Below, one piece after another: positions 1 to 64,000 of a stretch of DNA of 64,000 nucleotides. The notes below the pieces were generated by a model that had not been told where the DNA came from, made no database searches, and worked only from the letters and a program-made list of their open reading frames with translations. How positions within the stretch are numbered: position 1 is the stretch's first letter; the number at the start of each line of letters is the position of its first letter. The stretch covers positions 62,001-126,000 of the forward strand of contig MCFE01000182.1 of assembly GCA_002104905.1 (NCBI GenBank), written 5' to 3'. The DNA comes from Basidiobolus meristosporus CBS 931.73. Lineage: Eukaryota; Fungi; Basidiobolomycota. The position numbers and the translations under genes were made by a program.

Positions 1-2650
1 AAAGTGACAATGGAGGAGAATACTGCTCAAAGGAGTTTGCAAAATACTGCTTGTCTACTGGTATACCTCAACAGACCACAGTTCCTCATACTCCACAGCA
101 AAATGGAGTAGCAGAACATGTAAATAGAACAATAGTAGAGATGGGAAGATCTATGCTACATGATAAGGCAATGGACTACAGGTTTTGGGCTGAATCTGTT
201 ACTACCGCTGTATACATCAAAAACAGATGACCAACAACAGCACTACGTGATTCTACACCTTTTGAAGCATATACAGGCAAAAAACCAGATCTCCAGCACC
301 TCAGGATCTTTGGCAGTGATGTTTTTTATCACATCCCTGACAAAAAACGCTCAAAGTTGGAACCAAAGAGTAGAAAAGGGATCTTTCTTGGGTATTGTGA
401 AGATACTAAAGGGTATAAAGTGTATGATGGCAAAATTCCGAAGCTGATCAAGAGCAGGGATGTTGTATTTGAGGAGAATTCAGATCAGAAAGCCACGGAA
501 ATCATTGGCCAGCTGCCTGATGATGCAATCAACACAAATGAAGAAGATACATACCAAATCCAGCCAGAGATGGAAGATACTTCTACCAGTTCCAGATCAG
601 AACAGATTATCCCAGTTAGGAGATCTACCAGAATAAGAAATGCCCCTGGATCCTGGTGGCAGACATCCAATGATCATGAAGAAGCTTATCTTGCCTTATG
701 TGCCAAACCTCAGAATCTGGAACAGGCAATGCAAGGTCCAGATGCTACTAAGTGGCAACAAGCCATGGAGGAGGAGTACCAATCAATGACCAAGGCAAAA
801 ACATGGGAACTGGTAGATTTACCAAATGGGAGAAAGCCAATAGGATGTAGATGGGTCTACAAGATCAAGATAACCTCAAATGGTGCCGTTGATAAGTACA
901 AGGCTAGATTGGTAGCTAAAGGCTATTCCCAGATCCAGGGACTAGACTTTAAGGAAACTTTTCCTCTGATTACAAAGTTTAACTCCATTAGGACAGTTCT
1001 GGCCCTGGCAGCTGTACAGAGTCTAGATCTACACCAAATGGACGTCAAAACAGCCTTTCTAAATGAGGATTTGCAAGAAACTATTTATATGGAGCAACCA
1101 GAAGGTTTTACCAATCCAAAAGGCCCTCACAAGGTGTGCAAACTTAGAAAATTGTTGTATGGGCTTAAGCAGGCACCCAGAGCATGGTATAACAAGATTG
1201 ACACATATATAGAGGAAATTGGGTTCTCTCGTAGCACTGCAGATCACAGTATATATGTGAAACAGCTCAAAAAGGGTGTGATCATCCTAGTTCTTTATGT
1301 GGACGACCTAATTATAGCTACAAGTGATCAAGAGGCACTTAAACAGACAAAATCAGATCTCTTCAGCAAGTTTGAGATGAAAGATCTTGGAAAATTGAGC
1401 TATTTTCTTGGAATTGAGGTCAAATTTGACATACCTACGCAGAAAACTGTGCTGAATCAGTCTAAGTACATCAGGGACATTCTTAGACGCTTCAAAATGG
1501 AAAATTGCAAACCTGCAGCAACCCCTATGGACAATAACCTGAAATTAAGCAAATCTCAGCCAGTTATAGATGAAAATGGCTCAAATATGGACCAAAACTT
1601 TCACTATCAATCAATGGTTGGTAGCCTAATGTACTTGATGGTGGCTACACGTCCAGATATTGCGGTGTCTGTTGGAATAGTCAGTCAATCCATGCAGAAT
1701 TATGGATCAGATCAAATTGCAGCAGTTAAGCAGATTTTCAGATATCTACAAGGTACCATAAATATGGTACTGGAATACTCTGGAGCAGCTAATAGGCAAA
1801 AATTTGATGGTTATAGTGATTCAGATTGGGGCAGGGATCTGATTGACAGACGCTCTACCACAGGCTATGTATTTCTTTATGCTGGTGCAGCTATTACTTG
1901 GAATTGCAAGAAACAACCAACTGTGGCACTATCTACAACTGAAGCCAAATATATGGCTGCATGTCAAGCAACTAAGGAGGCTATATGGCTACAAAAATTA
2001 TTCAAAGACTTAGGTTTTAACTCAGGTTAACCAACATGTATTTACAAGGATAATGAAAGTTGTATTTCATTAGCTAGAAATCCTACTAATCATGCTAGAA
2101 CTAAGCACATTGATATACAGCATCACTTTGTGAGGGAAGCAGTAGAAAATAACTTACCGGAGCTGGTTTACTGCCCAACTGAAAAATGGTGGCAGACATA
2201 TTGACAAAACCACTAGCTAGGCCACAGTTTGAGATTCTTAGAGAGAGATTGGGATTAAGAAATTATTTAGTTGAGGGGGAGTGTTGAAATATTGGACTAT
2301 TTGGTAGCATTCAGCAGCTAAAAATTTACTTAACAATTCTAGGCTAGTCTTAGGCACTGTAGGACTCATTTACTGCCTTAACTTTGCCACTTTCTCCAGA
2401 TATATGATCTTATGATTATTCCCCTATAGTCAGGATCAAATTAGCACTATTACCAAACATTATGTACTAACCCTGAAACTGTTACAGAATGCTCCTGAAT
2501 ATTGAGAAACCCTCCCTACTTAGTGTTACAGCTGTATTACTTCTACAAATGTATAAATACTGAGTTTCTTTATGAGTAAACAACAGTTCAACTATTATCA
2601 CTATTTCTTGATAAGTTCCTTATATCCAATTCACTTCTTAAATTGCAACA
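1..2650 (+). mobile_element. Ty1/copia retrotransposon family A, 3' part (end of integrase, RT, RNase H, PPT, 3' LTR); 5' end lies outside the window; disabled by stops and frameshifts
   Basis: Integrase remnant at 1-350 (TVPHTPQQNGVAE). ORF 357-2030 has copia RT motifs ([30 protein letters not shown]) and RNase H motifs (GYSDSDW, VALSTTEAKY). The frame continues after a premature TAA at 2028-2030 with RTKHIDI. PPT GAGGGGGAG at 2273-2281. Confidence 0.95.
2282..2650 (+). repeat. 3' LTR of copia family A (369 bp)
   Basis: Begins TGTTG directly after the PPT and ends CAACA; contains TATAAATA and AGTAAA-like signals. Confidence 0.88.
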
Positions 2651-2847
2651 GTTTCAGGGATAGTACATAATGTTTGGCAAAAGTGCTAATTTGATCCTGA
2701 CTACAGGGGAATAACCACAAGATCAGATATCTGGAGAAAGTGGCAATGTTAAGGCAGTTAGTGAGTCCTACGGTGACCAAGACTGGTCTAGAATTGCTAA
2801 GTAAATTTTAGCTGCTGAATGATACCAAATAGTCCAATATCTCAACA
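2651..2847 (-). repeat. Half LTR of copia family A in opposite orientation
   Basis: Its reverse complement (TGTTGAGATATTGGACTATTTGGTATCATTCAGCAGC...CCCTGAAAC) aligns with 2282-2479. Confidence 0.9.
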
Positions 2848-3471
2848 GAGGATTTAGTTCATACAGAGACACTCGAGCTTCCAAGACCTACTTGCAAAAC
2901 TGAGCTATCCAGTTATTAGTATTGCCATAATAGAAACGTCAGAGAACCTTTGCGGCCCTGGTATGGCCTGAATGCTCAAGTTAGAGAAGTTTTTAGTTAA
3001 ATCAATTTTTTTAGGCTTATTGTCAGATCTTTTTGAGTTATGATGATGTTGCACATTAAGAAGTGTTCTGGATCTCAGGAACTTGTCAACAGAAAATGAT
3101 ATTGTTGAACAGGCTTTTAATTATAAAGTAGCACCATACTTGTACCCTGTAGAAGTGATACAGCTATAACACTAAGTAAGGAGAGTCTCAACATTGAGAA
3201 ATATTCCTTCAAAGTTTGAGGCTTACCACATAATGTTTAGTAAATGAGCTATATTGATCTGTTCTAGAGGGGGATAATCTTAGGAATATAGATCTGAGAG
3301 AGAGTGGCAATTTTAGGACAGTAAACTGGTCCAACATTAACTAAGACTAGTCCAAAACTATTAATTAAGCTTTATATACTGTGCATTGATAAGTATCTTA
3401 ACTATTTTACCTATTCTGCTGTTTTCTTCTATATATGACTTTCCACTGTATTTACCTACCAATATGCTTAA

Positions 3472-4244
3472 TCACTTTAGATATCCAAATGTATGCTCTA
3501 CCCTCACTCTGAAATGACTAAATATCTGATTGTCAAACTTCTGCTTCCTGCTAAGCACACCATTCCTTGGCCGCCTATAAGCTGAAACACATTTTAATCT
3601 CTGACAATCCTCTCCTATATAGGCTAAATCTGCCATACATTTCTCCCCTCTACTGAATTCTGGATGATTCTCTACCCAAAGTGCTTTGTCATGCCTACTT
3701 CCAGCAAATGGCCCATTAAACCAGATGATGTTACCCACAATGTCAGACAATGCTTGAAACTTCACACAGTGTGCCTTGTACTTGCCAGAATAATAGTGCC
3801 TATACCTTCTGGAAGGTATGTTCATTCTAACTCAGAAGGTATCCAAAATACTCCTTATATGGAACCTGTTGCTGAACACTCTGGGATATGGAAGTCTATT
3901 GGAGCTTCTGAACTTAGTATTCCAAGCTTGCTCTAAGTCATTCATACCCTCTGCAGGGTAGTTCTCCATTGCTGTCAGCTGGAAATGAAAGCTTTTAGGA
4001 CTTTTGTTGCCAAGGATGGTGGGATGAAACCTTGTGGGGCAATAGCTCATATAATAGCAGAGAAACTTAACAAGGGATCTCCTTGAGCAGATTGGGGTAG
4101 ATGGTACACACTACTTTGTATAGATTGCCTCCAGTGTTTGAAAAGGAAATTCAGTAGTAGTGATAGGATTGCTGAGAAAAGACTGTTCAGATGAGTAAGC
4201 CATATTAATACTGGTAGATGACTGGCTGCAGTGATTTGAATCAA
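3472..4244 (-). mobile_element. PIF/Harbinger-type (DDE_Tnp_4) transposase remnant
   Basis: ORFs 3832-4050 and 3472-3825 are in the same frame, separated by one TGA. They contain ILDTF, YYSGKYKAHCVKFQ, FAGSRHD, ADLAYIG and RVRVEHTFGYLK, which match the DDE_Tnp_4 pattern. No terminal inverted repeats recognised. Confidence 0.8.
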
Positions 4245-4508
4245 TTTGGTGCAATCAGCTTTATTTATCAGATATTCCGTGCATTATGATTAAATCTCCA
4301 TCAATTGCCATGTATCCCATCATTATGTTGCAAAGATCATATGCCAACAATGACTTAGTATTTTTATTGATGTTTTATTCACAAGTCTGCAATCAAATAC
4401 AAAATCTGCAACTGATGTGATCTGATTTCAGTCAATACAGTCCAAGATGTATCACGCATAACATATGGAAAATTCAACAATCATATTAGTTTTCATATAT
4501 GTTTCATA

Positions 4509-7500
4509 TGTTACAAGTCTTGGTATAAGAGTTGTAGAGGAATAGGGAGTTTAGCTAGTATTGTATTCACTAAAACTTGAACTGATTTTTATTGAGGTTC
4601 CAGCAGCTCCTTATATACATTTTGCCAGATCAATTGCTGACTAATTGTATTTCCTAATGTAGGTTGTGGCTGATGACTCATTTGATTGCATCATCATCAC
4701 CCAATAAGATTCTACTTAATATATCTATTTCTGTCTGATAAGGATCTGCTGATTCATTTGCTGACTAATGCTACTGATTTCATAGATAATACTGATGTAC
4801 TGATAACCTAAACATATACTAACTGATTTGACTAAAAACTGATCTAACTTAAACATTCAAGCGGCAGATCATAACATTCTCCCCTACTAAAGTTGAGAGG
4901 GTTCTCCTGAATCTCTTTTCTTGTGATACCAATATCTTGATGGTTCAGTATTATCAGCAAGTCTTGCAAGCTTGAGTCTGTCCCTATGCACTAAGTCTTC
5001 CCGGATATTGCCTTGTTTGTCCACCAGTTGGTAAGTTGCAAATGGACATTCTCTGATGATCTTGAATGGTCCTGTCCATTGTGGCTCAAACTTCTTCCGA
5101 GTGTTGTTTCTTAGCAATACAAAGTTCCCAACTGTCAATGCTTCTGGTGCTATAGTCTTATCAAATCTCTGCTTCATCTTTTCTGCACTTTGAGATACTT
5201 TGGTCTGTGCCTCTTGACGTCTTTGTTCCAGTTGCTGGTGTCTACTTGGCTGACTGAGTTCATCTTCTAAGGTGTCTGTAAGCTTTGGTTGTGTGAGATC
5301 TCCTGGAATCCTTGGTTCACATCCATAAACTAAGTAAAATGGTGATTGCTGGGTGGTGTTGTGTACTCTGACTCTGCATGCAAAGAGTGCTTGGTCTATA
5401 TACTCATCCCATCTACTGACAACTCCATTTGCATACTTGGTCAGCATTTTTCCAAATAATCCATTAAACCGCTCAGTGACTCCATTAGTTCTGGGGTGAT
5501 ATGCCGAGGTTTTCAAGTGTCTGATCTGCTGCATTTCCAGGTAAGCCTCTAATGTCTTTGCCATAAAGTTTGCACCTCTATCGGATAAGATCTCCACAGG
5601 GCATCCAAACTTCATCAGGATCTCGTGGTAAATGAAACTTGCAACTTCTTGTTCACTGGCTATTGGTACAGCTTTAGCAACTGGCCATTTAGTGGCATGG
5701 TCAATTGCTACTAGGATCCAACGGTTGCATTTCCTGGTAGTTGGCAGTCTTCCAATAAAGTCAATTCCCCATCTCTCAAATGGTCTTACAGGCTCCAAAG
5801 GGAAGAGTTCGGCAATTCTTTGTGGCTGGCCTTGATTGATTTGGCAGTTTGGGCATGTTTTTACTAGCTTCTCAATGTCTTGTTTCATTCTGGGCCACCA
5901 TGCTCTGGCTTTTACAAGGCTATAGGTTCCTTCAATCCCAAGATGTCCATATCCATTGTGTAGCTTATGTATTAAATCCAGGCGAGCAACATAAGGACAA
6001 TAGGCAATAGGGCTTCCATCAACAATTCGGTAGAGTGTTTCATTCTGTACAACAAATTTGCTGGCCTCATCACGGATTATCTTCTTGATATCTTCATCCA
6101 CCTCATTAGGAATGGCTTGGTCCTCCAAGTACTTTGGTAATAGGCTAGGCCAATCTGATTCATGCACCAAGTTGAGTTGTGCAACTTGATCTAATCTTGA
6201 TAAGGCATCAGCAACCGTGTTGTTTTTTCCAGGACAGTAGACAATCTCCAGGTCAAATTGCTGAATGTATTCACTCCATCTTGTCATTCTTCTAGAGAGT
6301 ACCTTCTGAGTAAATATATACTTGAGGGAGGCATGATCAGTCTTCACAGTGCATTTGACTCCTTCAATATAGCATCTCCATGTCTTCAAACAGTGTATTA
6401 TAGCAAGCATCTCCTTCTCATGAACTGGATAGTTTTGTTCTGCTGAGTTCAGTTTCTTGGATTCAAAGGCAACAGGGTAGTCCTTTCCCTCGTGTTCTTG
6501 GCTCAGCACTCCACCAATTGCATAATCTGAAGCATCTGTGCACAGAGTGAACTCTTTTCTGAAGTCTGGTATTCTTAAGCTTGGCAGCTTAGCAAGTTCA
6601 TTCTTTAGTGTCTGGAAGGCAGTCTCACAAGCTATGTCCCACTTGTAGGTATTGTCTTTCTTGAGGATATCAGTTAAAGGGGCTGCAATACTTGCAAATG
6701 ACTTGACAAATCTCCGATAATAGGAAACCATTCCAAGGAAGGATCTGAGTTCTGATATGCTATGGGGCTGCTTCAAATTCTTGATTACTTCCACCTTCTT
6801 GGGGTCTAAGGTTACTCCTGTGCTAGTCACTATGTGTCCCAGATATTCTACGTGTTCCTTGAAGAATTCACACTTGGCTAGCTTGCCGTATAGCTTGTTC
6901 TCTCTTAGTTTCTTCAAGACCTTTTCAATGTGCACCATGTGATCCTTTTCTGTCTTGCTGTATATCAATATGTCATCCAGGTAGATTATCACAAACTTGT
7001 CTAAGTACTCCTGAAAGACAGTCTGCATCAGCGTCATGAATGTTGCAGGGGCATTAGTGAGGCCAAAACTCATGACTAAGTACTCGTAATGTCCATATCT
7101 GGTCCTGAATGCTGTCTTAGGGATATCTTCTGGTTTCACCCTAATCTGGTTGTATCCTGACATGAGGTCGATCTTGCTGAAAATAGTGGCTCCATTAAGT
7201 TGGTCCAAAAGCTCATCAATCCGAGGTATGGGGTACTTATTCTTGACGGTAACTGAGTTCAGGGCTCTGTAGTCAATGCACATCCTAAGTGTTCCATCCT
7301 TCTTTTTCACAAAAAGCACTGGTGCTCCCCAAGGTGACTTGCTGGGCCTGATGTATCCTTGCTCCAATAGCTGATCAATTTGTTTCTTCATTTCCTCCAA
7401 TTCCAATGGACTCATTCTGTAAGGTGTCTTGCTCACTGGAGGGCTATCTCCTGTGTCAATGGCATGATCCACATCTCTGACTGGTGGTAGGCTTACAAGC

Positions 7501-9446
7501 TCATCTAGAAACACGTCTGAATATTTCTTCAAGAGAGTCTGGACCTGCTGGGGTGCTGGGATAGAGGAATCCTCCTGTAATACCGCCATGAGGAACATCT
7601 GGGTACCTTTTCTAAGTGCTCTACAGAACTGGGTCTTGCTAAGTTCACTTGTCTCACACACACTGGAATTGACCAAGTTGAAATCCAGCCTGGCAGGTAA
7701 TAGCTCATAGGTCTTGTTGTCTTTTTGGATCTGAGTAGCATGGGTTCTCCAGTTGATTGATGGATTACGACAAAATAGCCAGGTTTTCCCAAGTACAAGG
7801 TCAAACTTGCAGTTCCCAAATATATAAGCCTGTAGGTCTTCTTCATAGTCATTGATCTTCATTCTTACTGGCTGGGTAATACGGTTGATTATGTGGGAGT
7901 TCCCATCAGCTGTGGAGACTGAAGTTGATTTGGTAGGTTCCGAGTTGATTCCAGCTTTCAAAGCAAATTGCTCTGACATGTACTCATGCGATGCTCCTGA
8001 GTCAATCATGATCTTGGCAGGTACTCCATTGATTGCTCCATTCAGGTACAATAACTTCCCTGAGTTTGAAGTCATTTGGGACAAGTACTCTTCTGTCATA
8101 TGGAAGGTGAGTTCCGAGTCTTCTTCAAGCTCATCTTCCTCATTATTGTGTTCATGGGACTCAATATGGTTGAAGGTTCTTGTTGGCTGGTGTCCATTTC
8201 TTCTCTGAGGGCAGTACTTTGCAATATGTCCCTGCTGGTGGCAATTGAAGCAAAGTCCTCTCTTCTTGCATTCTTCTGAGGAGGGATTCTTCTGCATAGC
8301 GTCTATTTCCATTGGTACTGCTTCTGATTGTCTTCTTTCATAATGATTATAGCCTTTCTGACTAGTCACTGTAGGCTTCCCAACTCCAAACATAGCTGAG
8401 TCATAGTCAATGGCAATCTTGATGGCTTCTTCAATAGTCTGAGGTCTTCGGTAATTGACTTCCTTGCGAGTTCTTTCTTTCAACCCATCAATAAAGTATT
8501 CAACTTGATCCAAGGGGTCCATTCTTTCAATTTGTCCAAGTAGACATCTGTACTCATAGATGTATTCTTGCACCATTCCTTTCTGTCTGAGTGTCTTTAA
8601 CTTCCTTCTTAGTAGTGTCTGCTGGTGTGGAGGTTCAAAAGCATCCTGAATTTCCGACACAAACTCATCCCAGGTAGAGATTGTAGAGCATCCCATCATA
8701 GTAGCTGACCTGATCTTGTTGTGGTACCATTGTAAAGCTGCATCTGCCAGGTAAGAAGCTGCATAATGCAACTTGCTCTCTGGAGCAATTCCTTTAGCTT
8801 TAAAAGCTTCTTCAATCTGAAAGAGCCAAGTTCCCAGGTTTTCATTGACTCTGCCATGGTACCGGTTGACCTTCACACTAAAGTTGCTCTTGACAGGGCT
8901 TTGCTGGCTCTGAGCCATGGTAGTCATTCCTTGTTGCTGTTGGCTGAGGATCTGGAGTAACTGTTGCTGTTGGGCCAGGATTTGCTGCATGGCATTCTTC
9001 CATTCTTGATTGTCCGACATCTTGAGGGTGGTTTCTTCTTTCTTCAGGAGGGAGGTTTCTGGTTATCGCTGCTACCAATGTTACAAGTCTTGGTATAAGA
9101 GTTGTAGAGGAATAGGGAGTTTAGCTAGTATTGTATTCACTAAAACTTGAACTGATTTTTATTGAGGTTCCAGCAGCTCCTTATATACATTTTGCCAGAT
9201 CAATTGCTGACTAATTGTATTTCCTAATGTAGGTTGTGGCTGATGACTCATTTGATTGCATCATCATCACCCAATAAGATTCTACTTAATATATCTATTT
9301 CTGTCTGATAAGGATCTGCTGATTCATTTGCTGACTAATGCTACTGATTTCATAGATAATACTGATGTACTGATAACCTAAACATATACTAACTGATTTG
9401 ACTAAAAACTGATCTAACTTAAACATTCAAGCGGCAGATCATAACA
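4509..9446 (-). mobile_element. Full-length, apparently intact Ty3/gypsy LTR retrotransposon (4938 bp)
   Basis: Two 368-bp LTRs (4509-4876 and 9079-9446), TG...CA, with no difference found by eye. PBS TGGTAGCAGCG next to the 5' LTR is initiator-tRNA-Met type. PPT AGTAGGGGAGAA lies before the 3' LTR. One uninterrupted ORF. Confidence 0.97.
4887..9020 (-). CDS. Single-ORF gag-pol polyprotein, 1377 aa (gag, CCHC knuckle, protease, RT, RNase H, integrase with GPF motif; no chromodomain)
   Basis: Motifs [45 protein letters not shown]...[22 protein letters not shown] and WTGPFKI, in gypsy order RT-RH-INT. Confidence 0.97.
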
Positions 9447-9449
9447 AAT

Positions 9450-9900
9450 GTACTTTGGGAAGAAATCATTTCTGAAGACCACATGAATAAGTATATATGC
9501 AGTTTGTCTGGTCCTTGCGCTTGTGCTGTTGCAAATGAGTAGGAATATTGATTAGATCTTTTGGGATGAACTTTTGGAACCAGACATTGTGTAATCTCCG
9601 GCCAATTCTTTCAAATTTCTCTGATGTGTCAAAGAACTCATTTAGCCTGAAATGCCCCATGTACAACTTAGTATTTGGCATAGAAATACCATGGAAGAGC
9701 AAATTCATGGATACTAATGAAAAGATTTGCTTCCACAGAGCACTTCTATCATTGGTATCTCCAGCACCTGATTAATTTCATGTTCTGGCTATTGACTGAT
9801 GGCTTGCCAGGTTTGCTGCAGTTGCAGGCTGCCTTCTAAAAGTTCTCTCTTTGGGAAGATGATGTTGTTGGTATTGATGCTTGGATGGTAATAGTGTCCC
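9450..9900 (-). mobile_element. CACTA/EnSpm transposase remnant 1
   Basis: NLLFHGISMPNTKLYMGHF resembles HLLLNHIPILMTKLYMGHF in the longer remnant at 14817-16230. Confidence 0.55.
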
Positions 9901-11294
9901 TAAGAAAAAAAATTGAGAAAAGACCAGCAAAATACCATCATAGTATCAGCTGAATTCCTAGTTTCTCAAAATTGACAGCTCTCTATATCTCTGTTCTGCA
10001 CTGATATACAGGTAGAAAAAGTACCCAGATTTTGCTCATGGCAGTATTACAGGAGGATTCCTCTACCCCAGCACCCCAGAAGGTCCAGACTCTTTTGAAG
10101 GAATTTTCAGATATGTTTCTGGATGAACTTGTATGCCAACCACCAGCCAGAGATGTGGATCATTCCATTGACACAGGAGATAGCCCTCCAGTGAGTAAGG
10201 CACCTTACAGAATGAGTCCATTGGAGTTGGAAGAGATGCAGAGACAAATAGATCAGTTGTTGAGCAAGGATATATCAGACCTAGCAAGTCACCTTGGGGA
10301 GCACCAGAACTGTTTGTGGAAAAGAAGAATGGAACACTTAGGACATGCATTGACTACCGAGCCCTCAACTCAGTTACTGGAAGAGTAAATACCTCATACC
10401 CTAGATTCATGGGCCTTTGGACAAACTCAATGGCGCTACTATATTCAGCAAGACTGACCTAGTGTCAATATACAACCAGATTAGGGTGAAGCCAGAAGAC
10501 ATCCCTTAGACAGAGTTCAGGACCAGATATGAACATTACATATACTTTGTCATGAGTTTTGGCCTTACCAATGCCCCTGCAACATTCATGACCTTCATGT
10601 AAACAGTCTTCCAGGCGTACTTAGACTGGTTTGTTGTATTCTACCTAGACAGTATATTGATATACAGCAAGATCAAAGTGGAACTCTTGGTGCATACTGA
10701 AAAGGCCTTCAAGAATTTAAGAGAGAACAAGCGGTATGGCAAGGTATCAAAGTGAGAATTCTTGAAGGAACATCTTGATTACCTGGGACACATAGTAACT
10801 AGCACAGGAGTGACCTTGGACCACAAGAAGACTGAAGTTATCAAGAATCTGAAGCACCCCGTAGCATATCAGAACTCAGATCGTTTCCTGGAAGGATTTC
10901 CTGTTATTTGGAGACATATCAAGTCCTTTGTGAGTATTTCAGCCCCTTTAACTGATATTCCCACTAAAAACAACACCTTGAGGTGGGACATAGCCTGTGA
11001 GACTGCCTTTTAGAAGCTCAAGAATGCACATGCTAAGCTGCAAAACTTAAGAAATCCAAACTTCAAAAAAGAGCTTACTCTGTGCATTGATGCTTCAGAC
11101 TTAGCAATTGGTGAGGTACTGAGCCACAAGCATGAGGGAATGGACTACCCAGTTGCTTTTGAGTCCAAAAAATTAAACTCAGCAGAACAAAGCTATCCAG
11201 TGCATGAGAAGGCAATGCTTGTCATAGTATACTGCTTGAAGACCTGGAGATGCTACATTGAAGGAGTAAAGTGATCTGTGAAGACTGATCATGC

Positions 11295-12346
11295 TGTGGT
11301 GGTGTATAAGTCCACAGGAGAGATACATCCAACCCTTTTCAAGTTTTTTGTGTTTTGTGTTCAGTGGGTACAATAACCTCTGGCAAAAGCTTGCTATGAA
11401 TACCTGGATTCTGTCTCTACACTAATGTGAAGGGTAATAAAGCCACAGGCTTGTCAAGGGAACACTATGGAGCTACAATCCCCAACTTAGTTGGCATCTT
11501 AACAAAAGTATGTGCGGGTTCAGTGTCCTTTGAGATAAAAATGTACTAAAGCCTCTAAGCTCAAAATAACTGAAAACTCCACCAGCATGGACTTGATAAG
11601 AATGCAGCTGCAATCAATAGTTACAACAACAGTAAAGTATCTTTGCCTCTAAAAGAACAAACTTGGGAAATAATATAGTGTACTAAAAGATATCCACTTG
11701 GAGAATTCCTCACAAGTGGTGCCTCCAAGGTTGGTTGGCTGTCAGCATGGTTTCCTGGGAGTGTCCTGTGGTCTGGCATGGGAAGATCTGGTAGCAGCAG
11801 GTAGCAGTAATACACTAATCAGCTAGTCTGTATATTGATAAAAGGGATGATTATTCATTGTTGACAGATTGCCTCCCTTACATACTCTTCTCACTGGCTA
11901 ATTACTAATCATAGTGTTCTGCAGGTCAAATAGAACCTTTATGACATCAGAATGAGCCAATAATGCTTTAAGTAATTGCCAGAAGGCTCTAAAAGCACAG
12001 CAAACCCAATCAATCAGGAATCATTTTCTGAAACCAGTGCAACCTAGGGATACCATATATGGTGCAAAATGGTAAGGATGTTAACATGGTTTGGTCATGT
12101 GCCCTGGGTACTGATGTGAGTACCTGCCTAGTATAGAAGCACTCCCATTAAGTAATCTTATATAAGTGAGGGATAACTGATGCAATAACATAAGCAGATG
12201 AAATAGTCAGCTGGCTTATGGGATAGCACTCATCATGTAAGACAAATGGGATAAAACCAAAATTAGGGTGGTGGAAAAATAGGGAAGTAGAAAAAATGGG
12301 AATAAGCACATCTGTCAGTGGGTGTCACTGTGACCCCACTCCAGCA
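11295..12346. mobile_element. Solo LTR-like insert, family X (~1.05 kb)
   Basis: Starts TGTGGTGGTGTATAAGTCC, as does the copy at 20309. It interrupts the gypsy [11 protein letters not shown] codons. The right end and TSD are not cleanly resolved. Confidence 0.75.
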
Positions 12347-12725
12347 CCATACTCAAGAATATATTTACTGAGAAGGTACTAAAGAGATCAATAAGTTAAT
12401 CTAGGATGAAGCTGGCATATTTGTAGTACAGAATGAAGCACTCTGCCAAATTGTTGATGGAAGCCCTATTGCCTATTGCCCTTATGTTGCTTGCCTATAT
12501 TTAATAAATGAGCTACACAATATATTGACATCTTCAAATTGGAGGAGCTTATAGCCTTGTGAAAGACAGAGCATGGTGGCCCAGAATGAAACAAGATGTT
12601 GAGGAGCTAGTGAAGACATGCCCAGATTTTCTAATCAACCAAGGACAACTGCAGAGAATAACTGAATTCTTTCTGCAGTAGCCTGTAAGACCATTTGGGA
12701 GATGGGGAAATGACTCTGTTGGAAG

Positions 12726-13927
12726 TGTGGTAATGGAAAGTATTCCATCACTATATATCTCAAAACCATTATTGCACTCATTTCTTGATTTTACTTTTGG
12801 CTGTTGTAACACACAAGTGAAAGATCAAGAAATCCCAGCTTTGAAGGACAAATGCTCCAGACCCTGACAAGCAATCCACCCAAGAATATTATGGCATGCA
12901 GAACACTCAGTAGCCAACACATGCTTTCAATTACAGTTCATTTAAAGCAGTACTTGAGGAGTTCAAATGTCCAATTGTCATAAATTGGAGGCCTCTATTG
13001 TTAGGATTACTATGGTGACTTCAGTCACATGTAACGTTTGAGCCAGCCAATCATATCATGTAATATTATTAAGGTGCTGCAATTATGTTCAATCTTCACC
13101 ACTACAAAGTTTTAGCTTTGTATTGTGTATATTGCTTGTACAATTGCCCAAAAACTTTGATCCTTCAGAATTTTCATATATATGACTTTCCCAGCTAAAA
13201 AATAAATTAGAGCCTCTCTTTCCAGAATCTTCACACTATAATTACAAGTTTAAAGGTTATAAGACTTCCCTTGCATCACTTGCACTGCTGAGTATTCTGA
13301 CTTTCATCAGCACTACATCAGCAATGAGACTGCAAAGCTCACAAGAATCCAATCTAAGTTCTACAAGAAAACTACCACTTTTCTGTTGGAAAAGTCCCCT
13401 CTAAGAAACCCCTTTACTCTAAAGACACCCCTTAAGACAACCCTTTAGTCTAAAGATCCCTTCAAGAAGCCCCTTTAGGCACCCCTTTGGTGTAAAGTCC
13501 ACTTTAGAGACCACTCTATGAAGCCCCTTTACTCTAAAGACACCCCTATAGAAAACTCTGTAGGTCTAAAGACCTCTGTAGAGTTTTCTACACCACACCC
13601 CTTCAGGTTAAAGGGTAGCTCTAGTTTATCACATTAGAGAATACTATATCAGAAAGGGAATTGACTTCCAAAAAAGGAAAAGTTACTATAATGGTAAGTA
13701 AGTGCCCAATCAACCAAAGGTCAGAACACTGCTGACAAGTGAGAAACACTGCCTACAGTATATCTTGAGCCTAAGATTGAGGATATTAGTGAAAGTTATA
13801 TCTTCTATTGGTATATCAAATTCCCTCAAAACTATTTCAGTATTAGCATACTGGAGGCTGTTGTATATTGTTAATTAACCTCTACACCGTAGAACAAGCC
13901 CCAAACTAATCACACTACAGCTCAATA
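12726..13927. mobile_element. Solo LTR-like insert, family Z (1202 bp), with an internal minisatellite
   Basis: Exact 4-bp TSD GAAG at 12722-12725 and 13928-13931; the intact gypsy has a single GAAG at this site. Starts TGTGGT and ends ...CTCAATA. Confidence 0.8.
13392..13600. repeat. Degenerate ~30-bp tandem array ending in a hairpin
   Basis: Units resemble AAGAAACCCCTTTACTCTAAAGACACCCCTT. They are followed by TAGAAAACTCT...AGAGTTTTCTA enclosing AGGTC-TAAA-GACCT. Confidence 0.8.
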
Positions 13928-14816
13928 GAAGACTGCCAACTACCAGGAAATGTAACCCTTGGATCCCAGTAGTAATTGACCATACTACTAAAAGGCCAGT
14001 GGCTAAAGCTGTTCCTGTTGCCAGTGAATAAGAAGTTGCAAGTTTCATCTACTAAGAGTTGCTTATGAAGTTTGGATGCCCTGTAGAGATTTTATCCAAT
14101 TGAGGAGCAAGCTTTATGGCAAAGATATTGGAGGCTTACCTGATTATGCAGCAGATCAAACACTTGAAAGCTTTGGCATGTTACCCTGGAACTAATGAAG
14201 CAGTTCAATGGATTATTTGGAAAAATGCTGATCAAATATGCAAAGGGAGCTATCAGTAGATGGGAAGAGTCTATAGACCAAGCACTTTTTGCCTGCAGAG
14301 CTAGAGTGCACAACACCACCCAACAATAGCCATTTTACTCAGTGTATGGATGAGAACCAAGGATTTCAGGAGATCTCACACAACCAAAGCTTACAGATGC
14401 CATAGGAGATGAGGTCAGTCAGCCAAGCAAATACCAGCAGCTGGAGCAAAGAGGTCAAGAGGCACAGGCCACAGAGTCTCAGGGTGCAAAATAGATGAAG
14501 CCAATATTTGATAAGACTATATTGCCAGAAGCATTTACATTTGGGAGCTTTGTATTGCAGAAAGACAACACTTGGAAGAAGTTTGAACCACAATAGACAG
14601 GACCTTCTAAGATGATCAGAGAGTGTCCATTAGCAACTTACCAACTAGTGAACAAACAAGGGAATATCTGGGAAGATTTGGTTCATTGAGACAGACTCAA
14701 GCTTGCAAGACTTGCCAACAATAATGAATCCCTTTGCTTTAGCACCTGACAAATTCTGATTAAACAAGTACTCTACCAGCAATACCTGCTGGCTGCTGAT
14801 TCTTATCAGTCTGAGT

Positions 14817-16230
14817 TTGCTGCCCATCTTACGGTATCAGAGCAATAATCTGATGGTAGTCTCACTGGTATCTGGGCCTATATCACCATCCAACCTGGAT
14901 AACTACCTGTATCCATTGCTGGATGAATCTTGTATGCTTTCCAGCAGGATAATAGTCAATGGCCATCATGTAAAAGCTCATATTAATATCTGCATTGGAG
15001 ATACCCAGCCATCAGTAAGATAGCAGGTTTTTCTGGGCACAATGGATGGTACTGCTGTTGAATGTGTGAGATCCATGGGATGTGTTCCATAACTCACACA
15101 CATTATTATTACACAAACACCAGCACTAAGAGCATCATCTTTCTACAGAGAGAATGTACAGAAGTCAGCATGCAATTGCAGCATAGCTGGCAAGCTATAA
15201 GCCATTGGCTGGAATATGGAGTCAGTTGGAAACCAGAGACACTTAAGATAGAGGGTATCTGCTGGAGCAAAAGCGTTCTACTTGTAGCAATGCATTTGCT
15301 CCTCAACCATATCCCTATACTGATGACTAAGTTGTACATGGGGCACTTCAACCATTGGGAGTCATATGTGGACATTTTAGGAATATTTATCCAGAAGCAG
15401 ATCATCAATGCCAACTTGATGCACCCACAGGTATTGTGCAAGGAGTTTGTGGCAGGATCTGAGTGGCTATACCACAAACATAAAGCTGTACACATAGATC
15501 TCTGCCACTACTGTACTCATTCTCTACTTGATCTTGCACAGTGTGTGCAGAATGCTGGGCCTTGCTTCACCTTCTAGGAGTTTCCTATGGAGCAGATGTG
15601 TGGGGAGATAGGAAGGCAAGTCAAGTTGCAGGTGCTACCATATCCCAATCACATCAAGAATATTACCTTCAAGTCCATCATGGATGTGATGAGTTGGCAT
15701 ATGGAGGACAGCCAGGAAGAGTTGGAAAATACTGAGAACAGATGTGCACATAGAGACACCAATGCCAATGGCATAAAGAAGCTAAGCAGCCCTAATGCTT
15801 GAGTAATCAGTTAGGTAATACAAAGTTGGGTTGGGTGCAACAAGAAACTAATATTGATCAGGAAAACTCTACCAAGGTACGCCGTATTTCTCAGGGTCAC
15901 AAGCCAACTTCTACACCATTCACTACAGAATTCACACAAACAAGAGCTAGAGTGCACTTATAAGGGGGGCTAGAATCCAGCAGGGTGAAGGAATATATAG
16001 GCTGAATACCAAAAGGTTCTTTGAGGATATTCAGGAGTTATTCATGGCAGAAGTGGCAACAACCAAGCATATGTATGCAAGATGTATATGATACCAGCAA
16101 TACACTGTATATAGGAACTTTGCAAGTATCACACTAAAAAGCCATAAAGTTGAGGTGATAAAAGTATTTCAATTGCAGCAGGTGTGCGTACTTGTAGCAG
16201 TTAGTAAGCAGGAGGTTATAGTTCTTTTTG
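14817..16230 (+). mobile_element. CACTA/EnSpm (Tnp2/Transposase_21-like) transposase remnant 2
   Basis: SGPISPSNLDNYLYPLLDE, CIGDTQP, GFSGHNGWYCC, THSLLDLAQCVQNAGP and FPMEQMCG match motifs of fungal CACTA transposases. The 3' boundary is approximate. Confidence 0.82.
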
Positions 16231-17420
16231 ATTCATACTATATGTGGAATACCCAAGGTAGTAGTGGGTAAGTAAACCAAGAGGGGCAATTCTACAGTGG
16301 AACATATGAATTGCACAAGGCAAGGTAGAAATAGGAAATACCATTGGTAAAATGGTACTGTAGCATTATTCAGAACTAGCTGTAGGCTGCCATACTGCCA
16401 TTATAGTGCCATCAGAGTCTTGCTGTGAGGCTGTTGAAATACCTTTGAGATTTATGCCATATAAGGCACCTTGATGTCCTGGCTGGTTGGATCCATTTAA
16501 AATAGCTGTAGAGTGCAATAGGACCACAACAATGCCATGCAATTATTGTCACAGCACCAATCAAATCCCATCAAGTTTTATAGCTTTATTTGGCAGTAAA
16601 ATTAGCAATTTACCATCATGATCCTGTCATAAGATTGTAAGGGTGGTCACTAATTCTAAGCCACTGGTATTACAACGGTCTCTAAACAGGATCCTGACGG
16701 CTGATCTGGATTGGATCCACCTGTGGGATCAAATTATTTTTCATAGGAATATGAATGAATCTGTAGAGAGCAATGATGAAAAGTGGGCACATATATGAGG
16801 CTCCAAGAAGTATAGCACATCATTACCTCAAGGATGGCATGCCATTGGAGCACCAGGAATGCTAGGCTAAGCAGAATATGCTTGGCATATTTCATGAGCA
16901 TTTTCCTGTATTCAAGTGAGCAAATAGATTTTGGGCTAGCACTGCTATACTGAGAAAGTATCTTGGGTATAGGGGAAACTATCAGATACAGCGCAACAAT
17001 GGTGCTATAGCTAAACCCAGCAGCTTCTTCAAGAGCTTGTCAAAAGCAGGCCCAAAAGATTTAAACAAGTGGCATAGAAGCATTGGCCAAGTAGAAGAGT
17101 GCCTGTAGGGGACAAGCAGGCAGAGATAGATGCCTTAATGCAGCATTTAACATGGAAAGTATGTAATTTGTTACAACAAGCACACAGTCACAGAAGCAGT
17201 AAAGGACCTGGCTATGATAAAATCAGTGGCCTTTTGGGAGCATGTCAAGAGCTGGTTGCAAGCTTCAAACAAGCTGCTTAGAAGCATCTGGCTGCCAGAG
17301 AGTGCCACCAAGTGACAAGCAGGCAAAAAATGGAAGCACCAGTGCAGCATTGGTCAAAGAGAAAAAGGAGTACAAAAAAAAGCACTCAGTCAAGGTAGCA
17401 GTGATAGACTTTGCTGTGAT

Positions 17421-17615
17421 TGCTGAAATATTGGACTATCTGGTATCATTCAGCAGCTAAATACTTACTTGGCAACTCTGGACTAGTCTTGGTCACTGTA
17501 GGAATAACTTGCAACTCTAATTTTGCCACTTTCTCTCAGATCTATGACCCTATGTATATTCCCATAGAGAACATATCAATGTAGCACTTTTACCAAACAT
17601 TATGTACTTGTTTAG
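17421..17615 (+). repeat. Truncated LTR of copia family A
   Basis: TGCTGAAATATTGGACTATCTGGTATCATTCAGCAGCTAAA...CCAAACATTATGTAC aligns with 2282-2470. Confidence 0.85.
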
Positions 17616-18049
17616 AAATCATGCTCAACAAGTTGCACATGAGTAATGCAAGAGCTTATTGCATACACTGGCAGATGAGGTGCTAGATCTTGCAGTGCTG
17701 GCTAAAGGCCAAGGCATTTTGAAATCATTGTATAAACAGAGGCATAATGCCTGAGGGTTCCCACCATAGTCATGGAACAAGGGCTTTGTAGCAGAAATAT
17801 TTACTGTACTGTGGGCTTTAATGGACTTATAAAGTGTGAATTTGGGCTTAAAACTAGTGTGGGGTATTAGCACATGGAAGTAAGAGCATTAGTGGAGGCA
17901 GGAAGTCAGGTGTGTGAAATAGAGATATTTGCTAATTTATGTACAAAAATGTAAGAATTGGTTCAGTGTCAGGATATTAAAGTGAGAGAACTGGCAGAGA
18001 GCCAAACTATAGCCACAAATGTATTGTTATGATGAAAGCCTTGACCAAG

Positions 18050-18990
18050 TCTTTGTAAAGTCTGGGATAAAATTATAGCTTGATGGTCTGGGCACAGTGT
18101 CTGGATGGTATCAATATCATTTAGTCACAGGATTTTGATTTTGTGGTAGCTTTCGATGGTATCTTCTTAATCTTTCTTAGAGATGAAACTCTGAAAAGAT
18201 GAAGCAAGGTCTAACATTCCCCACACTAAGCAGGATAGAGTAGAGAATGAATGCAATTGTGGCAGAGATCTGCACACTCAGCTTTATGCATGTAGTATAA
18301 CTGCACAGATCTGAACACAAACTCCTTGCATAAAAGCTGTATATGCCTCAGGTTTTCATTGTTGATCTGCTTCTATATTACTACTCCTATAATGTCAGCA
18401 AATGACTCCCAGTGCTTCCTATGCTCTGGGTGAAAAACGCTTTGAAAGGCCACTTGAATAAATACATATTCAGTTCTTCCAGTTCTTGCATTTGTAGTAT
18501 TTTATATGAGTATGTGTACTTATAGGTGCTTGTGGGGAATACTTCAGATGGGAGATTTTCTGTTGTTCCTTACCAACTCTTTCAGGTATCTGTGTCATCC
18601 AAAGGGCAGATTTGCTTGAAATGCACCACATATGATTTGGTCACTAGAGTAGGTATACTACTGAATAGTAAATGAGTTGCTCCCTGTGCAAAGCTTTTGC
18701 TCCAACAGATTCCCATTACCTCTAACATCTCCAGTTCAAATTAACTCCATATTCTGGCCAATGGCTTATAGCTTGCCAGCCTACTGCAAATCCATGCTGA
18801 CTCGTGTATGAGAAGGCAATATTCTTAGTGTTAGTGTTTGAATAATGATAACATATGTGGATTATGGAGGAAGTCCTCAGGATTGCAAAAATTTGACAGC
18901 AATACCATCCATTGTTTCCAGAGACACCAGATATGTTGCTAATAGCTGGGGTCTCTCCAATGCATATAACGGTATGCACTTTGACATGAT
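18050..18990 (-). mobile_element. CACTA/EnSpm transposase remnant 3
   Basis: CIGETPAISNISGVSGNNGWYCC and WQAISHWPEYGV are homologous to remnant 2. Boundaries are approximate. Confidence 0.75.
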
Positions 18991-19101
18991 GGTAACTTAT
19001 ACTTCACAGCAGTTATAAGACTTCAAAACTTTCTTTAGATGCAGTATTACTTCTATATACTTGGAGAGTGAGCTATGATCTACTCCTGTGGTGGTGGATT
19101 C

Positions 19102-20308
19102 TGTCAAAAAGATTTGTAATTCCACCTAAATATTCACCTAACTTAGTCACCTACAGCATTACCTTCAAGTCCTAGGGAGTACTGACCAAATTCCTAGATG
19201 GGACTTATTCAGAATATTTTCACCAAAATGTCAGTTACCCAGAACATAAAAATCAAACTTGGGACTTGGTCAAGCTACCAATCAACCAAAAATCAATTGG
19301 ATGCAGATGGGTCTTTATGCCAAACACAAGGCTGATGGCACAATTGAAAAATACAAAGCAAGACTTGTAGCCAAATGATACTCTCTAACAAAAGGACTTG
19401 ATTATAATGAGACCTTTGCACTGGTAGCAAAGTTTAATTTTATAAGATTGATATTGGCTATTGCAGCTAAATATATTTTTTACAAATCAAATGAATGTAA
19501 AGCTGCATTTTTGAATGAAGAACTAGACAAGGATGTGTATACAGACCATCCTGATGGAGTTGCTGACCAAGATAACCCCATTTAGTCTGCAAGCTAAAAA
19601 AAATCTCTATATGGTCTCCAACAACCACCAAGAGCCTAGAGTTGTAAGATAGATTCCTATATGAAATCTTTGAGTTTCAAAAGGAGTGATGTTGACTATA
19701 GTATATACTATAGGCTAGATAGAGCAAAACTAGCTCTAGTAGCTCTATATGTGGATGATCTTATTATAGCTACCAATAATTTAGCAATATTGGAAGACAC
19801 CAAATCCAGTCTATCAGAAGATTGCAAGATGTCTGATCTAGGAGAACTCAGTTACTACTTAGGGATAAAGTTCTCCATAGACAGAAGTACCCAGACTATC
19901 ACCCTAAGCCAGTCCAAGTATACTCAAGATATACTAAAGAAGTACTAAATGGAAAAGTGTAAACCGGCAGATACCCCAATGGAGACAACCCTTAACTTGG
20001 TCAAAACTCAACCAAATCAAAGAGCTTGGTGCCATTTGCAAGCCCTGACTTTCTTTATCAATATATGACTGGCAGCTGATGTATACCATACCTGGAGCAC
20101 ATACAGATATCTCATATTCAGTGGGAGTTGTCAGCCAACACAATCAGAACTATGGATCTGACTATGTTGCAGCAGTTAAGCAGATTTTTAGATATGTGAA
20201 AGGAACTGCAGATATCTGCTTAAGATACATCTACAAGGACTCAGAACAGTATCTTGTGAGATACTCTGATGCTGATTGGGGACAAAGTTTGGAAGACAGA
20301 AAATCTGC
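19102..20308 (+). mobile_element. Internally deleted copia family B copy (LTR 5' half fused directly to RT)
   Basis: 19102-19250 matches the LTR at 27117. The sequence from 19251 matches RT at 29955 onward (LALYVDDLIIA, YSDADWG). Confidence 0.88.
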
Positions 20309-21645
20309 TGTGGTGGTGTATAAGTCCAAAGGGCAAAATATGGCCAACACTTCTCAAGTGTGAATGTGTGTGGGGTGTTCACTGGGTGCAATAACCTCTG
20401 GCAAAAGCTTGCTAGGAACACTGGGTATCTTGTCTAATCTAATGTGAAGGGGGATAAAGCCTCAAGCTTGTCAAGGGAAAACTATTGAGCTACAATCCCC
20501 AACTTGGTTGGCGTTGTGGTGGTGTAGAGGTACTCCTGGGAGAAGCTACACAACTCAAGGTGTGTGAGGTGTCTGATGAGTGCAATAACCTCTGTGCCTA
20601 AACTGCTGGTGTCTTTGCCAATATGTCACTATGGTAAAGCTCCTGCTTCTCTAGCTTCCTAGGTGCTCCAAGTGTCTCCAAAGACCTCTGTGTGTCTTGT
20701 GCACTGCCCTGAAAAGCTCCTTGATGGCAGGTCTGAGATGTACTGTTGAAGGCAGGTGCAGTGATTAACTGCTAATCAATAAGGTAGAAGTGTTACTGAT
20801 AGAAGGGATGATTTATTGATGAGGGATTGCTTTCCCTTAAATACTTTTCCTGATTGCCAAGTGATTACTAATGACAAGGTTCTAGAAGATTCTAGGTATC
20901 AGTGGAATTCTTGATGACATCACTATGAGCTAAAAGTATGCCAAGAATGTCCTGGAAGGTTCTAAAAGGCATAGCACATTCAACCATTCAGGAATCAGTA
21001 GTCCGAAACATGTACAACATAGAAATACCATATATGGTATTGAAATGGTAGGGATGGTAACACAAACCTAGTTCATGTGTCACAGGTACTGATGCAGGTA
21101 CTTGCCTTATGTAGATACATATACTGATCACAAAGCTGAATAACATCTGGGATAACTAATGCTAATAACTAATTAGGGTAAACATCATATGGGGATAATA
21201 CTGATAATATGGGCAAAAGAAGAATGGGATAATACTAATAAGATAAAATATGGATAAGTATATCATAATGACTATATGAATAAACTTGTCTGTGGGAGGT
21301 ATGTTTACCCTACCACAGTGTCTTAACAAAAATTTATAATGGCTGCAATGTCCCTTGAGATGGCAATGTACTAAAGCTTCCAAAGTCAAAGCAACTGTAA
21401 ACTCCACCATCAGGGACTTGATAAGAATGTAGCTTTAACCAATAGTTACAAGGACTGAAAAGTATCTTAACCTCTACAAGAGCAAACTTGGGAAAACAAT
21501 CAAATATAATAGGATATACCTACTCTGAATATTCCTCACAAGTAGTGCCTCCAAGGTCAGTTGGCTATCAGCGCAGTTCTCTGGGAGTATTGTCAGGTCT
21601 GAGTCAGAAAGTAGGGGTAATAGGCAGCAGTGATCTCACTAAAGG
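20309..21645. mobile_element. LTR family X copy, split by a nested family Y LTR and truncated on the right
   Basis: 20309-20514 plus 21318-21645 align with 11295-11800. Confidence 0.8.
20515..21317. mobile_element. Solo LTR family Y (803 bp), nested in LTR X
   Basis: Termini TGTGGT...ACCACA. The flanks GCGT and GTGT form a 4-bp TSD with one C>T change. A second copy lies at 23355-24120. Confidence 0.85.
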
Positions 21646-24600
21646 CAAATAGCCAATTCAATGCTCAAGAGCAAAAACAGCAAAGAATGCCTGGAAGGTA
21701 TTAGAAGACACTTACCAGTCATGTTCAGTTGCTAATAGAATGTATCTTAGACAAGAATTCTTTACTACAAAGATGCTGGCAGGAGAAGAAATGAGAAATC
21801 TAATTATAAGAATTACCCTGCTGGTGGATGAGATGGAATTGGTGGGCATAACAACTACTGATGAGGATGTGATAGTAACCATACTGAATAGCCTAACAGA
21901 CATGTTTCAGGGCCTTGTATCCACCCTGGGGTCCAGAACTGAAGATTTGACCTTAAATTACTTATAAATATGCATGGCTCCTGGATGAAGAATTATGAAA
22001 ATCAAGCACCAATAAGAAGGAAGAAGAGAAAGTTTTAAAAAGCAGTGATAACCAACAAAGGAGATACCCAAGACCTTACAAAGGCAACAGTAACCTGTTT
22101 TGCAACTACTACAAAAGGAAAGGACACACATCAAACTGGTGTCTTAAACAGAGAGATAGTCAGCAAAAAAAGCCTGAATATGGAAATACTGCAACAACTG
22201 AAGATAGACTATTCATATATACACTAATTATAACCACAAACAAGGATTCTCTGGTATGATACATTGACTCTGGAGCATCTTAGCACTTTACACACCAAAA
22301 AGAGATTTTACCCAATACCAAGAAAATCCAATTAAGAAGTTTTCATGGGTGACAATAGAACACTTGATTCAGTGGGAGAATGATCTATCTGATTTACCTT
22401 AGAAGCAGTGAAGGAAGCCATACACTGACCTTAAAGAAGTACTCAATGTACCAGAAACAGCCAAGAACCTACTATCTGTAAGCAAGGCCACTACAGAAGG
22501 ACTTAGTTTCAGCTTTGACAATTCTGAATTCAAGATGACTGATAAATTGATGACCATATTGCTTTGGGAATCAGAGATTGGAATCTATACAAGCTGGCTT
22601 ATATTTCACCATATCTGGAAGCCAACATAAGTAACTTAAATGAAAAGACACCTATGCTTTAGCACAGAAGAATTGGGCACATCAGTTTTGATTATTTGCA
22701 CAAAATGATCAATGATTGGCTAATTTCTAGAGTAAATATTGATCCCCCAGCTGATTGGGAGCAGTGTGAAGCCTGCATATACGGTCAACAAGCCAGACAA
22801 CCATTCAAGAGCTCTGGGTTAATCAATACTGAGAAAAAATCATATCTAATTCACTCAGATCTGTGTAGACTTAAGCAAAATATATCCTAGGCAGAATGAG
22901 ATATTTAATCACTTTTACTGATGATTATACAAGATACATATGGGTATACTTCATGGAGAGAAAGGAAAAAGCTCTGTCTAAGTTCAGGGAGTTTAATGCC
23001 ATGGTGAAGAGTGCAACTGGTGAAAAAATCAAGAAAATACACTCTGACAATGGTGGAGAATTATACCTCAAAACTCTTCATCCACTTCTGTAAAATTCAT
23101 GGCATAAAGCAAGAGACTACTGTACCATACTCCCCACAGCAAAATGGAGTAGCAGAACAAGCTAACAGATCAATAATTGATATGGCAAGATCTATGATCC
23201 ATGATCAAAAATTATCCTATGATTTTTGGGCGGAATCAGTTGCCACAGCTGTATACCTTAAAAACAGGAGTTTTCACAGAATACTTTTTGATTCTACTCC
23301 ATTTGAAGCATGGAATGGTTATAGACCAAGTGCAGAGCATCCAAGAATATAAGGGTGTATAAGTGTGAGGTGTTGGATGGGTGCAATAACCTCTTTGTCT
23401 AAACTGCTGATGTCTTTGTCAATATGTCACTATGGTAAAAGCTCCTACTTCTCTAGCTTCCTAGATGCTCCAAGTGTCTTCAGAGACCTCTGTGTGTCTT
23501 GTGCACTGCCCTGAAATGCTCCTTGATGGCAAGTCTGAGGTGTAACTGTTAAAGGTAGGTGCAGTGATCAACTGCTAATCAATAAGGGGAAAGTGTTACT
23601 GATAGAGGGGATGATTTATTGATGAGGGATTGCTTTCCCTTAAATACTTTTCCTGACTGCCAAGTGATTACTAATGACAAGGTTTTAGAAGATTCCAGGC
23701 ATCAGTGGAATTCTTGATGGCATCACTATGAGCTAAAAATATGCCAAGAATGTCCTGGAAGGTTTTAAATGGCACAGCACATTCAACCATTCAGGAATCA
23801 GCATTCTGAAGCCTATGCAACATAGAAATACCATATATGGTATTGAAATAGTAGGGATGGTAACACAGACCTAGGTCATGTGTCATGGGTACCAACATGG
23901 GTACTTACCTTATGTGGATACATATACTGATCACAAAGCTGAATAACATCTGGGATAACTAATGCTAATAACTAATCAGGGTAAACATCATTTGGGGATA
24001 ATACTAATAATATTGGCAAAAGAAGAATGGGATAATGCTGATAAGATAAAATATGGATAAGTATATCATAATGGCTATATGAATAAACTTGTCTGTGGGA
24101 GGTATGTTTACCCTACCACACTGGATATCCAACCAGAAAAGAAATAGCCCAAATTACTATATCAATGAGGGGGCAAACTTAGCCTAAGCCTATTTAGTCC
24201 ATATAGATGAGCCCCAGACTGTAAAATAGGCCCTATATAGCCCTCAGACAATGTCTTGGAGATCTGCAATGACTGAGGAATATCAGGCTCTGATGGAAAA
24301 TCAAGCTAGGGACTTAGTCAAACAACTAATCAACCAAAAATCAATAGGATGCAGATTGGTCTTCATGACAAGATACAAGGCTGATGGTACAGTTGAAAGA
24401 TACCAAGTAAGACTTGTGGCCAAAAAATACTCTCAAGTAAAAGGACCTGACTATACTGAGACTATTGCACCAGTAGCCAAGTTTAATTGGTCAGATTGAT
24501 ATTGGTTATTGCAGCCAAATATAATCTTTTATACATCAAATGAATATAAAAGCTGCATCATAGCATGGAGAACTTGATGAGGACGTGTGTATGGACCAGC

Positions 24601-26344
24601 CTGATGGGCTTGCTGACCAAGATAACCCACATTTGGACTGCAAGCTTAAAAAATCTCTCTATGGCCACAAGTAATCATCAAGTGCCTGGAATCTCAGGAT
24701 AGATTCTTGTTTGGGATCCTTGAGATTCAAAAGGAGTAATGCTAACCACAGTACATACTATAAGCCAGATAGAGCAAATCCAGCTCTATTAGCTCTATGT
24801 GTGGATGATCTTATTATAGCTGCCAATAACCTAGCATCATTGGAAGAGACTAAATTTGGCCAATCTATAGAGTTCAAGATGTCCAATCTAGGAGAACTTG
24901 GTTACTACTTAGGGATTAGGTTCTCTGTAGACAGAAGTACCTAGACTATTACCCAAGCCAACTCAAGTATATTCAAGATATCCTAAGGAAGTACCACATA
25001 GCAGACTATAAACTGGCAGCTACCCTAATGGAGACAAACCTTAACTTGGTCAAAGCTCAGTCAAATCAAGAGAGCTTGATGCTATCTGATAGCCCTGACT
25101 TTCCTTATCAATATATGGTTGGCAGCGGATGTCTATCATGCTAGGAGCATGTACAGATATCTCACATTCAGTGGGAGTTGTCAGCCAATATAATCAGAAC
25201 TATGGATCTGATCATATTGCAGCAGTTAAGCAGATTTTTAGATATGTGAAAGAAACTGCTGATACCTACTTAAGAGACATTTTTAAGGACTCAGAACAGG
25301 ATCTTGTGGGATACCCTGATGCTGATTGAGGACAACACTTGGAAGACAGAAGATCCACCATAGGATACACCTTTCTTTACTCTAAAGGAGCAATTTCTTG
25401 GAGCTCAAGAAAGCAACCAACTGTAGCACTTTCTACCTCAGAGGTAGAGTTTATGGCAGCCTATGAAGCTATAACAGAAGCAATGTGATTAAGAATGCTT
25501 TTTACAGATTTAGGCCTATATCAAAAATGCCCATAACTTTATTTCAGGATATTCAAGGATGTATTCAATTAGGTAGAAATCCAGCATCTAATACTAGCAC
25601 TAAGCACATAGATATTAGACATCAGTTCATACATGATGCTATGGAGAGTAACTTAGTTAGATTAGCTTACTGTAATTCAGATGAAATGATTGCAGACATA
25701 TATACCAAACCATTAGCAAGCAACAAGTCTGAATATCAGGTCAAAATTAGGACTGGTCTATATGAACAGTTAGCTGAGTGCAAGTGTTGTAAAGATTTGT
25801 AATTACACCTAAATATTTACCTAACCTAGTCACTTAGATCATTACCTTTGAATCTTAGGGAATAGACTTGTTCCATTGTGCCATTGATCATAGTGCCAGA
25901 AAGTGCTGTATATTTTGTTATTAATTTGACATCTTAGGATCATATGCAGGTCAATTTTGATCCCATATTGGCACTGTATGGCACCATCTAGCACTCTGTG
26001 GCATGATCAGGCACCATCTGGCATGCTATGACACTATTGGGCACTATGATCCGCTGGAATGATGGAACAAGTCTAATACTCACCAAACTACTTGTTGGGA
26101 CTTACTTAGAATATTCTCACAAAATGCCAGGTACCCAGATCATGAAAATTCTCAAAGTTGTCCAAACTGCCCCAAACTTTGCACATATGTTCTTGGGACC
26201 TTACTTACCCTACTCTATGTGTCTGTAATGCCAAAGCCATGTAAAAGTATAAATACTATTTTTATGTTCAATAAACACCAAGGGAAAACCCCATAAAATA
26301 CTTTGTCTCCCAATCACTTCCAATACCCCAAGACTCTTACAACA
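21646..26344 (+). mobile_element. Decayed copia family B copy, 5'-truncated, with a 560-bp long-variant 3' LTR (25785-26344)
   Basis: Colinear with 27720-31796 (gag YLRQEFFTTKM, integrase QQNGVAEQANR, RT, RNase H), with many stops. The LTR starts TGTTGTAAAG and ends CTCTTACAACA. Confidence 0.9.
23355..24120. mobile_element. LTR family Y, 5'-truncated, inside the copia B copy
   Basis: Closely matches 20560-21317 and ends TACCCTACCACA. About 360 bp of the host copia is missing at the left junction. Confidence 0.85.
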
Positions 26345-26657
26345 AATTCATGGCAAGCTGGACATCTTGTAAAGGTGGCATTTTCTAATATAAATGCATG
26401 CATCTGCAAATAGATGGTGGTATCAAATGGTCCCATAGTAACATGTAGCAAGCAGTATGATGACTTTCTGCTTGTACCATCTAAATAGCAAGTTGCATCC
26501 CACAGTGATTCTGGCAAGTAGTAACTGTGGATCCTCAAACTCTCATTTCTGATATTGGTAGAAATACACCACTTCACTAGCCACAGCATTGCATCATTCA
26601 CCAGTAAGTGTATTACTGGGTTCACCTGGCTCTATAGAGTATTTGTAGTATTTTCTC

Positions 26658-27100
26658 AAGATATTGCTGGTACAGTGGTGGCTGATGAATGCCTGAATAT
26701 GATTTGAGTAACAAAATACTGGCCATGATCCTTACACTACCTCCTATGTCACTTGGGTGCTCCATGGCTGGGAGGCTTGTTACAATAGCCACATGGTTGT
26801 TTTTCCCTTTCTTATAGTGTTGAATCAATTCAGTCTTGTCCATGGTGAAAACAGCTTGACAGTTAACTGTGCAGTACTAGTATTTCACTCTTTTCATTGT
26901 TGAGTGTCAAACTGTTTGCCCCATGGACAAGACTGTTCATTTTACACCATAAGAGAAGAGAAAAAAGAGCATATGGCTATTGTAGCAAGCCTCTCAGCTA
27001 TAAAGCATGCAGACAAAGTATTACAACAATCATGGCCAGTGTTTTGCCACACAAGTCATATTTGGTTATTCATCAGTCACTACTGTACAAACAATATCTT
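26658..27100. repeat. Degenerate palindrome with ~205-bp arms and a 31-bp spacer
   Basis: Arms at 26658-26867 and 26899-27100, for example CAGTCTTGTCCATGG and CCATGGACAAGACTG. ORFs 26622-26843(-) and 26897-27124(+) give similar peptides (IMASILLLKSY and IMASVLPHKSY). Confidence 0.85.
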
Positions 27101-27116
27101 CCCAGCTGCTTGATAC

Positions 27117-30100
27117 TGTTGTAAAAATTTGTATTTCCACCTAAATATTCACCTAACTTAGTTACTTAGATCATTACCCTCAAATCCTAGAGAATACTGA
27201 CCAAATTCCTTGTTGGGATTTACTTAGAATATTTTCACCAAAATACCTGGTACCCAGAACATGAAAATTCTCAAAGTTGTCCAAATAGCCCCAAACTTTG
27301 CACACATGTTCTTGGGACCTTCCTTGACCTATTCTACGTGTTTGTAATGCCAAGACCAGGTAAAAGTATAAATACTACTTTTACATTCAATAAATCATTA
27401 AGTGAAAACCACATAATCTACTTGTCCTCCTAATCACTTCCAATATCTGCAAGACTCTTACAACAGGTTATGAGCCCCAAGCTGTCACTCTCTGCAATGT
27501 CTACTACTGCTATTACTGGAATATTTCCCTCTGCTGAAAAGTTGGACGGATCTAACTACCAAGTGTGGAAGGTGAAGATGAAGATGCTGCTACAAGAAAG
27601 AGGCCTTTGGGATATTGTCATGGGAGAAGAATGCCCTCCTGAAAACATGGGAGAGGAAGCCTTAAACTACCAGAAGAAAGTACAAAGTGCCTTTAACTGC
27701 ATTTGCCTTAATGTCAAGGACAAATTGCTAATTCAATGCTCAAGAGCAAAAATGGCAAAGAATGCCTGGAAAGCATTAGAAGACACCTACCAGTCATGTT
27801 CAGCTGCCAAGAAGATGTATCTGAGACAAAAATTCTTTACTACAAAGATGCTGCTAGGAGAAGAAATGAAAAATCTAATTAACAGAATTACCCTGCTGGT
27901 AGATGAGATGGAATCTGTGGGCATACCAACTACTGATGAGGATGTGATAGTTACCATCCTGAATAGCCTGACAGACAAGTCTCAGGGCCTTGTATCAGCC
28001 CTAGAGTCCAGAACTGAAGATTTGACCTGAAATTATGTATATAGAAGGCTCCTGGATGAAGAATTAAGAAAATCAAGCGCCAATAAGAAGGAAGAAGAAA
28101 ATGCTTTAATAAGCAATGATAACCAACAAAGGAGGTACCCAAGACCCTACAAAGGCAACAGCAACCTATTTTGCAACTACTGCAAAAGGAAAGGACACAC
28201 ATCAAACCAGTGTCTCAAAAAGAGAGATTATCAGCAAAAGCAGCCTGAATATGGAAATGCTGCAACAACTGAAGATAGACTATTCATATCTGCACTAAAT
28301 ATGACCACAAACAAGGATTCTCAGACGTGGTATATTGACTCTGGAGCTTCTCAACACTTTACACACCAAAAAGAACTTTTTACCCATTATCAAGAAATTC
28401 CAATTAAGAAGGTTTTCATGGGTGATAATAGAACACTTGATGCAGTGGGAGAGGGAACTATCCAAGTAAACCTTAGAAGCAGTGAAGGAAGCCATACACT
28501 GACCTTAAAAGAAGTATTCTATGTACCAGAAATAGCCAAGAACCTACTCTCTGTAAGCAAGGCCACAGCAGAAGGACTCAGTTTCAGTATTGACAATTCT
28601 GGTTGCAGGATCACCAATCAAAATGGTGCCCATATTGCTTTGGGCATCAGAGATCAGAATCTATACAAGTTGACTTATATTCCATCATACTTGGAAGCCA
28701 ATATAAGTAACTTAAATGAAGAAACACCAATGCTTTGGCACAGGAGATTTGGACACATCAATTTTGATTATTTGCGTAAAATGATCAAAGATCAGCTAAT
28801 TTCTGCAGTGAAAATTGATCCCCCAGCCAATTGGGAGCAGTGTGAAGCTTGCATATATGGGAAACAAGCCAGACAGCTGTTCAAGAGCTCTGGGTTAATC
28901 AAAACTGAGAGAAAATTAGATCTAATTCACTCAGATCTGTGTGGACCTATGCAAAATTTATCCTTAGGTGGGATGAAGTATTTAATCACTTTTATTGACA
29001 ATTATACAAGATACACATGGGTCTACTTCATGGAAAGGAAGAAGCTCTGTCTAAGTTCAGGGAGTTTAAAGCCATGGTGGAGAGAGAAACTGATGAAAAA
29101 ATCAAGAAAATACGCTCTGACAATGGTGGAGAATATACCTCAAGACTCTTCATCCACTTCTGCAAAATTCATGGTATAAAGCAAGAGACTACTGTACCAT
29201 ACTCCCCACAGCAAAATGGAGTAGCAGAACAAGCTAACAGATCAATAATTGATATGGCAAGATCTATGATCCATGATCAAAAATTATCCTATGATTTTTG
29301 GGCCAAATCAGTTGCCACTGCTGTATATCTTAAAAATAGGAATTATAGCAGAATACTTCGTGATTCTACTCCATTTGAAGCATGGAATGGTTATAGACCA
29401 AGTGCAGAACATCTAAGAATATTTGGGTGTACAGCATATGCCAAAAAACTGGCCGGAAATCAGTCAAAATTTGAGCCAAAAAGTGTAAAATGCATATTTT
29501 TGGGGTACTGCAATGAGAGTAAGGCATACAGACTCTACAATACCAAAGCAAAGAAGCTTATCAAGTCCAGGGATGTGTTGTTTGATGAAAATTCAAAATT
29601 TTCACAAAAAATGACATCAGATGATGACGAAAATTTGATCTCAAGTCCACCAATTGTCAGGATTGAATCAGTGCAAAACAATGAAAAATTCTTCACTCCA
29701 GAGGACTCTACAACCATGGTTCAGCCAGAATCAGTGCCCAGGAATATCCAGAAGTGATCATTGCAGTACCAAATGCCCAGAAATCCAATCGGACAAGAAA
29801 TAGCTCAAATTACTATATCAATGAGGGTGCAAACTTAGCCTATGCCTATTCAGTCCACATTGATGAACCCCAGACTGTAAAAGAGGCCCTAAATAGCCCT
29901 CAGACAAAGTTTTGGAGATCTGCAATGACTGAGGAATATCAGGCCCTGATGGAAAATCAAACTTGGGACTTAGTCAAATTACCAATCAACTGAAAATCAA
30001 TTGGATGCAGATGGGTCTTCAAGACAAAATACAAGGCTGATGGTACAACTGAAAGATACAAAGCAAGACTTGTAGCCAAAGGATACTCTCAAACAAAAGG

Positions 30101-31796
30101 ACTTGACTATACTGAGACCTTTGCACCGGTAGCCAAGTTTAATTCCATCAGATTAATATTGGCTATTGCAGCCAAATATAAGTTTTTTATTCATTAAATG
30201 GATGTAAAAACTGCATTTTTGAATGGAGAACTTGATCAGGACATGTATATGGACCAGCCTGATGGGTTTGTTGACCAAGATAACCCCCATTTGGTCTGCA
30301 AGCTTAAAAAGTCACTATATGGTCTCAAACAATCACCAAGAGCCTGGAATTGCAAGATAGATTCTTATTTGGAATCTTTGAGTTTCAAACAAAGTAATGC
30401 TGACTATAGTATATACTATAAGCCAGATAGAGCAAATCCAGTTCTATTAGCTCTATATGTGGATGATCTTATTACAGCCGCCAATAACCTAGAAACATTG
30501 GAAGAAACTAAATCCAGCCTATCTAAGGAGTTCAAGATGTCTGATTTAGGAGAACTTAGTTACTACTTAGGGATTAAGTTCTCCATAGACAGAAGTACCC
30601 AGACTATCACCCTAAGTCAATCCAAGTATATTCAAGATATACTAAAGAAGTACCAAATGGAAGACTGTAAACCGGCAGCTACCCCAATGGAGACAAACCT
30701 TAACTTGGTCAAAACTCAACCAAATCAAGAGAGCTTGGTGCCATCTGAAAGCCCTGACTTTCATTATCAATATATGGTTGGCAGTCTGATGTATATCATG
30801 CTTGGAACACATCCAGATATCTCATATTCAGTGGGAGTTGTCAGCCAACATAATCAGAATTATGGATCTAATCATATTGCAGCAGTTAAGTGGATTTTTA
30901 GATACCTAAAAGGAACTGCTGATATTTGCTTAAGATACACTTATAAGGACTCAGAACAAGATCTTGTGGGATACTCTGATGCAGATTGGGGAAGAAATTT
31001 AGAAGACAGACAATCCACTACAGGATACACCTTTCTTTACTGTAAAGGAGCAATTTCATGGAATTCAAGAAAGCAACCAACCGTAGCACTTTCCACCACA
31101 GAGGCAGAGTATATGGCAGCCTGTGAAGCTACAAAAGAGGCAATGTGGCTAAGAAAGCTGTTTACAGATTTAGGCCTATGTCAAAAAACGCCTATTACTT
31201 TATTTCAAGATAATGAAGGATGTATACAATTAGGTAGAAATCCAACTATTCATGCTAGAACCAAGCACATAGATATTAGACATCATTTCATATGTGAAGC
31301 TATAGAGAATAACTTAGTTAGCTTAGTTTACTGTCCTACAGATGAAATGATTGCAGACATATTTACCAAACCATTAGCTAGAGACAAGTTTGAATATCTT
31401 AGGTCAAAATTAGGACTAGTCAGTATGAACATTTAGCTGAGTGGGAGTGTTGTAAAAGTTTGTATTTCCACCTAAATATTCATCTAACTTAGTCACTTAG
31501 ATCATTACCCTCAAATCCTAGAGAATACTGACCAAATTCCTTGTTGGGATTTACTTAGAATATTTTCACCAAAATACCTGGTACCCAGAACATGAAAATT
31601 CTCAAAGTTATCCAAATAGCCCCAAACTTTGCACACATGTTTTTGGGACCTTCCTCAACCTATTCTACGTGTTTGTAATGCTAAGACCAGGTAAAAGTAT
31701 AAATACTACTTTTACATTCAATAAATCATTAAGTGAAAACCACATAATCTACTTGTCCTCCCAATCACTTCCAATATCTCCAAGACTCTTACAACA
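27117..31796 (+). mobile_element. Full-length Ty1/copia family B element (4680 bp), inactivated
   Basis: 349-bp LTRs at 27117-27465 and 31448-31796, with 10 mismatches by hand count. PBS GGTTATGAGCCC. Domains: gag (KLDGSNYQVW), CNYCKRKGH knuckle, protease WYIDSGAS, GAG-pre-integrase HRRFGH...CEAC, integrase, RT (YVDD) and RNase H. Stops at 28028, 29991 and 30195, plus frameshifts. Confidence 0.96.
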
Positions 31797-32119
31797 ATAG
31801 GGAGTCCCCAAATGGTCAGCTTGTGATTTAGCTCTGGATTAAAGAGCTACATGTGAAGTGCAACTGACTTAGGTGCTGGCTTATTACTTAACATATAAGT
31901 AGACATCTTTTACCCTGTAAAATTACAGGCAAATTTCAGTGGCATGCAAGATGTCCAAAATTTCTTTAAGCTATAGTTATCACTATCAATTGCTCCACTC
32001 CTTTTGAGACACTGATTATATATCCCAGTGATGTTGCACTTAATGAGCTCTATAACCAAGTGATTCATACAACTGATCACACACTGTGATATATTTACAC
32101 TGGTAAGCTGACTGCAAAA

Positions 32120-32469
32120 TGTTGTAATAACTCATAATTCCACCTAAATACTCACCTAGCTTAGTTACATAGATCATTATCTTCATATCCTAGAGTATAC
32201 CAACCAAATTCCTTGTCAGGATTCACTTAGAATATTTTTACCCAGATATCAGGTACCTATATCATGAAAATTAGATAGGTTATCCAAGCAGACCCAAACT
32301 TGGCACACATGTTCTTGGGACTTTCCTAAGTCTATTCAACAAGTTTTGTTATACCAGGACCATGTAAAAGTATAAGTACTACTTTTACATTCAATAAATC
32401 ATCAAGTGAAAACCACATAATCTACTTGTTCTCCCAATCACTTCCAATATCTCCAAGTCTCTTACAACA
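32120..32469 (+). repeat. Solo LTR of copia family B
   Basis: TGTTGT...CTTACAACA aligns with 31448-31796. Flanks CAAAA and AAAAA are a near-match 5-bp TSD. Confidence 0.88.
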
Positions 32470-33929
32470 AAAAATAGTGGCCCAACACCAGCAAAGGTCT
32501 ATACAAGATCACATCTGATACCTATTGTAAGCTGAGTGGTTCACAAATTAAAATGCAATATGAACACCTTAATGCTTTCTTGATAGAACCAGCATAGTAG
32601 TGCTCTAGGTGGCTCAAAAGCATGTCCATCAGGTTTGAGGTGCTTCATCTACTATTAGATCTGTGCTACTGTGATACCAGGACTCCCAGTGTGAGTGGTC
32701 TATTTATGTTCAAGTGGTAGATGAAGTATAGAAAATTGTAGCACACTGAGATCTAACAGTGCTTAGGCTAACCTAGCAGAGTCAAGTAGAACATAGGTCA
32801 AGATAAAAACATACAACTTGGGGGTTGATGATATCTGCTGTTATTTTGATATTACTTTTTAGTCAGCAATTCAGGTACAGGTATTGCAGGACTTAGCAAA
32901 GTGACTATCACCATAAGCAAGCCAAGGATTACTAAGGCACACCACTTTCAAAATAAATGCTTATTTTTATTAGCTCTGGCTATGTTGAGGACAATGCAAC
33001 ATATATGATAGTAAGTCAAATACCTAAGCAACCCTCTTGTCCAATATTGCAGTAGCTAGTTTACCAATTCCAAAAAATTACACTGGAAAATTGACAGAGC
33101 ATCAGTAAAATACTATGGGGAGCCTAAGTTTGATATGGTTTATAGGCTGGGTGATTTACTGAATGCAGGGTAAAATGAATATTTGGATGTTGTATTGACA
33201 AAACTAAATATATTAGTGAAGATATCCTGATTATGTCTTACTTGTAGCTTTAGTCTGGTTCAAGCATAAACGCAAGGATGTATTAGGAAAGAAATCTACA
33301 CCACCGTAGACTCGGAAGTGACAAGCGTTTTCTGGCTTACTCGCATTTAATTGCTTCCAGAAAACTATTTTACCAGAGATATGGATGCAGGGAAGAAGAA
33401 CCAAAGAGAAGAACAGTAAGGTTTGGAGACATTTGGAAAACCTTGAAATCTCCACTTCGTAGGAGCCTCGATGCATTATTGAAGTCGCTAATGACATTTG
33501 ATTTACCCTTGACCAAGGTATGAAATGGCACCTCTACAGCGCTTGCATCCCCATTACACCCAGCCCCAAATACTGTCAAATCAATATTCCAAGAAATCCC
33601 CCAATGGCACAATATGATGGTGGTTCAGCTAAACAGTAATGAACAACCTCCGATCCAATGGCTGGTTTGACAAAGATATACAACATATATCCATCCACCA
33701 GCCTCCAGCTCTTCACCAAACTCCGATTCAACCTCGCTCAACCAACGAGGGGGATTCACTTGGTAGATGCAGGAGTGTAGCGTAGGAGTCCATGTGATCG
33801 GATGTCCCTCAGGCCTATGAAACCGAAGAAGAGGCCAGCGGAGTGGGATTTGAGACGTATCGACCCAGCATGAATCGGTCGAAATTGAATGGGGATTCTG
33901 GATGGAGATGGAGATGGGCAGGCCGGGAT

Positions 33930-33938
33930 TCACGTGAC
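33930..33938. promoter_or_regulatory. Candidate Cbf1/CDEI E-box (TCACGTGAC) upstream of the KDM5-family gene
   Basis: Exact RTCACGTG match on the minus strand, 82-90 bp before the ATG at 34020. Motif match only. Confidence 0.4.
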
Positions 33939-34019
33939 GCGCGAGGAAGGATTATTTCCGATGATTTCCTGGCCCATGAAGAGATGTGGGTTGATATCTA
34001 ACGGTATCTCAAAGCTGTC

Positions 34020-37000
34020 ATGAGTGAAGAAAAGCCAAGTAACAAAACGCTTGGCGTGAAGAAAGCGCCGAAGTTCGAGTTACCCAAGGCGCCCGTGCCG
34101 CCGGATTCCGAGACGCCCAATGGGGAGAGGGGAAGGGAGAGAGTGTTCGGCATAGAGGAAGCGCCGACGTTCTTCCCAACGGCGGAGGAGTTCCTGGACC
34201 CCTACGAATATATCGGACATATCCGACCGGTGGCGGAGAAGTATGGCATGTGCAAAATCATTCCGCCTGCGTCATGGTCGCCGCCGTTCTCTCTGGATAG
34301 TGAGGTAAATTTTTTGGCCCTGTTTGTTTTGTTTCCCATAGTCAACATATCCCCACCGCCAAACCACTTCCCTCACCCAACGCGTGCCCGTAGGCCGCTT
34401 GCCTTCCCTTGAATCGAAGCTCGCACGCGCTCTCTTTTCTCACCAACCCCCCCCTGATATGGGATCTGTCGCTAGTTACGCCAAGGCTTGAACTGACCTT
34501 TCAATCTAGACGTTTCACTTTAGTACAAAAGACAATCGAGGGATTCCTAAGCAGACTGCCGCCGTGGCTGACGAAGAATATATCCAAGAACTATGTAAAT
34601 TCCATTCGAAACAAGGACAACCAATCCACAAACTCCCCCAATTAGACCACAAACCGGTCGATCTACTGATACTGAAGAACGAGGTGGCACTTCGCGGTGG
34701 GTTTCAGAACGTTAGTAGCCCCTGCTTGACACTTTTGGTATGGACGCAACGAAATAACCCCTCTCTATCTCTGCTTTCCGCACCTCAGGTTACGGTGGAA
34801 AAAAAATGGGCGGAGATCGGACGCACCATGAACTACTCCAGAAAGACCTGCACCTCCCTGTCGAACTCCCTCAAAACCATCTACTCCAGATTCGTGCTGC
34901 CTTTCGAACTCCACATGTCGACGTCCACTCGGGCTGACAAGGAGCCCAGATTGGCCTACGACGACGTTGACGACGAGAGCGAGCTGTCGAGCGCGGGGCC
35001 CCTCTTCGATAGCGAGTCCGACGACGGCCACGGGGATAGAAGTCTCCCTACGCCGGCCCCCCGCTGAAAAAGAGAAAGACCAAGAAAGAGTCCGGTATTA
35101 GGCGCATGTTGCCATGAGTTTTGCTTGACCTGAACCAAACTAAACGCGCATCGTGTAGACACCGAGTCCTCATTCCCCTCCTCCCCCGTCACCCCCACAC
35201 CAGCCCAGAATGGATTCTCGAAACCTCCGAAAGCGCAATCCTCCAAGTCAGACCCTAGCTCGATCGTAGGTACCCAGCGCACCCCGCCAGAACGAACCTC
35301 CCCTAACACCATTCTCGAATCTAGGCTTGCGAGATCTGCCGGAAGGATCAGAACGAGGAGGCGCTGTTGCTGTGCGACGGGTGCGACCGAGGCTACCATA
35401 TGTACTGTCTCAGTCCACCGCTGAAGGTGGTCCCAAAGACCGACTGGTTTTGCCCCAACTGCATAGCGCAAGTGGATAGCATCACGAGTGAGGTCCATGC
35501 CCGGTACAGTCTGCAACTATTTCAGAAGAAAGCCCAGAAGTTCAAAGAGGAGATCTTCTCCTCCATGCGGACCGGGGACTCCTCCAAAGCGGTCACCGAG
35601 GACCTAACGGAGGAGTTGTTTTGGAAGCTGGTGGATGCTGGCTACGATGACCTGGACGTTGAGTGCGGCTCGGACCTGTCCTCGGCGCTATACGGAAGGT
35701 AAAGTACGAACTTGGTTGCCCTTCTCCGCCTCGAGAAGCCCGTGCTGACCATCCTCTTTAGCGGGTTTCCCACCATCGAGCGCAACCCAAGGGAAAAGTA
35801 CTCCCTGGACAAATGGAATCCAAACATCCTTCCTACACTGCCCGATTGCTTGTTCTCCTCCATCGATACCCATGTCCCCGAGCTTGTGGTGCCGCGGTTG
35901 AACGTGGGCATGTGCTTCTCGTCCTTTAGCTGGCGCTACGAGCCCTACTACGCCTACGGGATAGACTTTCTACATTGGGGGGACAGCAAGACGTGGTATT
36001 GTGTTCCGGCTTCGGACGCTCGGAGATTCGAGGAGGTGGTGCGTGAAGTTGTCCCTGACCTGTCCACGCAGGAGCCCGAATTCCCACTCCGACTGGCTAC
36101 GATGGTCTCTCCCGAGACGCTCAAGAGCCATGGAATCAAGGTCACCGCGGTCAATCAACGGGCGGGCCAGCTGGTGGTCACCTTCCCACAGGCGTGTCAT
36201 GCCGAGTTCTGTCATGGGGTAGGTTGGACTGTTTGTAGCGGGAAGGGCCCTTTTTTACCTAACCAACACGCATGTTAATGTTGATGTAGTTTAACTTCGG
36301 AGAGAACGTGAACTTCGCGCTGAGCGACTGGCCGCAGCATGTGCTCCAGTATTTGAACCGCTCGAGGGCGCTCAGGAAAGAGCCGGCCTTCTCGTACGAT
36401 GGGCTGATGGTGGCACTGGCCTCCAACGAACCGAGCATCAAGACGGCAGTGTGGTACGTGTCCGGATCAAACTTGGGTGTCTTGTCGGGTGTGGCTAACC
36501 ATATTTGGCGCATGTAGGCTACACGCACCGTTGAAAGAGGTGGTTGACCAGGAAATCGCCAATAGAAATGCCCTTCGGAGCCGGTGCCCGGATATGAAGG
36601 AAGAGGTGGACCCGGGGTTGCCGGTCACCAGGTGTAGTCATTGCAAAGAGTTGAATCGTCTGTCGACACTCAGTTGCTCATGCACAATCAAGGTGACTTG
36701 CCCCGCTCACGGGGAACACGTATCCTTTTTCGCGACCAAGGAAGTTGTCGAGCAGTGCAATGTCAATGTCAACGTCAATGTTCTTAACCATTTTCCCAGC
36801 TCTGTGAATGTCCGCCAGACGCGAGAGTGCTTCGGATCCGACACTCCGATGAAGAGCTTCAGCGCATGGTCAGCGAGGTGACCGACAAGGCCGAGCTCCC
36901 CTCGAGATGGGTTCGAAAATTCCACGAGTCGGTGGCGAGTCTGAAGCTACCCTCGCTCAACACACTGAAGCATCTGCTGAACGACGCGGAGAAGATCCCC

Positions 37001-38428
37001 GTCTTCATCAACGAAGCGGCGTTCCTGAAGATCTTTGTGAATCGGGCGAACGAGTGGGTGGAGAAAGCCAACTCTTTCTTGGGAAAGAAGCATCGTCGCG
37101 GGTCCACCCGACCGAACATCCCCTCCGAAGAACATGTGCGAGGCCTCTTCACCGAGGTTCTGAAGCTGAACTTTCATTCGCCCGAGATCCTGTCCCTGGA
37201 GCAGCTACTCCAAGTGATCGACACCTTCAAGGCCGAAGCGCATGCGGCACTCGCCGACCCCGGAATGACGATCGATCAGCTCAGGCAACTCTATCAGTCG
37301 GGCATCTCGGTTAATGTCCAAATGGAGGAGCTTCCAAAGCTAATGAATTGTATTCGGACGATGGAATGGAATGAACTGGCATCATGCGACAGCCCAACTG
37401 ATCTTTCCAAAGTGGAGCAGATGCTCCATATGGCCAGTGACTACGACATTGACGTTGACGACAGCTCTCTGAAGCGGCTGAAGCATCTGCAGGCCCGGGG
37501 ACAGCGCTGGAAACAATCAGCGGTGGCCATTCTAGACCAAGATATGATCACCTCCGCCGAGCTGGAGGCCTTGATTGAGTTGGCCCGGGAAAGCCCGCAT
37601 GTGCCGTCACTGTTGAGTCAAGCGGAGTCTCTTCTTTCCAAGGTGCAGGATTGGAGCGTCAGCGCTAGGGCACTGCTGGGCCGAGGGGAGAACCCGGATA
37701 TTCTGCAAAGACCCACGGTCGATGAGCTTCACCAAATGCTGGGCAGGCTGAAAGAGATCCCAAACAAGCCGGTCGAGGTGTATATCTTGGAGCATGAGCA
37801 AGAGCTCACTGATAAATGGTGCGCCGCCGTGAAAAAGGCCTTTCTCAAAGTCCAGACGCCGAAAGGTTGGGACGAGGTTCTGGAGGTGCTTCAGCAGAAT
37901 GTGTCCAAATGCTCGGCGGTCGAAAGCCAAGGGGAAGCCTATTGCCTTTGCCGGTCCGCCGATTCCGGTTTCATGATCGAGTGTGACAGTTGCCATGAAT
38001 GGTACCATGGCCATTGCGTGAAGCTCACTCGCAAGGATGCCAAATCCCAACGTAGCTACATCTGCCCGATATGCAACCCGGCGGTGGGGATCTCTCGGGT
38101 CTTCAAGCGCCCCACGCTGGAGGATCTGTACAAACTGATCCGTGAGAGCAGCCAATTCAAGTTCATCCCCCGGGAGCGAGAGATCCTTCTCTCCCTGACC
38201 GACGATGCCTCCTCGCTACGCTTGCAGATTCGCCGGTTCCTCGCCACATTGAACACCACCCCCTCGCCCAGCATCACCCAGATCCAGCATTACCTTCGGA
38301 AAGTCGAGGGAATGATGATCCACCTACCAGCGGAGACCGCTCAACTGCGGCAGATCCAATCCGCCTACGAGCTACCCATCAACCATGAGCTGGACAGCGC
38401 ATCTGAGGAGTCGGGGTATTCTTCGTGA
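34020..38428 (+). CDS. KDM5: KDM5/JARID1-family protein (JmjN, ARID, PHD, JmjC, zf-C5HC2, PLU-1, PHD), multi-exon; JmjC probably catalytically dead; apparent +1 frameshift near 35020-35065
   Basis: JmjN EAPTFFPTAEEFLDP...GMCKIIPP; ARID PQLDHKPVDL...KKWAEIG; PHD ACEICRK...LLCDGCDRGYHMYCL; JmjC GMCFSSFSWRYE...HWGDSKTWY...TFPQACH; second PHD YCLCR...MIECDSCHEWYHGHC. Introns have GT-AG ends. Confidence 0.93.
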
Positions 38429-38526
38429 ATAGTATCTTCGTTGGTCTAACCAACTCGCGTACCTTTCCCCAAGTTTCTAGTGTAAATTATCGACTGAGAT
38501 TAGAGTATTATTTATTTCCCCCGTTC

Positions 38527-38560
38527 TCACCTCCACCACCACCACCACCACCACCACCCA
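38527..38560. repeat. (CAC)n microsatellite
   Basis: Run of CCA/CAC triplets between two convergent genes. Confidence 0.8.
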
Positions 38561-38926
38561 CACCCCCACTCGCGGGCCCCTACCTTCCCTAATTGTAACA
38601 TAACGTATCTACCCTCCTCCACATCCACCCTCACGAACGCCCCGAACCCATACAAAAGAAAGCAAATATAGAACAACTTCAATGGAAGTGGGATTTAATG
38701 GAGCCTAGGATATGATTAGCAAGATAGTAGCGGGCGATACGGCCGGCAGAGGACCTGAAGGGGCGGGGGCGGGGCAGGGCAGGGGAACAAAAACCATGTG
38801 TACAATGCAAAAAGTTAAGAAGTTGATGATACAATCCAACCGAGAAACAAAATAACATTCCAAATTGACGCAAATATATAAACAATACACCGGGTTGTGT
38901 CGTCGAGGGCTGGCTCATCCACTCAG

Positions 38927-40874
38927 TCAAACGCCATCCGGGTCCCCCAGGTCGCTTACATCCACCCCCACCGCAACGTTGTCCACGTGGTGGAGTTGCC
39001 CGTCGTGGCCCACCCCATCCACCGTTTGGTGAAGGATTTGGGTCTTGTACAGGCTTTCGTCTATGTCGTCGTGGTCGTCCACGCCCACACCTACGCCTAC
39101 TCCCACGTTCTGGCCCAACTGGAAATCTGACATGGCCTAGGAAATGGTCGATGTTAGTTAGGGACTTGGAGACGGGATTTCGGAATGGGACAAGACTCTT
39201 ACTACGGGGATGTCAACCGCGTCCAGGTGCGCAACAGTGAGGAAGAAGGTTTTCTCCAGCTTGTAAACTGTAGGGACGATGGTTAGTCAATCCTCAGGAA
39301 GGGACCGGGGGAGGCTGCACTTGCCTGTGTCACCATGGTAGTAATTGGCGATGGCGGTGATCTCGCAACTTTCCGCGTCGATCCCGGGCGTTCCGGTCAA
39401 GATGTTGTTCTCCCAGTAGAGCCAGTCAGGAAGCCAGGGGGAGTGGAACACCACTTTGGGCGCTGGAAGGAACCACTTCGTTAGTCATCTCAGTTCGGCC
39501 ACCCGTCTAGAAACCGACCACTTACATCTCATCTGCGGGTCCCACACCCTAGGACTCCACATATATTTGAGCCCGATGTAGGCAACCTTGGGCGGAATCC
39601 CGGCGATCTTCCGGGTGAACTCCCGGAAGATCCACCCACCAGTGGGGATCTTCTTGGCCTCGATATTCCACACGTGGTTCCCCTTGGATTTCGCCTTTTT
39701 CCCATCCTCGTTGAACCTGCTGATGTATCTATATAGCACCTTCGGTTACTACGCTAGGCCGCGTTGGAGACATGTGGTCGAGAAAAGGGTCACCTTTGAT
39801 TCCAGAGATAGATCTTCACCTTCCTCAACGGCAGGATGTCCTCGGTGAAGCCTTGACGCACCAGCTCCTCGTGAAAGGCGTTGGTGAATGCCTGGATACG
39901 GAACTTGAACGGTCGGAAATCCGGAGACTCGTCCAGCTTCTGCATCTTCTTGGCCATGAGGGTTTGGTGACTGGAAACGGGAAGGGTTAGTGCGCCGCCA
40001 GATGGGGTCGAGGAAGGGCTGACTTACATCTGCTCCCCTTTCGAATCCGCCGCGTTCACTAGAGAATCCGCCCAATGGTTAGGTTGTCTAGTCCACCGAT
40101 CCACCAGCACTTGAATGTAACTTACGATTGGAACAAACCCCTTGAAGGAAATTGAAGAATATCTCGTCTAGCCGCTGCACAAGCTCAGGCTCGAGTGGGG
40201 CGTGTGTATGGGTGCGAGGTTGTGGTGGAATGACTATCGGTCCGCCGGTCAATCCTTCGGGCTGGGGTTACGTTAGAAGCAAGTGGTGGCGGGAGAGGAG
40301 TGTCCGCCTCATACCTGGTAGATGGCAGTCTGTATTGTGGGGGAGTCGTCCGCAGTGGTCTTCAGGGCCTTCCTGGATTTCTCCGGTTTGTTGTATGTAC
40401 GCTGAGCAAGGGAGGTGAGTAAGGGCAGGAATGACGGGCGCGGGAGGGGGACGGGACGGGGAATACCTTGGGAGACTTCAGAAGAGCGTTGGGTGAGTGG
40501 ATGGCCGTGGCCATGGAAGCCGGTATCTGCTGGGGTAACGAGATTTCGTAGAGAAGGGAAATGGCATTCTGAAAGGGAAGCGGGTTAGCACCGTTCGGAG
40601 AGGGGGTGAGCTTCGGAGGACCCATACTAAGGAAGCGTATTTGGCTTTGAAATCCTTTAGCACCTCGATGGTCTTGGTGATTTCGTTCAGACGGTAGAAC
40701 GACTCGGCCTCGAAGCCGCGCTCGAAATGGTCCTTGGCCTCTTGTGCATTCAGTAGGATACTAGAAAGAGATAGCAAGTGGTTTGAGTTGGGACCGGTCA
40801 CGGGAAGGGAGCGAAAGAGAGAAGGTGGGCAGTGGCTGGGAAGAATACCTATCAAATAGCTGGGTAAGCTTCAT
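38927..40874 (-). CDS. Conserved fungal protein of unknown function, multi-exon, with a probable C-terminal Ig/cadherin-like module
   Basis: Spliced reading gives MKLTQLFDR...LDEIFFNFLQGVCSN-LNAADSKGEQIHQTLMAKKMQKLDESPDFRPFKFRIQAFTNAF...YISRFNEDGKKAKSKGNHVWNIEAKK...WSPRVWDPQ...PAWLYWENNILTGTPG. The family assignment is from memory of basidiomycete and mucoralean hypothetical proteins and was not checked. Confidence 0.75.
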
Positions 40875-41465
40875 ATCCGGAATATAATAGGAGTGGCGGA
40901 TAGTACAAAACGGAGGGGGATATTTAGCTTTGGGGTGTATTTGACAGGACTTTGGTTTATTGAGGCTTTGGATGGAAAAATAGGGTAAGTAGCAAGAACC
41001 TTCTAAATAAGAAAGGGTGAAGAAAAGAGGTTAGCAGACACCCCATACCCACGGACATCCAAAAAAATCTCCATGATTTTCCGGGGGTTTTTTCCGGATT
41101 GTGAACCACCCATGTCTCACGCGTGCAACACTCGAATAACGCGACGTTTTGGCTCTGGCTGATTCAGATCTCCCTGATCAATCAACCCCCACCCTCGAGA
41201 AACACACCTAATTATGCCATGACGTGATTGCGCAGATATGTTTGTTACTTGAGGCATGTGGGCAACGCTGGTCATGACATGCCTTATGCCTACAGTTCAA
41301 GGTGGGGATCAGGAAGAATGCTCGCCAAGAATGGGAAAATGAAAATACCAACAATGCGAATTTTGGTTATTAAACATTAAAGTATATTAGAGGTGCCATA
41401 CACAGATATACAACTAAAGTGGCAAACGCGGTTGATTCCGACAAAACAAGATACCCCCAACGGGT

Positions 41466-42195
41466 TTATTCCTTGCGCGCCTTCTTCTTCGAGGGCGACA
41501 GTTCCTCCAGCTGCGCGCGTAGCTGCTCGTTCTCAGCCTTGAGGATCTCCACTTGGTTGCTCAACTCGTTGATCGCCTGATCGGTCAGTAGCTTCTCCAG
41601 CGTCCACTTCTCGATGTTGGTGGATTCGTTGTCCTTCAGCTGCTGGATGTATTGCACGGCCCGACTTAGGATGCTCCCCTTATTCTTCTCGCACCCGGGG
41701 ACCAACTTGGCTATCTCGTTGATCCCTTCGTTGATGGTTTCTCTGCGCCTGCGTTCTACCTCTTTGTGACTTTCGCGACGAAGTCGATGCCATTCGTCAC
41801 TACCAACCGGTGGCTTTTGTTTCGGCAGTTCCCCGGAGCTAAAGGGATAGTGCAGTTAGCGATCTATGAACGTCCTTGGTTATCACCAGCCAACTGTCAT
41901 CCTACTTGGAATCCATCCTCTCTTTTGAGCCGGACTCGGTTGCTGTCAGCAGTGATTCATGAGCCAATGCCTGGTGTGAAACTGCTTGCTGAGAAAGCTC
42001 ATCAGCCCAATGCTGCTGTGTGATGAGTTGGTTCTGCAGGTGGTTGTGGGATGTCTGTGAAACCTCCTTAAGATGATGCTGGATGGACGGTGGAAAGCAC
42101 AGAGAAAAGGGTTAAAAGACAACGTTCTGGCAAGGCCGGAAAGGGAAAAGCTAAATGGGAAGTACCAATTCGAGAGTAGCACCGTTGCTTGACAT
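41466..42195 (-). CDS. CBF1: bHLH centromere-binding factor 1 homologue, multi-exon
   Basis: KPPVGSDEWHRLRRESHKEVERRRRETINEGINEIAKLVPGCEKNKGSILSRAVQYIQQLKDNE...NIEKWTLEKLLTDQAI is the Cbf1 signature. Confidence 0.92.
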
Positions 42196-42611
42196 GGGAA
42201 GGCGTGTATAAATTATTTACCAAATAAGAAACGCGTGTTGTTGTTGGTGGAATGGAAACGTGATATCTCTGGTCACAGGACTTGGGACAACGGGAGTAGA
42301 GCGAAGGTCAGGCTTACCTTATTTTGATCGATTTATTTCAATTTGACCCACTTTGTGACTACTGAGGTTTTCTTCATGCAAATCGCAGAGGGGTCGCAAT
42401 GGGCGGGCGGAGAAACAGGATGATTTGGAGCAATCGGACACCCCAATCATCTGGCAGCGTTGCCCAGTGAAACGCGCAACCCTAACCCCGGGACTGAAAC
42501 ACCGCGGTGGTTCCACCCAATCCATAAGATGCCAATTAATCAAACCGAAACCACGACACTGTCTGGCTCAGGAAAACCTGTCACTGACCTCAAACACTCA
42601 TCTATTAAAAG

Positions 42612-42661
42612 AGACCGAGTGGATCTTGCAACCAGGAGACTGAGTGGATCTTGCAACCAGG
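42612..42661. repeat. 25-bp tandem duplication just upstream of the ATG at 42684
   Basis: AGAC[C/T]GAGTGGATCTTGCAACCAGG occurs twice in tandem. Confidence 0.9.
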
Positions 42662-42683
42662 TGCGGACCAACTCCCTTGACGA

Positions 42684-43243
42684 ATGCTTTTACTGACGAG
42701 CTGGATCTGGCTGGTTGGGCTGATGTTGACTCACGCCCTGGTGGAGATTGTGATCACTCGACCCACAAATGAAACCCTGACCGCAAGCACGCTGAACCTC
42801 ATCACATGGTAGATCCTTTCGGTCAGTTGTCTCGAGAATCCGCATCGTAACCTTGCCTGTTCTGTAGGAGAGTGTCTGGGTCGACGACCAGTGATGAGGT
42901 CAGGAGTCTGGGAGAAACCCATTTTAACCTGGTTAGGAAGGACGAGGATGACAAGCCTCACAAAATCCTGAGCATCGGCGGGGTGACCGATCTCTACTCA
43001 AGGCAGTACAAATGGTTCGTTCCGCCCGACCTCGATCTCGACAGCAAGTATGCAATCCAGGGAGTCCTGGACGATCACGACGGGCACACCGAGGTGTTCT
43101 CCCCCTATTTCTCCATCCGTCCCCTGGGATCGAACGCAACCAGGCCTGCCACCACATCCGCCAACTCCATTAGCCATGCGACACTACTGTTGCCTGGGGC
43201 CGTAGTCAACGCAATGGCGGTTGCCTGTTGGCTGTTTGCGTAG
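42684..43243 (+). CDS. Small secreted, probably GPI-anchored protein (Kre9/Knh1 N-terminal-like), two exons
   Basis: Signal-like start MLLLTSWIWLVGLMLTHA, then ITRPTNETLTASTLNLITW; GT-AG intron ending at 42867; FSPYFSI; Ser/Thr-rich stalk and hydrophobic C-terminus LLLPGAVVNAMAVACWLFA. Confidence 0.7.
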
Positions 43244-43392
43244 ACGCACTTGAATACATACCAGCAATCCCATGGGCTTACTTGTTTATTTATGGCAACA
43301 ATAAATCCCTCGTCCGAATCGATGAATTAGTTTACAATGGGCGTACATGGCTATTTACACGTGGAGCTAGAGTACAATTAGGCTGGGTTGGT

Positions 43393-44418
43393 TTAGCGGC
43401 AGCTGATCTCTTGGGGGTGGTATGGCGGAGGGCAGAGCTCAGGGTCAGGAGTTGCGTACATTGGTGGCGAGCTTGAAAGCTCATGCTGTGCGTGGGATTG
43501 TACGACAAACGGGATGTCAATGTAGAAATACCAGCGTTTCTGGAAGGTGTCCATCAGCCTAACTTTGGCTACTATTGCATGTGAAATTGTGATGATGTCG
43601 GAGCTGCAGTCGCAATGGGTGCTCTTCGGCGTGGTTATGGTGGCTTGGAGCTCCATTTTTTCGCTATGCGACTTGAAGCCCAAGGCTTTCCGACTGATCT
43701 TCTCGCTGTCACAGATTGGCTGGTTGCGCGGGCCCACGTAATTGGCGAGCTCGACAACACTCAGGTTGATCTCGGTAATGCGAAACTCCTTGCTCTTGGA
43801 GAAAAATTTGAAGTTCACTGGGATGGTCTCGCCTGGAGTGTATCTCCCTTTTTCCAGCGACATGTTGTAAAACAAGGACTTGGCCCAAATGCCAAGGCTG
43901 TTAGTGACGCATCTTTCATCCGCCTTCGGGGAGAGTGCTCTCTGGATCCGAAGTGTGCGGCGACCTTTGATGTTCCAAAGTAGTGGTCTTTCAATCACCG
44001 CGGTCAGTTTGTAAGATACACGGCAATTCGGGACATCCGCGGAGTCCGGGAGGTCTCCTTTGAGCGCAAATTCGAACGGAAACTGATGAGTCTTTACATC
44101 AAGGAGGGGCTCGTTGTCGCTGGGCTTCCACAGAACCCAAGATTGGTTCACGGTGGTTATCTTCTCCCAGATTTCTGCGACATGCAAGTTAGCGAGTGCG
44201 GGACTTGAAATCGATTCCAAAATAGAGGATGCAGTACCTTTGATTTTATGATTCTCCACCTTTCCTTCCAGCTGCAGGGTTACGCACTTGGCATTCAAAG
44301 GCTTGGTAGGCGTAAACGTCACGAAGCCACTCACGATCTTCCCCACGGATTCATCAGGAGTCCCATGCAAGACCACCGGATCCTCGACCAAGTGGATGCA
44401 CACCGTGCTGTTGTACAT
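43393..44418 (-). CDS. Alpha-arrestin (arrestin N and C domains, PY motifs), intronless
   Basis: HQFPFEFALKGDLPDS, VSYKLTAVIERP, YNMSLEKGRYTPGETIPVNF and C-terminal SPPMY / PPPY motifs. Start placed approximately at MYNSTV; the track ORF extends to 44568. Confidence 0.88.
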   Translation of the reverse strand: MYNSTVCIHLVEDPVVLHGTPDESVGKIVSGFVTFTPTKPLNAKCVTLQLEGKVENHKIKGTASSILESISSPALANLHVAEIWEKITTVNQSWVLWKPSDNEPLLDVKTHQFPFEFALKGDLPDSADVPNCRVSYKLTAVIERPLLWNIKGRRTLRIQRALSPKADERCVTNSLGIWAKSLFYNMSLEKGRYTPGETIPVNFKFFSKSKEFRITEINLSVVELANYVGPRNQPICDSEKISRKALGFKSHSEKMELQATITTPKSTHCDCSSDIITISHAIVAKVRLMDTFQKRWYFYIDIPFVVQSHAQHELSSSPPMYATPDPELCPPPYHPQEISCR

Positions 44419-44838
44419 TATATAAGAGTAGGCGGGGCGGAAGTTGAGGGTCCGTTGCGCGCATTGGTGTTTATATAGCGGAGAGCAATGCCCCGAATAG
44501 CAAATCCCCATTGATGACCCAGCTTTTGGCTCATCGAATTCCACAGCAGGACAAATTAAGAGATTCATTCAGCTTGAAAAACTAGTATATTTTTGGACAC
44601 CAATCACTCCCTATTTTGGGCCGCAAGGTCCCATCCAATTCGTGGATTCTGACCATCGCATTTATCCTAGTTTAGCAGGAGGGAGTTGTCAGCAACAATG
44701 CTCTCCTTAGACCTTAGATGCTGGACTGGTATCTGTTGCCGTTCCCGTTCCGTTCCGTTTCCGTAGTTTGTAAATTATGTGCATCATTCGTATTTAGACT
44801 ATGGATGCCAATGTGGTTTATTTGGAAATATGCGGTAA

Positions 44839-46011
44839 TTAATGTTTCTTGGCGGCCAGCAAATAGTTGACTTCGGTGCTGAAGGGCGTCCCCTTACTTA
44901 GCAGCTCCCAGTTTCTCCTCAACGGGTTGAACCAGATCCCGGTGACATCAGCGACGGTACAGCCGGATTCCTGGACAGCTTGTTGCAGCTCGCTTGGTCG
45001 AATGTACTTCTTGATATCGTGGGTGCCGGGTGGTACAAACTTGAGCACTTGTTCAGCTGCAAAGATGGTTAATGCATAAGCCAAAGGGGTGCGGTTCATG
45101 GTCGATAGGACCAGCATGCCATTGGGCTAGAGGGGGGGGGGGTGTTAGTAAACGACAACCTCTTTGACTATCTTGTCTGCTGAGTACCTTCAACAAATCA
45201 ACACAGCTTTGAAGAAATTGCTTGGGGTCGTTCACGTGCTCAAGCACCTCCATGGAGCACACCACATCGAATTGCTCGCCATCCTCCACCATTTGTTCTG
45301 GATTACAACGTGTCAATGACTCGCCATATATGCACAAGAGCCGGGATGCTACATACCAACGGTGTATTCTCGGTATTGAATAGCCCCGGGTCCGCTGAGT
45401 AACGCCGGGTCCTTTTTCGCGTGAAGCTTGGCGATTTCGATGTTGGATTTCGCGGCATCCAGGCCTGTAACGTCACCACCAAGTCGTGCCAGGGACTAGA
45501 ATCAACAAGCTTTAGCAACCATGAAGCACCCTGACACATGCACTGGCCCCAGCGATCCTCAGCCCTACCTCAGTCAGTAAACCGCCTCCACAGCCTGCGT
45601 CCAGCATGCGAAGACCCTTGAAAGGGAAGGCAACATCTCTATTCTCATTAAGGATCCCGCTCTCGATACAATTTCGGATGTATTCGACTCGTGGTGGGTT
45701 CATAAGGTGTAACATTTGGCATTCCCCTACAGGATCCCACCAAGACTCGCTCATGGCGCTGAATTTGCGAATTTCATCCTCATTGACGGTGCTTCGTTGA
45801 ATGTCCTGGAACGCTTTAGGATTGGTTTCCGAGGAGAGGGGTGTGGTGGCAGTTGAGAAGCGTTTGGGAAGAATGCTACTGAAGTAACAAGAGAGCTCTA
45901 GTTAAGCCACACACTCCAAAGAAAACTGGCAGTTTACCTAGTTCTACACAGCGTGCTCGGCGAAAAGAGTCGAGCAGTAAGAGGTAGTCGTACACTGCAA
46001 AGCCGGTTCAT
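44839..46011 (-). CDS. COQ3: Ubiquinone biosynthesis O-methyltransferase (Coq3/UbiG), multi-exon, with a mitochondrial presequence
   Basis: SWWDPVGECQMLHLMNPPRVEYIR, LDAGCGGGLLTE, FDVVCSMEVLEHV, VPPGTHDIKKYIRPSEL and Arg-rich N-terminus MNRLCSVRLPLTARLFS. Confidence 0.93.
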
Positions 46012-46377
46012 ACTCGATTGTTGGTCACTCCGTGGTGGGTGAGAAAAGGGAGCAGACGAATATAGCCACCATTTCGCAGTCTAGTTCCAACATAGCATCA
46101 TCGCAATGACAAATTTTTTGTTCACCCACCTGGAGCAGTCTTAAGGTCCACGTAAATCTCGGTCGCCATTCTCAGTTGGATGGAGCACCATTGGTGTGAA
46201 TCCAAAATTAAAAATTCCTTCCGATTTGAAATCTGACCTGCTTCCATTAAATCCGGTTTTTTTGGCGAATGTCGAGGTTTTGCCTGTTGCCTTCCTCTAC
46301 GTGTATTCTGTTCAGAGTGCACCCAAAAGCATCTGAATTACCCAAGAGGATTGTTCCCAGTCTAGTCAATACTGAGT

Positions 46378-47140
46378 ATGAGCGCGTCAGCAAAGAAGTT
46401 GCGTAGGGGTCAGGTGGAGGAGGAAGATGCTTCCCAGTTAAAACTTGGCGAAGGTGCGTTCGTGAATACTCATAAATAGATCTTCGAGCGACAACAGATC
46501 CATCTGGCTCTTGACCTTTGCAAGGACCCGGCCAAATAGCCAGTTTACTGATCCCTCTCTTCAATAGAGTTTCAAAATGCACAATGTTTGTTTATCTCCG
46601 AGGTTAAGATTCTATTAGAGGCTCAAAGAGATGCCAAGGTCGATGAAGTTGGGGAAAAATCGCTGACTAGGTTGGTTGCTCAGAACACAGCGCTTTCGGT
46701 GGCGTTTTCTTTTGAATCCAGCACTCAACCAGCCAAACCTCTTGTTTGCTATTTCAGTGTTTTTCAAAAAACCATGAACTACGTCCAGCAGTTTAGCAGA
46801 TTCACCAATCGGGATACAGTGCGTGAAGTTCGACAGTAAGCGGCACTCTTCGGCTTTGCAAGTTGCTGTCGATCTCCTTGGCTAATAGAGTTTCGTCTCC
46901 AGGTTACTTTCCAAGCAACAACTCGAGCAATTTGAAATGGCTCAAATCGCCAATCTTGTTTGCGAAGATTCTGACGAAGCCAAGGCTTTGGTCCCAAGGT
47001 AAACACCAAGCTCAATCCATGGGGTCAAAGCGAACCTAGGCTAACTTCAGTTCCATCGCAGCTTAACCGCACGAAAAGACGATGACGGCCTTCAGGCACT
47101 TCTGAACGAGATGTTGACATTGAAAAAGTTCCAAAGCTAA
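46378..47140 (+). CDS. RPB4: RNA polymerase II subunit RPB4, multi-exon
   Basis: EEEDASQLKLGEEFQNAQCLFISEVKILLE, VFQKTMNYVQQFSRF, FQIAQL...CEDSDEAKALVP and LQALLNEMLTLKKFQS*. Confidence 0.92.
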
Positions 47141-47411
47141 ACCAGGGCTGGTGGAAATCACAAATACACATCGAGTTCGCTTTCTCTTGCCAGGATTCAC
47201 AGCAGTTGGAAGAAAATATCCCCGACATTTTTATTGTATAGCTTTTTTAACCGTAACTCTTACTTCTGTCACTTGTCCTAGTTCTTAGCTATGTTTAGTT
47301 CAATCTTTCATTTACTCGATAAATATTCCCTTCCAGGAACACCAGTTCACTTCTTATGCACATGCACATCTGGCTAGTACCGTTGCTTTATTGTCTCTTT
47401 ATCTCGATGGG

Positions 47412-48140
47412 CTAAGCACTGAAAGGGTTAAAGATATGAATGGTTCTGTTAACATCCAGGAGATCGATAGCCTTCTTCCCATCTTTTCTACGCAATTGAA
47501 GTGTGTAAGCTGTAGCCAAGGCAGCAACCATCCCTTTGAGCAGGTCTTTCCAGGTTTCTCCACGATCCAACAGGCAGTTGAGGAATGGAAGGAGGGCGGC
47601 CTTGATGGGTATGAACACCATCACCTTGAATACGCGCTTAGGGGCGATCATGCCCATGAGGAAGCTGTGCGCATACGCCAGCTTGGTGGCCATGGGAGTG
47701 AACCCTTGGCCGTAGGTACCACGCTTTGTAAATTTGTATTCCAGAAGCTCGATTCCAATCAATGTGAGAGCTGAGATAAGGTTGGCATGGATAAGCTTGT
47801 TGGTCAATAGGGCTCGCTTGGCACGTAGGAGTAGTGACTTGGGGGAGTTGGGGTGAGTTATCTCTTCGAGGGTGCCGGGGAGATTAGGCTGGTTAAGTGT
47901 ACTTTTCATCTCTAAATCAAGGGCACTCTCGAAAGTCAAAAGCTGATAACTAGCTACCAGAGAAGATACCGGGGTTTGACCCAGCAGCAGAAAGCCGCTT
48001 AAGCTTCTCCACCATTCCCAGGCGGGCTTGCCAATCAAATAGGGATGGAAAGCCAGCAGACGGAAAATGGCGGGTTCTCTCTGCGCATAGAGAGAAATTC
48101 CTAACGCAGTAGAAGCGTGAAGTATCGGAAAAGTGGTCAT
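47412..48140 (-). CDS. Multi-pass membrane protein, possibly Derlin/Der1-like
   Basis: Hydrophobic ORF starting MTTFPILHAST; LLAFHPYLIGKPAWEWWRSLSGFLLLG resembles the Derlin WR motif region. The family call is tentative. Confidence 0.5.
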   Translation of the reverse strand: MTTFPILHASTALGISLYAQREPAIFRLLAFHPYLIGKPAWEWWRSLSGFLLLGQTPVSSLVASYQLLTFESALDLEMKSTLNQPNLPGTLEEITHPNSPKSLLLRAKRALLTNKLIHANLISALTLIGIELLEYKFTKRGTYGQGFTPMATKLAYAHSFLMGMIAPKRVFKVMVFIPIKAALLPFLNCLLDRGETWKDLLKGMVAALATAYTLQLRRKDGKKAIDLLDVNRTIHIFNPFSA

Positions 48141-48583
48141 TTCCGCTCGTGACACACCTCCGCCTTTAAGACGTAGAACTGGTGAAGTCTCTTCTTGGTG
48201 GGGGAGTGCCAAAGCCAAGCCTAAGCTTGCGTTTTTGTGACACAAGAGGTGACGGGACCTGATAAGTTCAAGGGCTAGAGGAAAGGAAGGAGTGATTAAA
48301 AATCATGGCACGTTACGTAGCAAAGATGGAATACCTTGGTTATGGTGCATGCTGTTGGAACGGCCAAGTGATTAGAGGTCAACAAGAATTTATGCTTCTC
48401 CAGACCAATGTGACGTGTATGAAGGTTCAATATCCACCAGATGATTCACTTTGATTAATCCAATTGATTCCCACACAATTTAGCCCTCTAGCCCCTAAAC
48501 CTATAGTTATTCCAAAATTGATCACTGTTTTCATAGAAATTCCGGTAGCAATCAATCGCGAACGCTTCCAGGCTTGAGCAAAC

Positions 48584-50987
48584 ATGAAACTTCTGACGCC
48601 TAGGTTGGTCCTAGTGGCAGTAGCGCTTCTCCAGAGTGTAAGCGCGAGCTCCCAGACTTGGGATTCCTTCACGGAGAAGCTTCTCCTTAAGCCACTGCAA
48701 GATGGAAAGCTATTATCAAACTTCCAATTCACCACGAAATTAGGCCTTGATTCGTTGGAAAATAACCAAAGTACGTGAGCCAAAGGCCGCACTACCCTAT
48801 TTCCTTGGAATCTTCACTTACACATGCCTTCGATGGTTTTATAGTATACCATTATAATTTGTTTCCTCGCTCAATCGGGCAAATCATCCAACGCTTTGAT
48901 GTCAGCGAAGTCCATCTCACGTTCACCCAAGGCGAATGGGATACAGAGAACTGGGGCTATCCAGTTGCCTCTTCCTCCGGCACCGGAGTAGAGCTTTGGG
49001 GGTGGTTCCGAAACTCTAGCAAGTACGTTGGCTCATTTACCTAGCCTGCGATCTAGAAGATTGTTACTTAACATTCTTGGCATACTCGCCAACAGCGTGG
49101 AAGAGAATTGGAAAGGACTGACCAATTCTTTGGCTGGGCTTTATTGTGCTTCGTTGAATTTTATTGATGATACCATCACCGTGGAGCCTAAATTGTCCTT
49201 CCGCCCAGAGGGTTTCGGTGGAGAAGGTAAATCGCACACCATTTCGGACAAAGAATCAACTGAATAACATCCGTCCGCAGTACGTAACGACCAGACACTT
49301 CGTTACGGAATCCTGCCGCATGAAAATGTTTGTACCGAGAATTTGACACCATGGATCAAGCTACTTCCTTGCCAGATGAAGGTAGGAAAAGGGATTTTCT
49401 AGTGGTCATCACACCGCCATCTCATGAAGCCTGTTCTAGTCTGGTCTGTCGTCCTTACTTAACGCTCACAAGATATACGACACTGACTTCCATTCTATGA
49501 GGATGCAAGTCAAGCCGGTATGCGAGGTAAGTGTCTGGTATTATTAGCACAAGTGCTTCTAGAGTTGGCTAACCAAGATATCACAGAATGATCTGTGCAA
49601 CAAAGGCTACCTCGAACTTGTGCAGACCATCACTGTGGTTTCCAATCCCACCAGAACCACAGGAAGACGCGGTCAGTCCGATTGTGTAGGAAATACCACA
49701 AAGCATATACTCATCGGTCCTTCTCTTATAGACTGGTCCTTGCAGTCATTGTTTGGCCGTTCACTGGTATCGTCTTGTGCCGTCGCCTCGGAGAGCGAAA
49801 TTCGAGTGATTTTGCCCGAGGAGGAGACGTTCAATATACAGCCCACTCCTTCTCGGAAATCTCGGGAGCAAATCACGAAGTCTCTTGGAAGGGATTTGGC
49901 TATTTACGACTTGAAGAGAGGTAAGGACAGTGACTGCGGGCCAAGTGCCAAGCGCCAAGCAGGGACTAACTATCACCGAATCTAGACTTCGCTAGCGGAC
50001 TGGACGTCTCGATGACATGGAATGAGCCGCACTTCCAATACCGTAAGCGCAGCAATATCAGCACCGCCTCATTGATAACTGCTAACCCCTACTAGCTCTT
50101 GACGCGCCCAAACCACGGCTATATGCTCACCGATACTTTACTGGTAGGTGCAACACACCTCTCCACTTTCCAGCGGCTTACTAAGTGAGATTGTACAGGC
50201 TATGGCCAGGAGAAGGGGGGGATAGCAGTGACGATCACAAACAACGAGATTGAGCCAATCACGGTGACCTATTTTGATAGTTTGCCATGGTATCTGAAGC
50301 TGTACCTCCATACGCTGAAAGTCTCGGTCAATGGGCAGGATAGGAGGGATGACCCGGCCATCATCAAGCAGATGTATTACCAGCCAGCGATAGACAGATC
50401 CCGCCCAACGGTGTTGGAGATGAACATCACTCTTCTACCATTGACAGTCACCACATTGTCGATGGACTTTGACCGGGTGTTTTTGAAGTACACAGAGCAT
50501 CCACCGGACGCCAACAGAGGATTCAATATCGGGTAACAACGAGTCAATCACCCCAAGTGCGATCCCATTTAACCCTAGCCTTATCTCAACCATAGCCCCG
50601 CCATTCTGTCCGCTGAGATTGAGTACGGGAAAGATTTCCTAGCTCCAGAAGGCACCGAGTATCTGTCGTCCGGGATCGATTGGTATTACTGTTCAGAAAT
50701 TGCCATGTCCTCGCCCACTTACTGAACCAATTCGTAGGTCCAAGGAGAGGTTCCAAGTAAGGCTGTACACCGAAACCCTGCTCGTTAGTCTGCCCACGCC
50801 CGATTTCAGTATGCCTTACAACGTCATCACCCTTACATGCACGGTTATTGCTTTGTTCTTTGGATCCATGTTCAATCGCGTGACCCGGAAATTCAACGTG
50901 CTAAATGTGGCCGAGCCAAAGGGTGCCAGCAAGCCCGAAGAGCAACAGAAGGCTGGTGTCGCTGTAGAGCAGGCGGCGTCCGAGTGA
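48584..50987 (+). CDS. GPI16: GPI transamidase subunit Gpi16/PIG-T, multi-exon
   Basis: Signal peptide, [81 protein letters not shown] and [26 protein letters not shown]. Confidence 0.96.
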
Positions 50988-51399
50988 TCTGTTTCTCACG
51001 GAATCACCCAATAAACATCACCTTATCTGTATCCAATGGAAACCATGAATCTCAGTAATATTCGGTCTTTGGAGCATATCTCATACAGCATTGTGTGGGC
51101 CCTTTTCCACACCCCCCCACAGGCAGATTAATTTGGCACCTGCAATGAAATGCTACTAATTAAATCTTGACCCCAATTCCAGCACCAAGTCCTCAACGTA
51201 TTGATGAGCAAACTCACTCCTATACTTCCCCCCGTAGCCTTAAAACCAACTCATGCAACCATTCCCGATCCCCTTCCTAGCTAGCATGATTGAATAGGGG
51301 CTATGCAGTGGATATCCAACGTTAAATACTCCAAGGATGCTGAGAACTCTAGCCAGCTACCACCTGTCTCCTCCAGTTTTCCATTAGATTCCCCCAAAG

Positions 51400-51651
51400 A
51401 TGTCTATTTTATACACACTCCTGTTCCTGGTTTTGTGCCTTGCGGTTGTCCTGTCTCACCCAATCAGCGTGTATGACTACACCTACGAGCCTATTGCCAT
51501 TGACCAAGCAGACAAGTTGAAATTCCAGTCGAATGGTGAACAAATCCAGAATACCTGGAGAAGCAGCGAGGTGTTTGAGTTCGACGAGAAGTTGGATGCG
51601 GAGGATTTCGATGATACCGACTTCTATGGCGAGGACGCGGAGTATTACTAG
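51400..51651 (+). CDS. Small secreted acidic protein (83 aa), unknown family
   Basis: Clear signal peptide MSILYTLLFLVLCLAVVLS and an Asp/Glu/Tyr-rich tail. Confidence 0.65.
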   Translation: MSILYTLLFLVLCLAVVLSHPISVYDYTYEPIAIDQADKLKFQSNGEQIQNTWRSSEVFEFDEKLDAEDFDDTDFYGEDAEYY

Positions 51652-51931
51652 ACATGTAAAGATGGACCAGATTAACCCCTAGATATCCTCCTGATTCCCC
51701 TTTTGCTTAGACAAGAGATACAGTATAAAATGCGTCTTTACCATCCACCCAGTTGTTTATATAGTACTTTGTTATTTCTGAGCCGAATAAACCAAGCCAA
51801 TAATCTATTTTGATTTAGTTTAGTGTCCTCCTCTTCTTCGCCCGCCTCTCTGAAATGCGTTTACCATCCTCCTAGTAGTGTATGGAGTACTCCATTTACT
51901 AACCGAAGTAATCTTCATAACTTATCTTTAT

Positions 51932-52270
51932 TTATTCTTTTTTACCCTCCTCTTCCTCTTCCGAGTCCGCCTCTCCACCCTCCTCATCGTCTCCTTCCCA
52001 TTCCTCTTCCTCTTCCCCTTCTCCGTTATCATCATCATTGTGTTCTTCTGCCTCAGGTTGAGCAGATTTAAAGCTATGACGACTTCCATTGTAGTTATTA
52101 CCGGAGGTTGATCGTTTTGCTATCCAGGTGGTACTTTTCGGATAGGAGCCCACGGAACCATTGGATGGGTTTTCACCTTCACCTACACTCGCACCGTAAT
52201 GCTCGTAAGTAGGGGCGGCACTCACAGTAAGCACATAGAAAAGGGACAATAGGGGAATCAATCTCATGGC
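51932..52270 (-). CDS. Small secreted protein with a poly-acidic C-terminal tract, unknown family; 3' end may be spliced
   Basis: Signal-like MRLIPLLSLFYVLTVSA, a KR dibasic site (IAKRS), then EAEEHNDDDNGEGEEEEEWEGDDEE. Confidence 0.6.
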   Translation of the reverse strand, partial: AMRLIPLLSLFYVLTVSAAPTYEHYGASVGEGENPSNGSVGSYPKSTTWIAKRSTSGNNYNGSRHSFKSAQPEAEEHNDDDNGEGEEEEEWEGDDEEGGEADSEEEEEGKKE

Positions 52271-52522
52271 AGGCAATCGCTTGGTATACTTCATGTTCAA
52301 AGAGGCCCGGTCTTTTTATATGCGATCTCGTCTGGCAATTCCAACCTGTATGCATAGCGGCTGAACCCGAAATCCCCGATGTCTTTGCAGTAAGCAATAC
52401 ACAGCATTATTCAGTTCAATTCATTTATTGATTCTCTAAAGATGCCCATAAATGTGGTATCAACTTACAATCTATGTAATTCCGGTGATACATACTGAAA
52501 AAAAATCCCCATCACCAGTGAT

Positions 52523-53134
52523 CTATGGGAATGCGTAAACGCCTGGAGTACAGGAGGTGCGAGTAATGTCAACGACGTTGAGGCGGTTTCCGTACTGGTT
52601 GTCGATCTCGACATAGTACTTCTCAAGACCGACCATGAAGTCAATTTGATGGTTGCTGAGTCCCCAACCTTGATCATCGACACGGACACATCCGTTGTGG
52701 ATCTGACCATCGGGCAATTGAACTCCCTTAAGTTGCTTCACCATCAAGGTAGTACCGCGGGGAATGTTGTTGGCTGCAACACTGACAAAAGGTACGAGTG
52801 CGTTGTCCCAGGCACCCAAGCCATAAGGATAGAGGGTCTTGTTAAGGTAAGAGAAGCAGCTATAGCCACCATCGCAGCTACATTGAAGATTGATCACATC
52901 ACCATTGTTCAAGATAGCAGTTCCTTCCATGCGGGCAGCTTCGGCGAATTCGTGGCTGACTGTAGCTAGAGTCTCACCGGAGCAGGTTTGGATTTCGATG
53001 TCCTGGGGGCCAGAGAAATCACTCTCTTCCGAGATCCAGTAGTAAGTCAAATCAACTCTTCTGGCCAAAGCCAAGGACTGGAAACAGGCCAAGGCGAGAA
53101 GGGTGAACATAAAAAGCTTCGAGGCGGTAGACAT
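52523..53134 (-). CDS. Secreted 3D-domain (MltA-like double-psi beta-barrel) protein, copy 1, 203 aa
   Basis: Signal peptide MSTASKLFMFTLLALACFQSLALA, TYYW, MEGT, LVPFVSVAANNIPRGT, VDDQGWGLSNHQIDFMVG, six Cys, no introns. The track ORF starts 23 codons earlier at 53203. Confidence 0.8.
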   Translation of the reverse strand: MSTASKLFMFTLLALACFQSLALARRVDLTYYWISEESDFSGPQDIEIQTCSGETLATVSHEFAEAARMEGTAILNNGDVINLQCSCDGGYSCFSYLNKTLYPYGLGAWDNALVPFVSVAANNIPRGTTLMVKQLKGVQLPDGQIHNGCVRVDDQGWGLSNHQIDFMVGLEKYYVEIDNQYGNRLNVVDITRTSCTPGVYAFP

Positions 53135-54055
53135 TTTGTTGATATCAGTAGGCTGATGATATTCAGGTATTCCACTAGTCCGTTTATATAGTTTCTCTTC
53201 CAACGAATTCGGCTATCACCATATTACTTTCTAGGTCCTTGTGGCCAAGTTTGTCAATAGACTACTACGCTTATGGAGAGTGGATATCAGCCGCCTAAAA
53301 GCTATGGATAGCATTTACAAGTATTGAAACACATCTTCTGGTGTTTCGCCCAGCTCATCCCACTGACCAATCCGATAAATTTCCCACATCCCACTGGCCA
53401 ATCCAGTAAATTTCCTGCATTCTTCATGCCATTCCAATTCGGATGTTGGATCCAGTGCCTGGGATCCAGTACCTGGAAAACAAATCAAGCTAGCCCATAT
53501 ATGGTTGCCTCATCCCATGTCCCTTGACACTAGTGCTGGCAGGTCAATCCTATTGCCCCAGTGAAGCCACACCCGTCCACTTGACAGTGGATTCCTGGAT
53601 CTAAACGGATTGTCAAAAGGGAATATCGAGAGTGATCAAGAATCTGTCAGCTCATGATTGGAGCTGCTGCGATAAAGGCTTTGTCAGACTGCAATTGGAA
53701 ACAGCTGCCTGGCTTCTTGATTCGACTCCTTGCCCATCTCAATCCCGATACTACCCAGTATGTCCCGGCAAAGACCTGGTTACCTTCCATATCCACTAGG
53801 CTTCATACCGACCCTTGATAACAAGTTGGGAATACTTGCGACTACTGTTTGAGTATCTTATCTAGATTTACAAGCCCGCAATGCTTTGTAGCCACTCACA
53901 CCGGCTCCACTGTTGTTGCTCTCCTTTTGGAGCCCTTTAGCTGGTTGGCGTATGTTGGATATTCGTTGATTTTATTTTCAGTTTGAACTAGCCCAGTAGT
54001 CCTTGTGGTAGTGGTAAATATCGAGACATTGGATTTCCCAGCATTCTCTGATCTA

Positions 54056-54701
54056 TCAAAAGGTCACACTCAATGCAATCCTTGCTAGCTCTGGAGCCTT
54101 GTAGACACCAGGCACACATTCTTCATGAGCGATATCAATGTAGTTCAAGAGATTTTCGTATTTGTTGTCCATCTGGACATAGTACTTCTTGATGCCAACC
54201 ATGAAGTCAATTTGGTTGTCACCAAAGCTCCAGCCTTGATCGTCGACACGGACGCATCCGTTGTGGATCTGGCCGTTCGGCAGCTTGATTCCCTTGAGCT
54301 GCTCGACCATCAAGGGTGGTGCCATAGGAGATGTCGTTGGCGGCAACACTGACAAAAGGAACAAGAACATTGTGCTTATTACCCTGACCGTAGGGGTAGA
54401 GCTTCTCGTCGATGAAAGAGAAGCAGCTGTAGCCACCATTGCAGTCGCACTGAAGGTTGATCACCTTACCGTTGCCCAGGATAGCAGTACCTTCCATACG
54501 AGCAGACGCGGCAAATTGACGGTTCACAGTAGCGAGAACCTCTCCAGAGCAGCTACGAAGTTGGATATTCTTTGGGCCAGCGAAGTCGCTCTCTTCTGAG
54601 ACCCAGTAGTAAGTCATCTTTACCTCTTTGGCAAATACACTGGCGCTGAATAGGGTTAAACCCAGGGTGACGGCAAGTAAGAATCTGAAAGTAGAGAGCA
54701 T
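54056..54701 (-). pseudogene. Secreted 3D-domain protein, copy 2, with a +1 frameshift (pseudogene or assembly error)
   Basis: CAAGGGTGG at ~54311-54319 versus CAAGGTGG in copies 3 and 4. ORFs 54219-54701 and 54056-54439 join into a full-length protein if one G is removed. Confidence 0.75.
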
Positions 54702-55291
54702 CTTTGGAGTTGTGTTTGTTCTCGACTATTGTTTGATGAATATCATGGACTTCCATATCTTAGTTATAACACAGCTCAAGCAGGGTCACGCATCAACGGC
54801 ATGACATCAACGGCATGGCACCAACGTGGTCGTTACCCTTTCATAAAGACACACTCCAATATACTTCGATCTGTAGGATGAATGCCGTATCAGATCATGA
54901 ACGTGCAAACATCTACCACAGCGGGAACACTATTAGAATACTATCATCGGTTCTTGAACAAAAGACCAGTGTAGTCAGGTAGTAATTTAAGTGATGTCCT
55001 GCAAGTTGATTGATCAAAAGCGCTTCATTGAGTTGCGGCTAGATAGCCATATCATTAAAGCCTCTGGTATAGTATTCGAGAGTGCTAGCTACCTTTCCTT
55101 TTTTTAGACTGATTAGCCTTTATACGGACTCACTGAAGTGTCCTGGGTGATTGGCCCTTGAGGGATATTTATTAATTTTTGTTTGTTCTTTTTACCTGAG
55201 CCTCAATCACAGTCTGGACTACCGTGTTAAAAATATTATCCCATCCCTTTTTCAACCTATGGATTTTCTAGCAAAATGATCTAACATCGCT

Positions 55292-56065
55292 CTATAAGCC
55301 TCCTAACCCTAACCCTGGTATTTCTGAGTTTGATAATGTCGAAGGAACTAGCTTTACAAAGAGCTCCCGATAACTGACAACCCAAGTAATACTTGGCACG
55401 CCAAAAGAAGTGGTCTTGTTCTTATTTTGGAAGGATTGTAATATACCTCGGATATTCAGGTATGATAACGTTAAGGCTAAGCAGTGATTCCTACACGATT
55501 CTTGGGTGAATTGTATTCCCGTTTTTATCCCCTGGATGGCGATCGGGATCTGGTAACTTGAAAGATTTCTAGGTAGCGTGATGGGTACTACCAAGTATTG
55601 AAACATATCTTCTGGTGTTTCGCCCAGCTCATCCCACTGACCAATCCGATAAATTTCCCACATCCCACTGGCCAATCCAGTAAATTTCCTGCATTCTTCA
55701 TGCCATTCCAATTCGGATGTTGGATCCAGTGCCTGGGATCCAGTACCTGGAAAACAAATCAAGCTAGCCCATATATGGTTGCCTCATCCCATGTCCCTTG
55801 ACACTAGTGCTGGCAGGTCAATCCTATTGCCCCAGTGAAGCCACACCCGTCCACTTGACAGTGGATTCCTGGATCTAAACGGATTGTCAAAAGGGAATAT
55901 CGAGAGTGATCAGGAGTCTGTCAGCTCATGATTGAAAGCTGCTGCGATAAAGGCTTTGTCAGACTGCAATTGGAAACAGCTCCCTGGCTTCTTGATTCGA
56001 CTCCTTGCCCATCTCAATCCCGATACTACCCAGTATGTCCCGGCAAAGACCTGGTTACCTTCCAT
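55292..56065 (-). pseudogene. Decayed reading frame in the inter-copy spacer of the 3D array
   Basis: A 258-codon frame from ATG 56065 to the stop at 55292 has only two internal TGA codons. No family recognised. Confidence 0.35.
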
Positions 56066-56443
56066 ATCCACTAGGCTTCATACAGATCCTCGATAGCAAG
56101 CTGGCAGCTCCTGCAGCTACTACAATGCCTAGCTTGAACATTCACGTTATCCTTTCGCAATGGCTCTAATTTGATGGCCTACGAATCTGCAATACTCTAC
56201 AGCCGCCGCACCGGCTCCATTTCCTTTGCTTTGCTACCCTTCTTTGTTAGTTGGCTGGTGAATATTGCCTCATTGCCAAAGTCAGATGCATACTTCTGAT
56301 TCATTGATTTTATTTTCTATTTGAACTAGCCCAGTAGTCTTTGTGGTGGCACTAAGTATCGAGACATTGGAATTCCCAGCATTCTCTGATCTATCAAAAG
56401 GTCACACTCAATGCAATCCTTGCTTGCTCCGGAGCAAGACAGC

Positions 56444-57061
56444 TCAGTCCCGAGGAGTCTTGTACACACCAGGCGTACACTCCTCGCGAGTGATATCGAC
56501 GTAGTTGAAGAGGTTTCCGTATTTGTTGTCCATCTCGACATAGTACTTCTTGATGCCAACCATGAAGTCGATTTGGTTGTCACCAAAGCTCCAGCCTTGG
56601 TCGTCGACACGGACGCATCCGTTGTGGATCTGGCCGTTCGGCAGCTTGATTCCCTTGAGCTGCTCGACCATCAAGGTGGTGCCATAGGAGATGTCGTTGG
56701 CGGCAACACTGACAAAAGGAACAAGAGCGTTGTCCTTCTCGCCCAGACCGAAGGGGTAGAGCTTCTCATTGATGAAAGAGAAGCAGCTGTAACCACCATT
56801 GCAGTCGCACTGAAGATTGATCACCTTACCGTTGCCCAGAATAGCGGTACCTTCCATGCGAGCAGCCGAGGCAAATTGGCGACTCACGGTAGCGAGAACC
56901 TCTCCAGAGCAACTACGGAGGTGGACATCCTTCGGACCAGAGAAATCACTCTCCTCTGAGATCCAGTAGTAAGTCATCTTCACCTTCTTGGCAAATACGC
57001 TGGCACCGAGCATGGTCACACCGAGGGTGGCGACAAGTAAGAATCTGAAAGTAGAGAGCAT
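56444..57061 (-). CDS. Secreted 3D-domain protein, copy 3, 205 aa
   Basis: Signal peptide MLSTFRFLLVATLGVTMLGASVFA, VSVAANDISYGT and VDDQGWSFGDNQIDFMVG. Confidence 0.85.
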   Translation of the reverse strand: MLSTFRFLLVATLGVTMLGASVFAKKVKMTYYWISEESDFSGPKDVHLRSCSGEVLATVSRQFASAARMEGTAILGNGKVINLQCDCNGGYSCFSFINEKLYPFGLGEKDNALVPFVSVAANDISYGTTLMVEQLKGIKLPNGQIHNGCVRVDDQGWSFGDNQIDFMVGIKKYYVEMDNKYGNLFNYVDITREECTPGVYKTPRD

Positions 57062-59256
57062 CTTTGGAGTTGTGTTTGTTCACGACTGTTGTTTGATGAA
57101 GGCCATAGAGCATCAAAGGCTCAATATATATACACCACCGGTGGGCCCCCAGCAGGGAGAATTGGAAGTCACCATGGCCCATGGCCCGGTCACTTTCCCC
57201 ATAAGCTCAAATTTCTTTAAACATCAATTTTTTAAGCGTAGTTGTCAGTAGGATTCCATGGATGTACTGTGGATAAACATTGGTAAGGTGCATGGGAAGA
57301 GGCTGGGATATAGTAGGAAATCGGCAGGAGGCCATTAACAATCCATGGAATTGGTACAGTATTCTTGACTGTATAAATGCCAAAAGTTGGCAGGATTGGC
57401 TGCACCAATCCGATTTTTTTCCAATCATCTATGATTTGCCATCAACCGGTCTAATAGGTAATTGGCTTCTATTAATCTGGAACGTGTTAGTGGCATGACA
57501 CTAACGTGGTCAATAACCTTCCAGAAAGATAAACTGAAGTATACTTTGATCTGGAATGATGCGAACACTATTGATAGGTTGATACTATAGTAGTAGAAAT
57601 ATGTATATATTGCTGATCAAACAACGTTAGAATAGTGTCAATAGTACATGAGCAAAAGACCTGTGAAATTCGGGAGTTAGTAAAGTAGTTTATCTCGCAA
57701 AGAGGTTCTCATAAACACTTGAATTGCCATGTCATTGAAATCCCCTGTATAGTATTTGGCAACGCATTTCTTCAAGGTACCACATTTAATCTAGATAGAG
57801 GATCTCGATAAATTGCTGTTATTAGACTGATTAGCCTTTATACGAACTCACCTGGATAACCTGAACGATTGGCCCTCGAAGAATATTTATCCTTTTTTGT
57901 TTATTCTTTTTTGCCTGAACTTTAGTCACAGCCTGGACTACCGTTTTAAAAATACCATCCCATCCCTTTTTCAATATATGGATCTTCTAGCTAAATGGGC
58001 TTGACATCACTCTATAAGCCTGTTAACCCTAACCCTGATGTTTCAGACTTGGATCGTGTTCAAGAAACCAAGCTGATAAAGGATTCCGGTTGACCGTCAA
58101 CCCATACAGTACTTGACTCACCAAACAGAAGTGGTTTTCGCTCTAATTTGATAGGAGTACTACCTACATTAGAATTTTAGGAACGGTGACAACAAAGCTA
58201 AGCAGTGATTCCGATACGATCTTTGAAGAATTGTATTCCCGTTTTTATCGCAGTTGCTTTAAAATCACTATCGCTATAATTGACTCAATCCGATATTTCA
58301 TCATAATTTTTGCTATAATGACATTTGTTATTGTATATATTGTCGCAATTGGGATCTGTCAACTTTAAAAATATTTAGATAGCGTGATGGGTACTACCAA
58401 GTATTGAAACATATCTTCTGGTGTTTCGCCCAGCTCATCCAACTGACCAATCCGGTAAATTTCCCATATCCCATATCCCAATACCCAATCCAGTAAATTT
58501 CCTGCATTCTTCATGCCATTCCAATTCGGATGTTGGATCCAGTGCCTAGGATCCAGTACCTGGAAACCAGATCAAGCTAGCCCATATATGGTTGCCTCAT
58601 CCCATGTCCCTTGACACTAGTGCTGGCAGGTCAATCCTATTGCCCCAGTGAAGCCACACCCGTCCACTTGACAGTGGATTCCTGGATCTAAACGGATTGT
58701 CAAAAGGGAGTATCGAGAGTGATCAGGAATCTGTCAGCTCATGATTGGAAGCTGCTGCGATAAAGGCTTTGTCAGACTGCAATTGGAAACAGCTCCCTGG
58801 CTTCTTGATTCGACTCCTTGCCCATCTCAATCCCGATACTACCCAGTATGTCCCGGCAAAGACCTGGTTACCTTCCATATCCACTAGGCTTCGTACAGAT
58901 CCTCGATAGCAAGCTGGCAGCTCCTGCAGCTACTACAATGCCTAGCTTGAACATTCACGTTATCCTTTCGCAATGGCTCTAATTTGATGGCCTACGAATC
59001 TGCAATACTCTACAGCCGCCGCACCGGCTCCATTTCCTTTGCTTTGCTACCCTTCTTTGTTAGTTGGCTGGTGAATATTGCCTCATTGCCAAAGTCAGAT
59101 GCATACTTCTGATTCATTGATTTTATTTTCTATTTGAACTAGCCCAGTAGTCTTTGTGGTGGCACTAAGTATCGAGACATTGGAATTCCCAGCATTCTCT
59201 GATCTATCAAAAGGTCACACTCAATGCAATCCTTGCTTGCTCCGGAGCAAGACAGC

Positions 59257-59874
59257 TCAGTCCCGAGGAGTCTTGTACACACCAGGCGTACACTCCTCGC
59301 GAGTGATATCGACGTAGTTGAAGAGGTTTCCGTATTTGTTGTCCATCTCGACATAGTACTTCTTGATGCCAACCATGAAGTCGATTTGGTTGTCACCAAA
59401 GCTCCAGCCTTGGTCGTCGACACGGACGCATCCGTTGTGGATCTGGCCGTTCGGCAGCTTGATTCCCTTGAGCTGCTCGACCATCAAGGTGGTGCCATAG
59501 GAGATGTCGTTGGCGGCAACACTGACGAAAGGAACAAGAGCGTTGTCCTTCTCGCCCAAACCGAAGGGGTAGAGCTTCTCATTGATGAAAGAGAAGCAGC
59601 TGTAGCCACCATTGCAGTCGCACTGAAGGTTGATCACCTTACCGTTGCCCAGAATAGCGGTACCTTCCATGCGAGCAGCCGAGGCAAATTGGCGACTCAC
59701 GGTAGCGAGAACCTCTCCAGAGCAACTACGGAGGTGGACATCCTTCGGACCAGAGAAATCACTCTCCTCTGAGATCCAGTAGTAAGTCATCTTCACCTTC
59801 TTGGCAAATACGCTGGCACCGAGCATGGTCACACCGAGGGTGGCGACAAGTAAGAATCTGAAAGTAGAGAGCAT
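59257..59874 (-). CDS. Secreted 3D-domain protein, copy 4, 205 aa, identical in protein sequence to copy 3
   Basis: Offset 2813 bp from copy 3, with four synonymous differences. Confidence 0.85.
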   Translation of the reverse strand: MLSTFRFLLVATLGVTMLGASVFAKKVKMTYYWISEESDFSGPKDVHLRSCSGEVLATVSRQFASAARMEGTAILGNGKVINLQCDCNGGYSCFSFINEKLYPFGLGEKDNALVPFVSVAANDISYGTTLMVEQLKGIKLPNGQIHNGCVRVDDQGWSFGDNQIDFMVGIKKYYVEMDNKYGNLFNYVDITREECTPGVYKTPRD

Positions 59875-60552
59875 CTTTGGAGTTGTGTTTGTTCACGACT
59901 GCTGTTTGATGAAGACCATAGAGCGTCCAAGGCTCGATATATATACAACACCGGTGGGCCCCCAGCTGGGGGAATTGGAAGTCACCATGGCCCATGGCCC
60001 GGTCACTTTCCCCATAAGCTCAAATTTCTTTAAACATCAATTTTTTAAGCGTAGTTGTCAGTAGGATTCCATGGATGTACTGTGGGTAAACATTGGTAAG
60101 ATGCATGGGACGAGGCTGGGATATAGTAGGAAATCGGCAGGAGGCCATTAACAATCCATGGAATTGGTACAGTATTCTTGACTGTATAAATGCCAAAAGT
60201 TGGCAGGATTGGCTGCACCAATCCGATTTTTTTCCAATCATCTATGATTTGCCATCAACCGGTCTAATGGGTAATTCGTATCCATTGATCTGGAGCGCAA
60301 TAATGCCACTAATTTGGATGTATTCTTTTTCGATCAATATTCTGGTACACTCTTATTCTCGTATATAGCGATTAGGGATGATATATTGTTTGAGGAAATA
60401 CGTAACGTACTTATCAAATTAAACATGAAAACGGGTATTATGATTAAGACGGTCCAGCTGTGAAACCCAATTGTCCTGAATTAATAGCTCGAAAAAAAAG
60501 CCCATTTTTATCTCATCGTAACAATTGCGAAACTCTCATCCCATTCTACACG

Positions 60553-60914
60553 ATGGCTAGAGGACAGCAAAAGATTCAAGCAAGGTAATTTTTTTCCATC
60601 ATCTCTTAATGGCACTAGTTTTGGAGGTTTACAAAGATGATTTACCTACCGTATACAAAGAGAGAAGGCTCAGAAATTAGCTGAAGCTAAAGCTGGCGGT
60701 AAATCTCAAATCGGTGCCCGCGCTGCTGGTTTAAAGGCCATCTGCCAAATCTGCAAGGTATCGCTTACTTCAAAAGACTCGATTTGCTTCAAATGAATTT
60801 AACGCCAACATTTCTAAGAACCCTTGTGCCAACTACAAAACTCTTGTTCAACATATGGGTGCCAAACATCCCAAAGAACCTGTCCCTAGCGAAGAATCTC
60901 TTGGCTTACAATAA
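60553..60914 (+). CDS. Small 4F5/ZNF706-like zinc-finger protein, three exons (absent from the ORF track)
   Basis: MARGQQKIQAR / ERKAQKLAEAKAGGKSQIGARAAGLKAICQICK / NPCANYKTLVQHMGAKHPKEPVPSEESLGLQ*, joined across two GT-AG introns. Confidence 0.85.
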
Positions 60915-61866
60915 TCTCTTTTGCCAACCCAGGGAAGTAAAGCTACGGATGACATAGATTGTATAGCCACCCCAACAACAGCCACTTCCATTAATACGTT
61001 AGCTCAATAAAGTCTATAATACACCATCATTTGCCTATTATTGGCTTGTGCATAGTTCTGTAGCACAGTACTCTTAGTTATGGTTAGGCTGAACAGCGGA
61101 GTTGAAGTGAAACTGAACAGTGTAAATATACTCCGCAATATTATTTATAGTCCCAAAAGGAATGATTTCAACTTGGTACGAAAATATGTATTGTTATCGA
61201 TCTAATCATTGACACCTGGCAAATATAAAGATATATGACTTCGCACACATAGACACAAGTAAGCCTCACACGACGAGTTCTCTGGCATGCACTATGAATG
61301 TAAATACAGCAGTTTCTAGCCACATTTCGGTCATTAAGATGCCTTTCAAATGTTCACTGTTCAATAAGATTTCAAAGCTTCGAGAGAATGTAGTATATTC
61401 CTGTCCTTTTACTTGCTTGCTCCGTATACAACCAGTTCTGACTACTCGAAAAATCCGCAGGTTGCGCCTCACTTGAAAGTACGAATACATGTCGGTGATG
61501 GGTGGAGCGGTGGCTATTGCTACACGTGAATTGTGGCTTTTCAGTAACTGGCAAAAAACTGTCGATGGAGAATACGCAGAGTACATGTTGGCATTGGGGG
61601 TACGGGCAGTTTGGCTCTTCAATATACGGTAAAAACCTTGAAGGACTCTTTATCATAAAAGGATGCCGAAGAAACACTTAAATTCTCTGCTTTAACAGCT
61701 TCAATCATATGAAATGGATGAATGGAGAATCAAGATCCCGAGTTGCGATGGCTTTTAAACAGTACTTGTTCTGAGGCGGCATAAAATAATCATTTATTTC
61801 AGTATATTTGGTAAATATTCTATCAACCAGTCAGGAATTCAACGATGTCAATAATGATATTCGTCT

Positions 61867-63873
61867 CTAATATTTATATGCGGAGCCACTGTGATCGCCA
61901 CCCTTACCACTTCCTTTGCCTCCATAGTCGCCTCCCTCACCACCTCCCTTGCCCCCATAGTCGCCACCCTCACCGCCTCCCTTGCCTCCATAGTCACCAC
62001 CTTCGCCGCCTCCTTTACCACCAGCGTAGTCCTTTACATCGTAGCTACCACCAGACCCACCGCCACCGTACTTGGCGCCTTCACCACCACCCTTGCCTCC
62101 ATAGTCGCCACCTTCACCACCTCCACCATACTTGCCACCCTCACCGCCTCCATTGCCACCGTGGTCGCCACCTTCACCACCTCCCTTGCCACCGTAGTCG
62201 CCACCAGATCCACCACCACCATACTTGCCACCCTCACCGCCTCCCTTACCACCGTAGTCGCCACCAGATCCACCACCACCATATTTACCACCTTCGCCGC
62301 CTCCTTTACCACCTGCGTAATCCTTTACATCATAGCTACCACCAGACCCACCACCACCGTACTTTCCGCCCTCACCGCCTCCCTTGCCACCGTAGTCGCC
62401 ACCTTCGCCACCTTCGCCACCACCCTTGCCTCCATAGTTGCCGCCTTCACCGCCGCCACCATACTTGCCACCCTCACCGCCTCCCTTGCCTCCATAGTCG
62501 CCACCTTCACCACCACCCTTGCCTCCATAGTTGCCGCCTTCACCGCCGCCACCATACTTGCCACCCTCACCGCCTCCCTTGCCGCCATGGTCACCACCAT
62601 AGTTGCCGCCTTCGCCACCTCCCTTGCCTCCACCAGATCCACCACCACCATATTTACCACCTTCGCCGCCTCCTTTACCACCTGCGTAATCCTTTACATC
62701 ATAGCTACCACCAGACCCACCACCACCGTACTTTCCGCCCTCACCGCCTCCCTTGCCGCCGTGGCCACCACCATAGTTACCACCTTCGCCGCCTCCCTTG
62801 CCACCGTAGTCGCCACCTTCGCCACCACTCTTGCCTCCATAGTTGCCGCCTTCACCGCCGCCACCATACTTGCCACCCTCACCGCCACCCTTGCCGCCGT
62901 GGCCACCACCATAGTTGCCACCTTCGCCGCCACCCTTGCCTCCACCAGATCCACCTCCACCATATTTACCACCTTCGCCACCGGATCCGCCGCCACCATA
63001 TTTACCACCCTCGCCACCACCATTACCCCCAGAGTAATCCTTTGAATCATAGCCACCGCCAGATCCGCCTCCTCCTTTGCCTCCGTAGTCGCCACCCTCA
63101 CCGCCACCACCATGCTTGCCGCCTTCTCCACCTCCCTTGCCTCCATAGTCGCCACCAGATCCACTTCCACCATATTTGCCACCTTCGCCGCCGCCTTTAC
63201 CGCCGTAATCGCCACCGGATCCGCCACCACCATGTTTACCACCCTCGCCACCACCATTTCCCGCAGAGTAATTCTTTGAATCATAGCTACTGCCAGATCC
63301 ACCTCCTCCCTTGCCTCCATAGTCGCCACCAGATCCATCGCCGCCGTATTTGCTGCCTTCGCCACCACCACCATACTTGCCACCCTCACCACCTCCGCTG
63401 CCTCCATAGTCACCACCTGCACCGCCACCACCATATTTCCCGCCTTCGCCACCACCCTTGCCACCTGCGTAATCCTTTACATCATATCCCCCACCAGATC
63501 CACCACCGCCGTGTTTTCCGCCCTCACCACCTCCCTTGCCTCCATAGTCACCAGCTTCGCCGCCACCCTTACCGCCGTAGTCGCCACCAGATCCACCGCC
63601 GCCATACTTGCCACCTTCACCACCACCCTTGCCACCTTCACCACCACCGCCATATTTGCCGCCTTCGCCACCACCACCATACTTGCCACCTTCACCACCA
63701 CCATTGCCTCCATGGTTGCCGCTTTCACCACCACCTGCATTGCCGCCATAAGAGACTGATTTCCCCTCACCACCCGAATAATCCTTTACATCATATCCTC
63801 GCTCCAAAACAGTTGCATTAGCCATAGCCAACGCAGAGATAGCGAAGAGGATATTAGCGGAGGAGAATTTCAT
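61867..63873 (-). CDS. Secreted Gly-rich repetitive protein, 668 aa
   Basis: Signal peptide MKFSSANILFAISALAMANA, then GGDYGGKGGGEGGKYGGGG-type repeats punctuated by seven YD(V/S)K(D/N)Y motifs. The track ORF starts 35 codons earlier at 63978. Confidence 0.9.
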   Translation of the reverse strand: MKFSSANILFAISALAMANATVLERGYDVKDYSGGEGKSVSYGGNAGGGESGNHGGNGGGEGGKYGGGGEGGKYGGGGEGGKGGGEGGKYGGGGSGGDYGGKGGGEAGDYGGKGGGEGGKHGGGGSGGGYDVKDYAGGKGGGEGGKYGGGGAGGDYGGSGGGEGGKYGGGGEGSKYGGDGSGGDYGGKGGGGSGSSYDSKNYSAGNGGGEGGKHGGGGSGGDYGGKGGGEGGKYGGSGSGGDYGGKGGGEGGKHGGGGEGGDYGGKGGGGSGGGYDSKDYSGGNGGGEGGKYGGGGSGGEGGKYGGGGSGGGKGGGEGGNYGGGHGGKGGGEGGKYGGGGEGGNYGGKSGGEGGDYGGKGGGEGGNYGGGHGGKGGGEGGKYGGGGSGGSYDVKDYAGGKGGGEGGKYGGGGSGGGKGGGEGGNYGGDHGGKGGGEGGKYGGGGEGGNYGGKGGGEGGDYGGKGGGEGGKYGGGGEGGNYGGKGGGEGGEGGDYGGKGGGEGGKYGGGGSGGSYDVKDYAGGKGGGEGGKYGGGGSGGDYGGKGGGEGGKYGGGGSGGDYGGKGGGEGGDHGGNGGGEGGKYGGGGEGGDYGGKGGGEGAKYGGGGSGGSYDVKDYAGGKGGGEGGDYGGKGGGEGGDYGGKGGGEGGDYGGKGSGKGGDHSGSAYKY

Positions 63874-64000
63874 ATTGATACTTGAGTCCGATAGATGAGA
63901 CGATTTTTTTCTGATCCAACCGACTCCATTCCGGAGGGATTTATAGGTTCTTGGAAGGTCTGAGAAGGAGTCGATCAAGGGGTCAGAGGGTTGTTAGATT

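Follow-up and report, generated by a model that had tools for sequence, protein, structure and literature searches.

A tandem array of predicted secreted proteins resembling compact MltA-type lytic transglycosylases in the fungus Basidiobolus meristosporus

The window, that is, the whole 64,000-nucleotide stretch analysed here of DNA from Basidiobolus meristosporus, an early-diverging fungus that lives in the gut, carries four minus-strand paralogues at 52.5-59.9 kb, three of which are intact (Table 1). The array constitutes a genuine fungal locus, with flanks formed by Gpi16, Rpb4, SERF, arrestin, and KDM5-like genes. Copies 1, 3, and 4 each consist of a single uninterrupted open reading frame (ORF), in agreement with the preliminary description, which had noted the lack of introns. 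Gpi16, next to the array, is by contrast a spliced gene, with 577 aa spread over 2405 nt. The same description had counted four same-strand ORFs; four minus-strand copies do lie at these positions, but the reading frame of copy 2 is interrupted in this contig. The repeated spacer segments contain no annotated gene.

Table 1. Coordinates of the gene copies and repeated segments of the array, numbered along the window
Feature	Position	Strand	Description
Copy 1	52523..53134	-	203 aa (P0006); predicted signal peptide and mini-MltA domain; intronless; 66% identity to copies 3 and 4
Copy 2	54056..54701	-	Same gene type as copies 1, 3, and 4; frame broken by one extra base
Copy 3	56444..57061	-	205 aa (P0001); intronless
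Copy 4	59257..59874	-	205 aa; same protein as copy 3, with four synonymous differences
Tandem unit	56444..59256	.	2813 bp; gene plus spacer of about 2.2 kb
Repeated spacer segments, families D3-D6	53265..54097	.	More copies at 55539-56435 and 58345-59248; 70-96% identity between units

The extra base in copy 2, located at about 54312-54316, splits the ORF into two frames, and the public gene model (P0004) bypasses the break with an invented intron, thereby losing 'GNKHNVLVPFVSVAANDISYGTT'. An intact copy 2 protein of 214 aa (P0002) is found on L083, an alternative 13.4-kb contig from the same assembly with 99.6% identity. A short-read contig from run X1 also lacks one base at the break site but carries two A>G differences that are absent from L083; it may represent an allele, a paralogue, or a chimeric unitig. 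The tandem unit itself is missing from L083, which carries three genes, and copy number thus differs between the two contigs (four units in the window contig versus three on L083). The unit-specific part (57426-58409) shows a word depth about half that of the flanking single-copy DNA, a value to be taken as a rough guide since the DNA runs consist of contigs only.

The array genes are under purifying selection, with dN/dS values relative to copy 3 of 0.15 for copy 1 and 0.25 for copy 2, and with no nonsynonymous change between copies 3 and 4. The four tandem paralogues bear out the earlier suggestion of amplification, which may have served gene dosage. It seems that the Basidiobolus family members multiplied through tandem duplication and unequal crossing-over.

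The encoded proteins are predicted to be secreted, as had been proposed from their leaders: the hydrophobic N-terminus ends in SVFA|KK, and the folded part of an AlphaFold2 (AF2) model (pLDDT 90.5) begins at residue 25. Copies 2-4 lack a lipobox, and their leader is a predicted eukaryotic-type signal peptide; with this and the fungal chromosomal context, the outer-membrane lipoprotein trait of MltA and of family GH102 is not found here. The six conserved cysteines listed previously are present in copies 2-4, but copy 1 possesses seven, one of which lies in the leader.

When searched directly, the window proteins yielded no sequence match to Pfam 3D (PF06725), Pfam MltA (PF03562), NCBIfam, or the PDB, and the Pfam search of copies 1 and 3 remained empty up to E 10. 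The profile of the eukaryotic family, run against the PDB, likewise gave no match, and the PF03562 insert-domain model was absent from the window proteins and from all 86 family members scanned. It took other family members, a profile of the bacterial branch, hhalign, and structural comparison to establish the link to 3D and MltA. At the E-value limits of the respective searches, Pfam 3D was matched by 5 of 36 and 13 of 50 family members (best 7e-16), and four relatives exceed its curated cut-off of 23.8 bits, namely P0020 (31 bits), P0052 (24.1), P0101 (49.9), and P0149 (58.6). As the relatives used for the transitive assignment were found at E 1e-20 to 1e-37, the array proteins appear homologous to Pfam 3D by transitivity; UniProt also names some family members "3D domain-containing protein". 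One long family member additionally carries a protein-kinase domain. Among PDB chains, those of YuiC and MltA are matched by the bacterial-branch profile, and hhalign aligns the family with Escherichia coli MltA at E 0.0012. In the structural comparison, the top 14 Foldseek matches in the PDB were all MltA-family lytic transglycosylases (E 5e-5 and up), including MltA of several species, LtgG, one putative transglycosylase, and PDB 2pi8, in which MltA is bound to chitohexaose, while the Swiss-Prot MltA match reached E 6e-7. These results back the proposal of a 3D/MltA-like double-psi barrel, and the predicted structure points to a resemblance to MltA as a whole, comprising the barrel and a reduced insert domain, beyond the C-terminal 3D motif alone.

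On the basis of this model and the alignments, the array proteins correspond to MltA in both fold and key residues. By hhalign, N122 is paired with D261, D154 with D297, and D165 with D308, so that the earlier reading of two retained distal aspartates and an asparagine at the first position is upheld, as is the spacing of 11 residues between D154 and D165, which is the same as that between D297 and D308. Of the three-aspartate feature of 3D, D154 and D165 are thus present, while N122 occupies the first position with D123 adjoining. The upstream VSVAAND motif, also singled out before, pairs with VASDRS of E. coli MltA. T30 would be the equivalent of Thr99, a pairing that, like that of MEGT, is based on motif similarity (T-x-Y-Y for T30) and on how far the structural alignment extends. 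Across 36 family members, D154 and D165 never vary, and T30, Y32, and M69-E70-G71-T72 vary little or not at all; Asn replaces D261 across the whole eukaryotic branch. The likely candidate catalytic set of copy 3 accordingly comprises T30, M69-E70-G71-T72, N122/D123, D154, and D165.

Eukaryote-type sequences were found in chytrids, Zoopagomycota, Mucoromycota (where similar proteins had been anticipated), and a springtail, with no Dikarya among the named matches. In the tree, 56 eukaryote-type rows form one group with moderate support (87/88), whose sister comprises lipoproteins of Myxococcota, Bradymonadales, and Bdellovibrio. Within this group, alongside chytrids, Mucoromycota, and Dimargaritales, the 12 Basidiobolus sequences constitute a single clade (100/99) and represent a late, lineage-specific internal expansion. 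The proposed bacterial derivation is therefore sustained as an ancient event but not as a recent import, and the family may have passed from bacteria into eukaryotes long ago. When bacterial genomes were first scanned, using the alignment of eukaryotic sequences and the pattern HNGCVRVD, no relative emerged; a second scan, with the bacterial-type alignment, recovered 364 loci with lipoprotein signals, mostly from Myxococcota, a taxon list skewed in that direction by the pattern HDGC[VLF][RIV]A[DG]D. The high-GC bacterial protein nearest the eukaryotes, P0045, also bears the GWSFG/ND motif set. FastTree put it next to Basidiobolus as sister, at a support of just 55%, but in a more careful tree it is basal to all eukaryote-type rows, and it is therefore not regarded as a separate donor to Basidiobolus. 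A literature search for fungal 3D domains, MltA, GH102, or lytic transglycosylases retrieved no study of the eukaryotic family, and neither the genes nor PF06725 are mentioned in the available text and supplements of a paper on horizontal transfer in early-diverging fungi. To our knowledge, MltA-type lytic transglycosylases are regarded as strictly bacterial wall enzymes.

The most likely function of the array proteins is that of a secreted glycan cleaver of the lytic-transglycosylase type. The more specific reading, in which the array encodes secreted compact MltA-type enzymes that were derived from bacteria long ago and act most likely on bacterial peptidoglycan, is given an even chance. What we infer of catalysis, substrate, and biological role is as follows. 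The proteins would be disulfide-containing, secreted, compact versions of MltA (CAZy GH102) of about 180 aa, in which a double-psi beta-barrel, made up of the TYYW strand at the N-terminus and the 3D region at the C-terminus, is interrupted by a reduced MltA-type insert with the MEGT motif (residues about 35-104), an arrangement that, in the model, agrees with the GH102 definition. As in MltA and YuiC, the groove between the two domains may hold a beta-1,4-linked N-acetyl-hexosamine glycan. D165, positioned by T30, would serve as the single acid/base, and the C6 hydroxyl of the -1 sugar would attack C1, thereby cutting the chain and leaving a 1,6-anhydro end; residue roles and product follow the published MltA/YuiC mechanism (PMC4499186). 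The loop after D154 reads GWSFG rather than GGAIKG, and substrate contacts may therefore differ. The extracellular substrate would most probably be bacterial peptidoglycan, with chitin or chitosan a close second, and the enzymes might serve in feeding on bacteria or in keeping them at bay in the gut and dung habitat. Bacterial kin carry fusions to Amidase_2, Peptidase M15, VanY, and SH3b modules, and the nearest of them occur in bacteria with a predatory lifestyle. Should peptidoglycan indeed be what the fungal enzymes cut, they would represent an antibacterial or bacterivory tool, with implications for the interplay of fungi and bacteria in guts and soils and for the endobacteria of Mucoromycota. 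Across chytrids, Zoopagomycota, and Mucoromycota, this compact version of MltA is conserved, is predicted to be secreted, and evolves under purifying selection. The question of peptidoglycan versus chitin is directly testable with so small a protein (about 180 aa), which models well.

It is possible, though on balance doubtful, that the natural substrate is instead chitin or chitosan, with fold and chemistry unchanged, and that the proteins are repurposed wall-remodelling enzymes directed at the fungus's own wall (during growth or spore discharge) or at the walls and cuticles of other organisms. Eukaryote-type members from Mucorales are fused to LysM (P0059, P0074), and CE4 deacetylase fusions occur in P0047 and in the chytrid protein P0182 (annotated 'Carbohydrate esterase 4'), but peptidoglycan enzymes also carry LysM and CE4; the weaker matches, to GH18 in P0062 (24.4 bits, below the cut-off) and to CBM19 (E 9e-4), lie below or near threshold. 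Judged from sequence, the eukaryotic LysM, CE4, and GH18 fusions appear to fit chitin at least as well as peptidoglycan. Named members come solely from early fungi rich in chitin or chitosan, among which Dimargaris, a mycoparasite, has several paralogues. In addition, YuiC converts penta-GlcNAc into a 1,6-anhydro product (PMC4499186), and MltA accommodates chitohexaose, as seen in 2pi8, yet all characterised relatives act on peptidoglycan. The change of D261 to Asn in the eukaryotic branch and the gain of aromatic residues (GWSFG) beside the active site might reflect a new substrate, but this motif set is already present in bacterial P0045, and an enzyme that is amplified, freely secreted, and not anchored to the wall is better suited to an external target. 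A more specific form, rated unlikely, holds that the eukaryotic branch represents a lytic transglycosylase directed at chitin, derived from a peptidoglycan enzyme of predatory bacteria, that cleaves chitin or chitosan without hydrolysis and leaves 1,6-anhydro-GlcNAc ends. If so, it would add a third chitin-cleavage chemistry in fungi beside GH18/19/20 hydrolases and LPMOs, with roles in wall remodelling or mycoparasitism in early-diverging fungi.

It is very unlikely that the proteins are non-catalytic glycan-binding or wall-loosening factors, acting as adhesins, elicitor shields, or loosening factors in the manner of expansins, loosenins, cerato-platanins, or barwin-type proteins. The idea that Basidiobolus acquired the genes recently from gut bacteria by horizontal transfer, or that the assembly is contaminated with bacterial DNA, deserves hardly any credence and was rejected, for although many bacterial genes are reported in Basidiobolus (PMC7466969), the array genes lack introns, and identity to bacterial homologues reaches 43-51%, this is contradicted by the nesting of the Basidiobolus clade among the eukaryote-type rows, the ordinary spliced eukaryotic neighbours, a GC content of 50-52% against about 70% in the nearest bacterial contig, and predicted eukaryotic signal peptides without a lipobox.

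Among known systems, expansins, loosenins, and cerato-platanins lack the insert domain, conserve other residues, and have no sequence link to the array proteins, whose match to these barrels is far weaker than that to MltA and whose best affinity does not lie with them. YuiC/Sps proteins of Firmicutes (PDB 4wjt, 4wlk) form a domain-swapped dimer without an insert domain and align over only 95 residues, whereas the window proteins appear to retain a small one. E. coli MltA (GH102; PDB 2ae0, 2pi8), the best structural match, shares the two-domain layout of a double-psi barrel with an insert domain, the identically spaced D297/D308 equivalents, a T99-type Thr in a T-x-Y-Y strand, and the (Q/E)G(S/T) insert motif. 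In contrast to this outer-membrane lipoprotein of 345 residues, the array proteins are about half as long (about 180 residues), have a much smaller insert, carry Asn at the D261 position and GWSFG in place of GGAIKG, and are predicted to be soluble secreted eukaryotic proteins with disulfides. The compact 3D lipoproteins of Myxococcota, Bradymonadales, and Bdellovibrio (for example P0020 and L002-L081) differ in their lipobox signals, in passing the Pfam 3D threshold, in retaining the first Asp (SVAVD) and GG after D297 (HDGC-RADD-GG), and in their frequent fusion to modules of peptidoglycan amidases or peptidases. They nevertheless equal the array proteins in length and layout, share the C-x-C...C motif, form the sister group in the tree, and are 35-45% identical across the whole mature protein, with P0045 reaching 51%.

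The window proteins gave no match when searched directly against Pfam, NCBIfam and PDB sequences, nor did a profile of the eukaryotic family against PDB sequences. A word-indexed search recovered 44 relatives, and an exhaustive one with an E-value limit of 1e-3 recovered 864 clusters. Among these, P0020 (31 bits), P0052 (24.1), P0101 (49.9) and P0149 (58.6) score above the curated Pfam 3D cut-off; within the E-value limits of the searches, 3D matches were obtained in 5 of 36 and in 13 of 50 family members. Alignment of the family with E. coli MltA by hhalign (E 0.0012) paired VSVAAND-ISYGTTL with VASDRSIIPPGTTL, and VRVDDQGWSFGDNQIDF with VALDVGGAIKGQHFDI of MltA; a bacterial-branch profile matched PDB chains of YuiC (Firmicutes) and of three MltA homologues (E 1e-3 to 8e-3). 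An AlphaFold model built from 36 sequences reached a mean pLDDT of 90.5, and its best 14 Foldseek matches in the PDB were all MltA-family lytic transglycosylases (from E 5e-5), including MltA of several species, LtgG and a putative transglycosylase; MltA also gave the best matches among Swiss-Prot models (E 6e-7). The structure search bears out the 3D/MltA fold proposed in the preliminary description. Together, the homologues, profile comparison, structure and bacterial-branch profile indicate that the protein is more than a C-terminal 3D motif. It is, as aligned and modelled, a miniature of the whole MltA layout, in which a small insert domain interrupts a barrel that the N-terminal strand builds together with the C-terminal portion.

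In the family alignment, E70, G71, H146, G148, C149, D154, G156 and D165 are invariant (copy 3 numbering), and T30, Y32, W33, M69, T72 and N122 nearly so. With MltA numbering verified on the K-12 sequence, the hhalign result upholds the proposed residue pairs N122/D261, D154/D297 and D165/D308. Outside the aligned region, MTYYW is similar to MltA FTGYY, which contains T99, and MEGT...GNG..INL to VQGSG...GDG..LNF, which contains V161 and S164; both are motif-level pairings only, and they fit the whole-MltA layout.

The family comprises two sequence types, a eukaryote type with the motifs HNGCVRVDD-GWSFG and SVA-ND, and a bacterial type with HDGC-RADD-GG, SVAVD and lipoprotein signals. Named eukaryote-type members occur in Basidiobolus meristosporus, B. 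ranarum, Conidiobolus, Dimargaris, Tieghemiomyces and chytrids (Nowakowskiella, Lobulomyces, Clydaea, Geranomyces and Phlyctochytrium), as well as in many Mucorales, Endogonales, Rhizophagus and Geosiphon, in agreement with the mention of similar proteins in Mucoromycota in the preliminary description. No Dikarya name appears among the best 150 of the 864 clusters. Scanning bacterial genomes, one set of species representatives, yielded 364 bacterial-type loci, the best 80 of which belong almost entirely to Myxococcota (Polyangia, Haliangium, Kofleriaceae, Nannocystaceae and Sandaracinaceae), along with Bradymonadales (Lujinxingia, Microvenator) and a Bdellovibrio, a taxon list biased by a search pattern that favours the bacterial-type motif.

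An unrooted maximum-likelihood tree built from 86 sequences places the bacterial rows on one side and unites all 56 eukaryote-type rows (87/88); inside this group the 12 Basidiobolus sequences are a single clade (100/99). This placement rejects a recent import into Basidiobolus. The suggested bacterial derivation stands in another form: the tree is consistent with a single ancient acquisition, after which the genes passed on by descent and underwent lineage-specific duplication. As the wider MltA/3D superfamily has a bacterial range, we infer transfer from bacteria to eukaryotes. At the base of the eukaryote-type group lies P0045, a high-GC bacterial lipoprotein with a lipobox (gene at 1054-1674 of a metagenome contig with 70% GC), which already carries the "eukaryotic" motifs SVASND and GWSFG and may be close to the donor lineage. 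Members from a springtail (P0071; Allacma fusca, 99-kb contig) and from EukProt (P0014), both inside the eukaryote-type group, represent either further transfers or contamination.

Database names of identical proteins assign the window to Basidiobolus meristosporus CBS 931.73. The array does contain four minus-strand paralogues at 52.5-59.9 kb, as first described, but one of the four reading frames is broken in the window. An extra base at about 54312-54316 shifts copy 2 between "...SYGTT" and "MVEQLKG..."; its public gene model (P0004) masks the break with an intron and lacks 23 conserved residues. Copies 3 and 4, 2813 bp apart, encode an identical protein and differ at four synonymous sites, and the inter-unit spacers are themselves repeats of 70-96% identity. 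With dN/dS of 0.25 (copy 2 versus copy 3) and 0.15 (copy 1 versus copy 3), all copies have evolved as coding genes; their GC content is 50-52%.

The assembly also includes a 13.4-kb contig, MCFE01001208.1, which matches window 47055-57481 at 99.6% identity and window 58345-62770 at 98.8%; it has three genes to the window's four, and its copy 2 is intact, with a product of 214 aa. This second version means that the array genes are counted twice in the public protein set. Among the contigs of a publicly available DNA run from this organism, only one spans the extra-base site, and it lacks one base; over 57426-58409, which is specific to the extra unit, word depth is roughly half that of the flanking DNA. 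These contig data, as distinct from raw reads, point to two haplotypes (or assembly versions) that probably carry three and four units, and to a copy 2 frameshift that is either an assembly error or allele-specific.

Features of the array and its surroundings
Feature	Position	Strand	Product or context
Copy 1	52523-53134	minus	203 aa
Copy 2	54056-54701	minus	paralogue of copies 1, 3 and 4
Copy 3	56444-57061	minus	205 aa
Copy 4	59257-59874	minus	205 aa
Copia-type reverse transcriptase	30198-31436		low-GC part of window
KDM5-like gene	36827-38428		higher-GC part of window
Arrestin gene	43393-44568		higher-GC part of window
Small ORF	51400-51651	plus	signal-peptide-like N-terminus; adjoins array
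Small ORF	51932-52300	minus	signal-peptide-like N-terminus; adjoins array
Long ORF	61867-63978	minus	secreted, highly repetitive Gly/Tyr-rich protein (GGGEGGKYGGGGSGGDYGGK... units)

The array lies in normal fungal chromosomal DNA, flanked by a spliced Gpi16 gene, Rpb4, a SERF-like gene, and the arrestin and KDM5-like genes. GC content steps at about 34 kb, from 0.37-0.43 (1-34000) to 0.46-0.55 (34001-60000), and at the end of the window a GC of 0.59 and a strong GC skew are due to the Gly/Tyr-rich ORF, which has a signal-peptide-like start (MKFSSANILFAISALAMANA). Neither its product nor those of the two small ORFs matched Pfam; on the alternative contig, one of the latter is annotated as a gene of 111 aa, and it has an acidic Glu/Asp-rich tail.

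The domain call itself is not new, since UniProt and AlphaFold DB use the name "3D domain-containing protein" for several members, among them the intact counterpart of copy 2, and the ESM Atlas groups members beside a Myxococcota 3D cluster. Our literature search brought up no publication about such an MltA-type family in eukaryotes, and the array genes are absent from the main text and the accessible supplements of a published survey of gene transfer between kingdoms in early-diverging fungi. The new elements are the recognition of the entire protein as an MltA in compact two-domain form, its placement as sister to lipoproteins from predatory bacteria, the changes in the first Asp and active-site loop that are specific to a branch, and the copy-number and frameshift details.

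Fusion partners divide by branch, albeit in small numbers. Bacterial members carry N-acetylmuramoyl-L-alanine amidase (P0130), Peptidase M15 (P0143), VanY (P0101) or SH3b (P0149), the peptidoglycan tools expected of predators. Eukaryote-type members carry LysM (P0059 and P0074, Mucorales) or CE4 deacetylase (P0047 and the chytrid P0182), with weak matches to GH18 (P0062, below cut-off) and CBM19; LysM and CE4 are used on both peptidoglycan and chitin. One long family member has a protein-kinase domain (E 9e-68), perhaps as part of a receptor-like protein whose ectodomain is a mini-MltA.

The window proteins would act as secreted lytic-transglycosylase-type enzymes cleaving beta-1,4 N-acetylhexosamine glycans, with D165 as putative acid/base. 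There is perhaps an even chance that their natural substrate is peptidoglycan, a reading based on the activity of all characterised kin, the bacteria-rich habitat, free secretion and amplification; YuiC degrades peptidoglycan in zymograms (PMC4499186). Chitin or chitosan is a less likely but possible substrate, to be set beside the eukaryote-type fusions and the conversion of penta-GlcNAc by YuiC to a 1,6-anhydro-GlcNAc-GlcNAc product (PMC4499186). A non-catalytic binding or loosening role is improbable. In the known enzymes, the catalytic carboxylate is MltA D308 (YuiC D162), oriented by T99 (YuiC T91), MltA D297 (YuiC D151) binds the N-acetyl nitrogen of the -2 sugar, and the V161 carbonyl and S164 of MltA contact the -1 and -2 sugars (PMC4499186). 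Judged from the alignments, the window proteins appear to keep equivalents of all MltA residues with described roles, D261 excepted.
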